Below, piece by piece: positions 1 to 64,000 of a stretch of DNA of 64,000 bases. The notes beneath the pieces were generated by a model. It did no database searches and had not been told where the DNA came from. It saw nothing but the letters and a program-made list of their open reading frames with translations. The number at the start of each line of letters is the position of its first letter. Positions within the stretch are counted from its first letter, which is position 1. Origin of the DNA: Takakia lepidozioides (Eukaryota > Plantae > Bryophyta); the NCBI GenBank assembly GCA_030704615.1, contig CM060733.1, forward strand, positions 23,374,001-23,438,000, written 5' to 3'. The translations under genes were made by a program, and so were the position numbers.

Positions 1-3000
1 CCATCCATATCCTTATGATAGGTGCCTGATTCAGGATTATATCTGGCACAACAAACAACACTCAACAAACATCCAGAGCATACACACTTCTGCAGTATAC
101 TGTATCATGAGAGGATGGAGATGGTCCCATCATACTTGGAGAATTTAGGTTCCTTAATCACAGGAGTCAGGAATAGCCGGGACCCCAAGGGCAGCAGCAT
201 GATGGGAGCTGACTTACCAAATTTCTGTTGGTAAGTGTGCTGCATGCTATTCCACTGACTTGACAAAAGGGCCAAGATTAAGAATGTTTCAGAGCTCTAA
301 CAAGATTGCCAATATAGGTTGAAGTCCCCTTTTCCAAGTAATGGCATAAACAGTTCAGATGACAGATGGAGAGAGGGACTGCTTGCTATGTTGGCTTGCA
401 GCCACTGACCTCACTAAATTGTCAGATGGAGAGAAACGATGAAGGTAAGAAAGGAAAATGAAGAAAGACACTTCATAATGGCAATGGAGCTTATATAGGA
501 CAAAGAACAGGAAGAAATTTGTTATATCCAACTGGAGTGGAAATGAGGAACAAGAACCTGAAGAAGGGACTCTCAATGGGGGTGATTTGATGGAGACACT
601 CAATTGAACCCCGCACATCACAGGTAATGTCCGCCACCCCTAGCAGCCGAGGTTCAACCTTGCTGGTTAGCTCTTGCAACTGCATGTTGGTCAGAAGCCG
701 CGGAAACCGTCTCTCCCAGTACATACAGTTCACTGCACAGACAGAATTAGACTAGTCAAATAGTGTGCTACTAAAATTCTTATCAGTTGCACCATACAGA
801 GGGGACTGATTCACCAGCATTTTATCCGACTATGCTCACCTGACTAGCTTTGTGGTAAAGTGGATAACTGAGAGGCCCAGGAGAGTCTTGTTCAACAAAA
901 ATCTCTTCTAAGTACTTTAATAGCAGAGAATATACACACTTACACAGTCTAACAATACTCTCAGAGATTTGAAAACGACTTACCAATTACAGAAGCATAG
1001 AGGGCGATAGTGTTATGGAACACAGAATGATATTGCTCAGGATGAGCATAGTAGTCAGCCTGCACACATTCAGCCAACATTGTGTTTGGGAAATCCTTGC
1101 CTCAACTGGATTGAAGCCTATATCCAACAGTGAGGCTTTCAGGCACCAACCTATACTTTAAGACATATCAAAGAGAAAACAAGGGAAAGAAAGAAACTAC
1201 CTGTCCACAGTGAGCCCCAGGGCCCGTGATAAAGTACAACAACACAAAACCACTTTTAAAGACACTGAACAAAAGAGACTGGCAAGAAGGAACACTGCAC
1301 AGGCTCTCCAGGAGGACTGGTATGCTGGAGGCTCCTGGCCAAGAAAGGAAGGCTAGGAGTCTTGTGTGGGAATTACTTTGCTATCTGTCTGGTTACATGT
1401 GCCTTTGGTGCTTATGGCCAGTGAGGCTTCACCATATGTCCTTTATGTCAAGAACTTATTTCTCATCATCATGTGATCCAAGCAGCTTCCTGTCACTTCC
1501 TCCTTAATGTTTCTTTTGCTGACATGTTTGGGCTTTTGGCTCTGGAGGTGGCTTGTCCTTCAAGAAAGAAGGACAAAACAGGCCAAGGCCCACAGGAGCA
1601 CTCAGAAAACAAGAAGCCTAAGCTTCTACAACAATCTTTTATGGCTTTTCTCGGCTTTGGTGAAGTTCAAGGCAGAGTTTTACTTCAGTGTGATCTGGGT
1701 TTTGCCCCTGTCCTCTTATGAAAAAGGGTGGGTGACACAGACCAACAACAACACTAGCAAGACTTGTTCATTACTCAAAGTGCAGCAGCAACAATTTGGC
1801 AATTTGGAAAGTAAGCTGGTAGAGGTGACTGGACCTTGTCAAAGGGCTTGGAGGGGTCATTGGGTGCCACCATGCTGTCTGCAGCGACCACGCAGCCATA
1901 AACTTTGAAATTAATATTTCCCACCCTTGCTCCTCTGCTAATGCTTGGCCTTGGTGTCTGCACATGTCCTCCCCTATTTTAAGGAATAAACAAAGAATCT
2001 CTAGCCTTAACTTTACATGCTGCCCTTTAGTCCCACAAGCTGATGTTGGGAGTCAGATGTTAGTGCACTGTGAGTACACCATCGCCAGTCCGGGGTTCAA
2101 CTCCAATTGGAGGCTTTAACACGAAGAGGCACTCAATCCCACTACCTCTGGCTTGCTCTGTTGCTCTTCATTTGGGCCTCAGACCCAAGTCAACTAAACA
2201 AGGCTGGTAGACTGCTGAAAACTTGTAGTCTCTTGAAAGAAAGCAATTGAATTGAAGCAATGACTTTCCAGTTGGTTTGAAACAAAAAATCTCACATGAG
2301 GGGGAGATGACTCAGCAAGGCGGGGAAGCTCAGATGGATCCACAAACTGATGAGGCAACAGCCGAAATATCTCCTGTGCACCGTGAGACACTGAAAGGAA
2401 GTAGTTTCTACATCACAATTCTTGAAAGACCTGGATTCTGTTCCAAATTCGTCCCAGTAGTTGCAACCTAAGAGTAAAATCTCAAATTGGAATTGGGAAT
2501 CAAATCTGTCCCATATTTCAAAATGTCTTGTAAATCTTACCATTTCCAGTGCCAGTGAAAACAAAAATGAGGGGGCAGATGCCAAGAGGAAGGCCATCCC
2601 TTGCAATCTCATCACCAATTGCTAGCACTGCGGACCTAGCTGCAGTCAAAGTTGAGTACATGTACGAGGATCCTAGTGACAAAAATGGCGTGGAGAATCC
2701 CAGGCTCAAGTACCCTGTAAAAGAAGCACCACCGTTGAAATAGTCAATAATGACAATTGTATATGGTTTTAATTTCAAACCAGGACTGTACTTCTCAGCA
2801 AGTGACAGTAAAAACTGCGAGTCCAGATCCACAAAACAAATCAAGTTCTTACTTTCGCCCAAGCCTCGGAGGAAGTCAATCATGCCAGCAAACCCTGCAT
2901 ACTCTCCAAATGCCACCAGTCTTTCACCATGCTCTCCCATTATAAGCTCATAGTCATACAATGACACCCTTTTCTCCAGTACCTGAAATGCAAAGCCAAA

Positions 3001-4028
3001 CTTAAGTATATTATCGCTACAATCATGCTTCCAAGTGGAGCTAGAAACTATTCCTAGAACTTCAAAGATATAGATGCAATGGTGAACAGTTCCATCCAAA
3101 ATAATTTCAATGCATGGTGATAAAGACTGTCTAGAGTTTGTCAGTTTTCTGACAAGTTCTTGTTCTGACTGATCCTGAGAACATCAGGATTGGCATCGAC
3201 ATCTTATGAGGTGATGGACCTTCAGCATACTGACCCAAAAATTCGTTTGAGAGGATGAAGGGCGGGGTGTTCACTTAGTGCAGTGCATAGAAGAAGGTGC
3301 ATGAATGTTGGAATTCAATTTCAAGCGCCACTCAAAGTGACCATTCTATACATCCGTACCGTCCGATCGAACTACTACCAAGTGAGACAGCCATCAGTAT
3401 GTAGATTCTCTAAAACCTCCAAAGACTTATTGGCAACATAGAGGAAACATCACAGGAGATCATGCATACCTCGTCAAGTAGGGGCAAGTTCTCTGGTTGG
3501 GCTTTGTGAGTATGGGAGAAGAAGGCGTATGCCCGATCTTCCAGCAGAGTTCCACACTGCACTTCCAATCCCATGTGTAAACAAGTTCAAAGTGACAAGC
3601 GTGGCGCTGACAAAGATTCAGTTGGTGTTAGCCTCAGTCGAACTCAGCAACAGGAAGTCCTCATCTCTGTTGGTTCCAATATCTTCATGGAACTTACCAA
3701 TCGACTCCACAAATGGCACCAGAGCCCGCAAATAAGAACTAGTGAACAGTATGTGACTAACCTTAGGCCGTTTGACCCCAAGCACGAGGCCACATTCAGA
3801 GAGATCCTCCGCCAGCTCACAGCCAACGTCTTGGTACTGAGCATCAGTGTGAATGCGTTTCGTGCAAGGTTGCACCAAAATACGTTCAACGCCGTCGTTG
3901 TCGTGGTCAGCATGAAGCAAGCGGGCACAGTGAGACGGCGTAAGCGGAGCTCGACGCTCCCACTTGTTGTGCTCCTCTCTTAGCAAGCCTACCACCCCGT
4001 TCCCGCGCTTCGATGTGCTCCCAGACAT
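1..4028 (-). CDS. LKR/SDH: Bifunctional lysine-ketoglutarate reductase/saccharopine dehydrogenase, 5' exons (LKR domain); gene continues left of the window
   Basis: GT-AG exons approx. 4028-3762, 3556-3470, 2982-2853, 2714-2541, 2390-2296, 1957-1835, 1059-984, 733-557 and 42-1. They join to give GNGVVGLLREEHNKWERRAPLTPSHCARLL, AFFSHTHKAQPENLPLLD, LYDYELI..RLVAFGEYAG, FVFTGTGNV-SHGAQEIF, NCMYWERRFPRLL and DITCDVRGSIEC, which are plant LKR motifs. Confidence 0.95.
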
Positions 4029-5919
4029 CCGGAACTCTGCTGCAAAACCCTGTCATGCATCCGAGAATTCCAGCAACACTTTCAGATAGACGAAGCCAAA
4101 GTCCAGTCAAAGCTCAGAAAAAACTTCCCGACAGACTATCAATTTAGTGGTTTGCCACTTCCCTTGCCAGTAGGCTCTTCCTAGTGCTATCTTCGCTTTT
4201 ACGTCCTGGGCATTATCCAAGCTCCACTCGCACGTTTGGGAGCTTCACCAGTCCTTGACTGATGGTCGCAGTAGCCATCGACATAAGGCAAACCAGTAAG
4301 ACAATTGTTCACACTTTCGCGCCCGAAATCCTTTTGCAATTGCCAAAAGCTACCAGAAAAGACAACTGCACCACTTTACACTGTTAGCCCATGGCACATC
4401 CAATTGCAGAGTGAATACGCCAACACATCACCCCCAGCTTCTGAAGATGGACTAAGGCAAATTGGACCCAGAGCTGCCCATGGTATAAGTGACGACCCAG
4501 CAAAGGGACAACCGCATTCCAACAAAACATGGCGGGGCAGAAAAAATTCCATTGCCATGCCCATATTTCTCGAGAGGCAGGGGTTGACAATCCATGCCTC
4601 CGACAAGTTCTGTGTTCAGACAATCTTCAACTAGCCCTCTATCCAAATCCAATACACCGTTCTACATGGTGAGAATCTTTAAACCTGAATTACCCAACAC
4701 GCATGGCCGAAAAATCTATCACTTGCATCGTCTTGAAACCAAAACCAACACATACTCCTCCCCTCCCAAATTTGTATCCCCATTCAAAAACTCGAAGAGA
4801 AAAATCTGGTAACTACGCAACATGACAAGGTGCACCAACCTTTGCCGATTTAGCTTCTGGAACACCGCAATTGCATGACAGAGGGGCCAAACCACGAGAA
4901 ACGAGATAACAGACGAGAAACAAGTTGCATTAAGAAATTGTCGCACTCACAAGTGCCACTGGTAAAGCTCACCCCCTCAACATGCACAACAGGAGCAATT
5001 GCATAACCGACTTACAAATCCCTCAAAGTGTGGACCCGGTCTTGAAGTTTGGCAAAAAAAACTCGGGATCGTATCGAAGGAAGGGATCATACAACAGAGA
5101 GAAAGAAGAAGAAGAAATGAAAGAAGGGAGGAGTCGCAAGGGTGGCATTGGAGCCCACAGGGCCTCTCTTCCCGCCATCCGAGACGTTGGCCGTTTGTGG
5201 CATGCCTAACCCACTTTACTAATTTCCTGCTTTACAGAGTGAAAACAGCGCAGTCTGGTTAGTAAGTTGCTTAGCAAGTTACTAAACCCAGTGGCACGCA
5301 CAACTATACCATGACAAGCCACGTGTTTCACGTGTCGTCCAGCGTGGCATCTCCACCCGTTTTTTATTTTTACAATTATCCTATTCCAGTGTGCCACGTC
5401 TACGTGGGGGCCCTTGGGATCTGGGTTGCGTGTGCGCGCCGGAAAGTGCAATATGGCGGCGGCCGCGGTGTCTCGGTAAAGGTCGATCCGAGATGGGAAA
5501 CATGTGATCAGTCCTCCCCCACTAAGCTAGCATCACCACAGAATGTTTCCGGAAATCCTGGTTTGTAGCCCAGCAAGAATCTCGTTGCACTTTGGATCTG
5601 AGTGACGGATGAGGTGGGGTCACTCTGCAAGGATCAGTGATCTCATGTAGTTATGTTGAGAATGAATCCCGCCTTAAAGGAGACTCGATCGGAGATGTGA
5701 ATGAAGCGTATAAGCGTAAATCATCAGCGCTGTGGAATGTGATGGTCGTCCATCTCCGCAAGCTCATAATAGTTGGGGAGTTCAATTACAGTGTCGTAGT
5801 TTAGATACTACAGTTCTGTTGTCCGACGATTGCATCCAATAATTTGTCCCCAATATGTCTTACAATGGTCCCACGGATTCTGCACACTTCAAGGATGGGT
5901 TGAAGGCATGTTGCCCGTC

Positions 5920-6200
5920 CAGGTGCTTGGTTTGCTTGAGAGGCTCTTTGTTGAGCAGAGTCATTCCAAGCAGTCTTGGCAGATTGCTCGTGAATGCTTT
6001 GTGATGGCTGGAGTGGGTCCCACCGTAGTTACTCATTGGGATTGCCACAGAGATCATACAAAGCTCCTTGTTGTGTTCTTGGCATCTCTCTCTCCCTCGA
6101 TGCCCATCAGTACTGCCGTGTGGTCCGGAGGTCCGGACCCACAACAGGCCTTCTTCCCATCCTTGAAGTGTGCCAAATCGATGGGACAATTGGCGTCGAT
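5920..6200 (-). pseudogene. GDSL esterase/lipase C-terminal fragment, degenerate
   Basis: FKDGKKACCGSGP followed, after a frameshift, by YDLCGNPNE*LRWDPLQPSQSIHEQSAKTAWN, a decayed block V WDxxHP with an in-frame stop. Confidence 0.7.
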
Positions 6201-6893
6201 GGAGCAGGCATCTCGCTCTGGCCCAGCTAGACTTCCTAGATGTTTAGCTCTTTGCACTCTCTCCTCTTCCCATGAATTCCTGGGTTATTTTTTCCCATGG
6301 TGTGAAGTGTGAACTCTTCACAACTGCCGGGATATTTTTGATAAATAGCGACTTATTATCCTCGAGTTACTTACTTCCTGTTCACACACGAGCTAGAAGA
6401 GTAGCACAGACAAGATGGAAAAAGTCAATCACCCTGTTCCCTGGGTTGGCGCGCAGCTTTAGCGCTTCTTTCCCTGTCGACCCCAAACCCTTTCTACTGA
6501 CAGGGTACTGGATGGGTCTCCTCTACAACTGTCCGTGTGACCCCACATGTTCACGGGTCGGTCTTTCCAACTTAGTCGCATAGTGTGAGAAGCTGGCTGT
6601 AATATCAACACGGAAAGAGGTCCTGAACAACGTTTTGCACAATGCAGTGTGAATCCCTCTTGTGACAGGCAATATCAACCATCAGTACAGAAATCTGGCT
6701 CCCGATCCCGCGACTCTATGGCTCCGCACATTTCAAACCTGCAGATAAAAGATGGCAGTTGTTGTCAGTGATTCGAAATTTGGGTTGCGATGGAATTGCC
6801 TTGCCTCTTCGTGGCGTAAACCAAATCTGGATAGAAAGAGATTGGCTTATTAGAGTCAGAATCCATTTGTGTGTGTTTCTGCTTCGTACATAC

Positions 6894-7825
6894 CAGTGTT
6901 GTGCGGGTTCTGCCTTTTTAAGGAACTCGCCGGGTCCGGGTTCGGGTTTTTTTTTCGGAGCCAAGTCCGGGTCCGGATCCGGGTTTTTGAAATTTGGAAA
7001 ATCCGGGTCCGGGTTCGGGTCCGGGTTTGTCAACACGGACTCGGGTTAGGGTCCGGGTAGTTGTTGGGAAATATTAGCGAGTTCACGGGTTCAGATCCGG
7101 GTCCGAATTTATTGATTAAATAAATTAGAAAAATAAGATTAATTAAGGATAAAAATCATTTTTGGCTGGAAAAAACATTAAATCCTAATAATGAATTTTA
7201 TTTTAAGAGAAATTCCTTCAAAATATACCATGAATATGAATATGTATACCACGAATAAGAATTTAAATAGAAGTTTGAGTTCCATTTTCTATTTTTCAGT
7301 ATCAATTCTTTAAACATGTTAAGAATAGTAATATGCCTCAAGGGAAGATCACTATAGCATGGATGTGTGGGATCTGGCATAATAATAATATATGACGCCT
7401 CCTTTGGGAGGTGTAAATTATGGTCCCAGAGGGCACAACTTTGTGACACCACTCCAGGGATTGAACCCACAACCCCTTTTGAGGTGGTATGTGGGCATTA
7501 CCACTGGGCTACAACGACTTGGGGCTGGCTGCTGCTGCCTATTACTGCTCGGCCCCTCCACACATATGACAAAACCTACCAGATCTAAGGTGGACCCGTA
7601 TGCCCCATCTAAATTTAAGACCCAGACCCTGACCCGCTACATTGGCCCACGGGTAACGGGTTTAACCGGTTCTGGATCCAGCACGCGGGTCCTGGTCCGG
7701 GTTCATTTTAGAATGAACCCGGGTCAGGGTCCGGGTTTTTTGTGATAGCACGGGTGCGGGTGCAGGTAACCCGGATCCTAACCCGCCGGGTACCCGCCTT
7801 CAAAACCCGGACCCGCACAACACTG
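6894..7825. mobile_element. Non-autonomous hAT-type MITE, copy 1
   Basis: TIRs CAGTGTTGTGCGGGT...ACCCGCACAACACTG. Exact 8-bp TSD GTACATAC (6886-6893 and 7826-7833). CCGGGT/CGGGTC subterminal repeats. Confidence 0.93.
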
Positions 7826-8905
7826 GTACATACTGCTGGTGGACGTGGTCGCTGGACCGGTCTTGGCAACATCGTTGCTCCAAAAGTTGCCAGGCTCGGC
7901 TAGCCTCATCAAATATATATGTTCTCTTCATACTTGTACGAAGAGTGATGGGGACAGGAGTGTTATGACTTATGACTGACTACATGTTGTATATTGTAAT
8001 TTGTTCCAACGTGGCCACTGGATAGTTTGAAATGTGATCTGGGGAGGGATCGGAAAGTACATTTAGCTCGCATCCACAAGCCAAATCAGAGAATGAGAGG
8101 ACATCGTGAACGTGGTTCTGAAAACGTGCGTGCCGGCCCAACAGAGTCGCTACCAGCTTGCCACAATGATCTTACTTCTTTCTCACAATGGGAGTCAGAT
8201 CATAAAATGCTGCAAGAAGGAAAATTTGTCCTGTAGACATCTGACTCGACTCGCATAGTCAAGTGATAAGGCTGCTCCCTACTCCATATATGTTTCAGAT
8301 CTTCTCTGATTGTCCTTTTACAAGGCTTGTGGAGTCATGAAATCTGAAGCCCTTCACAGCAATGTTCATGGTCTTCTTTCATCCTATAAGCAATGTAGAA
8401 GGGCAATGTACCATGCTATCACTCCATGGCACGGGCATCCTTCCGTCCTGTTTGGCACTATAGGAGGTCTGGGGATGCACTCTATGCATAGAATGTAAAG
8501 ACCAGAGACAAGAGAGAGAGAAAGACGTCAACCTGCACAGACAGATAGTAGTTTTGCTAGGAAATGATGCTCAATTGACACTAGATAAACCACCTCATCA
8601 ATGCCAATGGACAATTTGGCCGAGTGTCACTCCTCAAAACTAGAACTATGCGACCAATGTTGCAAAAAGAGAGACAGACAGAGACAGAGACAGGTCTCTA
8701 GTTACAAAGTGTGGCTGCATTTTGGTAGGCCTACCTACCCACCTCAAACCCTTCACATATCGTGATTATTGAGGAAAATATCTCCTCAAGTGAAACAAGG
8801 ATTCTCAAATGGGCATGTAAGAACACTAGAGGGGAAGTCTGGGAACTGCCTGCAAGTCTCCCACTGTTATTGGAAATGCAAAATTGCCAAGTCCAAATCT
8901 CTTCT

Positions 8906-11900
8906 TTAAAACCTGAGTGGCACTGTCCTGGGAGCATAAGTATATGCCTCGAAGTTTATGGTTTGTCCAAGTGTGCTTATTCTTGTCAATGACGTGATGA
9001 GATCCACCTGCCACAGCAATTTTGGAGTTCAGCCCAAACTTGTCATCCAGTCTGTGCATGCATGTGTTCCCAACAGTAACTTGTAGAGCTTCTGTGTATG
9101 TTTGCATGTTGCTGCTGGTTAGCATAGAGCTAGTGCTTACCTCGTAGTCAGTCTGTGAAACAGTTTCCCTGCTATCTTGGTACTTTTTCACCCAGGGAGC
9201 AAAGTCAGGATCCGCTGCTAACTTGGCCTCTGTCTCTGCTTGATTGGGTCCAAGGAAGGCTGATAAAACTGCTACCTGCACGTTATTGAGTGAAAAATGT
9301 TATGTGAAGGGACCTTGTTGGTTGACATCGAAATTTCCACTCAAATACAGCAAGAAGAAGGGCAACCACCAACTTGACATTGAGAACTGTTTCAAGCAAA
9401 CTAGAAGTCCTTCCTTGCGGCCTCTTTTGTTCTAGTATTTTCACAAACTCTACTTGGTGCATACCCACTGCGACCCTCTTTGTCTCCATTGGTGTGTACC
9501 TCTCTCACAACAGTCTGGGGCCCCTGTGGATATTACCATTTCCAACTCTGTCATCATGGCCTGTTATGGGCACAAAAATCTCTCTCCATCTCTCTCTTTC
9601 TCCCACATCAGGCTGGCATTGCACCTCTTTTCACTCAGTTTGAGAAGCTTCAGACAACAGCTGCTTGGGTGCGATGCCTCGGGTAAAGTCTCATCACATG
9701 GATGCTAGACCTTCTTTCTAGAGAAAATCTGGAAGGCCAAACCAGCTGTACATATTGTGGTAATCCCACTACTGGAGTGGACCTTCCATGCCTGTAGTGG
9801 AACCCATGCTGCTCTCCTCCATCCTCCCCCGCACTCACGCTTTCCATGGACATTATTTTTATTTCACCCAAACCATTAGTGGTGTCCATAGCCACAAGGC
9901 TGCAGCAAGCATCATCTAAGTAGTACATCTTCTCTCTTCCTCCCCCTTACCCCAAAGGTACACAGCTCACCTGTCGGGGCTTGAAGCCGAAGTTACCGAA
10001 CTTATCCTTGATCTCTGCAGTTGATGCCTTTTCCCAGAAAAGAATTCTGCCTTCAGGGTCAGGTTCTGCTTTGTCAAAGCGACCCAGTAGCTTGTCAAAT
10101 TGGCCCCACTGTGAGCCCCGAACAAAAACCAGTCCAATATTAGTTGACTTGGAAGCAGGAGCATTCCATATCCAAACATTGCTAGGCAGGAAGCCAAGAC
10201 CCCTAGAGCTTAATTTGGAAATATTTTGGAACATCTTGCTCCTCTAGGCCCCTTGGCTTCCAGGTCATAAAACTTCTCGTCTCTCTCTTGCCCTAACATG
10301 GACTGAATAATAGAAGTTTAAAGCTTCATAATTGTATACGATTCACGAGGCGAAAAAGTTGATATGCTCAACCTGTCCAGTAGATCCATAAGCAGTGTAG
10401 AGTTGAAGACCCTTTCCCTCATTGCCCCCACACTTTCGAATGGCTGCATTTATGAAGGTCCTTTTGACAGCGGATTGTGCTGCAAAACCCCATTAACATA
10501 ATATAAAGAGGGTTATCAGTGTCCAGCAGATGCTAATCTAAGAAAAATCTGTAAAAATAGCTTTATCGGCTTCTTCTTGACACTGTTACTCTCTCAAAAA
10601 CTGCAGGGGCTACCTAAATCCAACAAAAGAGAAACTCAGCCATCACAACATGGGTCGCAGGGAATCCAACTGGAGATCAAAACACAATTAGCAATAATTT
10701 TCAGGGGAGAGCCAAAAGCCCATGCAATCATACCTGCTATATGGATTAGATCTGCCCAAGAAATGGGGCCACCCTTAGCCCCTTCATCTATCTCCTTCTT
10801 CAAACCCTCCAGGAAGCTAAGTGCTTTATCCAGTCCTTGGTTTTCTGGCCTGCCAAGCTCTGAACTGTGCGCGCACAAAGTCAGGTACAGTTCACTAGGA
10901 TGCATGAAGTGATGTTATACTGATAACAGAACACGAATTGAACAAGCAACACAGGATTTAAACAGTTGGTGACTTACCGTATTGATCCATTCGCTCCACC
11001 TGTCTTTGAAGCCTGAGAAATGGAATTGACAAAGCTGAATATTAGAATCCCTTTATGTAGGAAGGGCATTGTGAGCTGTCCTAATATCACAAGTACGATC
11101 AATGTTGGGGTGCAAGAAACAACCAACCAAATCACCTGAATTAGATCTATTTTGGAAGATTGAGCTCTGAAGAGACTGTAATTGTAATTTCTATGGAGGC
11201 CATGTCATGATAGTTTTAGACCCAAGGGAACATTGATCTGTTGTCAACTGTTGTCAAGGGTCACACAGAAAAAGAAAAAGAAACAGCTCCCCGTGTATTT
11301 AAGAACAAATTGCGAAAAACAGAGGCAAACCTTGTCATATGTGAGGGCATCATTCAGGGCCAACTGAAGCAGAGCTGGCACTAGTTCTTCATTTGCCTAC
11401 AAAACAGGGACCACCAAAAGTTAAGAACCTTCATGGTTTGTAATTTAACCATTGCGATGTGTACCTACAGCATAAAAGGACCTGAGTGTGCTTAGATGTA
11501 ACAAAAGAGAAAGGAGAATGCACAGGATTTAGAGACAAGTCACACACAGAGGGAAGTGTACAAAGAGATAGATGCATAGTGACAGAAGCTAGACAAAAAT
11601 AGCCAAGCTCAACATCCATGAGGTCAGTTGAATGAACAATTACCTTGATAGAATCCTGCAGCTTGTCCTTCACGCTTTCTGCAACCATACCATAACACCA
11701 GGCAAAGTTAGAGCCAAAGTGCCACAGCCCTTGCACTGACAGATTTAACTGAAAGCTATCTGGATCATATCTGGAACTCAAAATTACAGTACAGTTATGT
11801 GGCATTCACGAGCCTCTGTCTAATCTCAGGTCAGACTTAGCAGTTAACTCCCTTTGAAACAGGATGAGAGAAAAATCCATCAAAGCAGGTTCTCACTACA

Positions 11901-13305
11901 TAATTCAGATCCCACAGCTGGGACATGTGTCATCATTTGGCAGCTGGGTTAGCAATTCCTTGAGTTGCACTTTTTGATGAGAGGCTCTCAAGACGTTCAA
12001 AATAGATTTCTGCTGGGCTTTCATCCAATATTGGGAACCATTTCCTCTGTGGTGTTGCTAAGCTTGGCTTTCACCACCTCCACTGGCTTCCAGCCTATGA
12101 GACTTGCAACCTATCTACTCTCCTCCCCCATGACTCAGCCTATTGATCGCTCTCGTACAATACAGAGTTGACACAAGTGTGGGGTGCATATGTATGTTCG
12201 AAGTTTGTTGTCCACAAAGAATGAAATTTAGTGCACAGGAGCCAGAAAGAGAGAGATATCACCCAGATTACAGAAGGAACTTACTAAGAAAGACTGACCG
12301 CTGTCCCCTTTGAATCAAATCAGCTGCATTGGCTTCTTCGAGTACGGGTGACAAGCTCCATGCTCCAGCCTACCCATGTCCCCGAAAAACTCAGGTGAAC
12401 GCCAACAACCGTATCCAATTACATTGCCGTTTTTAAGAATGTCAGGAAGCTGACGGGTGGGAAGTCTCAAAGCCATATTTTGGAAATGTAGTACGTTTGG
12501 GAGAGTCAATACTCACAGCCATTGTTGCTGCAGTGAAGCCCATGAATATGTCCCTTCGAGAGACTATCGTCTCGGTGGCATCGGTTCCCTGGCACCTGAT
12601 ACCAGCCTGTTCATCCCCGTAGCTTTATCAGCGCGACGGAACAATGCACCTTGCCTGTGAGAAAGACAAGTAGTACATACAGCGGAAAGAATGGGGGCAC
12701 AGAAGAGAGAGGGATAATTAGGGGGAGGAGCCGGGGGGAAGAAAAACATTGGTGACAGGGGAATAAGAAAACCCAAAATTTTGCAGGACGAATGTGGGCC
12801 TCAAGAGCTCATATTGCAGTCTCGGCCTCCCAGGGGCAATGTGATCCACCCTATTCCATAATGTCTGTAACTCTCAACGAATCTACAACCTGCTGATGTG
12901 TTGAAAATTTTACTTTGAAATGTAGACGCATCCATTCATCTACATTGCACAAAGCAATGTGAATGCGTTCATTCATCTGTTCCTGCATTTGCATGACTGC
13001 ACACACTGTCCACAGCCACTCTGCCATTCTGGGTACCATGAAACTAGATTTCTAGTTGCAAATACATCATGACTTTTCTGAATTGCATTGTCCGATTCCT
13101 CTTAGTTATGAGAAGTGTCCCTGTCAAAAACTGTGTCATGATCTTCCCATTCCACCTCCCTCCAGTTCAAGTGGTACCTCACCTTGAAACCCGCCACATG
13201 CACGACGCGAGGAGAAGTTGTAATACGGGACGTCCCAGTGGGCGAGGCAAACGAGGATGACAGCGTGAGAGATGGAGAGAAGCACCGCACAGCGACCACC
13301 GCCAT
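8906..13305 (-). CDS. APX4: Thylakoid lumen 29 kDa protein (TL29, ascorbate-peroxidase-like), 11 exons
   Basis: Exons approx. 13305-13183, 12606-12517, 12369-12285, 11678-11644, 11396-11331, 11012-10978, 10864-10734, 10481-10373, 10108-9971, 9275-9141 and 9007-8906. Transit peptide with twin-arginine SRRDIF, then ANA|ADLIQRGQRS, LALNDALTYDK, KTGGANGSI, SELGRPEN, GGPISWADLI, SRETVSQTDYEVDLIT and INFEAYTY. Confidence 0.93.
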
Positions 13306-13322
13306 AGCTGCTGCAGCTCAGC

Positions 13323-13325
<3 letters not shown>

Positions 13326-13353
<28 letters not shown>
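13326..13353. repeat. (CT)n microsatellite just upstream of the TL29 start codon
   Basis: About 14 CT units directly visible. Confidence 0.9.
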
Positions 13354-13357
<4 letters not shown>

Positions 13358-14214
13358 CCCAATCTCACGTCCCTTGGCTCCGTGGATGAAAACAATATTT
13401 CATCCCTCCATATGACGCTATATTCTTAGTGGTAGGCTCTTTATCCTACCCTTATCCATGCGATTATCCTTTCTTTCCAAGAAAATAAGAAACAAGGTAT
13501 TTGTTTGTTCTTCTTTTTTCACAATAACATTACTTTATTCAGGGCTCTTTGAGTCTGTAATAAGAGAGGCCAGGAAAAAAGAGCCTAGGTGGGGTTTGGT
13601 CTTTCTGTTCCTTGGAGTCAATGTGATGTTTTCAACGATGTTTCCACGTACTGTTTAGTTGTGGTCTTTTGAAATTTGCCAATTCCCAGTTAGTTCTGCT
13701 TGCGGAAAGTTTCTGTTTGGGAAAATTTTGAAGGTCAACGAAGGAGAGATGGTCACGTGGATCAACAACGCAAAAATATATCTACCTGCACAATCGAGTA
13801 TCATGTTTAGTGAAATCCAGTTTGTGTTAAGGAGGTGATGGAGTTGGGGCCTGTTAGAAGGGAAGAAAGGGCCAATAGAGATCAGACTACAGCTTCTACA
13901 CATTAACTTAGTACAAGCGCAGCCATGGAAGCTCACTTACAAAATTTATCAATTGAGAACCAGAATGAGGGGGTTAACCAGACATTGAGGGAAAGTTTTT
14001 GTTCTGCAACTTGATCCAGACAAAAGCGCACTGAAGTACACGCGCATGATTGACCAGCAAGACAGCAAGGAAGAAGAAAGAAGATTGAGGTACGGAACGG
14101 TAGGCTACATACTGCATACATCAGCTTTGAGAAAATGTCTTCAAGACAGCTTGCCAAAGGCACTGGACTACTACGGTTGGGCACTGCTGTTTTCCCAACA
14201 AGAAGCTCAGGTCC

Positions 14215-17200
14215 ATGGAGCTGGGCATGGGGACTATGCTCCCGCCGCAGCCACTCGAGGTTTGTAGGAGAGAGAGAGAGACAATCTCCAGGGGGTCCGA
14301 TCCAACTATGGAAGTGGTCACGATAGCCTTGTTGACGATGGCTTTCGTGGTGGGTTGGAGTGGTTGCCCAGGAGCCGACGCTCAAGCAATACTGGGACCC
14401 GATATCAGCCCTGAATCGAAGATCACTTTCAACCAGACTTTGAGTTCGGCGAATGAAACCTTCTATCTGGGATTTCGTGCGATTCCGACTGATGCAACAA
14501 CGAACTATCTCTGCGTATGGTATGCTGGGGTTACTGTTCATCCTGTGTGGATAGCGAACCGTGACAGGCCTGTCAAAGAGGGAGCCTCCCTCGAGCTTAC
14601 CAGCGATGGCGACCTAGTTTTGTCTGAATCTGATGGGACTGTTGTGTGGACTTCCAACACAAGCACATCTGGTGTCACAAGGGCCACCTTCTTGGAGACG
14701 GGTGACTTGGTGCTGCTAAACAGTAGTGGGAGCTGGGTGTGGCACAGCTACGCGTACCCAACCGACACCTTTTTGCCAGGAATGACTGTAAGTTTACTTT
14801 CACTAGACTTGGCTTTCAAGAACAGGCTTGATATTAATGTCCATCTGAAGCTCGAGAAACCAGCATCCAGGAACTTCCTCAGAGACAGATGTATACCATA
14901 ATTTGGACGGCATATTCTGTCTGATCAATGACAGTAACTTATTAAATGGTCACATCTGCATGTGGTCAAATGTTGAATTACCATTCCCTAGAGACTATGC
15001 AGTAAAGGTAGGTATAAATCTCGACTAGACATCTTCACAATTTGGACTTCAACTTGTACTCACAATTCTCAGGAATCACCCGATGGTTAAATATGGAAAC
15101 TCGTGAAGGAATGGATCCCGAGGTAGATGTCTGTACAGGGCTTCGAAGGGGGGGAACCATCATGGATTTTGTTCAAAATCTCGAATGGACATCTTCAAAT
15201 TTGGGCCTCCCTCAGGAATGTTCACTAAACATCGTCTTGTACCTCTACGTGAGTGATTAAATGCTTTGTAGTAAAACACACAATCCTGTACTGCTAACTT
15301 CTAATCTCGGGTTTTAACCTCGATTTTAACAAAGATGTGTGGTGCAGGCGCGTGCAGGAACCAAATGCGTCAGTTGGCGGGGATGGAATGACCCAGCAAC
15401 TGGCCCTTACGCACTTCAGATGCTAACAGACAACAGTGGGCAGCAGGTCTTGACTTGGAATCTGTCCGTCCCATACTTCTACAGCGGCCCCTGGACTGGC
15501 AGTGCATATGAAAATATTCCCGAGTTGGGCATAGTGTCGTATCCTGATAGGTACATCTTTGATAATAGCTCTGGCAGCCCTACCGTCTCGTGGACAACTG
15601 GTGGGATTCGATCGAGGTTTAACAATCTTAGCTTAAAACGGTTTACTGTGGACGCAGACGGAGTTGCCCGCCAGTATATCTGGGACATAGATCCAAGTTC
15701 CTGGCTTACGTATTTCCTTGTACCCAAGCACCCATGCCAAGTGTACCGGGTGTGTGGGCAGAACGGAGTTTGCAACACCGATGAAAGTTCCCTTGTTTGC
15801 AGCTGCCTTCAAGCTTTTGAACCGACCGATCCGAATCAGTGGAGAGAGAATCAGTTCTGGTCTCAAGGTTGTAAGCGGACACTCCCTCTGAATTGTAGTG
15901 ATTCAGCTCCAGACAATTCAACGACGGACAAATTTGTTGCCCTGAATCAGATTTCATATGAAGGGGATAACAATCTTCACTCTTTCATAGGCCAAAGTGA
16001 GACATGGTGTAGAAACAGATGCTTAGAAGACTGTGCCTGCACAGGGTACACTTTCCAGAATGATACCACCTCCAACAACTGCTCTGTGGACTCCAGCTCT
16101 GTTCTTTTTAATGGGCAAAATTCGTCCAGCTTCTCAGGATCGTTCTTCTTGAGAGTTTCGGCAGATTTTCAGAGTCAGGCAGTAAATAGTCCACCACGTC
16201 AAATGTTGGGCCGGCGGCACAAGAAATCTATTACCTTGGCTGCTGTTATTTCAATTGGTTTAGTCTCCGGCTCCCTGGTTCTGTCTCTTCTTCTCGCACT
16301 AGTTTGGTGGGCTGTCAGAAGACATAATTATGCAGCCGCCAACCAGAAATCCTTAGACTACATCACCGGCGCTCTTATACGATTCTCATATAAGGAGCTG
16401 AGAGTTGCAACAAACAATTTTAGCGAGCAGCTAGGAAAGGGAGGGTTTGGCACAGTGCACAAGGGAGTTCTGCTGGACAACAGCATTGTAGCAGTGAAGA
16501 AGCTGGTGAGGCTTAAACAGGGTGAGAAAGAATTTCGCACGGAGGTCGCCGTCATAGGTAAACTGGCAAGCTACCTGCATATTATGTACATGCAACTGTT
16601 ATATAGCTGATGTTTACCTATGTTGATCTGGTCTTCTGTCACTGCCTTTCTGTCACAGTTAGAGTGCAAACAGTAAAACTTGCCCAGCATGAATGTAGGG
16701 ATTATACTGCACAGTTGTGTTGTATATGGCAGGTTTAGTGCCTGAGATCGTGACCCCGCCATGACAGGTACTGTTCAGCACATCAACCTGGTGCGCCTGC
16801 GGGGGTTTTGCACTGATGGTGTCCACCGTGCTCTAGTCTTCGATTATATGCCTAAAGGCTCCCTCGAAAAATACTTGTTCACCAAGAAGGCTGGCACTGA
16901 AGGGCCGCAAAAATTCCTTGATTGGAAGACACGATTCAACATTGCCCTGGGAACAGCCCGCGGCATCGCATACTTACACGAAGAATGCAGGATCTCCATT
17001 CTCCACTGCGATATCAAGCCGGAGAACATCTTGCTGGAGGAGGACTTCACTGCAAAGGTTGCAGACTTTGGCTTAGCAAGGTTTATGGGAGAAGATGTAA
17101 GCAGGGTGATAACAAACATTCGAGGCACAATTGGGTACCTGGCCCCGGAGTGGCTTAGTAGTGCAACCCTGACATCAAAGGCCGATGTCTACAGCTATGG

Positions 17201-17579
17201 AATGACGCTACTAGAACTTATCAGTGGACGAAGGACCATCGAGCTCTCTCTCCCTTCCGACAAATGGTTTGTTGCAGTATGGGCATTCCATCAGATGACG
17301 AATGGGGACTTTCGAAGCCTCACAGACGAGAATCTGCACATTGAGGATGTTGATCAGGAGCAGCTGGAAAGGGCAGTGCGGGTGGCTTTGTGGTGTGTGC
17401 AGGAGCAACCTGATCAGAGACCAACGATGGGGAGTGTGGTGAAGATGCTGGAGGGCAACGTTGTTGTGAGCGATCCCCCTGTTCCCGTATCGTTGGAAGA
17501 GGCCGAAGGTGAACGCAGATACCAAGACTTCTCTGAGCTGATGACCAGCAGAACCCAATCTCGAGGCTCATCTCTCTAG
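14215..17579 (+). CDS. G-type lectin S-domain receptor-like Ser/Thr kinase (SD2-like), copy A
   Basis: Exons 14215(or 14308)-14787, 15348-16557, 16768-17579. Signal peptide, B-lectin (VWIANRDRPV, YPTDTFLPG), SLG/EGF (CQVYRVCGQNGVC), PAN (CRNRCLEDCAC), TM, and kinase motifs GKGGFG, AVKKL, HCDIKPEN, DFG, GYLAPE. Confidence 0.95.
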
Positions 17580-18224
17580 GCGGTAGCGTTGCTAGCCTGA
17601 GGATCAACTTCAGCTATGACTGACTCAAACCCTAGGATTGACCCCTACTAGTAGGGGCTGGGACCACACGATTGTGGTCTGAATTTTGGACAAGAGAAAG
17701 GTGAAAAAAAAAAGGGGGTGCTGGGATCAAATTCAGGTAATCCATCAAAATCCAATAAATAAATAAAACTACGGTAACCTGTGCCGTTGGCCCAAGTGTC
17801 CAGTGTCATTTAATTAAGCCCAAGTCCAAGTAAGTCTCTTATGTAGAGGCCGAAGTGCGAACTTTGAAATTCGTGTTAGTTGTATTTCATCATTTTTTTT
17901 CCAAAGAGCCTATGACCAGATTTGAGCCGAGACCTTTCACTTTATATCTCTCTTTATATTCTCTCATGTCGAGGCTCCCACCAGTGTCCCAGGAATGCCC
18001 ACTTTCCTATTTTTCGGGAATTTCCAGCAACCTAAAGTACTTGAAATTCAACATCTCACACACCGCATGTCCGAAAATCATGAGACCAAGTTGGTGCACC
18101 CCTCCCCATGGCGGGCTTTCCAACGTTACCAAGCACCAAGGCTGGGGACCCACGGTTTGGGACATCTCAAATCTACAAAACACAAAACAAAACAAACGTC
18201 TGGATTCATATATTGATATCACTA

Positions 18225-18395
18225 GTCGGTAGCTGAGTTGGATAGTGCAATCTTCTGCCCATTCCTTGGAGGGTGTCCAATGGGTGAGGTTACTTTGAAA
18301 GAGGTTATTTTCTCAATTAAGGGGCCTGATTTGTGAGCTGTCACTTTCATGCGTTTTTGTTTGTTAAAAATTAAAACAAGAAAACAAGAAAAGAG
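18225..18395 (+). mobile_element. tRNA-derived SINE-like repeat, degenerate
   Basis: A-box-like GGTAGCTGAGTTGG. Body GGGGCCTGATTTGTGAGCTGTCACT shared with the copies at 38228, 47026 and 47225. A-rich tail. Confidence 0.55.
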
Positions 18396-21300
18396 AATAA
18401 TGATTACTATTGTTGTAAAGTAGTTGCCCCAGATCTATACAGAATTTCTCCTATACCTGACCGAGATCCTATAAATATTGGGTAGAATTCCGTGATCAGC
18501 GACTACAGCTCTCATCCCAGGTCAAATATGTAGAATATGAAATTCTTGATTGGAAAATTCTTGTATGGGAAATCCCATTTTAACAAAGAGAAAATGTCAT
18601 GAGGTCTTCGTTTAAGAGGTACCGCCCTCCCAAAGGTAGTTGCAAGATTTGGTTTCAAGCTTTCACATTTTGCCCTAGACGCTTGGTGGAATTTTCGGCC
18701 AGTGCTTTACGTAAGAACATGAGAGTGGGCCACATATCATCTTCAAAATTATCCTTTATCCACCTCAAACAGTAAATTAAACTATAAATTAAACTAAATT
18801 AACAATATCCAACTTACTCCTCAATCCGTGCTAAGAATCTGTGCTACTTATTTATCAAAGTACTAGGACAGAAATGCATCAGGTATTTGTTTGTTTGTTC
18901 GCATGAGAGTTCGTAACCGGTTGCAGAAATGGATGTATCTCTACACCAACTGGCTATTATAGAAGTAACAACGATAATAACTTTCATAACTATGATGGGC
19001 ATGATGATATCACTTACACTGGGTATGATCCATTCGAGTTAATGAGTCTAATATGGCTACGAACCCATTGAATGTTAACAAACTACTTGTCATCTTACAT
19101 TTATCACCTATGGGTCATATTGCGATCCATTCCTTGTTGGTGCTTGGTCCAGACAATGAAGTAGAGAATTACTCTCATGTCATGGTTTTAGTCACTCATG
19201 GTTAATTAGAAATATTCTTTTTTAAATAATCATTTCTAGATAATTAGGACAATATACATTTATATTTATATTTGGTTCCATGTGCCAAGTGAAGTGGCAA
19301 ATCTCACTAAGGATGTGGAGAGGCTTATTTTCACATGAGGCTTATGAAGGCTCGTCTTCTTCTAGCTACTCTCACCGCCATAGCTCTAGTTCTTGAGTGG
19401 TGAAGTGTGCAGGAAGTGTGTGAGGTACTTTGTATGGTGGATTGGGGGTGGATTTTTTTTAGCAAAGATGTCATTGGCTTGAATTGTATCGAGTGATAGA
19501 GTGAGGTTACACTTGGAAGAGTTGGGTTTGCTCCTTAGCCTATGGTGGTTTTATGTTTGAAGGTTCTCTACTGCATTCCGCTTCTGTCATTCCCTCTATT
19601 TCATTTATTAGTGTGGCACAGCTTTCTAGGACGGTATGCTAGCAAGTGTAGTTGGACAACAATGCACATTGTGGCACAATGCTTAGATGCACGACACTTT
19701 TAGGATTTCGTAGAGAAATAAAGCTTGAGTTCTAAAGGCAAACAACTAAGGGTAATCTTTCCTTGAGGCATCTAAACCTAGATAATGTAGAAAAAAAAAT
19801 TGGACCTATCATCGACAAGAACAGTCATAGTTATATTCACAACAATGATCGTTCATAGCTAGAATTGAGCCGTTGTGGATGATAGTGCATCAAAGGTGTG
19901 TGTCTCATCTTCACGTCAGATTCCAGTTGGGATGAAAAGAGACATTGTTTGTGAGGAGCGAGGTAGGAAGATATACTAGGCGACCTATTCCGAATAGACA
20001 AGAGCAGCAACGCCGGAAAGCAATGTCTAAAGCCCTATGGGTATTAAGTGTAGACAAAGACCTAGCTGAGGAATAGACAGTGAAGGTGAGGATTTCTGGG
20101 AAATTAGAGTTGCTTTGCAACGTCGTGCAAGCTTTCCTGTGAGCTTGTCTGACTCCATCAACCACTTGAGTGGCTGGTGATCCGAGACAAGGGTGAATGG
20201 ATTGCCGTATAGATAGTACCTGAAGTGTGCCACGGCCCACACTGCAGCTAAGCATTCTCCCTCATATGAGCTATATTTAGCCTCTGCAGTGTTGTTCGAG
20301 CGGCTAGTATAAGCCACTACGAACTCTCTTCCCTCATTATCCACTTGTGTGAGCACCGCTCCAAGCCCCAGCATGCTCCAATCTGTATGTAGCTGAAAAA
20401 AACGCCCCCTGATAGGTCGTCTCAAGATGGGCGCCGAGGTCAACCTCACCTTGAGCTCTTGGAAAGCTCGTTCTTGCTCATCTTCCCATTGCCACTCTTG
20501 GTCCACCTTGGTCAGCTTGGTTAGAGCCTTTGCAATGGCACTAAATCCCTTGATAAACCGTCTATAACAGTTTGCCAAACCCATGAAAGCTCGAACTCGG
20601 CTCACATCTGTGGGGCGTGGAATTTGTGCAATGGCCTCTATCTTAGTCTGTTGTACCCCAATCCGCCAAGATATATCATGTGACCCAGATACTCAATCTG
20701 GTTGTGGAAAAACTTGCACTTCCCCGGATGTAACTTCAATCCGTGCGCCCTCAAGCGCTCAAATACCACGTGAAGGTGTCTCTCATGCTCCTCCACCGTA
20801 GCACTAAAGATGATGATGTCATCTATGTAGCACCGAACAAACTTCACCCCTGCTAGAATCCTGTCCATGACTCTCTGAAACTCTGCAGGAGCGTTCTTAA
20901 GCCCAAATGGTAAGAACGGCCACTGATATAGGCAATCCTTCCCGTGCTCATTGATCCCCCAGAATGTTGTCTTCTGCTTATCGGCCTCCTTGATCGGTAA
21001 CTGGTGATATCCGGATCGTAAATCCAAAGTGCTAAAAACCTTGGCATGCCCAATGGCATCAACGATCTCCTCTGGTGTTGGCATGGCATACCTATCGGAC
21101 TTGGTTTGACGATTTACAGGCCGGTAATCACCGCACATACTTCTCTCCGTCCAATTGCCATAGATATCCTTCTTGGCTGGCATCACTGTGGCTAAAACAT
21201 ACTCTCCACCAGATAGCTCCACCAAACCAGCCTCCCAAAGGTCTTGAGTCATCATCTGAATCAAGGTCCTCTCCATGTCACTGTATCTATAGGGTCTCCG

Positions 21301-21824
21301 AAAGATTGGCGTGTCAGTGGCCAATTCAATGCGAATCTCTTGACCCTTCAGTGCTCCCAAGTTCTGCAAAGCAGTTCCTGTAAGCCCTCAAGAACTGCCG
21401 TATATGTTGTCTCTCTCCTTCGGTGACTATGGGTCCAACATCAGGCTCTCAGTTGTCCTCCGTGATTGCAACCTTGAGTCCAGCAGGCTTAGAGGTAGAA
21501 GACGCATCCCGTGGTTGCTATGCTGCAACCTCTTGAGTAGTAACCACTCCATGCTCTGTCAGTGACAATGCCTCATCCTGCCCCATCATCTCATCCTTGA
21601 GGACCTTCTCAACCCGAGAAAAATCCCCAACCTCATCCATCACCGCCGCCTTGGCTGCAAACTCCCTCTGAACCTCAAGCACCTCCCACGTGTGCCATGG
21701 ATACGGCCTGCACCTTGTGGTCCTCACCTGTTCACCCCCACTCGCTGCTTGTACTGTCTCAGTAGGCAGAGAGACTATCAAGGGAAGTGTACTCCATATT
21801 CTGCGCTGCTCAGCCATAGCCCAG

Positions 21825-22770
21825 CTGATAATCCAGGTCAAGCAATTGAGATCCATTGCTTGCCCCAACACCTGACGACGTGATGCCTCAGAAAGAGATG
21901 GCACCGCCGTAGTACCAGTGGTAAAACCCATCGGCCACTCGCACTCGTCAGCATTGGCTCCACTAACTGCTGCAACTGGCTAACCCACAAGAGGCCAGGT
22001 CCACCATCCCAGAAAGCATGAGATCCTGGAAAGCTCAGCAGTGTAGGCAATGTTGCTCGTGGGTGACCCACCTTATTGACCACTGCCAAAGGTGACCGGT
22101 CATCGTGTCTCACACGGTGAAACTGCCTCCCTATGTCCAAAATGCTATCCACCGTCAAGTTTGGTGGCCGCTGCACCCCATCAAATGCACGCTTGAGCAG
22201 TGCAAGTGGCATCAAGTTGGTCCACCATAGTCGTGGGTGATGAGCCCGTGACCCCACTGCAGCTGCATCCAGCAACACTGCTGACCCAAGCTAAGACTGC
22301 ACTTGATGTACATTGGCCATCACCTTGGCCCGAGAATCACCCATCAATGGCACATTCTCCAAGATATATGCCAGAGAGTCTGTCTGCTGAAGCTGTAAAT
22401 AGCGCAGGACCCTCAATATCTCCCAAAACAGACGTGACCTTGAGTCATGTAACCCATTGCCATGCCCCGCTGATGAATGCCCTTGGCAGGGCCAAACTGC
22501 CACTACCAAGTGAATAGGGCCAAACCGCTCCAAATCCTGCGCCCCCAGCAAAGAGATGTCTGCTGGCAAGGCTTGCTGGTATCCACGAACTGCAGACACT
22601 GGCAACAAATCAGGGTACTACTGAACCAACTGAGCAATATGGCGCAGTGAGATGCGTCGTGCAGTCTCATCCATCTCCACATACAGGTAACGTCGAACTC
22701 GTATACCTGTCTGCAGCACTACAGCCAATCTAGTGCTGATCCCGCCAAACAAGTCCAGAAGGCATATGCC
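21825..22770 (-). pseudogene. DNMT3-like C5 cytosine DNA methyltransferase domain inside the Gypsy pol polyprotein, disrupted by stops
   Basis: In the protease reading frame: motif I ICLLDLFGGIS (22770-22738), II RYLYVEMDE, IV GPIHLVVAVWPCQ, V GLHDSRSRLFWEILRVL, VI ILENV, VIII DAAAVGSRAHHPRLWWTNL. After a 1-nt frameshift, IX-X ECEWPMGFTTGTT..SRRQVLGQAM. Confidence 0.9.
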
Positions 22771-23975
22771 TTCATCCGGGCACTGCTACACAAGAGGTGT
22801 GGTGTCCAATGGCGATAACTGAGGTGGTCCTGGTGCAATCACCGCACTCTCATCTTCTTTTGACGGTACAAAGGCCTCTATTCAGGCTTGTTGCACATGT
22901 CTATCAGCAGCCTGCTGCAAATCCTTGCTCGTACCACACAATGGAGTGTGAGCAACCATGACAGACAACTCCGCCGTACCATGCATGTCATCCTGCTCTG
23001 CTGGAGGTGGTACATCCTCTGCATGGGCATTGCCCTCCAGCAATTCTCCAGGCCGACTAACTGCAGCTGTAAAGGCTGCTAGTATTGGCATCTTGCCCCG
23101 CTGGGCAGCAGCAACACCCCCAATGAATGTCACAGGGACGTGTACACGACGACCATCCACTGACTGCCATCCAGGCCTGTAGGATGCTGACTCCTCCCAA
23201 AAATCCAGGGTGAAGCCCATGGAATACAACACTGCCCCACCAACGAGGACATCGTAAGAGACCGCGTCTATCACAATGGCCTTGGCTTGCTTCACTGAGC
23301 CATCTATAGGATGATCCAACTGTAGTCTAATGGCCAACTCAAGCCGTGTCATGTCCCGAGCCTGCTCTGATCCTCTCAGAGATGTCTGTATCTGGAAGGG
23401 ACAAGGCTCCATATCCGCCTCCATGAGGCCCAAACCTGCAATAGCGGCTCTGCCCAATATCAGTGGCTGAGCTCTCGAGTCCAAAGACCCGCAGTGGCCG
23501 GTACCTCTTGCCTGTCGGTCCACTCAAAGAGAAAACGTCATCATGGTTGTCTAACAAGACAACTCCAGGTGTCACCATGGCACGCTCAAAGGCTGGCCTA
23601 GCTGGCAGCTCCGTCAACCTGGCAGCTGCAGCTTGCCATGGCGCAGCCGTGGCAGTCTTGACCCTCAAATCCGAGGATCCCTCTGCCACTACACCTTCCA
23701 CTAACTCCGCAGAAGATGAAGTGACCTCCTCACTCTCACAAAGTGTTGCTGCTAGTCTGAACACTGCAGCTGGTCTTACCCCCGGCATCGCAATCATGGT
23801 TGCCGAGAACAGTGGGGCCTGACATACAGAGATGGCCGCCCCCAACAACACACTGGCTGCACTAGCCTTGACAGTAGGTGTCAGTGTTGCACGTGTAGCT
23901 CTTCCCAATGGCACAATAACGGCCTCTGTTTCCGTATCCGTCGGGCGAGAACTAGATGCTATGGATGTTGTTGAT

Positions 23976-24725
23976 GGGCAGTTGCAGGATTGGGTGGATC
24001 AAAAGTGACACATGTTGAGTCCACTGGAAATCCATGGATTTATTTTATTTTTTTGAGTCTATTGCTCTCAGTTTATTTTTTAAGGATAGATAGTAGTATA
24101 CATAACATTTTTAGTAAAGAGTCTCTCCTCAAATATTGAAACCATTCTTTACTAGATATTTTAATCTTTAATTTGAAAAAACATTTAGACGTCAAAATCT
24201 AGAGTTTATAACCACTTGTCCATATACCACCTAGCACCTCTAGATTATAGGTTTGTATGTCTTTTTAGTAAAAGACGACACCTCAAAAACCCAAAACATA
24301 AGATATTATGGACTAGAGCAAATCAACCTGTTTTTATGTGCAAAATAGTCTATAACTCTCAATTCCTAAGATAACTAGTCCATATAAAAGTGGATTTGGG
24401 TTGGATTTAAAAATGGCACCCCTAGTGTGTTTTCTTTTATGCCAGTGTATGAGTGTACATAATGTTTTTTCAATCCATAAGATTTTATGTATAACATCTG
24501 CACTCCACAGTAATCAACTTTAAAAGTCCATGGTTCTCTGGTACATGATTGTTTTGGCAATCTAACAATTGGTACACATACCCATTGTAGTTAGAAACCC
24601 TATACCATATAAATTTAGATGAAATATTGAGTTGTTCGACAAATATGGGTAAAACCATGGAGGGAGGTCACTGCAGAAACGGCCATGTTACACAAAAACT
24701 GAGACACCCAATCCTGCAAATACCC
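23976..24725. mobile_element. ~750-bp AT-rich MITE inserted in the Gypsy gag-protease linker
   Basis: Imperfect TIRs GGGCAGTTGCAGGATTGGGTG / CACCCAATCCTGCAAATACCC. Flanks TGAT/TGAC. Removing it rejoins the host peptide ETGSTTS. Confidence 0.75.
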
Positions 24726-27700
24726 TGACCCTGTCTCCGCCAAGATGAATGATTGAGGCAACCTAGCCTGACGGCTTGCCTCCCCATGTTGTGGATCCAA
24801 CTCCACCTCTGCACCTCGTGGCTCAGGAACTCGTGCTGCTCCTCGAGTGACGGCTGCAGCAAACTTCACCTGCACTAGTGGTAGTGCTGCCCCACACATA
24901 AATCCCATGCCTCCCATGTCTCCTCCGTCAGGATGACGCTGCTGAGGAGGAACAAGAAGTGGACCCTCAGGTCTTAGAGCTGGTACCACCTGAGCTGTGG
25001 CCATGGCAGCAACCCTTTGCTCTAGATGTTGAAGCCGGTTGGGCATGCCTTGGTCAACGCCTTGATCTCCACGTCCTTGGCCATATTGTGCTTGCCCTCG
25101 TCCTACACCTCGTGCCTGACCACCTCGTCCTCTCTGAGGTGCTCTACCTCGCCCTCGGCCACCATTGTTCCCTTGGAACTGGGCTCGCCGCAACTCACGG
25201 TGCAAGTCATAACACTGGGCATCTCCATCCCCATACTTGCCACCATGCCCACACTGCAACTGTGCAGGCTGTGTTTGTGCCGGCCCTTTGCCACTCTCTG
25301 GGCAATCTTTCTTGACATGGGGTCCTCCACATATTCAACATACCACCCCTGGTTGTTGTTGGTCTGCAAAAGATGCCATTGGCCTCTACACTTGAGGTCC
25401 CCTGTAAACTCCATGGAATTTGGGTTGGGCAACCTTGCCCCCCCTAACCACGCTATTGGGCAGTCCCTTTGTGCCTGTTGGCTAGCAGCTGCGCCTCGTG
25501 CAGGCATGTCCTTACCAAATCGAATGGTAACAACTCGCTCCTCCACCATGTTGAGCTCAATCTAGTAGAAACACATCTGCTAATATGGGTTGGGCCGCTT
25601 ATAACAGGGTTGCATCCCGCACCCTTCTCCTGAGCTCCTTGTCCAAAATTCCATACCAGAACTGGATTGCCTGAGCTTCAGTAACCCCTTGGGTCACACT
25701 TATCAAGCGTCTCATACGAGTGTAGGCCTCTCGCAAGCTCTCACTGGATTTGCGCTGGAAGTCTTCGCAGCTTCTCTGTCCGTACGCCTTGGTAGTTCCT
25801 CCACAACTCCTGGAAGAACTCCACCACCGGGTTGAATATAGGCACATGTGTTGTAGTTGTGGCAGGAGGAGTAGTAACACCTTTTGAACTGGTACCACCT
25901 GCAGAAGTACCGGCACTACTTGTTCCACTACTAGTGTTGGCAGTGGGAGATATTGGTGCTGATGCAGCTACTGGTCGCGTCGTGCCTCCAGTAACGGAGA
26001 CGTAGTCAGGTGACCAGTACATCCTCCACTCCTCAATCTCTGCTTCATGTCCTCGCCTGAACTCGTGGAAATCATCCATAGGCGGGCCTTCCAAATGCTG
26101 GAACAGTCCCTTCCACGCCATGAATGGGGTGAACAGCTGTGGATTGCGCATCTGCTGCAAATCACACCAGATGTCGAACTCCTGGATAAAGTCATCCAAC
26201 TCGATTGTGCCCACAGCTCTAGAGTACCTACGAGGCCCCTTGGTAGCTCCATACATCTCCTCCATGTCATCCCACAACAATGGCGAAGGAAACTGCACAC
26301 TTGTTGATGAAGCCTCCGAGTCTGTGTCAGACTCTACACTAGTTGAGGGTGGAGGTGAAGGTGGTCTGAACCGAACACCTCGTCTTGTGAACCCACTCTC
26401 ACTGCTACTGCCCGTAGCCGTATTCCCCTCAAAACCTTTGGGTAACTCCGTGATGACACTCACAACCCGCACCTCCCCCACGTGACACTATAAGGCTCTA
26501 GTACTAATTCTAATAGTGACACGGGTGAGCACCTGTTGCGGATTAAGGGTCATATCCTAGTGGCTAAGGGCACATGCACCTGCATCCACCGCAAGAACTC
26601 ATATGGTTGGCTGGTCATCAACCCAGCCTCACCATAGAAGAAACACTGGTGGTCTTGTTGGTCATCACTCCAGCCTCACCACCGACAGCATACTCTAGGA
26701 TTGACCGGTGATCAAATCCAGCCTAATCCCTATGACAGCAAACGCCCACACAAAACCAACATGGCGCACAATCAAGCATGCAGGTGTGGGGGGGATCCAA
26801 ACACAAGAAACCAAAACATCAACACCCCCACATCAAAATCCCTCCGCAGTGTTGCTCCTACAGAATACCCCAGTCCAAAAACCCCGGACTGACTGGCCTC
26901 CATCAAGAGAAGCTTTGGCAACTACAAGTACAAAGTAATGAAAATAGTAAAGAGAGAGAGGGAAAGAATAGAGGCCCGACCAAGCAAGATCTAATCCTGA
27001 TCTATGTTATCAACTGCCAGACTTCTCTCAAAGTGCCTCGCTCTGCATGATGGTAAGGTGTGGGAGGTATATCTATGTCCAGAAACGTGCCACTAACCTT
27101 ATCCCAAGCTACAGTAGTTCGCTCTAACCAACCCTCCTCCTCTCTCTGCCAGGTAAAGACAAAGCAATACTCCCCTATCTCCCGCTCCCTGAATACTAAA
27201 GAAAATAGAAGTAGGGTCTGACAGTTCTCAACTCGAAAGCTTTGAGACGGTTGCGGGTGTCCTTGTTGCGAATGACTGCATCTCCTTTAAGCAAAACAAA
27301 TTGTTCGTTGCTAATGAACCCCCATTCATGGTTGACTCGTGCAGAGCGTGTCCGGCTGCAACCACGTCTGATTGCAAAAACTTGTGCAGCTCTTCCTTCT
27401 CTGCTCCAGTTCACCACGGCCTTGTGGCTGAACACCTTGGTCCCCGGGGCTGTCTTTGGCTGTGTTCCAAGCCTAGCTTCCACCCACTTTGGTATTTCAC
27501 CTACAGCTGCAGAACTGCTTGCTCCAACAGAGTTCTGACTGTCCAAAGCAATATTGAGGCCATCAACGCCAACTACAGCAGTTTGTTGTCTATTGCTAAT
27601 GCCTGACTCCCAGTATGCAATCAACTCGTCCAACTGTTATCCACTCAAATCAGTCTGAGTTCCTTGAGAAACATAAATTTTGTCTCCTTGTGTGCACAGG

Positions 27701-29360
27701 CTAAGAGAAGAGACATGCCCTTCAATTACGTCATCATTGTCCTCAGCCATACAAGTAGGACATCCACAGACTTGTCTCTCATGTAGACCACAACAGGTTC
27801 TAGAAACAGAATTGTGGATCTTTCATAGCACACTCACACTCAAAAAATTCCATAGATTTTTAGCAGAGTCCAAAAAACTAAAACCAAGTCTGAATATGTA
27901 GATTTCCACAATCTGTAGGTCCTCGCGCAAATTTGAGGTCAAACAACCTTTGTATGACCAAGTTATGGCAAAAACAGGCTCTGTATAATTTAAATTGGAT
28001 CAAAACAAAGCTCCAAATGTATTTCAATAAATACAAGTATTTTTGGCGTACCCTACATGTTTCATGCGAATACCCGTAATTCCGAGGACGGATCTCTACA
28101 TGTGCAGGAGCTTTAAAACTGGGAGTCGGGGGATTTGCTACTGGTCGGTGCAGGAATGAAAACTTCGCAGTCTGGTGCCAAGCGCCATGAATACCACTCC
28201 AAACAGCGATGGCCTAATGTCCAAGATCTTGCATGTGTAGAAGAACCGAATAGGGAAGCATTGACAAGTGTGAGTGCCAACCGCTTGTGCATGAGCCCTG
28301 CTGAGGATATCAATTGTGCTTCTCCAGCAAGAGATGAGCCGGCCTACTACCATTCAGGCACTTTTATTTCTGAAGATGTAAACCTCGGCAGCAAATCTGC
28401 CCCTAATTTGAGCAGCTTCAATGCCATGGCTACGTCAGATCTGAATCAGACCCGTGCCCTCTTTGATCAGCACTTCTCCTGGCACATGTGTATTTGTGAC
28501 AAACCAGCCTCACACTCTAATCACGTCGACAGTATCCTCATGTGACGTGGGCTGGTCCTCCACCATTCAATCCCTTCAACTTCATGTTCAACCTTGGCAG
28601 TGAACATTCAATCAAAACGACAAATTGCCAACAGGCTCGTCTATTTCTCTTTTCATCGCAAGGTCAACATGACGCCACTTTGAACTTAAGCCACACTTCT
28701 CTCTTCACACGTGATTGGATTCAAGCATCAGTCCCACCTCGAATAACACCCAAGTCGATCTCTGATCATGAGTGTTTACAGGCTGAATTCATATCCACTG
28801 TCCATAAGAAAACACGTTAGACTCCACCGATCGCTGCCCTTCCATTCACAACCTTGCTGGGCATACCCTGTGTTCATCACACTCCATGAGACCTGATTTC
28901 AGCCATGTAATCAGTCGCTCCAGCCCTATTGTTTTGATGCCTTCTCCCATGCGGTCATCATGCTTAAAAATCACATTTCAGCCAGCCAGTTAATTGAACA
29001 CGTTCTCCCACATTCAAGTTGTTGATGGTTAAAACCTGATGTCACAGTTGGGCTTAAACTTAGGCTGAAACAGACCCAGCAAATGCACTGCTTCATGGCA
29101 GGCCTAATCGCCAGCTTACTGCATCTGCCCAAGCATATCAGCTCTCTTAAATCTAAAAACAAAAATCCAGCACCTCCTTCCTTGCCACAGGCTTGGTGTT
29201 CAACCAGCCCATCAGCTCATGCCGAAATGCTCCCGGCCTTAGGCCCAACTCCATTGAAGAATCATGGATGGTGTACCTGGTAGCTCATCCCACCCATTTC
29301 CTTGCACCCACGCAAATCAACAGCCAAAGGTGACCGACCATTTTCAGGCTCTTATGCAGG

Positions 29361-29533
29361 CAAACCTGACATCCTCACTTCAGCATATTACGGCCACTTA
29401 CAAGCTGGGCCCATTTGATAGATCGCTTGTTGTGATGCCTTTGCTCCATGTGCATGGTCTAATGGCTGGACTATTTTCATCACTCTACTGGGGGACAACC
29501 AGTCTTCCATCGCTGGACGATTCTCAGCTTCAA
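29361..29533 (+). pseudogene. Fragment of an AAE3-like (oxalate-CoA ligase) acyl-activating enzyme exon
   Basis: After a CAG acceptor: ANLTSSLQHITATYKLGPFDRSLVVMPLLHVHGLMAGLFSSL (PLxHVHG motif). Frameshifted and cut by an LTR-like sequence. Confidence 0.7.
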
Positions 29534-29928
29534 TGTCCGATCAACCCAAAATAAACACTACAACGGCAGCCGCTTCAAATTAACCAGTGCTTAACTAAAA
29601 ACTCACATCTCGCACTAATGATGCAATGTCATCTCTCTCGAGTGAAAAGATGCACAAAACCAAACCAACATTTCACTCATAAAATAAGAATCAAGCCCAC
29701 TGCACCCCCAAGGCTTTGGGGAATCAACAGTACACGGCGCCATAGCCGACGCGGGAGGCTCAACTCGAGAGAGATGAGCCTCGCGCGTTCGCCGTGAAGA
29801 TAAGCCACGCCCATGGGCCAACAAATATCTTGACCCCTGGTTTGACACTTGGATCAAGCCCAAGTGTCATATATAAAAACTAGTTATTTATTGGCTAGTT
29901 TCACACTACTAGTAAAATTTACTTGACA
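29534..29928. mobile_element. Solo-LTR-like sequence, related to 56386-56715
   Basis: TGTC...TGACA termini. Shares AGGCTCAACTCGAGA.AGATGAGCCTC..GCCGTGAAGATAA with 56548-56597. No TSD seen. Confidence 0.55.
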
Positions 29929-31228
29929 ATATATTAATAATCATTCAAGGATTTATTTCCGTCAGGAATCTTTGTATCTTCTTGAAGATACTTAATACTT
30001 CTTGAAACTTGCCATTATAAATCTTACCTTATTATCTACAATTCCTTACCACATTTGATCAGATTTTCTATAATCATAGTATAATTTACTGTTATTGTTT
30101 ATTCAATGTTGTTCTTCATATCTGAACCTTGCATTCCCAAAAGTAACTGTATTATTTATGTTTCTGGCACATATTTCTGGGTTATTTTTAAAGCTCATAA
30201 TACCAATAAACTTTCTAAGATTAATTACTTATACTGGTTGTTTCCAATTATTTATTTCTACTAGTAAGCTATTTACTGTACTTGCCCATGCTATTTGACA
30301 GGAGGCTGCTGGAATTTTTTATTTTTTGTCAAGAAGAGGTCAGGCACTCTTTTTGGAATTTCTGCAGTTTCGGCACATATCACTATATATAATATAAAAG
30401 TCTTTTATTTACACATGTGTATGGGTAGCTCAATGGTATCATGCAAGCTTCAGTAAGAGCAGGTCCGGAGTTTGAATTTTTGGGTCTTCCGGCACAAGTA
30501 GATTTTTTTTTTTTTTTTTTTCGACAGCGTGCTTCTTTATTTAATTATCATCAGACTGCGTAGGCAGGTACGGTAATTACAATTATATATCTACTGATTT
30601 TCTTATTGTTAAAAAAAATGACATGTTTTATACTGATATTTTTGTAATTGTTTATTTTTAACCTTTAATCGCCATTATTATAATTATATTATTAAAAATT
30701 AATAATAAATTATTTACTCCACCATTTTCAAGGTTTTCAGTTATTTAGTTATATTACAAATAATTTTTTGATATTAATATGCCCTTATAATGATATATTT
30801 TAATATTGTTTTGCTGATTTTTTTACTTGAATTTTTGTTAATCATGTTTAAATATTCGCGATTCGTCTACAATAGCATTTTTGTAAGCTAAGGCCCCGGC
30901 TGCACCTGCCGGTTAGCTAACCGACGGCTAACCGGACAGTTAAGTGACCGGCCCAATAGTTAATTAAGGACCCGGCCGCACCTGCCATCTAGTTAACGGG
31001 GCACGTCGTGGTTAACAAACCGTGCTGCTGCCCGGTTTTCTTTCCTGCCCGCGCACACTTTCTCTCTCCCCGTGTTCAGCCTCCACGGTCGTCCCTGTAA
31101 TCCCTGCAGTCCTGTTTCTTCACTAGTACTTCTCTACTTGGTCACTGGCATGGACGCTTCTCACTGCGCCGCACAACTGCATTCCAAAATGGTGTCTTTT
31201 TTTTTCCACATGAGTTACGAAGCTTCCC

Positions 31229-31403
31229 CGCTTAGGAAAAAGGTAGTTTCTCTTGGATCAAAGGCGTGTTGTATGCTTCAGTTTCAAGTCTGTGAACATA
31301 TGTAGGTCTTTAGCTGAGAGAAGGGGTGGTTGGTTGTGTGGTACAGGCATATGTGCAACAGCTTGAATCAAGTCGCATCAAGTTGAATAAACTTGAGCAA
31401 GAA
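31229..31403 (+). pseudogene. Captured TGA-class bZIP fragment (two partial exons plus intron)
   Basis: LRKK, then GT intron 31243-31346 AG, then AYVQQLESSRIKLNKLEQE, the TGA basic-zipper signature. Confidence 0.8.
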
Positions 31404-31438
31404 GTAGCTTAAGTTTAGGGGGTTGGATGTCATGGCAG

Positions 31439-31747
31439 TCGGCCTAGGCAGGTAAAAGACGTGCACATCAAGAGGAGGTTGTGCGGACTCTCACTAACAC
31501 GCTGGAAACTAGAAATGTGCGTTTCTCCTTCACATTAATGAAGCTGTTGTGATAATCACAATGTGAATGCTCCTGCTTGAAGCTAATTTTATGGTCTGGC
31601 TTGTGGAATTTGACGGGGCTTGACAAGGAGGGAGAATACTGAGTTGGGTAATGGGGAAATGCATGCAGTTACCACACCTACTATTTTATGGACTCCTGGT
31701 ACTGGCAAAACATCCACTGCACCAGCAACTGTTCATCAACTTTTTAG
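31439..31747 (+). pseudogene. Captured replication factor C small subunit (RFC4-like) fragment, two exons plus intron, frameshifted
   Basis: RPRQVKDV(A)HQEEVVRTLTNTLETRN, then intron 31517-31668, then LPHLLFYG(P)PGTGKTSTAPATVHQLF. Confidence 0.82.
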
Positions 31748-32712
31748 GTGAGATGTCTCTCTTGCCCTCTGATTGTAGTAAGCGCAAGAGGTGATTAATC
31801 AGACAAATGATTTACTGTTCGCTGAATTATTGTTTTCACTTGTCTGAATCTGAATTATTGTTCTTGTATATACAAGCCCGCACAACAGATCCTCAGTTTT
31901 CCTAATCGGATCGGCCTCAGCTTGGTGCAAGGAACCATGTGCAACCCACACTTAGCCCATAATCTTACTAGTAGACGGTGTTTCCAGGGAATGGTGAATG
32001 AGCACACTAGCTTTTCATCAAACCTATAACCAGACATGTTTTACAACATTCTATGTCATGATGGTCACTGAATTCTAACCAGCTTCCAACTATATTAATG
32101 CATGTCAAGTTTGGTGAGTGCATAACCAGCCCTAAAGCCATCACCACTGCCTATGGTGCCTGTGGTGTCTGTGGAAGACATGCTACACTCTCTCCTACAC
32201 TCTCCCTTGTAATCTCTGGATTAAAAAAAATGAGACACACACTGCTTGCAAAGAGCCTCTCCCCTCTGCACTCTATGCCATCGCGAGCGCCTACCTTGCA
32301 AGAACCTCTCCAATCTCCCCTCTGCACACTATGCCATCGCGAGCGCCTGCCCTACAAGAACCTCTCTACTCTCCCCGCCATAGCGAGCATCTAGCATCTG
32401 CAAAACCTCTCCACCACTGCCCAATTTTTAATTGTTGACCGAGATTTAACACCTCCATGTTAAATCTCGCCCTCTCCCCGTTACAGCATTTAACAGCTGT
32501 TAATCGGCCAGTACTAATTGGCAGGTGCGGCCGGGGCCTAATCACCTTACAATGACACTTTGTAAATGACATATTTGAGCTAATGCTATGTAACATTTAT
32601 TTATTTACTTGTTTAATCATCATCATCATCATCATTATAAAATTAATAAAATATTTACGCTATCGATAATATTGATAATATATAAAACATTATAAATAAT
32701 ATTGTATTATTT

Positions 32713-32860
32713 AGGCCCCGGCCGCACTGGCCGATTTAACCGTGGCTAAGTGGAGTTTAGCCACAACTATCTTTATTTTGATGCCGCACTAGGCAATTTA
32801 GACATTGTTAAATTTAATCAACGTTAATCGTCACTAATCGTCCCCCCAGTATTTGTCCAA
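32713..32860. mobile_element. Single terminus of a second Harbinger-like element
   Basis: TTA followed by GGCCCCGGCCGCACTGGCC, resembling the 30892 TIR. No partner TIR found. Confidence 0.45.
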
Positions 32861-35584
32861 CTAGATAACCCTTACCCACCCCCACATATTAACTTTAATC
32901 ACACGGGGCAGCCGATGGAAAATTCCAACGCGCTCCCCAATCTCCTCCTTCCTCGCGCTTGTCTCTCACAGACGGTAAGCCACCGCCACCAGTGGGAATC
33001 AATGGACTCAAAGGTTCCTCACCTGCACAACCCAAACACACCCACCCACCTGTAAGACAAGGTTCCATCCAGACTTGGCTGCTTTTGTGGTTGTGTCCCT
33101 TGCCAGTTCAAGTGATGTGTTTCCCATGAATTGTTCTTCTCCCTTACGATCCATTTTCCTCTGGAGCATTACAAACACAGTGATCCTTATAAGTGAAGAA
33201 AAAAATGGAATTTTTCCTCTTGTATGCCAAACCGAAAACACATGTCATTGAATAGTAAGCAACATTGTAATCAACTCAAATCTGGTGTACACAACTTCAG
33301 ATGGCCGCATGGTCGAAAGAACTCAACTAGCACATTGTAGGGCCCAACAGACCTCAGAACACACAATACAGATCTAATGATGGTTCACAAGCATCAGGTA
33401 GACACCAGTTAGGGCTCAGTCTTTTGCCTGAGTAGGTGGACGTTATTGATCGTTCAGTCAGACGCTTCACTTATTCCTTTCATAGTTGCAGCTCATTTTC
33501 TTTAATTTGCAACTATGTCTATGTTATCTCCAATTCATCTTCAAGCTCTTAGATGAATCATTGTCGTGTTGCCTAAAACATTAGAATCATATGCCCATAA
33601 AAAGAGTGGACTGAGTGAGAAGCTTCCCACGTTGCTTCAACAAGAGCCATTCATGTGGTGTGACAAGAACTAGAAATGCACTTGACTCTTCATTTCATGA
33701 TGCTGCAACCCAGTCAACCCTGAACTATAGCATATGAATTTTCAACCATTTCAGTATCTTAAATTCAATAGATTGGTATGACTTTCAAGAATTTTGTGAC
33801 CTTTATCTCAGCACAATTGCGTTCGTAGTGGAGAAGAAGCAGGCCATTTCCTTCTTGAATCCACGGGGGGATCAATATATGTATTTTTTCCATATCACGT
33901 GCGTACAAATGTATATTTATACTAGGCTATATTTTTAAAATTTTGCATTTTTTTCCACCCTATCTTTAGGTAATATTGTAAAACCCTTTGTTTCATAATA
34001 CTATTTTTTTTTCAACAATTAATTAGATCATATTTTAAATTATCTTTTTAAATAATTTCAAAATTTCAAAGCATGTACACAAACAACATTCCATACATAA
34101 GTCAAATGTTGGACCCAGAGAAAAGTTTAATTTTCTTTAGCCACGAACCCATTCAAAGCTGCAGCATCACTTCGATCTAAAGAGTACTAGTTCTGAGATG
34201 GTTCAAATGTCATAGTCAATGTTGAGATTATGGTCCCAACATCAATCCACTATGTATAACTGGAATCATATTTGAACTTCAGGTGACCTCTACATTTGGA
34301 GAACCAATTCAAAAAACATCATAATCGAAGGACCCCCAGATTTGGGTAGAACAGGCTTATTCATCAAATAAGCCCTGATGAATTAATGCAGTTTTGAGAA
34401 GATTTCATCCTGATGGATTAGAGTTGGATATGAGAAAATTCACAATGATGGATATATTATACTCTAGATAAAACCCTTTATTACATTAACTTTTTAGATA
34501 AAACTCTGGATTTTTTGTGACCATTTAAAAAAAAAATTGGGTGAAATAATATTGTCCTACCATATTTTCCAAGTAAAACTTTTCTAAAAATTACCTCAAG
34601 AAAATAAACTACACCCTATATTTGTTCTCACGTGGTTTTGAAAATACGGGGAGTGACCCCCCCAAGCTTGGATCCCAAACAAGAATTGATATGTTGTAGA
34701 TGATGTCTAGTCTTTCTCATCCTCGGAATGGAAATCAATTGCTTTGGTAGAACATTTCAATATGGATGGAGTGAAAGTGTAAAAATATATCAAGTGCACA
34801 AATCACTTTCTTCTTTAAGGTAAAGACAATTGCAACCTGATTGCACACTGACCCTACCCACTTAAAACCTTTTGTAGCAAGAAATGGAAATTGGTTTTCT
34901 TATCATCTCAGTGTAGAGCAACCGTTTCTGATCAGTGACGTAGGGACGGACATAATGCTTGAAATACTGACTTTCCAATCGACCACATGGCATGTATGAT
35001 ACAAATCAGCATGGCCTCCCCTGATGGATCATTGTTCAGATACATCTCATGCTGATGGAGATAAAACATATTGATGCATGGTGATCTAACAGTGATAGGC
35101 TTACCTGCCCGTTTGGATGAATCTGATGGGGATGATTACTCAGGCCACATGAGGTGGCTTGCCTGAATGACTATGTTGTTTCCCCACGGTAGCTTACACG
35201 ATTGCTACGTGAGCTCCATGTGAATACCATCTTCCAGTTATAGAATAATTCCATGTGGAAGGATAGGTAAAAGAAACCTGCATGGGTAGATAGTCAATTG
35301 GAAGCCATCGCAGCAGCAAAATTGATTAAATCAGGTACTGTTAATCAAGGCACCTTCTTCAACACATTTCACCTTGTTTTTCCCTCTTATTAGAATCGGC
35401 CCTAAATTTTCATGTTGAATTTTGCAAGTTAGCTGGTTGAGTGAACCTTTGATAGTTTGGAGTGACTTTGACATGATACTACCAATGTGACAACATAAAA
35501 GTATCCAGAAACAGGTAACAGAGATTGTGAGAAGCTGTGGATTGAATACTTTTCTGACCCCAGTCAATGGTGGGACAATCGAGG

Positions 35585-35700
35585 TTTTGGCTGATGAGCA
35601 TGATCCCTGTAGGTCTCTCTATCTCATGAAAAATCTTCGGGTGTGTGGTGACTGCCACACTGCCACCAAGTTCATTTGGAAGTTGCTTGGAAGTTGTTGG
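35585..35700 (+). pseudogene. PPR-DYW deaminase domain fragment
   Basis: SLYLMKNLRVCGDCHTATKFIWKLLG matches the DYW signature KNLRVCGDCH. No upstream HSE motif or terminal DYW. Confidence 0.8.
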
Positions 35701-37695
35701 CCAAATGCAGTATTGCACTCGATAGTTGTAAATAAAGTCTTTCATTCTAGTAGTACTAAAACTGTAGTAGTACTAAAAACTTCTACGTTTGTGTGGGTTT
35801 GCTTAACTTTTGCTCCGCCTTAGACTTTGAGGCATCCGTGGGGATGCTTGTCCAATTTGAAATTTTGTAATATGATTTACAGGGCTTTGTAACTTTGTTT
35901 CTCCAGTGGTTGCTAGTATGTAGGACAACAGTAGTGTCCATTCTATTTTCCCAAAAAACATAATGAAGAATTTAAATCAATTAATAATCTAAAATTTATA
36001 AATTTATAATTTAATTTATTAAATTAAAAATATTATTTAAAAAAACCTCTTTATGACATGTGTTAGTCATACATGTGGATATGTAGTCATATAATGTAGT
36101 CATGAAGTTATATACTGATCATGATTACATCACTACATGTGGCATTATATGATACGACATTCTTTCCCACGTGTAGGTTATATATGTTGTCCACGTGGAC
36201 ACGCGTCACATCCGGAGTGCTACATGTGTCCCTCTAACGCCTCTCCATGGAGTTATATGACTGAAAATATAGTCATAGGTGCAATCATAAAAATGCTCAT
36301 TTGTTGTAGTGGGAGAAGCAGAAAAAAATGTTATGCAACAATGTCATAAGGGTTCTGAGCAAGGCGGTCCAAAGGTAAGCGAAAAGCATGTTGTACCTCC
36401 CTTCGAAGTATCATTGGGATGCGAGTATAGAGCCGAGAACAAGGCAAACCTAGATGATATGCTCCCAAAACATCAAGGGTTCCAATCCAACGCCAAGCCT
36501 GAGCAGAAGGAGCAGCTAAAGGGGGAGGTATAGGACCGTCGGGAGAAGACTAACTAGACATATAACACGTATGTTGATAACGTGCAAGACCCCTGATACG
36601 GACAAACATCCGACCACAACCTGGGCAAGGCATTCGGTCTGGTTGATGAGATGGTGGTGATGGTGGTGGAAGAAGAGATGGAACAAAAGAACGGGCAATC
36701 TGTTTAGGTGACTGTGTCCATCGTCGAGAAGGAGGTGGCGAGCCAGGTGGAGAGGTAATCTCTGTGGGAGGCCGCCACGTATCTGAAAGTCGATTTGGGG
36801 AAGGGTGTGGAGGTGATCGACGGTAGAGGTCTCCGTTGGTGTGGCCTCGGGGAGAGTGGGAGGGCCCACCCGCATCTGGATTTCGTTGTCGCTGTGCTAG
36901 GGAATTCCAAAAAGGCCTTGATGTGAAATGTATTACAATTCAGTTGATCAACCCCCTAAAAGTATTGTATTGCTAAAACTAGCTTGAAAACAACCATAAT
37001 TTGCAATTCAATTGAATTGTCAGTGTTAGTTGACAATTCAATTGAATTGTAATATATATATTTTTAACTTATTTTTATATATAATATATGTAATATATAT
37101 GTATATGTATATATTCAAGTTATACTTATACACATATGAGAGTATAAGCTAAAAATACATGTTGCTCCGTGTATCTTGTGCCCCTAAGGAAATCGTGGAG
37201 TTGTGAAGTCAGCCTCAGCGAGAGAGGGAGAGCCAGAGAGAGAGCTAGAGAGAGAGAGATCAACAGCTTCATGTGATTCACTGGCAAAAGAAACATGGCT
37301 GGCTCTGAAATCACAATTGAGTATTTTGTGAGATCTTACAAAATTGATTGAGAACCGGAATAAATGAGGGGCTCCAAGCAGTGTCTCATTCTATATTTAT
37401 TTTTCCTCACCATCTCAATAAACTAAAGGGCATTTGTCCCCTTTTGCTAAAAAACAAAAAAACAAACAAAACAAACAAAACGGGTATCTCCTACACGGTG
37501 ACGAGACCTTGTGATGAGACCTCATGGCAGCCTTCGGGCTTGTTAAGAGAATCTCCACCATGGTCCCCTAAATGCCCCTGCAACGGCAAAGGAGCCCCTG
37601 GCCTTGGTATTCGCACCCCCGGGCCGTAATTTGGTGCAGGATACCGTGCAGCTAAGCCCGGCCTGTATGTGCTGGAGAGTCTAAAAAGCGTAGGC

Positions 37696-39377
37696 GGGTC
37701 CGGGTCCGGTTCCGGGTTCATTTACCCGGGTCAGGGTCCGGGTTTTTTGTGATAGCACGGGTCCCGGTGCGGGTCCGGATAACCCGGATCCTAACCCGTC
37801 GGGTACCCGCCTTCAAAACCCGGACCTGCACAACATGTCCAGAACCCGTTAAACCCGCTACCTGCGGGCCAATGTAGCGGGCCAGGGTCTTAATTTTAGA
37901 TGTAGGGCCCACCCCCGAAAGGGGCCAGTAGCCGCCAGGCGAAGTGGCTCTTAGTTACGCCCACTTCGGCTGGGAGTCTTCTCTCTCTCTCTTTAGATGG
38001 GGCATGCGGGGTCCACCTTAGATCTGGTAGGTTTTGTTGTACCATAGTAGGAAGGCTGATCCGGCAGTGAAGTGCCGAATATTTATTTTCTTTACAACAA
38101 AACACTTCCGCACAACTTAAGGAAATTTCTAGATTTTACGGCAATGCCACGATGAGATTTTAAGTAATTCGGGGGTGACTCCCTGCATGAACTTGCTCTA
38201 TCTATTGTACCATTATGTACCAACATTCAGTAGCTTAGATGGTTAAGTGCACTGAGTGCCACCCAGATGATTCTGGGGTCAAATCTTGCTACTGACGGGT
38301 GGTATGTGGTTCCTGGGCGGTGTCCCACTTATTTGCCTCCATGGCGCATAAATGAAAGAGGTTATTTTCTCCTCTCACTACTAAGGGGCCAAATTTGTGA
38401 GCTGGCGCTCCCAGGTGTTTCCCATTTTTTTTTTTTAAAACAAAAAAAACAAAACAAAAATTTATGTGGGTTGTTAAGAGCCATGAGAATGCACTGATTA
38501 TTCAGCCAATTATTCTAGGATTTCTCAGAGCTAAGGAAAATATTTTCCTAGAGCTTTATGCCTTGAAACATGCATTTGGAGATTTGATATTTGGAGTTTG
38601 TTTGAGATTTTAGGCATTTTTTTGTAAAGTTTCTGGAATTTTGGCAGTTTTTCCTAAATTTTCACTTAATTATTAGGCAGATTCATTTCTAGTTATTTAG
38701 TGCCGGATCAGCCTTCCCAACTACCGTATGTGTGGAGGGGACGAGCAGCTATAGGCCACTGCAGCAGCCAGCCCCACCACGTTGTGGGCCAATGGTAATG
38801 ACCTCAAAAGCGGTTGTTGGTTCAATCCACGGAGTGCTGTCACAAAGTTGTGCCCTATGGGACCATAATTTACACCTCTCAAAGAGGCGTCATATATTAT
38901 TATTAGGCCAGATCCCACACATCCATGCTATAGTGATTTACCCTTGAGGCATATTACTATTCTTAACATGTTTAAAGAATTGATATTGAAAAATAGAAAA
39001 TGGAACTCAAACTTCTATTTTAATTCTTATTCGTGGTATACATATCCATATTCATGGTATATTTTGAAGGAATGTCTCTTAGAAAAAAATTCATTATTAG
39101 GATTTAAAGTTTTTTCCAGCCAAAAATAATTTTATCCCTAATTAATCTTATTTTTATAATTTATTTAATCAATTAATTAGGACCTGGATCCGAACCCGTG
39201 AACCCGCTAATATTTCCGGACCCTAACCCGAGTCCGTGTTGACAAACCCGGACCCGAACCCAGACCCGAATTTTCCAAATTTCAAAAACGCGGATCCGGA
39301 CCCGGATTTGGCTCCGAAAAAAAACCCGCACCCGGACCTGGCGGGTTCCTTGAAAAGGCAGAACCCGCACAACACTG
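37696..39377. mobile_element. hAT MITE copy 2, rearranged and interrupted
   Basis: 38720-39377 is the reverse complement of copy 1's left part and ends in TIR ACCCGCACAACACTG. 37840-38030 continues it. 37696-37836 is the other terminus in flipped orientation. Confidence 0.8.
38228..38460 (+). mobile_element. tRNA-derived SINE
   Basis: A-box TAGCTTAGATGGTTAAG, B-box GGGTCAAATC, shared body, A-rich tail. Confidence 0.65.
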
Positions 39378-41376
39378 TGCATTTGTGGCGTGAGGGTAAG
39401 GTTGTGTCTGCCACACGTCAGCAAAAATGACCTGGGGGTAGTTTGATGGGATTGCCAATGGGGGAGGCGAGTGTTGGAGGCCGTTGGAGGTTACCGTTGC
39501 AAGGTTGTTTGGTGTACCCCCAGTGGAGATGCTCTAAGGGTTTAATTTTGTCCCTTCAAATAATTCTGAAATAAAGTTCTCAGAGCCACTCTCCCCTCTT
39601 CTGTTTTTTTTTTAAGAAAAAAAACAAGCCTCAAACGGCAATTGGCTCTCTTGCTTTGCTTTGGCACAACATAAGAGGAAGGTAAGACGGGAGAGCACGA
39701 CTCAGCACAACACACCAATCAGCGCTTGACACGGTGTAAGGGACTTTGACCACATTTTCTACATGGACTTGCATGTCTCCGCAAAGTCTTTCTCTACAAG
39801 AGAGCCAACAAAGGGAGACAATAGGAATAATGTAAGAAACTAATGGACACTGCGATCTGATGGTACTTGCGGCGGATTCCTGAATCCCAATGGGTTTCAA
39901 CTTGCAGTGTTGTATTTTGACAGGTCCCTACCTTTTTTTTGTGACAGATTTTTTTTTAAAAAAAAAAAACTCTCACTATGACTGTGACAGACAACTTTGA
40001 GAAAATGCCTTTCACATGACATGTTGACAGATTTTTGACCTTTCACACTATTTTGTCATATGAAATTAAAATGAAAAATGAAAAGAAGTGTGAACTTCTT
40101 GCAACTACAATTAGTGACGCTCCAATCCGTGAATACATATGGTATTGTCTTTACTATTTTCATGGGTTCCAACGTTCCGGCCCAAACATGTAGCATTCGT
40201 ACCACTTTTTCTCTAACTGTAGGACTTTAGCATTTTTAACCTCTTCATCTGAAGTCCCAAGCCTCTCTTCTTTGAGAGATATTTTCTTGGCTTATCAATG
40301 AGCTGCCAGATGATTGTAAGTTTGTAAGTAAAGATTTAGTTTTCCCATATCATCTTCGTTTTTTAGACTCCTACTCCCCCCCCCCCCCTTGCAAGGTGTT
40401 CCCTTTCGACACGCTTTTACGGCCTTCTTGGAGGTTATTTTTTCCTCCATCTGTTCTGCTTTATACGTACATTTTTTAATAAAGTACCCAGGGCCACTAT
40501 CCACTGTTCTCTTTAAATGTTTTTAAAAAAAATCATGCAGGATGGCCGCGTCGAATTAGGTGCAGTTGTTTGAATATGGCACCTCCTCCACAACAAATGC
40601 TTTTGAAATAGGATCATGAGATGGACTCAAGAAGATTTTTTTTGGCACTGCTGTGGCTGCGGGTACCCCTCTAAGGGAGAACAAGTCAAACAGGCACTAC
40701 ATGTTTTGAACTAGCAATTCATTTTGGCCGCCAGACTCCAATACTTAATTGTGCATTTTACAAGGGTGTATCGAGAGTGAAGATCCTAAACGGGAAAGCA
40801 AGTGCATGCCCACATTATCCAAAATGGATTCGAGCCAAATATCCGTCTACGCAACACCCTTGTCAAAAAAAAAAGAAAAAAAAATTAAGAATGGAGGCTA
40901 GAGCACGCATAGGAAACAAAGAGGGAGAGCCTACTTAGAGGTTTAAGGCTTGAAACACAAAAAAGAAGGGCTGGCAGTGCCTCGGTGAGGCTCCCCTAGG
41001 TGGAACTCGTTAGATTAACAATAACTAATAACAATTTTTACCTTTTTTAGCCTCTCCTAGGTGGACTTAGTAATAAAATTACCCCTAATTATCAGAAATT
41101 TCTGCCTTTCTTTTGACAGGCTATTTTTGTTTTTGACTTTCACTGTTACAGGCATTTTTTTCTCGTTGCCTTTCTTTTGACAGGCTCATTTTTTTTTTCC
41201 TTTTTTTGCCTGTCAAATGCCTTGTGACAGGTGCAAAAATCAGCCTTGGTTTCAAGCTGCGGTGGGTAGTGTGATGGTAAGGTGATTGCATTGAACTTGC
41301 ATGGGTAGATGGTCAACTGGAAGCGGCAGCAGAGTGGCACAATTGATAAAATCAGGTTGAGGTTCCAGGTTGAATT

Positions 41377-42103
41377 CAGTGTTGTGCGGGTCCGGGTTTT
41401 GAAGGCTGGTACCCGGCAGGTTAGGATCCGGGTTACCCGCACCCGCACCCGGGCTATCACGAAAAAACCCGGATCCTGACCCCAGTTCATATTAGAAATG
41501 AACCCCCAACCGGACCCGGAACCGCTTGCTGGGTCCAGAACCCCTTAAACCCGCTACCCATGGGCCTATGTAGCGGGTCAGGGGTCCGGGTCTTAATTTT
41601 AGATGGGCCATGCAGGGTCCACCTTAGATCTGGTAGGTTTTATCATATGTGTGGAGGGGACGAGCAGCAATAGGCCACTGCAGCCAACCCCACCACGCCC
41701 ACCACGTTGTGGCCCAGTGGTAATGGTAAAGAATTGATATTGAAAAAAGAAAATGGAACTCAAACTTCTATTTTAATTCTTGTGTTAAATGAGCAATACA
41801 TATTCATGGTATATTTTGAAGGAATGTCTCTTAAAATAAAATTCATTGTTAGGATTTAAAGTTTTTTCCAGCCAAAAATAATTTTATCCCTAATTAATCT
41901 TATTTATTTAATTTATTTAATCAATTAATTAGGACCCGGATCCGAGCCCGTGAACCCGCTAACATTTCCCAACAACTACCCGGACCCAAACCCGGACCCG
42001 GATTTTCCAAATTTCAAGAACCCGGATCCGGACCCGGACTTGGCTCCAAAAAAATACCCGGACCCGGCGGGTTCCTTAAAAAGGCAGAACCCGCACAACA
42101 CTG
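41377..42103. mobile_element. hAT MITE copy 3 (reverse orientation, internal deletion)
   Basis: TIRs CAGTGTTGTGCGGGT...ACCCGCACAACACTG. Exact 8-bp TSD GTTGAATT (41369-41376 and 42104-42111). Confidence 0.93.
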
Positions 42104-42486
42104 GTTGAATTCCTCATGGAAGGCTCTTGTAGTGTAACCCGGGTATTAGTATTCTAATCTTTGTAACCCCCCTCGTCTCTCATGTAACTCTAGATAGTCC
42201 ATTTTTATATACTTAGCCACAGTCAAATTTCGTGACCAAGTGTGGGTTACACCGACTGGAGTTACACTCCATCTGGTGTAACCGAGTGGAGTTGCAGATG
42301 TCATCGTGTAACCCAATGTAACCCCAAGTGGAGTTACACATGTCGTCATGTAACCTAGTGTAACCCCAGCTGGAGTTTACACTCCTTCAGTTCCATGTCA
42401 CTCTCAATAGAGGGTGGGGAAGATTTGACATGCCGAAAACCGGCGTACCATCCTGTCAGAGGTTGCACGTGTGAATTAAGTTCTTA

Positions 42487-42523
42487 CATTATCATTATTA
42501 TCATTATTATTATTATTATTATT
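42487..42523. repeat. (ATT)n/(ATC) microsatellite
   Basis: Directly visible. Confidence 0.85.
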
Positions 42524-42881
42524 AGTTTTTGAGAGAAAGGGGACTGAGGCCCTGCTCGAACTTTATTCCTAAGTTATTATCGTCCGCCAACAAACAAACA
42601 AACAAACAAGAAAACAAAAAAAGTAAAAACAAATAGGGACCAGCGAGACCCTGACAGTGAAGGAGAAGTTTTGTTCTGCAATTTGATCCAAACAAAAGCG
42701 CACTGAAGTAAGTTGATGGAAGAGTGCACACACACACATTGACCAGCAAGACAGCGAGGAAGAAGAAAGACAGTTGAGGTACGGTAGGCTACATACTGCA
42801 TACATCAGCTTGAAGACAGCTTGCCAAAGGCACTGGCTACGGTTGGGCGCTGCTGTTTTCCCAACAGAGGAAGCTCAGTCC

Positions 42882-45800
42882 ATGGAGCTGGGCATGGGGA
42901 CTATGATCTCACCGCTGCCACTCGAGGTTTGTAGGAGAGAGAGAGAGACAATCTCCAGGGGGTCCGATCCAACTACGGAAGTGGTCATGATTGCCTTGTT
43001 GACGATGGCTTTCGTGGTGGGTTGGAGTGGTTGCCCAGGAGCCGACGCTCAAGCAATACTGGGACCCAATTTCAGCCTTGAATCGAAGATCACTTTCAAC
43101 CAGACTTTGAGTTCGGCAAATGAAACCTTCTATCTGGGATTTCGTGCGATTCCGACTGATGCAACAACGAACTATCTCTGCGTATGGTTTGCTGGGGTCA
43201 CTGTTCATCCTGTGTGGATAGCGAACCGCGACAGGCCTGTCAAAGAGGGAGCCTCCCTCGAGCTTACCAGCGATGGCGACCTAGTTTTGTCTGAATCTGA
43301 TGGGACTGTTGTGTGGACTTCCAACACAAGCACATCTGGTGTCACAAGGGCCACCTTCTTGGATACTGGTGACTTGGTGCTGCTAAACAGTAGTGGGAGC
43401 TGGGTGTGGCACAGCTACGCGTACCCAACCGACACCTTTGTGCCAGGAATGACTGTAAGTTTACTTCCACTAGACTTGGCTTTCGAGAACAGGCTTGATA
43501 TTAATGTCCATCTGAAGCTCGAGAAACCAGCATCCAGGAACCTTCTCAGAGACACATGTATACCATAAGTTGGATGGCACACTTAAATTCTGTTTGATCC
43601 ATGACTAGCTTATTAAATGTTGACATGATCTGCATGTAGACAACTCACAATTCTCAGGAATAGATGGATGCGTGTTAGCCATTGCTCATGCTGGCTTTTG
43701 CCTCCTTCTCTGGTTTCTTCACCTCTGGTTTCTTTTTGGTCGGAGTGGAACCTCAATCATTTGCCTCATGGCTATATTTGTAAGGTTATTTTTTCCTTAC
43801 CTTATTAATAAAGCTTCCAGGCCACTGTCCCATGTCTCTTTTAAAAAATTTAAAAAAAAACTCAGGACTCACCGGATGGTTAAATATGAAGGAATTGATC
43901 CCGAGGTAGGATAATTTGTTTTGTAAAGGACTTCATCGGAATCATGGATATTGTTCATCTTCAAATTTGGACTTACAAATTGTGCAAATTTTGAGAATCA
44001 CCAAGGATATGGGAACTTAGATGCATGCATGTTCAGGATGCATGCATCTAGCATAATCTGTAGCTCCTAGAAGCTTGTAACTGCCTCTACAATGGTTGCA
44101 ATCCGGAGAGGATTTGACGCAATTTGTGCCTCCCTCATGAACATTCATTAAACATCCTCTTGTACCTAGGTGAGTACATTATTCATTGAACCTTTGTAAT
44201 ATGACACAATCCTGTACTGCTAACTTCTGAAATCGGTTTTTAACCTCGATTTTAACAAAGACATGTCGTGCAGCTGGGTCTAGGGGGCAAACTCGTCGGT
44301 TGGCGGGCATGGAATGACCCAGCAACTGGCCCTTACGCACTTCAGATGCTAACAGACAACAGTGGGCAGCTGGTCTTGACTTGGAATCTGTCCGTCCCAT
44401 ACTTCAACACCGGCCCCTGGACTGGCAGTGCATATGAAAATATTCCCGAGTTGGGCATTGTGGCCTATCCTGATAAGTACATCTTTGATAATAGCTCTGG
44501 CAGCCCTACCGTCTCGTGGACAACTGGTGGGTTTCGATCGAGGTTTAACAATCTTAGCTTAAAACGGTTTACTGTGGACGCAGACGGAGTTGCCCGCCAG
44601 TATATCTGGGACATAGATCCAAGTTCCTGGCTTACGTATTTCCTTGTACCCAAGCACCCATGCCAAGTGTACCGGGTGTGTGGGCAGAACGGAGTTTGCA
44701 ACACCGATGAAAGTTCCCTTGTTTGCAGCTGCCTTCAAGCTTTTGAACCGACCGATCCGAATCAGTGGAGAGAGAATCAGTTCTGGTCTCAAGGTTGTAA
44801 GCGGACACTCCCTCTGAATTGTAGTAATTCAGCTCCAGACAATTCAACGACGGACAAATTTGTTGCCCTGAATCAGATTTCATATGAAGGGGATAACAAT
44901 CTTCACTCTTTCATAGGCCAAAGTGAGACATGGTGTAGAAACAGATGCTTAGAAGACTGTGCCTGCACAGGGTACACTTTCCAGAATGATACCACCTCCA
45001 ACAACTGCTCTGTGGACACCAGCTCTGTTCTTTTTAATGGGCAAAATTCGTCCAGCTTCTCAGGATCGTTCTTCTTGAGAGTTTCGGCAGATTTTCAGAG
45101 CCAGGCAGTAAATAGTCCACCACGTCAAATATTGGCCCGGCGGCACAAGAAATCTATTACCTTGGCTGCTGTTATTTCAATTGGTTTAGTCTCCGGCTCC
45201 CTGGTCCTATCTCTTCTCGCACTAGTTTGGTGGGCTGTCAGAAGACATAATTATGCAGCCGCCAACCAGAAATCTTTAGACTACATCACCGGCGCTCTAC
45301 TACGATTCTCATATAAGGAGCTGAGAGTTGCAACAAATAATTTTAGTGAGCAGCTAGGAAAGGGAGGGTTTGGCACTGTGCACAAGGGAGTTCTGCTGGA
45401 CAACAGCATTGTAGCAGTGAAGAAGCTGGTGAGGCTTAAACAGGGTGAGAAAGAATTTCGCACGGAGGTCGCCGTCATAGGTAAACTGGCCAGCTACCTG
45501 CATATTATGTACAGGCAACTGTTATATAGCTGATGTTTACCTATTTTGATCTGGTCTTCTGTCACTGCCTTTGCGTCACGGTTAGAGTGCAAACAGTAAA
45601 ACTTGCCCAGCATGAATGTAGGGATTATACTGCACAGTTGTGTTGTATATGGCAGGTTTAGTGCCTGAGATCGTGACCCCGCCATGACAGGTACTGTTCA
45701 GCACATCAACCTGGTGCGCCTGCGGGGGTTTTGCACTGATGGTGTCCACCGCGCTCTAGTCTTCGATTATATGCCTAAAGGCTCCCTCGAAAAATACTTG

Positions 45801-46442
45801 TTCACCAAGAAGGCTGGCACTGAAGCGCCGCAAAAATTCCTTGATTGGAAGACACGATTCAACATTGCCCTGGGAACAGCCAGCGGCATCGCATACTTAC
45901 ACGAAGAATGCAGGATCTCCATTCTCCACTGCGATATCAAGCCGGAGAACATCTTGCTGGAGGAGGACTTCACTGCAAAGGTTGCAGACTTTGGCTTAGC
46001 AAGGTTTATGGGAGAAGATGTAAGCAGGGTGATAACAAACATTCGAGGCACAATTGGGTACCTGGCCCCGGAGTGGCTTAGTAGTGCAACCCTGACATCA
46101 AAGGCCGATGTCTACAGCTATGGAATGACGCTACTAGAACTTATCAGTGGACGAAGGACCATCGAGCTCTCTCTCCCTTCCGACAAATGGTTTGTTGCAG
46201 TATGGGCATTCCATCAGATGACGAATGGGGACTTTCGAAGCCTCACAGACGAGAATCTGCACACTGAGGATGTTGATCAGGAGCAGCTGGAACGGGCAGT
46301 GCGGGTGGCTTTGTGGTGTGTGCAGGAGCAACCTGATCAGAGACCAACGATGGGGAGTGTGGTGAAGATGCTGGAGGGCAACGTTGTTGTGAGCGATCCC
46401 CCTGTTCCCGTATCGTGGGAAGGGGCCGAAGGTGATCTCTGA
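42882..46442 (+). CDS. G-type lectin S-domain receptor-like kinase, copy B (paralogue of 14215-17579, shortened C-terminal tail)
   Basis: Exons 42882-43455, 44274-45480, 45691-46442. Same domain order and intact kinase motifs. A ~17-nt deletion after the kinase gives an early stop (EGAEGDL*). Confidence 0.93.
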
Positions 46443-47025
46443 GCAGATGACCAGCAGAACCCAATCTCGAGGCTCATCTCTCTTAGGCTGTAGCGTTGCT
46501 AACCTGAGGATCAACTTCAGCTATGACTGACTCAAACCCTAGGATTGACCCCTACTAGTAGGGGCTGGGACCACACGATTGTGGTCTGAAATTTTGACAA
46601 GAGAACTTAGGTGCTGGGATCGAATTCAGGTAATCCATCAAAATCCGAAAAATAGATAAAATACCACTAGTCGGTATGGATAGTGCAATCTTATCACATG
46701 GGATGAGGCACTGGTTTTTTTTTCACATTTGGGAAATAACAGGAGTGGCTACTGAGTTTTGCAGGAAATAGCCATAATTTTTGTTCATCCACTGAGATTT
46801 GGACAGAATCATCCTCATCTGTACTTGCATCCAGGTAATCATCCATATTAGGCGAATTCAGCCAATCTTTATATATTTTTTGGAGAATTTTGGAGATTTC
46901 ATCCATGAGAAAATAAAGAATTTACGACAGAATATTCCATTTTATTTTCTGAGGTCGAAATTTGGCGAAAATTCGCCAGCTAAAAAAACTCTCTCAGGTT
47001 ACTTTGAAATAGTAGCACATCAGCT

Positions 47026-47220
47026 GGTAGCTCAGCTGGTAAGTGCACAGTGTGTCGCCCTTGTGGTTCGGGGTTCAAACCCGCTGGTCTGGTGGTGACG
47101 TTTCCCACCTGTGTGCCTAATGGCTTATCTGAAAGGGGGTTAATTTTTCCCCCTCCTCAAGGGCCTGAATTGTGAGCAGTCACTCCCAGGTTTCCTTTAA
47201 AAAACAATAGAAAAAAAAAA
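47026..47220 (+). mobile_element. tRNA-derived SINE
   Basis: A-box GGTAGCTCAGCTGGTAAG, B-box GGTTCAAACCC, body GGGCCTGAATTGTGAGCAGTCACT, poly-A tail. Confidence 0.72.
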
Positions 47221-47224
47221 GTAC

Positions 47225-47460
47225 CAGCAGTCAGTAGCACAGTTGGTAAAGTGCACTGATTGCCATCCGGATGACCTTGGGGTCAAATCCTGCTACTTGA
47301 GGGGTGTGGTACACTCTTCTCCCCCTTCCATGCGCAAAGCTACTGCGCATCGGAAAGCTTTACGGCGAGGTTACTGAGAGGTTATTTTCTCCTCTCTCTA
47401 TCAAGGGGCCTGATTTGTGAGCTGTCACTCTCAGGTGGTTCCGTTTGTTTAAAATTAAAA
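47225..47460 (+). mobile_element. tRNA-derived SINE, in tandem with the previous one
   Basis: A-box TAGCACAGTTGGTAAAG, B-box GGGTCAAATCC, same 3' body. Confidence 0.7.
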
Positions 47461-48005
47461 TGATGCAACAAAAGAAACAGGGCTAATCCCCCGTTCTCTT
47501 AGAGAGAAAAAACAAAAACAAAAAAAAACAAAATAATGATTACTATTAGATGTACATATTGAGATTTCTTTTAATTGTTAGATGGTCGAGCGTCAAACTT
47601 TATTAATAAAGTATAGAAAGTTTGAAAAGTGGGTAACGCAAGAGTTGCAGAAATGTGAACCGAGAGTCAACCTACTGGAGGTTGCTATGCAGGAAGCCAC
47701 CAGTTACTAAAATCCATGGTGAGTGTCACTAAATTTGTGAACAAGTGGAATAAAGGGGGCCTGATGTGACGTCGATATCTACTCCACCCACGCCGATAGT
47801 AACACTTGCCTCTATGAACTTCTCTGCACCCTCCGCCACCTTCTTTCCCTCTTGCAGCCACTTTGAACCTGCCTACCATACTTGGCCCGACCCCCAACAT
47901 AGCAAACAACTACTCACGCTGGCTCTGGCTCTGGCTCTGGCTCTCAAACCACTTGTGAGACACGCTACTAGTGCCTGCCAGCATGTTGAAGACACAAGTT
48001 ACAAG

Positions 48006-51000
48006 CATGTGTGTATGTATGTATGACGCCAGCCGAAGCCAGCGTAAATAAGAGCCTCTTCCCCGTGTGGGTACTGCCCCCTTTCGGGGCTGGGCTCTAT
48101 GGTAACAAGAACCAGTTACTAAGCAGCAAGCTGGCCACTTTCAATCTTTCTTTTGTTGAGGATAATGGCTATTAGTGAAGTGATGGCCGTGAGGTGTAAA
48201 GATCGTAATAGAGGGGTGGTATATTTATGAGGTAGTTTAAGGTTTTCTTTTAGGATTAGACTGTTGTGACAGTGAGCTCCCCCTTTGACACCAGCGGTGA
48301 TAATTGTCAGAGGGGCAGTGTTCCATCCATATTGACGGAGGGCTAGAACTAGGGGTTCGTATTTTTCACATTTGAACATAATGGATTGGTCGGGATCTCT
48401 GTCATGACAGAACGCAAATTCAATGATGTGAATAGTGAGGGAGGGGAGTGGACCTGTTGGTGCTGCCGACGAGACGGGGAGTCCTTGGACAAGAAGAATA
48501 TCTGGGCATAATCTTGCCAAACATAGGCATGGGTGATTAGTGCATGTACATGGTAGCAACCATGAAGGTATTGTGTGGTCCGGTGGCCTACCTTGAAATG
48601 TGCCTGCATTAATGAGGTTGTACCATCTAGTTTTAGGGTGTGTGAGAAGAAGTTTATGGAGTTGTCAAACTCCTTGATTATGTCGAGTAATGTGAAGTCC
48701 ATGGATAATGGGATGTTTACAGTGGAGAAGAAGATGCGGCCATGTGTCCACTCGAGGGGGTTGGGGAATAGCATAATGTGCAGTGCTTATTAGGATATAA
48801 TAGAGGCCAAAATAAATTATGTCGTTGATTGCCCATGTATTGTCCGTATCGAAATCGGAGCGTTTGTTTAATTTGGGCATCAGTGATTATTGGAGATTTC
48901 CAGAAGTGATTAGACATATGGTAGAGCAGCTGAGGTAGCGTAACCCATTTGGATATGTAGGGTTTTAGATAGGTGGGCGATGCACGGATTTAGTCCATAG
49001 TTTCTTCTGTCATATATGCATGCAGGTCCCGAATGGGGGCTATGTCCGGGAAAAAAGCTTTAGTGGCTGTCAGCCAGAATGGATACGTGTGTGTCAGGTG
49101 AATAGGGTCAGTCAAAGAGAGCTTGTTGGTTGTGGTTGGACACTTGGGAGGCAAATCTTGAGCATAGCACTGGAGGAGTGTGGAAACTTTTTTCTCAAAT
49201 GTTGGCGGAATCTGGGGTTGCAAGCTAGGTAGGGGGTTTAAATTGGACATATTCCATAGCCAGTTCAATCTAGCAAGTGATATGCTTCAAATGTAGCAGC
49301 CTAGTGGTCCATATATGTAGGCAAGGCCAGCGTGGGTCTGGATCTTTGGGTGGGTGCAGAGAATATCAATGTCTGGGTTGCACTCGTCTAGAGAAATATG
49401 TAGGTTGGATACATTTCGTGGTGGGCTAATGAAACGTTTGTCAGAAGTTTGCAGTTCTGTAATATGCTGATTATGAATATGCGCCAAATAGTTAATGTTG
49501 GTTTTGCGGTAATAATCAGCTATCATTTGGATATTATGTTGCAATTGTTGTATTGATGGGCGATCAAAGAGGATGTCATTATGTTCCCAAGTGGCTTTCT
49601 TGTCGGGGTCACATTTCCATTTACACAGGTACATAGTATCAGCGCATGAGGCTCCATATTGGTCCACTCGCATTTTCTTAACGATACCCTGTATTTCTTG
49701 AAGCTCATAGTGGGGTTCCAGTAGGGTTTGTACTGACTGGGTTGTGTCAGGTTGTTGTGGATCCGTTGTTTGGGCAGTTATAGATTGAGCGGCGCTTGGA
49801 TGAGATATGGGGGCGACAAACAGTATAGCGAGTGGGGGGCGTGTAGGTTGGGAGCGGTACTGAGGTAGAAGCTCCCATGGATGATAGGGCGAAGTCGCAC
49901 AGTTTATGGGGCAATTATTTTGGCAGGCGGTTGTGGGGTAGCAGAAAATGGTTTGTAGGTAACCTAAGTGGATATGTTGGGAACGCGTTAATGGTCTAGG
50001 GTATTTTAGGCGAAAACCATGTGGGTTGATAAGCTTGGTTCCAGTTGCATCTGTTAATTGCAAAATTGTAGATATATTGTACTGCATAAAGAATTTCAGG
50101 GTGGTTTGTTTGTGGGGTCTATTATTTGAGGCATTGTTGTGGACTTGTATCCCATGCTATTTCTAGGGGTGAAGTGTGGAGTTGAATATTAGGTAGCGAT
50201 GTATTAATAATAATATGCATGTGTTTGAGGATGTACAAGGTTCTAAGGAGTGGCGAGTGGGTATTGCAGGTAATTGATGTAGACCTCCAAATTTAGAGGC
50301 AACATGTTGAAGAAGTCCTTGATAAATGCTTCCAAGCTTGCCAGGGTCATTTAAAGCTTCTTGAAGTTGTGTGCCCAGTGTTCTAGCATATGCTTCAGCT
50401 AGGGTTGTAGTTCCAAGGCCATATAGGTTTTGAGGTAGTTGTACCAGTGCGCTAGGGGCACTGTTTGGAAGACCACACATTTTTTTTGATAATCGTATAA
50501 TGTGCATGTCTAATGCATTTATGTCTAGGATTGAGAATGGGGTTGCATGGAACGAATATTCTATAGACGGCCTGATTACGGTACGGATGATAAACAATTT
50601 TTGGCGAATGATGGCCGGTGAGTTAGCAAGGTTGTAGCCTGTGATATAAGTTTGTTTCTTGTAAAAGTTATCTGAGTTTCCCAATTTAGCGATGGCGTCA
50701 TTTGTATACCAAGATACGTGTATGGGCTGTCCTGGTCTAGATATGGAAATGGGTGGTTATTATAGAGCACAGTGTTATGTAGTATTCTTGATATAGTCGA
50801 TGTATCATGTATGGTGTACGATTCCCATTATTGCACATTTATGTATGCTTAGTTCCATTGCCGCCCATGTATTGAATCTTTCTAATTTTCTAATTTGCCG
50901 GCTAAGATACGTGGCTTTATTAGAAAGTAAAACGAGGTCGTCTGCATAAGCAGATGTTGGGACATTATTTGGTGAGGTAATGTATTGGTATCCGAGGTTG

Positions 51001-54000
51001 CCTCGGGCCAGCCATCTGAGAAGAGGCTCCAAAAATACAACAAAAATGTATGGGCTGAGTGTGTCATCTTGTATAGTGCCTCTATTGATTGGTATAGGTG
51101 ATGTATCTCCAAATGAGGGACCCGAGTAAATGGTGGTGCTCTCTATGTATATATTGCCAATGAGCATCACTGCATCTGTCGGGTATCCGAGATCGAACAT
51201 GAGGGCAGTTGCAGGGTTGAGTGGACGAAAAACGGCAGATCCTGCTCCATGAAAGTCCATGACCAATAAAACAAAAGTTGATGATACTATCCAAAATATT
51301 TTTGTAGTGATAGATAATTGTATACTGAACATATTTAGTAAAGAGTCCTACCCCAAATATTAAAGATATAATTCATTAAATATTTTAGTCTATTATTTAG
51401 AGAAATTATGAAAAATTAAAAATTAGAGTTTACAAAAAAAATTCAATATGCCACCTAGACATTGAAGATTATAGGTTTTTATACTTCTAGAAAAAAAGTG
51501 ACAGCCAAAATCCAAAAAACAAGATGAGCTATGGACTTTTTTTTTAAAACGCCTATTTTTTTTACATATATTAGTCCATATGAGTCAAATGACAAATGAT
51601 TTTGCCACTTCAAATCCATACCTATGATGTGGACCAAAATGGCCACCGTAAGTCCAAATTTCAATGGAATTCACCAATGGCACATAGGAGAACTTGAGTC
51701 CATTGTAATTCCATTCACTGTGGTAACAGTCCACAATGACGGTATTCAAAAGTCCATAGCACAGTCATTTCTTATCGGATTCATGATTGGAGAGTTGTTA
51801 TGGGTGCGTATTGAAGCTAGGAATCCAATGACATATATATTTTCTGGTTTTAATGAGTTAATTCAAATTCAATTGATGACACCATCAATTGCAGTCATCT
51901 AAAACTATGCCGGTAACGTCCATTTTGGTCCAGTCAACCCTGCATTCACCCATGACAGAAAGCAGGCGGGCATGGTCAATGGAGCCAAACGCATTTTTAA
52001 AGTCAATGTATAATAAGTATATATTTTGATGTGTATATCGTGCATCCTCAAGGGCAGAGATAATGAGTTGGATTTGTCTAGTTGTACTTCTTGCAGTCCT
52101 AAATCCCTCTTGTGCGTCACTGAGGATATGGTGTTGCTCTCCATAGGACGTGAGGAGGTTGGTTAGGGTACTGGTGAATAACTTATATATGGTATTAGCG
52201 AGGGCTATGATTCTGTAGTTACCAAGTTGAGTGGGGTCATCTTTTTTATAAATCAGTATTGTTTTGCTCTTTTTCCAAGGTTTGGGTATTCGATGTAGCT
52301 GATAGCATGCATAGTAGAAAGAATCGAAAGATTAATCGATGTAAATGTGGGTCCAATGCTTTGAGAACCTCATTAGGTATATTATCTGGTCCAAGTGCTT
52401 TAGAGTTGGATAACGATCTAAGACATGTGTACTAGATTTCGAGGGTGAGGAATGCACTCAGGTCTATGTTCAGAGGACCTCTTCGTTCTGATTTGAATCC
52501 ATCAATGTCATGCCATGGATAATCGCGAGCTTGGCATGCACAGTCACGTTGTATATGAGAGGAGGGCTGGAAGCATGCATGGGTTTGTGGTTGGTACATG
52601 GATGAGGCCTGTTGGTAAATGGTTTTATTTATTGAGTTTGAAGAAGTGTGTAGGATTCCAGCTGTGTCCCGGATCGCTTGTAAAGGGAGAGAGGGGGAAG
52701 AGTTGAAGATTGATTTATGAATGACACGAGGCTTGTCTTGCAACATTTTACAATAGGTTTGGATAAATTTCTTCTGATTATGTTGAGCTTGCTCTTTGGT
52801 AATATTACAAGCAGTTTTTTTGGCATCTTGGCCAATTTTGGAGATTGATTTAATCCATGTTTGAATGTCATCATCATCCTGAGGTACCGGGAAAGTTGTG
52901 TAACATGCAGGGATTGTACGGAAAGCTGTGATATGCAGGGCGTTTCTCCATTGGGGGTCTCGTGGAGTGGTTGAGAGTACTGTAATAGCTTTTCGGATTG
53001 TATGATGTGTGTTTAGTTTTTTTTGTCACTGTCTTTGCTGTGTTCTAGTTAGGTATCCTCCATTTATTTTGGATCTTCCAGTCGGGGGGGAGGTGTGAAC
53101 CACTATACATATGTCAAACGTGCATTATGTGATTTGAGTAAAAAATTGTTGCAGTTTAGAGCTCGCCTCATCCCAGATCTGTGAGGGGGGGTTCAACGAG
53201 CATCGGTCTAGTATACTTTGTAGTTCCGAGATGGTTGAGAAGGATATGGATCTAAATTTAGTCTTGAAAGCCAGGATGGACAAGGGTGAGATAGGAGTAG
53301 GTATTCGAGGTCTTGTATCCAAGGAGAGGTCGTTCAAGATTGGACCTATTGGTATAATATGTGATGGAATGTGGAGGAGAACTGGGTAGTGGTCAGAGTT
53401 ATATATGGGGTCAGAGTTATATTGTGCTGTGTAATTGTGTGGGGTTGTTGTTAGGTGTTTTGAAATAATAGCCATCAATAAGACTATGTGAGGTATAGTC
53501 CAGTCCTCCTTGCCTCGAGAAAGGTTGGTTTGAGGGGATGTACTGGAATCCAAGATTTTGGGTGTAAGATGTCCACTCTATATCTCTTAACGAGGGAAGG
53601 GAATGTACTCCGTTATACAATCTGCCATGTAGGGTTAGATCTATGTTGAAGTCTCCTGCAAGAAGGATTATAGAGGAGGAGTTAATTGGGTTATTTGAGA
53701 AATCTGCAATTTGTTGTAGTATGTCTTGGGTAAGTGGTGCATCATCTGGATGTGAGGGCATATATAGATAGATAATACTGAATTTTGGATAGGGACCGAT
53801 GTGTATTTGCACTATTTGTAGGTGGGTTTTGAGGTGAGATGGGATAGTAATCTTGGAGGTTGTATCTTGCGAGTGCATGGATTTGTGTATTCTAATTGCT
53901 ACCCCTCCCCGAGCTCGTTGATACGGTAAGGCGCGTCTTCTGGTGTATTTTTCTGGTGAGGGAGGGCTACTGTATATCAAATGATATTTATGTAATATCT

Positions 54001-55600
54001 TATTTATGTACGTATTAGACGTATGCGATTGGAGTTTGGTTTCTTGCAGTAGTATAATGTATGGGGGATTCGGCTCTTGGAGTATAAGTGATAGGGTGGG
54101 GACACTAGAGGCGATGGAGCCGATGTTCTATGTGAGACATATCAGGGGCTGATCTAGTAGATAGTTTTGCTCATCAGGAGGAGGGTTGTTTGGAGGCAGG
54201 GGTATAGATGGTGGTGCGTTTGGTATGATGTCAGCAAGATTAACCGACGTGGTTGGTTGTGGTGTATGTTTGGGTGTGCAAAAACCAAGTAGACATGTGA
54301 GGATGTTTAGTGTGGCAGAGAGGATCTCCGGTGATATGAAAGGAAACTTCGTGGTGATATATTGTAGGATATGGCAAGATGTGAGTGGGAGAGATAACAA
54401 ATACGTTGTGATTAGTTGGTGAATATGGTCAGGTGGAGCTTGGAGGAGATCAAGAGAGTTGTGAAGGCAGTTGAGGGGGTATGGCAGGGCTTTATATTGC
54501 GATGGGTGTTTAGGGAGTGTTTGGAGTTTTGATAGTGTGGATAGTATGCGTGTCTCCAGTTTTTCAGAGAGTAGGATGTCACATTTTTTTTGTTTTGGTG
54601 ATATACATATAATATATGTAAAAAATACATGGTCTTTAGGATAGCATCTGAGTTTGTAACTATTATGAGCGAGAAGTGGATGCTCAGATGTGGTTATACC
54701 ATATGGAGGTGCATCCGGATTGTCTGGGTCAAGAATGTATTGTGGTTTAGGTAGGAACGGGTCAAAGGATATCGAGAGAAGATGTTTTACTGTAATTTAG
54801 CGTAATTGTGGAGGGGTAAAAGTATATGTCATATCTTGTTTTGGCCGCTTTGGATATGCGTTTAACAATGTTTTGAATGGAGTCTAGTACATGGACAACA
54901 TTAATGATTGGATTAGTAGCTAGTGGTATTATGCAACAGTGTCGGTTTGTAGGGCCTGGGTGGGGGTCCACATCGTATGAATAGTATATGTAATTGCGTA
55001 GTTGTATAGTTGTGCATCCATTTGTGTAATTTTCGTTGAGCTTGTTTGGAGATGGGAGGATCAGTATTTGTTCTACCTTTTGGGATAGTTGGGAGTTGTT
55101 GTTGTTCGTTGAGAATATTGGCAGGGAATCTGTGGGTTGTTTTATGCGCTGATAGCTATTCTTTGTATTGTCACAAGGCTATAGATATTTTATAGAATAT
55201 TTGTTCGTGAAACCGTACAGCTGCTGAAATAGTGAGATTTTGTGAAGGGGTGAGTATAACATATGGTTGGTTTATGGTATTATTGGCGTGGTTCTAGCTT
55301 TAGAGTAATTTGCGTAGGGCAAAAAGTCTGGGTGTATCTATCTTTTGTCGTCTTGGGGGGATGATTGACCATATTTTGTATTGGGCTGGTTACGCTCGGT
55401 TCGTATTTATGACGGCGGGTGTTTTTGGGGGCTTGGTATTATCAAGTATATACGAGGCGCTTGTAGTATATTGGGCCGTAATAGTGTATGTATATATGCA
55501 ATATTGTTGGGTTTCAGTTTATGTGTCATGAACATACGGAGTCCAAATAGAGAGAATTATTATTTTTTCTTCTATTTTTAAATTATTATATTATTTTTAT
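48006..55600 (-). mobile_element. Degenerate non-LTR retrotransposon with both APE and RLE endonucleases (Dualen/RandI-like)
   Basis: APE: LQETK (~54045), RGGVAI, AGDFN, IDG, SDHYPV. RT: YIDFKNAFGSIDH (~52000), GTIQDDTLSP, AYADDL (~50945), YTYLG. Chromo-like segment ~49712-49560. CCHC: CTLC..DTWPHLLLHC (~48785-48720). RLE: PDILL..IIEF..KCEKYEPL..AGVKG (48510-48280). (CATA)n 3' tail at 48006-48025. 5' boundary approximate. Confidence 0.85.
51203..51951. mobile_element. ~750-bp MITE inserted in the LINE RT; TIRs related to 23976-24725
   Basis: TIRs GGGCAGTTGCAGGGTTGAGTGGAC / GTCCAGTCAACCCTGCATTCACCC. ATGA on both flanks. Removal restores RT ..HARLLSVMFDLGYP.. Confidence 0.82.
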
Positions 55601-56206
55601 TTAATTTTCTATTCGTGTCTTGGTGTGAATGGGATGAAAGGGATAGTGCAAAAGAGTCATTACCCCTTGGATGGAAAAGAAAAATCTTCTTGTTTCAGTC
55701 ATTAAACCTGTCTCTTCCATGCAAGGTTAATAGATATGGTCTGGTTCAGGATTTCAACTAGTTGCAAAACAACATATCTACATGGGAGGTAGCAAGAGCA
55801 CTATGAGAAGAGAACCTTCTTGCTTCAATCATTAACTTGTCTCTTCCGTGCCAAGTTAGTAGGTATCTGCTGCAGAAGTTCAACGATCATAGGAGTCGAC
55901 TGATCAGAGCCCTGAGTGGGCATTGCATCAAGCTGAGTAAGTGGCGGAATTTGTAGTTAAAGAGAGCCTGAGGCTTGTGTGGGCGGGGACATCATGGATG
56001 TGGTCGGTTCGCCCGCTGCAATCTGAAGCCTCGATAGAGTGAAAGCAGGGAGTTTGGGAATCACATGGAGTTGAAACTGGGTTTGATATGATGACATATG
56101 AGGCGCAATTTCACCTGAACAGTTAGTCCTTGAGATTGGTAATATATACCTTGGTTTGATCCTCAATCTCGTGTACCACACTTGCCTGAAATTTTGAGAG
56201 CTCCAA

Positions 56207-56385
56207 TGTCGTGCGCATACATATCGCTACACAACTACAATCGCTGTCCAAAACCACACAACACATGTGCACACCACACACTAGTATAACCACTAGTCTA
56301 CCACTAGTCCAACCACTAGGCTACAACTAGTCAGTCACTTAGGCTGCCACTACGCTGCCCCACTATGGCAGTCACTGTCCACACA
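56207..56385 (-). repeat. Extra copy of the short Gypsy LTR (TG...CA)
   Basis: Near-identical to 56721-56914 (TGTCGTGCGCATACATATCG...GTCCACACA). Confidence 0.75.
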
Positions 56386-56720
56386 ATAGATAAAGAAGAG
56401 CAATACAAGCACAAGCTCATGCGAGCTCACCAAAGCTGAAGCACAAAACTCATGCATATATAACCTCATCACTCAAATACAAGTCAAGCCAAGTGCACCC
56501 ACGCCATGGGGAATCCACACTACGGCGCATCATAGCTAGGCGCGGTGAGGCTCAACTCGAGAAAGATGAGCCTCCGCGGCTTGCCGTGAAGATAAACCAC
56601 TCCAGGGCCTAAATCTGCCTGACCCCTGGATATTGACACTTGGGCCATCCCAATGTTCAATATGTAAAAGCTAGCTATTTCCTAGCTTGTTCACACAGTG
56701 TAAAATAACTTGACAGCGTA

Positions 56721-56914
56721 TGTCGTGCGCATACATATCGCTACACAAACATAATCGCTGTCCAAAACCACACAACACATGTGCACACCACACACTAGTA
56801 TACCAGTAGTCTACCACTAGTCAGCCACTAGTCCAAACCACCACTAGGCTACAACTAGTCAGTCACTAGGCTGCACCCTACGCTGCCCCACTATGGCAGT
56901 CACTAGTCCACACA
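56721..56914 (-). repeat. 3' LTR (~194 bp) of the Gypsy element, preceded by a polypurine tract
   Basis: Minus strand reads AGGGGGG-CGAT-TGTGTGGAC...GCGCACGACA. Internal ACTAGT repeats. Confidence 0.8.
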
Positions 56915-57186
56915 ATCGCCCCCCTAGCTGGTGCCTTAGGTCCCTCTAAGTCCAGGTAGCCACAAGATGTGATAGTGACCACATAGCCTCACTAAGTCCT
57001 CCACCACTATCCCTACTACACTCAAACTCGATAGATCAAGAGGCCGGGTGCAAGAGTTGCCCCATCGTTAGTCGCCGTCTTGCAACCTGTGAACTTGAGC
57101 TTGGGATCTCATGTATTGACTCCTATGAGCTTGGCCTCCCATGTCTTGTTAGCTGCCTCCAGTCATGTCCACTGCCACTATCCCAA

Positions 57187-57319
57187 GCAGTGTGGACACA
57201 CCAATCTCCGTCAGGCACCTTCTCAAGAGGTGGTGTCAAGCATCCATATGCCAACCCCTTGAGCACCGATCACACACCAGCATGGTGGCTGCCCCTTTGG
57301 CAGACCCACAGAGCATGCA
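57187..57319 (-). other. PHD finger (C4HC3) at the integrase C-terminus
   Basis: With two 1-nt indels corrected: CMLCGSAKGAATMLVCDRCSRGWHMGCLTPPLEKVPDGDWVCPHC. Repeated at ~61125-60991. Confidence 0.85.
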
Positions 57320-60145
57320 CCTCAAACCTGCAGGTACCACTGCCAAGTTTGGGTCAACTCTGCCATCGACATGGGAAGGTGACATGGCGCACAATTACGC
57401 ACATGGTCTTTCCAAGTCATGCCATCCCGACCCTCTAAGATCAGGGACCCCTGAGGGCAAAACACCTCTCGAACCCTCAGAATATAACACGCCCTGCAGT
57501 AACATCCAGGAGTCGTAGGAGCAGTCTGCTGCAAATAAACATAGTCACCAGGGCTTCTAAACCTCCGAACCCCAGGACGATATCCTCCACCACGTATAGG
57601 GCATACCTCAACGTATCACGGTGCTGTGCAATGGCAAGGTTCTCAAAAGCCATGGGCATCACATGACTTTCTTGAACAACTCTGCACGCTTGATCACCAT
57701 GCACGTACCCACACGTCCGGATCGTCAAGGTTAAGGACTTGAGCAGTGTCCTACGAATGGCTGCAGGCAATCCGGCTCTCGGCCAAAGAGAAGGAAATAT
57801 GGTGGAGAAGGAGGAAAGTGATGCTTTGTTGCTGAACCTGTAGCCCATGGCTAACCAAGGAACCTGAAGATCCCAATCTCCTAGGTGTCCCTTCTGCAAG
57901 CCATACTTGCGGCAACCCCTCTCAACCGTCTGAACAACTCTCTCTGCTAAGCCCATCGCCTCAGGATTGATCCCGAGAAGGTTTGCGGTGGTCTATCAAG
58001 GCTTTATCACACAAAGCCTGAAACTCCCCCAAGAACTCTCTCCCTTGGTCCGTGAGTACCTCAGCTGGAGCACCAAATCGGCTAAGCACACGTCCAAGAA
58101 TGCATACGCAACCCCCTCACTAGCCTTGTCAGGCAATGGAACCAACTCAATCCACTTGGAGAAGAGTGCTCCACCATCACCAACACATATCTGTGGTGGC
58201 GGCATAGTCAGTGGCAACGGTCCTGCGAAAGTCAAGACTCACCTGTAGCCCAATCCATGATAGGTAAAGGATGCAACTTGTGGTGTAGGGGCGTTGAATG
58301 AAGCACACACCCTGTCACACACCATGCACCTAGCCACAAACTGTTGCACTACCTCTGTATGCATACCACGCCACCAATACTGCCCCTGCAGTAAACTGTG
58401 AGTGCGTCGCACTCCAAAATGCCCCCAACTCCCTCATGGGCATGCAGCCACTAACCGTGCACGCTGTGTGGGGTGAGGCACAATCCTCACCCGACCATCC
58501 TCCCACACTCAAAGTAGGTGTATCCCCTCCCACTTGAACCTCTTGGCTCGTTGCAGGATCCGATCCCTCTCCCTGGCAGTCACAATGGCTGCCGTGTCTC
58601 CCGTGCGGAGGAGGTAGTCCAACACAGCCAAATCCTCATGTATATCTCTGGCACCACCTAGCTCATCACTAGCCTCAGGGTCCTCAGACACTCCGTCTAC
58701 AGTCATCCCTGTTGTAGGCAATCTGACCTCCCGATGCCAAGATACACAAAAATGCAGATGCGTGCCATCCTGGCACCATCTCCTCGTCCGTCTCACCATG
58801 CCACCAGCTCCAGTGTCATCCTGCTTGGCTCATGCATGGATTGCGACTCAATCCATCGGCATCCCGATTGACCAAACCCGTTCGAATGGCACAACCTGAA
58901 AGTCATACTCCTGGAGTAAAAGTGCCCATCGTGCAAGCTTCCCGTAAGCTTGTCTGACTCCATCAACCACTTGAGTGGCTGGTGATCCGTGACAAGGGTG
59001 AGGAGGATTGCCGTATAGATAGCACTGAAGTGTGCCACGGCCCACACTGCAGCTAAGCACTCTCCCTCATATGAGCTGTACTTAGCCTCTACAGCGTTGT
59101 TCGAGCGGCTAGCGTAGTACTACGAACTCTCTTCCCTCATCATCCACCTGTGTGGCACCGCTCCAAGCCCCAGCATGCTCCAATCCGTATAGCAGCTGAA
59201 AGGGACGCCCCCTGATAGGTAGGTGTCTCAAGATAGGCGCCGAGGTCAACCTCGCCTTGAGCTCTTGAAAAGCTCGTTCCTGCTCATCTTCCCACTGCCA
59301 CTCCTGGTCCACCTTGGTCAGCTTGGTTAGAGCCTTTGCAATGGTACTAAATCCCTTTGACAAACCGTCTATAAATAGTTGCCACCCCATGAAAGCTCGA
59401 ACTCGGCTCACATCCGTGGGCGTGGAAATTTGTGCAATGGCTCTACCTTAGTCTGCTGTACCCCCAATCCTCCAGGATATATCATGTGACCCAGATACTC
59501 AATCTGGTTTGGGAAAAACTTGCACTTCCCCGGATGCAACTTCAATCCGTGCCCTCTCAAGCGCTCCAATACCACCTGAAGGTGTCTCTCATGCTCCTCC
59601 ATCGTAACACTAAAGATGATGATGTCATCTAATGTAGCACCGAGCAAAGTCCACCCCTGCTAGAATCCTATCCATTGACTCTCTGAAACTCGTAGGAGCA
59701 TTCTTAAGCCAAATGGTAGAGAACCGCCACTGATATAGGCAATCCTTGCGTGCTCATTGATCCCCCAGAATGCCGTCTTCTGATTGTCCGCCTCCTTGAT
59801 TGCAATTGGTGATATCCGGATCGTAAATCCAAAGTGCTAAAGGCACCTTAGCATGCCCGATGGCATCAAAGATCTACTCTTGGGTGTTGGCATGGCATAC
59901 TTATCGGACTTGGTCTGACGATTTATAGGCCGGTAACTCACCGCAAACATACTCTCTCCGTCAAATTGCCATAGACATCCTTCTTGGCTGGCATCACTGT
60001 GGCTGAAGGCATAACTCTTCCACCAGAGAGCTCACCAACCTGCCTCCCAGAGATCTTGAGTCCTCATCTGAATCAAAGACCTCTCATGTCACTGTATCTA
60101 TAGGGTCTCCGAAAATTGGCGTGTCAGTGGCCAACTCAAATACGG

Positions 60146-60645
60146 NNNNNNNNNNNNNNNNNNNNNNNNNNNNNNNNNNNNNNNNNNNNNNNNNNNNNNN
60201 NNNNNNNNNNNNNNNNNNNNNNNNNNNNNNNNNNNNNNNNNNNNNNNNNNNNNNNNNNNNNNNNNNNNNNNNNNNNNNNNNNNNNNNNNNNNNNNNNNNN
60301 NNNNNNNNNNNNNNNNNNNNNNNNNNNNNNNNNNNNNNNNNNNNNNNNNNNNNNNNNNNNNNNNNNNNNNNNNNNNNNNNNNNNNNNNNNNNNNNNNNNN
60401 NNNNNNNNNNNNNNNNNNNNNNNNNNNNNNNNNNNNNNNNNNNNNNNNNNNNNNNNNNNNNNNNNNNNNNNNNNNNNNNNNNNNNNNNNNNNNNNNNNNN
60501 NNNNNNNNNNNNNNNNNNNNNNNNNNNNNNNNNNNNNNNNNNNNNNNNNNNNNNNNNNNNNNNNNNNNNNNNNNNNNNNNNNNNNNNNNNNNNNNNNNNN
60601 NNNNNNNNNNNNNNNNNNNNNNNNNNNNNNNNNNNNNNNNNNNNN
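60146..60645. other. Assembly gap (500 N)
   Basis: Run of N. Confidence 1.
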
Positions 60646-63600
60646 CAGGCTTAAACTAGTCAGTCACTAGGCTGACCAATACGCTGCCCACTATGGCAGT
60701 CACGAGTCCACACAATCGCCCACCCTAGCTGGTTGCTTAGGTCCCTCTAAGTCCAGGTCAGCCAAAAGATGTGATAGGAGTGACCCATAGCTCACTAAGT
60801 CCTCCACCACTAGCATACTACACTCAAACTCAGATAGATCAAGAGGCCGGGTGCAAGAGTTGCCCCATCGTTAGTCGCCGTCTTGCAACCTCGTGAACTT
60901 GAGCTTGGGATTCATGTATTGACTCCTATGAGCTTGGCCTCCCATGTCTTTGTTAGCTGCCTCCAGTCATGTCCACTGCCACTATCCCAAGCAGTGTGGA
61001 CACAACCAATCTCCGTCAGGGCACCTTCTCAAGAGGTGGTGTCAAGCATCCATATGCAACCCTTGAGCACCGAGCACACACAGCATGGTGGCTGCCCCTT
61101 TGCGCAGACCCACAGAGCATGACCTCAAACCTGCATGGTCACTGCCAATTTGGGTCAACCTGCCATCGACATTGGGAAGGTGACATGGCGCACAATTACG
61201 CACATGGTCTTTCAAGTCATGCATCCCGACCCTCTAAGAGCAGGACCCCTGAGGGCAACACCTCTCGAACCCTCGAATAACACGCCTGCAGAACATCCAG
61301 AGTCGTAGGAGCAGTCTGCGCAAATAAAACATAGTCACCAGGGCTAAACCTCCGAACCCAGGACGATATCCTCCACCACGTATAGTGGCATACCTCAACG
61401 TATCACGGGCGTTGCAATGGCAAGGTTCTCAAAAGCCATGGGCTGACTTTCTTGAACAACTTGCACGCTGATCACATGCACGTACCCACACGTCAGGATC
61501 GTCAAGGTTAAGGACTGAGCAGTGTCCCTACGAATGGCTGCAGGCAAATCCGGCTCTCGGCCAAAGAGAAGGAAATATGGTGAGCGGAGGCAAGTGATGC
61601 TTGTTTGCTGAACCTGTAGCCCATGGCTACACAAGGAACTGAAGATCCCAATCTCCTAGGTGGCCCATTCTGCAAGCCATACTTGCGCAAACCCCTCTTC
61701 ACCGTCTGAACAAACTCTCTATGCTAAGCCCATCGGCCTCAGGATGATCCCGAGAAGTGGTGCGGTGGTCTATCAGGCTTATCACACAAAGCCTGAAACT
61801 CCCCCAAGAACTCTCTCCTTGGTCCGTGAGTACCTCAGCTGAGTCACCAAATCGGCTAAGCACACGATCAAAGAATGCATACGAGCCCCCTCACTAGCCT
61901 TGTCAGGCAATGGAACCAACTCAATCCACTTGGAGAAGTGCTTCCACCTCACCAACACATATCTGTGGTGGCGCATAGTCGAGTGGCAACGGTCCTGCGA
62001 AGTCAAGACTCCACCTGTAGCCAATCCCATGATAGGTAAAGGATGCAACTGTGGTGTAGGGGCGTTGAATGAAGCACACAACCCTGTCACACACCATGCA
62101 CCTAGCAACAAACTGTTGCACCTCTGTATGCATACCACGCCACCAATACTGCCCTGCAGTAAACTGTGAGTGCGTCGCACTCCAAAATGCCCCAACTCCT
62201 CATGGGCATGCCGCACTAACCGTGCACGCTGTGTGGGGTGAGGCACAATCCTCACCCGACCATCCTCCCACACTCAAAGTAGGTGTATCCCCTCCCACTT
62301 GAACTCTTGGCTCGTTGCAGGATCGATCCCTCTCCTGGCAGTCACAATGGCTGCCGTGTCTCCCGTGCGGAGGTAGTCCCACACAGCCAAATCCTCATGT
62401 ATATCTCTGGCACCACCTAGCTCATCACTAGCCTCAGGGTCCTCAGACACTCCGTCTACAGTCATCCCTGTTGTAGGTCCAATCTGACCTCCCGATGCCA
62501 AGATACACAAAAATGCAGATGCGTGCCATCCTGGCACCATCTCCTCGTCCGTCACCATGCCACCGAGCTCCAGTGTCATCCTGCTGGCTCATGCATGGAT
62601 TGCGACTCAATCCATCCGCATCCCGATTGACCAAACCGGTCGATGCACAACTGAAAGTCATACTCCTGGAGTATAAGTGCCCATCGTGCAAGCTTCCCCG
62701 TAAGCTTGTCTGACTCCATCAACCACTTGAGTGGCTGGTGATCCGTGACAAGGGTGAAAGAGATTGCCGTATAGATAGCCCCTGAAGTGTGCCACGGCCC
62801 ACACACTGCAGCTAAGCACCTCCCTCATATGAGCTGACTTAGCCTCTGCAGCGTTGTTCGAGCGGCTAGCGTAAGCCACTACGAACTCTCTTCCCTCATC
62901 ATCCACCTGTGTGAGCACCGCTCCAAGCCCCAGCATGCTCCAATCCGTATGCAGCTGAAAGGGACGCCCCCTGATAGGTCGTCTCAAGATAGGCGCCGAG
63001 GTCAACCTCGCCTTGAGCTCTTGAAAAGCTCGTTCCTGCTCATCTTCCCACTGCCACTCCTGGTCCACCTTGGTCAGCTTGGTTAGAGCCTTTGCAATGG
63101 TACTAAATCCTTTGACAAACCGTCTATAATAGTTTGCCAACCCCATGAAAGCTCGAACTGGCTCACATCCGTGGGGCGTGGAATTTGTGCAATGGCCTCT
63201 ACCTTAGTCTGCTGTACCCCCAATCCTCCAGGATATATCATGTGACCCAGATACTCAATCTGGTTGTGGAAAAACTTGCACTTCCCGGATGCAACTTCAA
63301 TCCGTGCCCTCTCAAGCGCTCCAATACCACCTGAAGGTGTCTCTCATGCTCCTCCATCGTAACACTAAGATGATGATGTCATCTATGTAGCACCGAGCAA
63401 AGTCCACCCCTGCTAGAATCCTATCCATGACTCTCTGAAACTCTGCAGGAGCATTCTTAAGCCCAAATGGTAAGAACCGCCACTGATATAGGCAATCCTT
63501 GCCGTGCTCATTGATCCCCCAGAATGCCGTCTTCTGCTTGTCCGCCTCCTTGATTGGCAACTGGTGATATCCGGATCGTAAATCCAAAGTGCTAAAGGCC

Positions 63601-64000
63601 TTAGCATGCCCGATGGCATCAAAGATCTCCTCTGGTGTTGGCATGGCATACTTATCGGACTTGGTCTGACGATTTACAGGCCGGTAATCACCGCACATAC
63701 GTCTCTCCGTCCAATTGCCATAGACATCCTTCTTGGCTGGCATCACTGTGGCTGAAGCATACTCTCCACCAGAGAGCTCCACCAAACCTGCCTCCCAGAG
63801 ATCTTGAGTCCTCATCTGAATCAAAGACCTCTCCATGTCACTGTATCTATAGGGTCTCCGAAAGATTGGCGTGTCAGTGGCCAACTCAATACGGATCTCT
63901 TGACCCTCAGTGCTCCCAGTCCCTTCAAACTGAAGGCAAAGCAATTCCTGTAAGCCCTCAGGAACCGCCGTATACGTCGTCTCTCTCCTCCGGTGACAAT
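60646..64000 (-). mobile_element. Ty3/Gypsy copy 3 (RT-RH-IN-PHD-partial LTR); continues right of the window
   Basis: RT ORF 63944-63312 (MCGDYRPVN, YIDD), RH 63146-62658, IN (RHAHEELGHFGVRRT..VARCMVC). Last bases match 21392-21430 of the DNMT-bearing copy. Confidence 0.92.

Follow-up and report, generated by a model that had tools for sequence, protein, structure and literature searches.

A DNMT3-type methyltransferase ahead of a family-conserved stop codon in a Ty3/Gypsy retrotransposon family of bryophytes

The window, a 64,000-nucleotide stretch of Takakia lepidozioides contig CM060733.1 (positions 23,374,001 to 23,438,000), carries on its minus strand a decayed retroelement in which Gag, protease (PR), methyltransferase (MTase), reverse transcriptase (RT) and RNase H (RH) can be traced from 26265 to 20123. 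The element sits between two plus-strand copies of a G-type lectin S-receptor-like kinase gene (13978-17768 and 42650-46661), about 90-95% identical and 29 kb apart. In a tree of 25 of the 120 listed matches, none of them from a liverwort or hornwort, the S-domain receptor kinase next to the element groups as sister to sequences of Physcomitrium and Pohlia (SH-aLRT 98); this single gene points to a bryophyte host, and there most likely to a moss. Minus-strand ORF remnants at 53417-55178 resemble, by eye, a LINE endonuclease and ORF1 region. Repeats of 200-900 bp are dispersed in both orientations (6892-7825, 37701-39377 and 41294-42105) and probably represent a small DNA transposon.

The focal element begins with TGTC at 29928, at the outer end of a 5′ terminal repeat, A (29673-29928), which is 75% identical to the A repeat of a second copy at 56715-56469. 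A long 5′ leader follows (26266-29672). Depth is at family level at least to 27500, where the depth table ended, and the segment 27500-29670 may be leader or an unrelated insert. None of six leader ORFs (27.2-29.6 kb) has a Pfam match or a match among the collected family loci or proteins; a short plus-strand frame within the leader (29258-29554), likewise with no Pfam match, resembles an acyl-CoA synthetase fragment by eye. Gag (24727-26265) is decayed but recognisable by zinc-knuckle remnants and by 59% and 42% identity to residues 1-484 of the Marchantia protein P0004. Within Gag lies an AT-rich insertion of 755 bp (23972-24726; GC 0.32) that is specific to the focal copy: depth falls across it and contigs of three runs join 23971 to 24726/24727. 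A related piece is found by blastn at 51297-51537. The aspartic protease (23122-23530) aligns with the LDSG region of P0004 and the Asp_protease_2 region of P0062, and its catalytic motif is frameshifted near 23484. The MTase occupies 21827-22782 and, on profile, structure and motif comparisons, retains motifs I to X in canonical order, with the catalytic PC (Cys codon 22488-22486) and ENV at 22359. An open tail of about 100 codons (21521-21826), partly conserved with Marchantia, Calypogeia and Sphagnum proteins, leads to a TAG at 21520-21518 followed by CAA CCA (21512-21520 in all). Behind it the RT region (20641-21511; RVT_1, E 6e-33) remains in frame until an 11-nt deletion near 21365. RNase H (20123-20692) ends where the element is truncated at 20123, with loose contig ends at 20123/20124. 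The integrase (IN), the PHD finger and the 3′ repeats have been lost beyond this point.

The four ORFs of the initial annotation are located stop-to-stop at 23523-22882, 22617-22291, 22290-21838 and 21979-21518. As it had proposed, the protease frame continues into the MTase: motifs I-VIII are in frame with the protease region when stops are written as X, and motifs IX-X follow a one-base frameshift near 21955. Decay stops are present at 22884, 22788, 22620 and 22293 in the PR-MTase frame, the last two within the MTase, and at 21451 past the junction with RT. Frameshifts interrupt both the protease catalytic motif and the MTase, and motifs I, IV and VIII carry non-conservative changes. With these lesions, the 755-bp insert and the truncation at 20123, the focal copy is dead and non-functional.

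Two further minus-strand copies (56.2-64 kb) supply the integrase, PHD finger and 3′ end that the focal copy lacks. Copy 2 (57240-60140; 90% identical, with many indels) comprises RT, RH, IN and PHD and is interrupted by an N gap. Its 3′ end (56206-56916) consists of a repeat B1 (56916-56720) that ends in GACA and is preceded by a G-rich tract, a 5-nt spacer, a repeat A2 that starts with TGTC at 56715, and a repeat B2 (56387-56206). The third copy (60647-64000), with RT, RH, IN, PHD and B, is 92% identical to the focal copy and 94% identical to copy 2, of which it may be an assembly duplicate. A gap of 500 N (60146-60645) separates these two indel-rich RT-RH-IN-PHD copies, which may be a single locus that error-prone reads led to be assembled in duplicate. 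Integrase follows RNase H in copies 2 and 3, as it does in the metagenome loci L077, L059 and L049. Taken with Gag, PR, RT and RH in the focal copy, the order is Gag-PR-RT-RH-IN, the Ty3/Gypsy domain order.

Sequence comparison confirmed the focal MTase as a DNMT3-type, unpermuted C5-methyltransferase located between protease and RT. The PF00145 search suggested by the initial annotation returned a match on a 108-residue piece (E 6e-10, score 39) and on the read-through translation with X at stops (E 1e-8, score 35), the cut-off being 22 bits. All 29 PDB matches at E<=1e-3 are DNMT3A, DNMT3B or DNMT3C. A profile built from 21 sequences matches DNMT3A/B/C at E 1e-19 to 1e-24, DRM2 at 1e-8 to 1e-10 and M.HhaI at 5e-9. 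The structure predicted for P0007, a relative with an uninterrupted frame, superposes on DNMT3A with a TM score of 0.82 over the target. The assignment as Ty3/Gypsy, DNMT3-like and unpermuted thus holds on domain order, structure matches and motif order. A DRM-type circular permutation was rejected by the motif order. Prokaryotic or phage origin was rejected as well, phage and plasmid Dcm enzymes reaching at best 25-30% identity against far stronger DNMT3 scores.

The MTase is confirmed, at the level of sequence, as a trait of the family and not a one-off insertion, because four observations agree. Firstly, in the public DNA run X1 summed contig depth is 352k-686k over the MTase bins, 514k-991k over PR and RT, and 70 over a flank contig; the MTase is therefore of the same order as PR and RT and thousands-fold above the flank, with the proviso that summed contig depth is not copy number and that runs X1 and X2 are one sample, which may be the source of the window DNA. 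Secondly, in run X7 (organism B) a single contig spans PR-MTase-RT-RH (window 20123-23076) with 254 differences in 2954 bases (about 91% identity). Thirdly, a protein search returned 29 longer homologues with 33-74% identity, mostly from Marchantia, Calypogeia and Sphagnum. Fourthly, 80 metagenome loci carry the MTase at the same position. The family-wide module that had been predicted is thus found, in metagenome loci as in named bryophytes. The organism B contig is as close to the window element as the window copies are to each other; a close relative, contamination and horizontal transfer are candidate readings. A tree of the metagenome loci L001-L079 is star-like, and its three tiers of end branches (about 0.06, 0.035 and 0.015) suggest three bursts of a Sphagnum-like family.

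Marchantia encodes several uninterrupted Gag-PR-DNMT3 proteins of 1278-1281 residues; two full-length ORFs of this kind (P0321 and P0322, Mp_Vg00370 and Mp_Vg00540) lie on the V sex chromosome. At E<=1e-30 the wider family comprises 153 clusters, with Klebsormidium KFL_013780020, Closterium and Scenedesmus among them. No named vascular-plant relative was found, 30 unnamed or representative proteins having been looked up, and none of 18 pattern matches on viral contigs encodes a relative. In the MTase tree, from which near-duplicate Marchantia rows had been removed, the window sequence groups with those of other bryophytes (SH-aLRT 99); the elements whose MTase follows RNase H and precedes integrase make up a clade of their own (96). 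The K. nitens protein (P0144) is weakly placed and is not sister to the window sequence in this tree, which holds no host DNMT3 outgroup. The RT tree recovers the same three groups. Unnamed relatives and the Scenedesmus “pol” in many cases combine the common MTase family with a PHD finger. The MTase lies between RNase H and integrase in chlorophyte-type relatives; in Closterium and two ENA relatives PR, MTase and RT share a single open frame with no stop at the junction. Judged from these arrangements, the MTase module has been relocated within the polyprotein at least once. A large, undescribed-looking algal-type set (P0029, P0041, P0045, P0050, P0313 and P0032) has the order RT-RH-DNMT3-IN-PHD, one member with a chromodomain.

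Between the window, locus L004 and the large metagenome family, MTase dN is 0.23-0.29 and dS is 1.7-3.1 (NG86, near saturation). These divergences indicate that the MTase is under purifying selection between lineages. Within the large family, dN/dS is 0.57 (median) for the MTase, 0.57 for PR, 0.42 for Gag and 0.34 for RT-RH. The value of 0.57 is inflated because the copies have decayed, as expected for dead copies; only a single copy among 42 lacks interruptions between motif I and the junction. Decay is of deamination type and strongest at CHG (0.25) and CG (0.22). Among 65 distinct copies the catalytic Pro is kept in 61 and the Cys in 63, FGG is kept in 61-62 of 63, and the motif VIII arginines vary mostly through CpG-type changes. 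ENV served as the fetch pattern for the metagenome loci and its conservation is partly circular; that of PC is not. The initial annotation had named a missing PF00145 match, absence of the segment from relatives and loss of the catalytic motifs as grounds against its reading; PF00145 matches, relatives share the segment and the catalytic Cys is conserved across copies.

The initial annotation had placed the MTase inside pol, followed by RT, and had taken every stop as decay. RT and RNase H do follow, but the TAG at 21520-21518 had been passed over, and this stop is of a different kind. For its analysis, 81 mapped sequences were reduced to 65 distinct copies at 98.5%, of which 42 cover the junction with context and 23 do not. 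These 42 belong to the large metagenome family and are not the window host's own copies; the window and L004 are too diverged to map and were read directly. At the junction codon TAG occurs in 28 copies, TAA in 13, TAC in one and a glutamine codon (CAG or CAA) in none. A stop is therefore present in 41 of 42, and in every other one of the 495 codon columns the share of stops is at most 27%. CAACCC directly follows in 38 of 42 copies; the window and L004 read TAG CAA CCA. A stop followed by CAA-CC[A/C] is thus found in three diverged lineages, between which synonymous sites are near saturation (pS 0.67-0.87). These are all the independent lineages seen at the DNA level, Marchantia being known from proteins. 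In L003, L004 and L005 the frame past the stop remains open across RT as far as the contig ends. Protein ends agree: the Marchantia proteins of 1278-1281 residues and one from Calypogeia end 98-100 residues after motif X, those of an unnamed ENA group end right after motif X, and P0144 with two related clusters ends 27 residues after it. An active TAA lineage was considered and rejected, since the TAA variants occur at scattered places in the star-like tree and the mean decay at CTA sites is 15%, with a maximum of 39%. We conclude from the sequences that the TAG is family-conserved and is not decay, given the stop in 41 of 42 copies, the 27% of the next column and the conserved context. It follows from the same evidence that, as read from sequence, ORF1 is Gag-PR-DNMT3 and ends at the conserved stop, with RT-RH-IN-PHD behind it in the same frame; the MTase closes the Gag-PR ORF and is not part of pol. 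We give practically no weight to the reading that a host DNMT3 retrocopy was captured just once, or that all stops are decay within one Gag-Pol ORF. The window copy does hold several decay stops of the same type, but 80 loci and named bryophytes agree in the position of the MTase, neither introns nor a TSD surround it, and 41 of 42 copies have a stop at the junction, none the sense codon CAG; for the loci examined this reading is refuted.

How RT-RH-IN-PHD is expressed from behind the stop was then considered. Stop-codon readthrough is known from TMV and SIRE1. CARYYA has been described as a readthrough signal (PMC3441728); the window context CAACCA fits it, and the CAACCC of the large family is one base off, which counts against readthrough. 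No conserved RNA structure was found 3′ of the stop in 9 copies (z from -2.3 to +2.4). The sequence context nevertheless points to RT-RH-IN-PHD being made, probably, by readthrough at TAG-CAA-CC[A/C]. It is unlikely that the same ORF1 is instead accompanied by RT-RH-IN translated from a spliced mRNA, in the manner of Ogre (with the AG of the stop as acceptor or an intron spanning it), or by reinitiation; in either case the MTase would still be co-expressed with Gag. The TAG is itself a YAG, AGGTT is conserved 8-12 nt upstream of the stop in all three lineages, and Ogre splices between GAG-PROT and RT (PMC6317226). The TAA copies, being scattered decay, are compatible with the AG of the stop as acceptor. 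Four annotated gene models (P0008, P0012, P0017 and P0030) splice MTase to RT, although each at a different junction. No downstream acceptor is common to the three lineages, the window having none before +93, and a CAG 5 nt upstream in the window would compete as acceptor. Coding conservation is flush on both sides of the stop with no spacer, whereas the Ogre spacer averages 274 bp. As for reinitiation, 41 of the 43 large-family copies have an in-frame ATG directly after CAACCC, but the window and L004 lack it. The conserved 3′ CAA-CC is what readthrough predicts, and it argues against both alternatives. By readthrough, splicing or reinitiation alike, the unspliced RNA makes Gag-PR-DNMT3, so that MTase amounts would match those of capsid, with RT scarce. 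Bulk MTase expression is not required in every relative, as the single frame of Closterium and the two ENA relatives and the position after RNase H in the chlorophyte type indicate.

The element has TGTC...ACA ends, and an exact 4-bp TSD is present in 7 of the 9 loci in which both final ends are available (L007 was left out as truncated). Two complete direct LTRs flanking the coding region are absent; split repeats are found in their place. Four loci with TSDs have the form A-coding-B, L034 and L077 have A-coding-B-x-A-B, L007, L012 and window copy 2 have the latter in part, and L056 has one rearranged end form. The spacer x measures 2 nt (GC or AT), giving the palindrome GACA-NN-TGTC; in window copy 2 it is 5 nt long. 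Among the rows listed, all 6 internal B copies have a G-rich tract ahead of B1, and no TGG was found after the A repeat; the A2-B2 joints are variable. An unrelated neighbouring element (L030:14546-15198) has the same B-x-A-B ends with a GACA-GT-TGTC junction, and the layout is thus wider than the DNMT3-Gypsy family. Opening a circle with one or two repeats at x would yield both end forms by circular permutation, and the layout therefore suggests that integration proceeds through the circle junction. A one-repeat circle would give A-coding-B and a two-repeat circle A-coding-B-x-A-B. The A-coding-B form could also arise by recombination between B1 and B2 or by assembly collapse. For retroviruses this route was rejected, according to the accessible text of PMC11054761.

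An enzyme that is fused to Gag next to the protease ends up in the particle, where the cDNA of LTR elements is made. On the model that we somewhat favour as a whole, ORF1 ends at the conserved TAG and its Gag-PR-DNMT3 product would assemble the particle, within which the protease presumably frees the MTase; rare readthrough would supply RT and integrase-PHD. With RT behind a leaky stop, the MTase would be at Gag stoichiometry. The packaged MTase, whose activity is predicted from sequence, would then methylate the element's own new cDNA before or during integration, and the cDNA is, by a modest preference, our candidate substrate. The most likely benefit would be that the new copy enters a CG/CHG/CHH-methylated genome already marked like heterochromatin and escapes recognition as unmethylated foreign DNA.

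Two other roles for the MTase were weighed. With the integrase PHD as its guide, it might target the chromatin into which the element inserts or, in trans, host or family copies; new copies would then be silenced and the spread of the element itself limited. The C-terminal PHD of the integrase and the heavy deamination of copies at CG and CHG would suit such a role, which is discussed in PMC5890265. However, the MTase is in ORF1 and unfused to integrase, host MET1, CMT and DNMT3 explain the decay spectrum, and the family is very abundant in its host; we regard this role as quite unlikely. A non-catalytic or RNA-related function in the particle (nucleic-acid binding, a scaffold, or a decoy for host methylation factors) seems very improbable. 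The position of the MTase does differ among relatives, and motif IV is WPC or WEC in the distant ones. KnitGypsy-Dnmt3 from Klebsormidium nitens, the only tested member of this Gypsy group, did not methylate in yeast, a result termed “inconclusive” by its authors (PMC5890265). Yet the SAM-binding FGG, catalytic PC and motif X are kept across bryophyte lineages despite saturated synonymous sites, and the related SymbioDIRS-Dnmt3 enzymes methylate CG de novo (PMC5890265). Methylation of the cDNA inside the particle remains our preferred reading. In its widest form, the proposal would be a green-lineage-wide Gypsy clade, expanding in bryophytes, in which a leaky stop loads DNMT3, the cDNA is pre-methylated and integration proceeds by cutting the GACA-NN-TGTC circle junction. 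This combination is doubtful; if true, it would place a DDE integrase on a route once proposed, then rejected, for retroviruses.

Our verdict is that the family is a land-plant variant of an algal (Klebsormidium) kind of element already known. Like the window family, KnitGypsy-Dnmt3 is a Gypsy element that carries an intronless, unpermuted DNMT3 under purifying selection and has A-coding-B-A-B repeats in a DIRS-like layout (PMC5890265), and the CCHC-PR-DNMT order of KFL_013780020 (P0144) is that of the window family. The kinship that had been proposed finds support in architecture and repeat layout. The two differ in host, algal against land-plant, and in ORF layout: according to the accessible text of PMC5890265 the DNMT belongs to the Pol ORF, but in bryophytes it is followed by a conserved stop. 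Since P0144 and two related clusters end 27 residues after motif X, the ORF split may hold in Klebsormidium too. SymbioDIRS-Dnmt3 and SymbioLINE-Dnmt (PMC5890265) and EpiLTRs (bioRxiv 10.64898/2026.05.21.726589) also encode a C5-MTase, but in other hosts and on a tyrosine-recombinase or LINE chassis, or with a DNMT4-like MTase at the 3′ end of pol. Elements of the Scenedesmus type differ in carrying the MTase between RNase H and integrase. REM1 is a PHD-bearing green-algal Gypsy element. Gypsy-7a_cRei likewise has a PHD finger in its polyprotein, but its LTRs are ordinary and its figure legend names no MTase (bioRxiv 10.1101/2022.06.16.496473). Ogre/Tat two-ORF elements share an expression break after the protease; as described in the accessible text of PMC6317226 they have an intron-like non-coding spacer and no MTase, where the bryophyte family has a single in-frame stop. 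Elements with CARYYA readthrough (PMC3441728) share the stop and its context with the window, but here a DNA methyltransferase is on the high-expression side. The host enzymes PpDNMT3 and MpDNMT3b, compared by description, have the same catalytic family and motif order but are single loci with their own N-terminal domain (PMC6453930, bioRxiv 10.1101/2021.02.12.428880). In the literature searched, from which subscription journals were largely missing, we found no description of bryophyte members, of the conserved stop or of the circle model, in keeping with the initial statement that no land-plant family was known. The readable supplementary files of PMC5890265, the main supplement not among them, do not mention Marchantia or Sphagnum. 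Papers after PMC5890265 refer only to “streptophytes” as hosts, and one review describes methylase-encoding transposons as absent from “land plants, such as tracheophytes” (PMC6338049).

With its split ends, the family may escape LTR finders; the LTR-FINDER-based REXdb collection (PMC6317226, accessible text) would be expected to miss elements that lack two LTRs. The uninterrupted Gag-PR-DNMT3 ORFs of Marchantia are annotated as hypothetical genes, and counts of DNMT genes in bryophyte genomes can be too high where family ORFs are included. Given the conserved stop, MTase would be expected in large excess over RT, which favours action inside the particle. As Marchantia is a genetic model with methyltransferase mutants and carries uninterrupted ORFs of this family, what such retrotransposon DNMTs do becomes testable.
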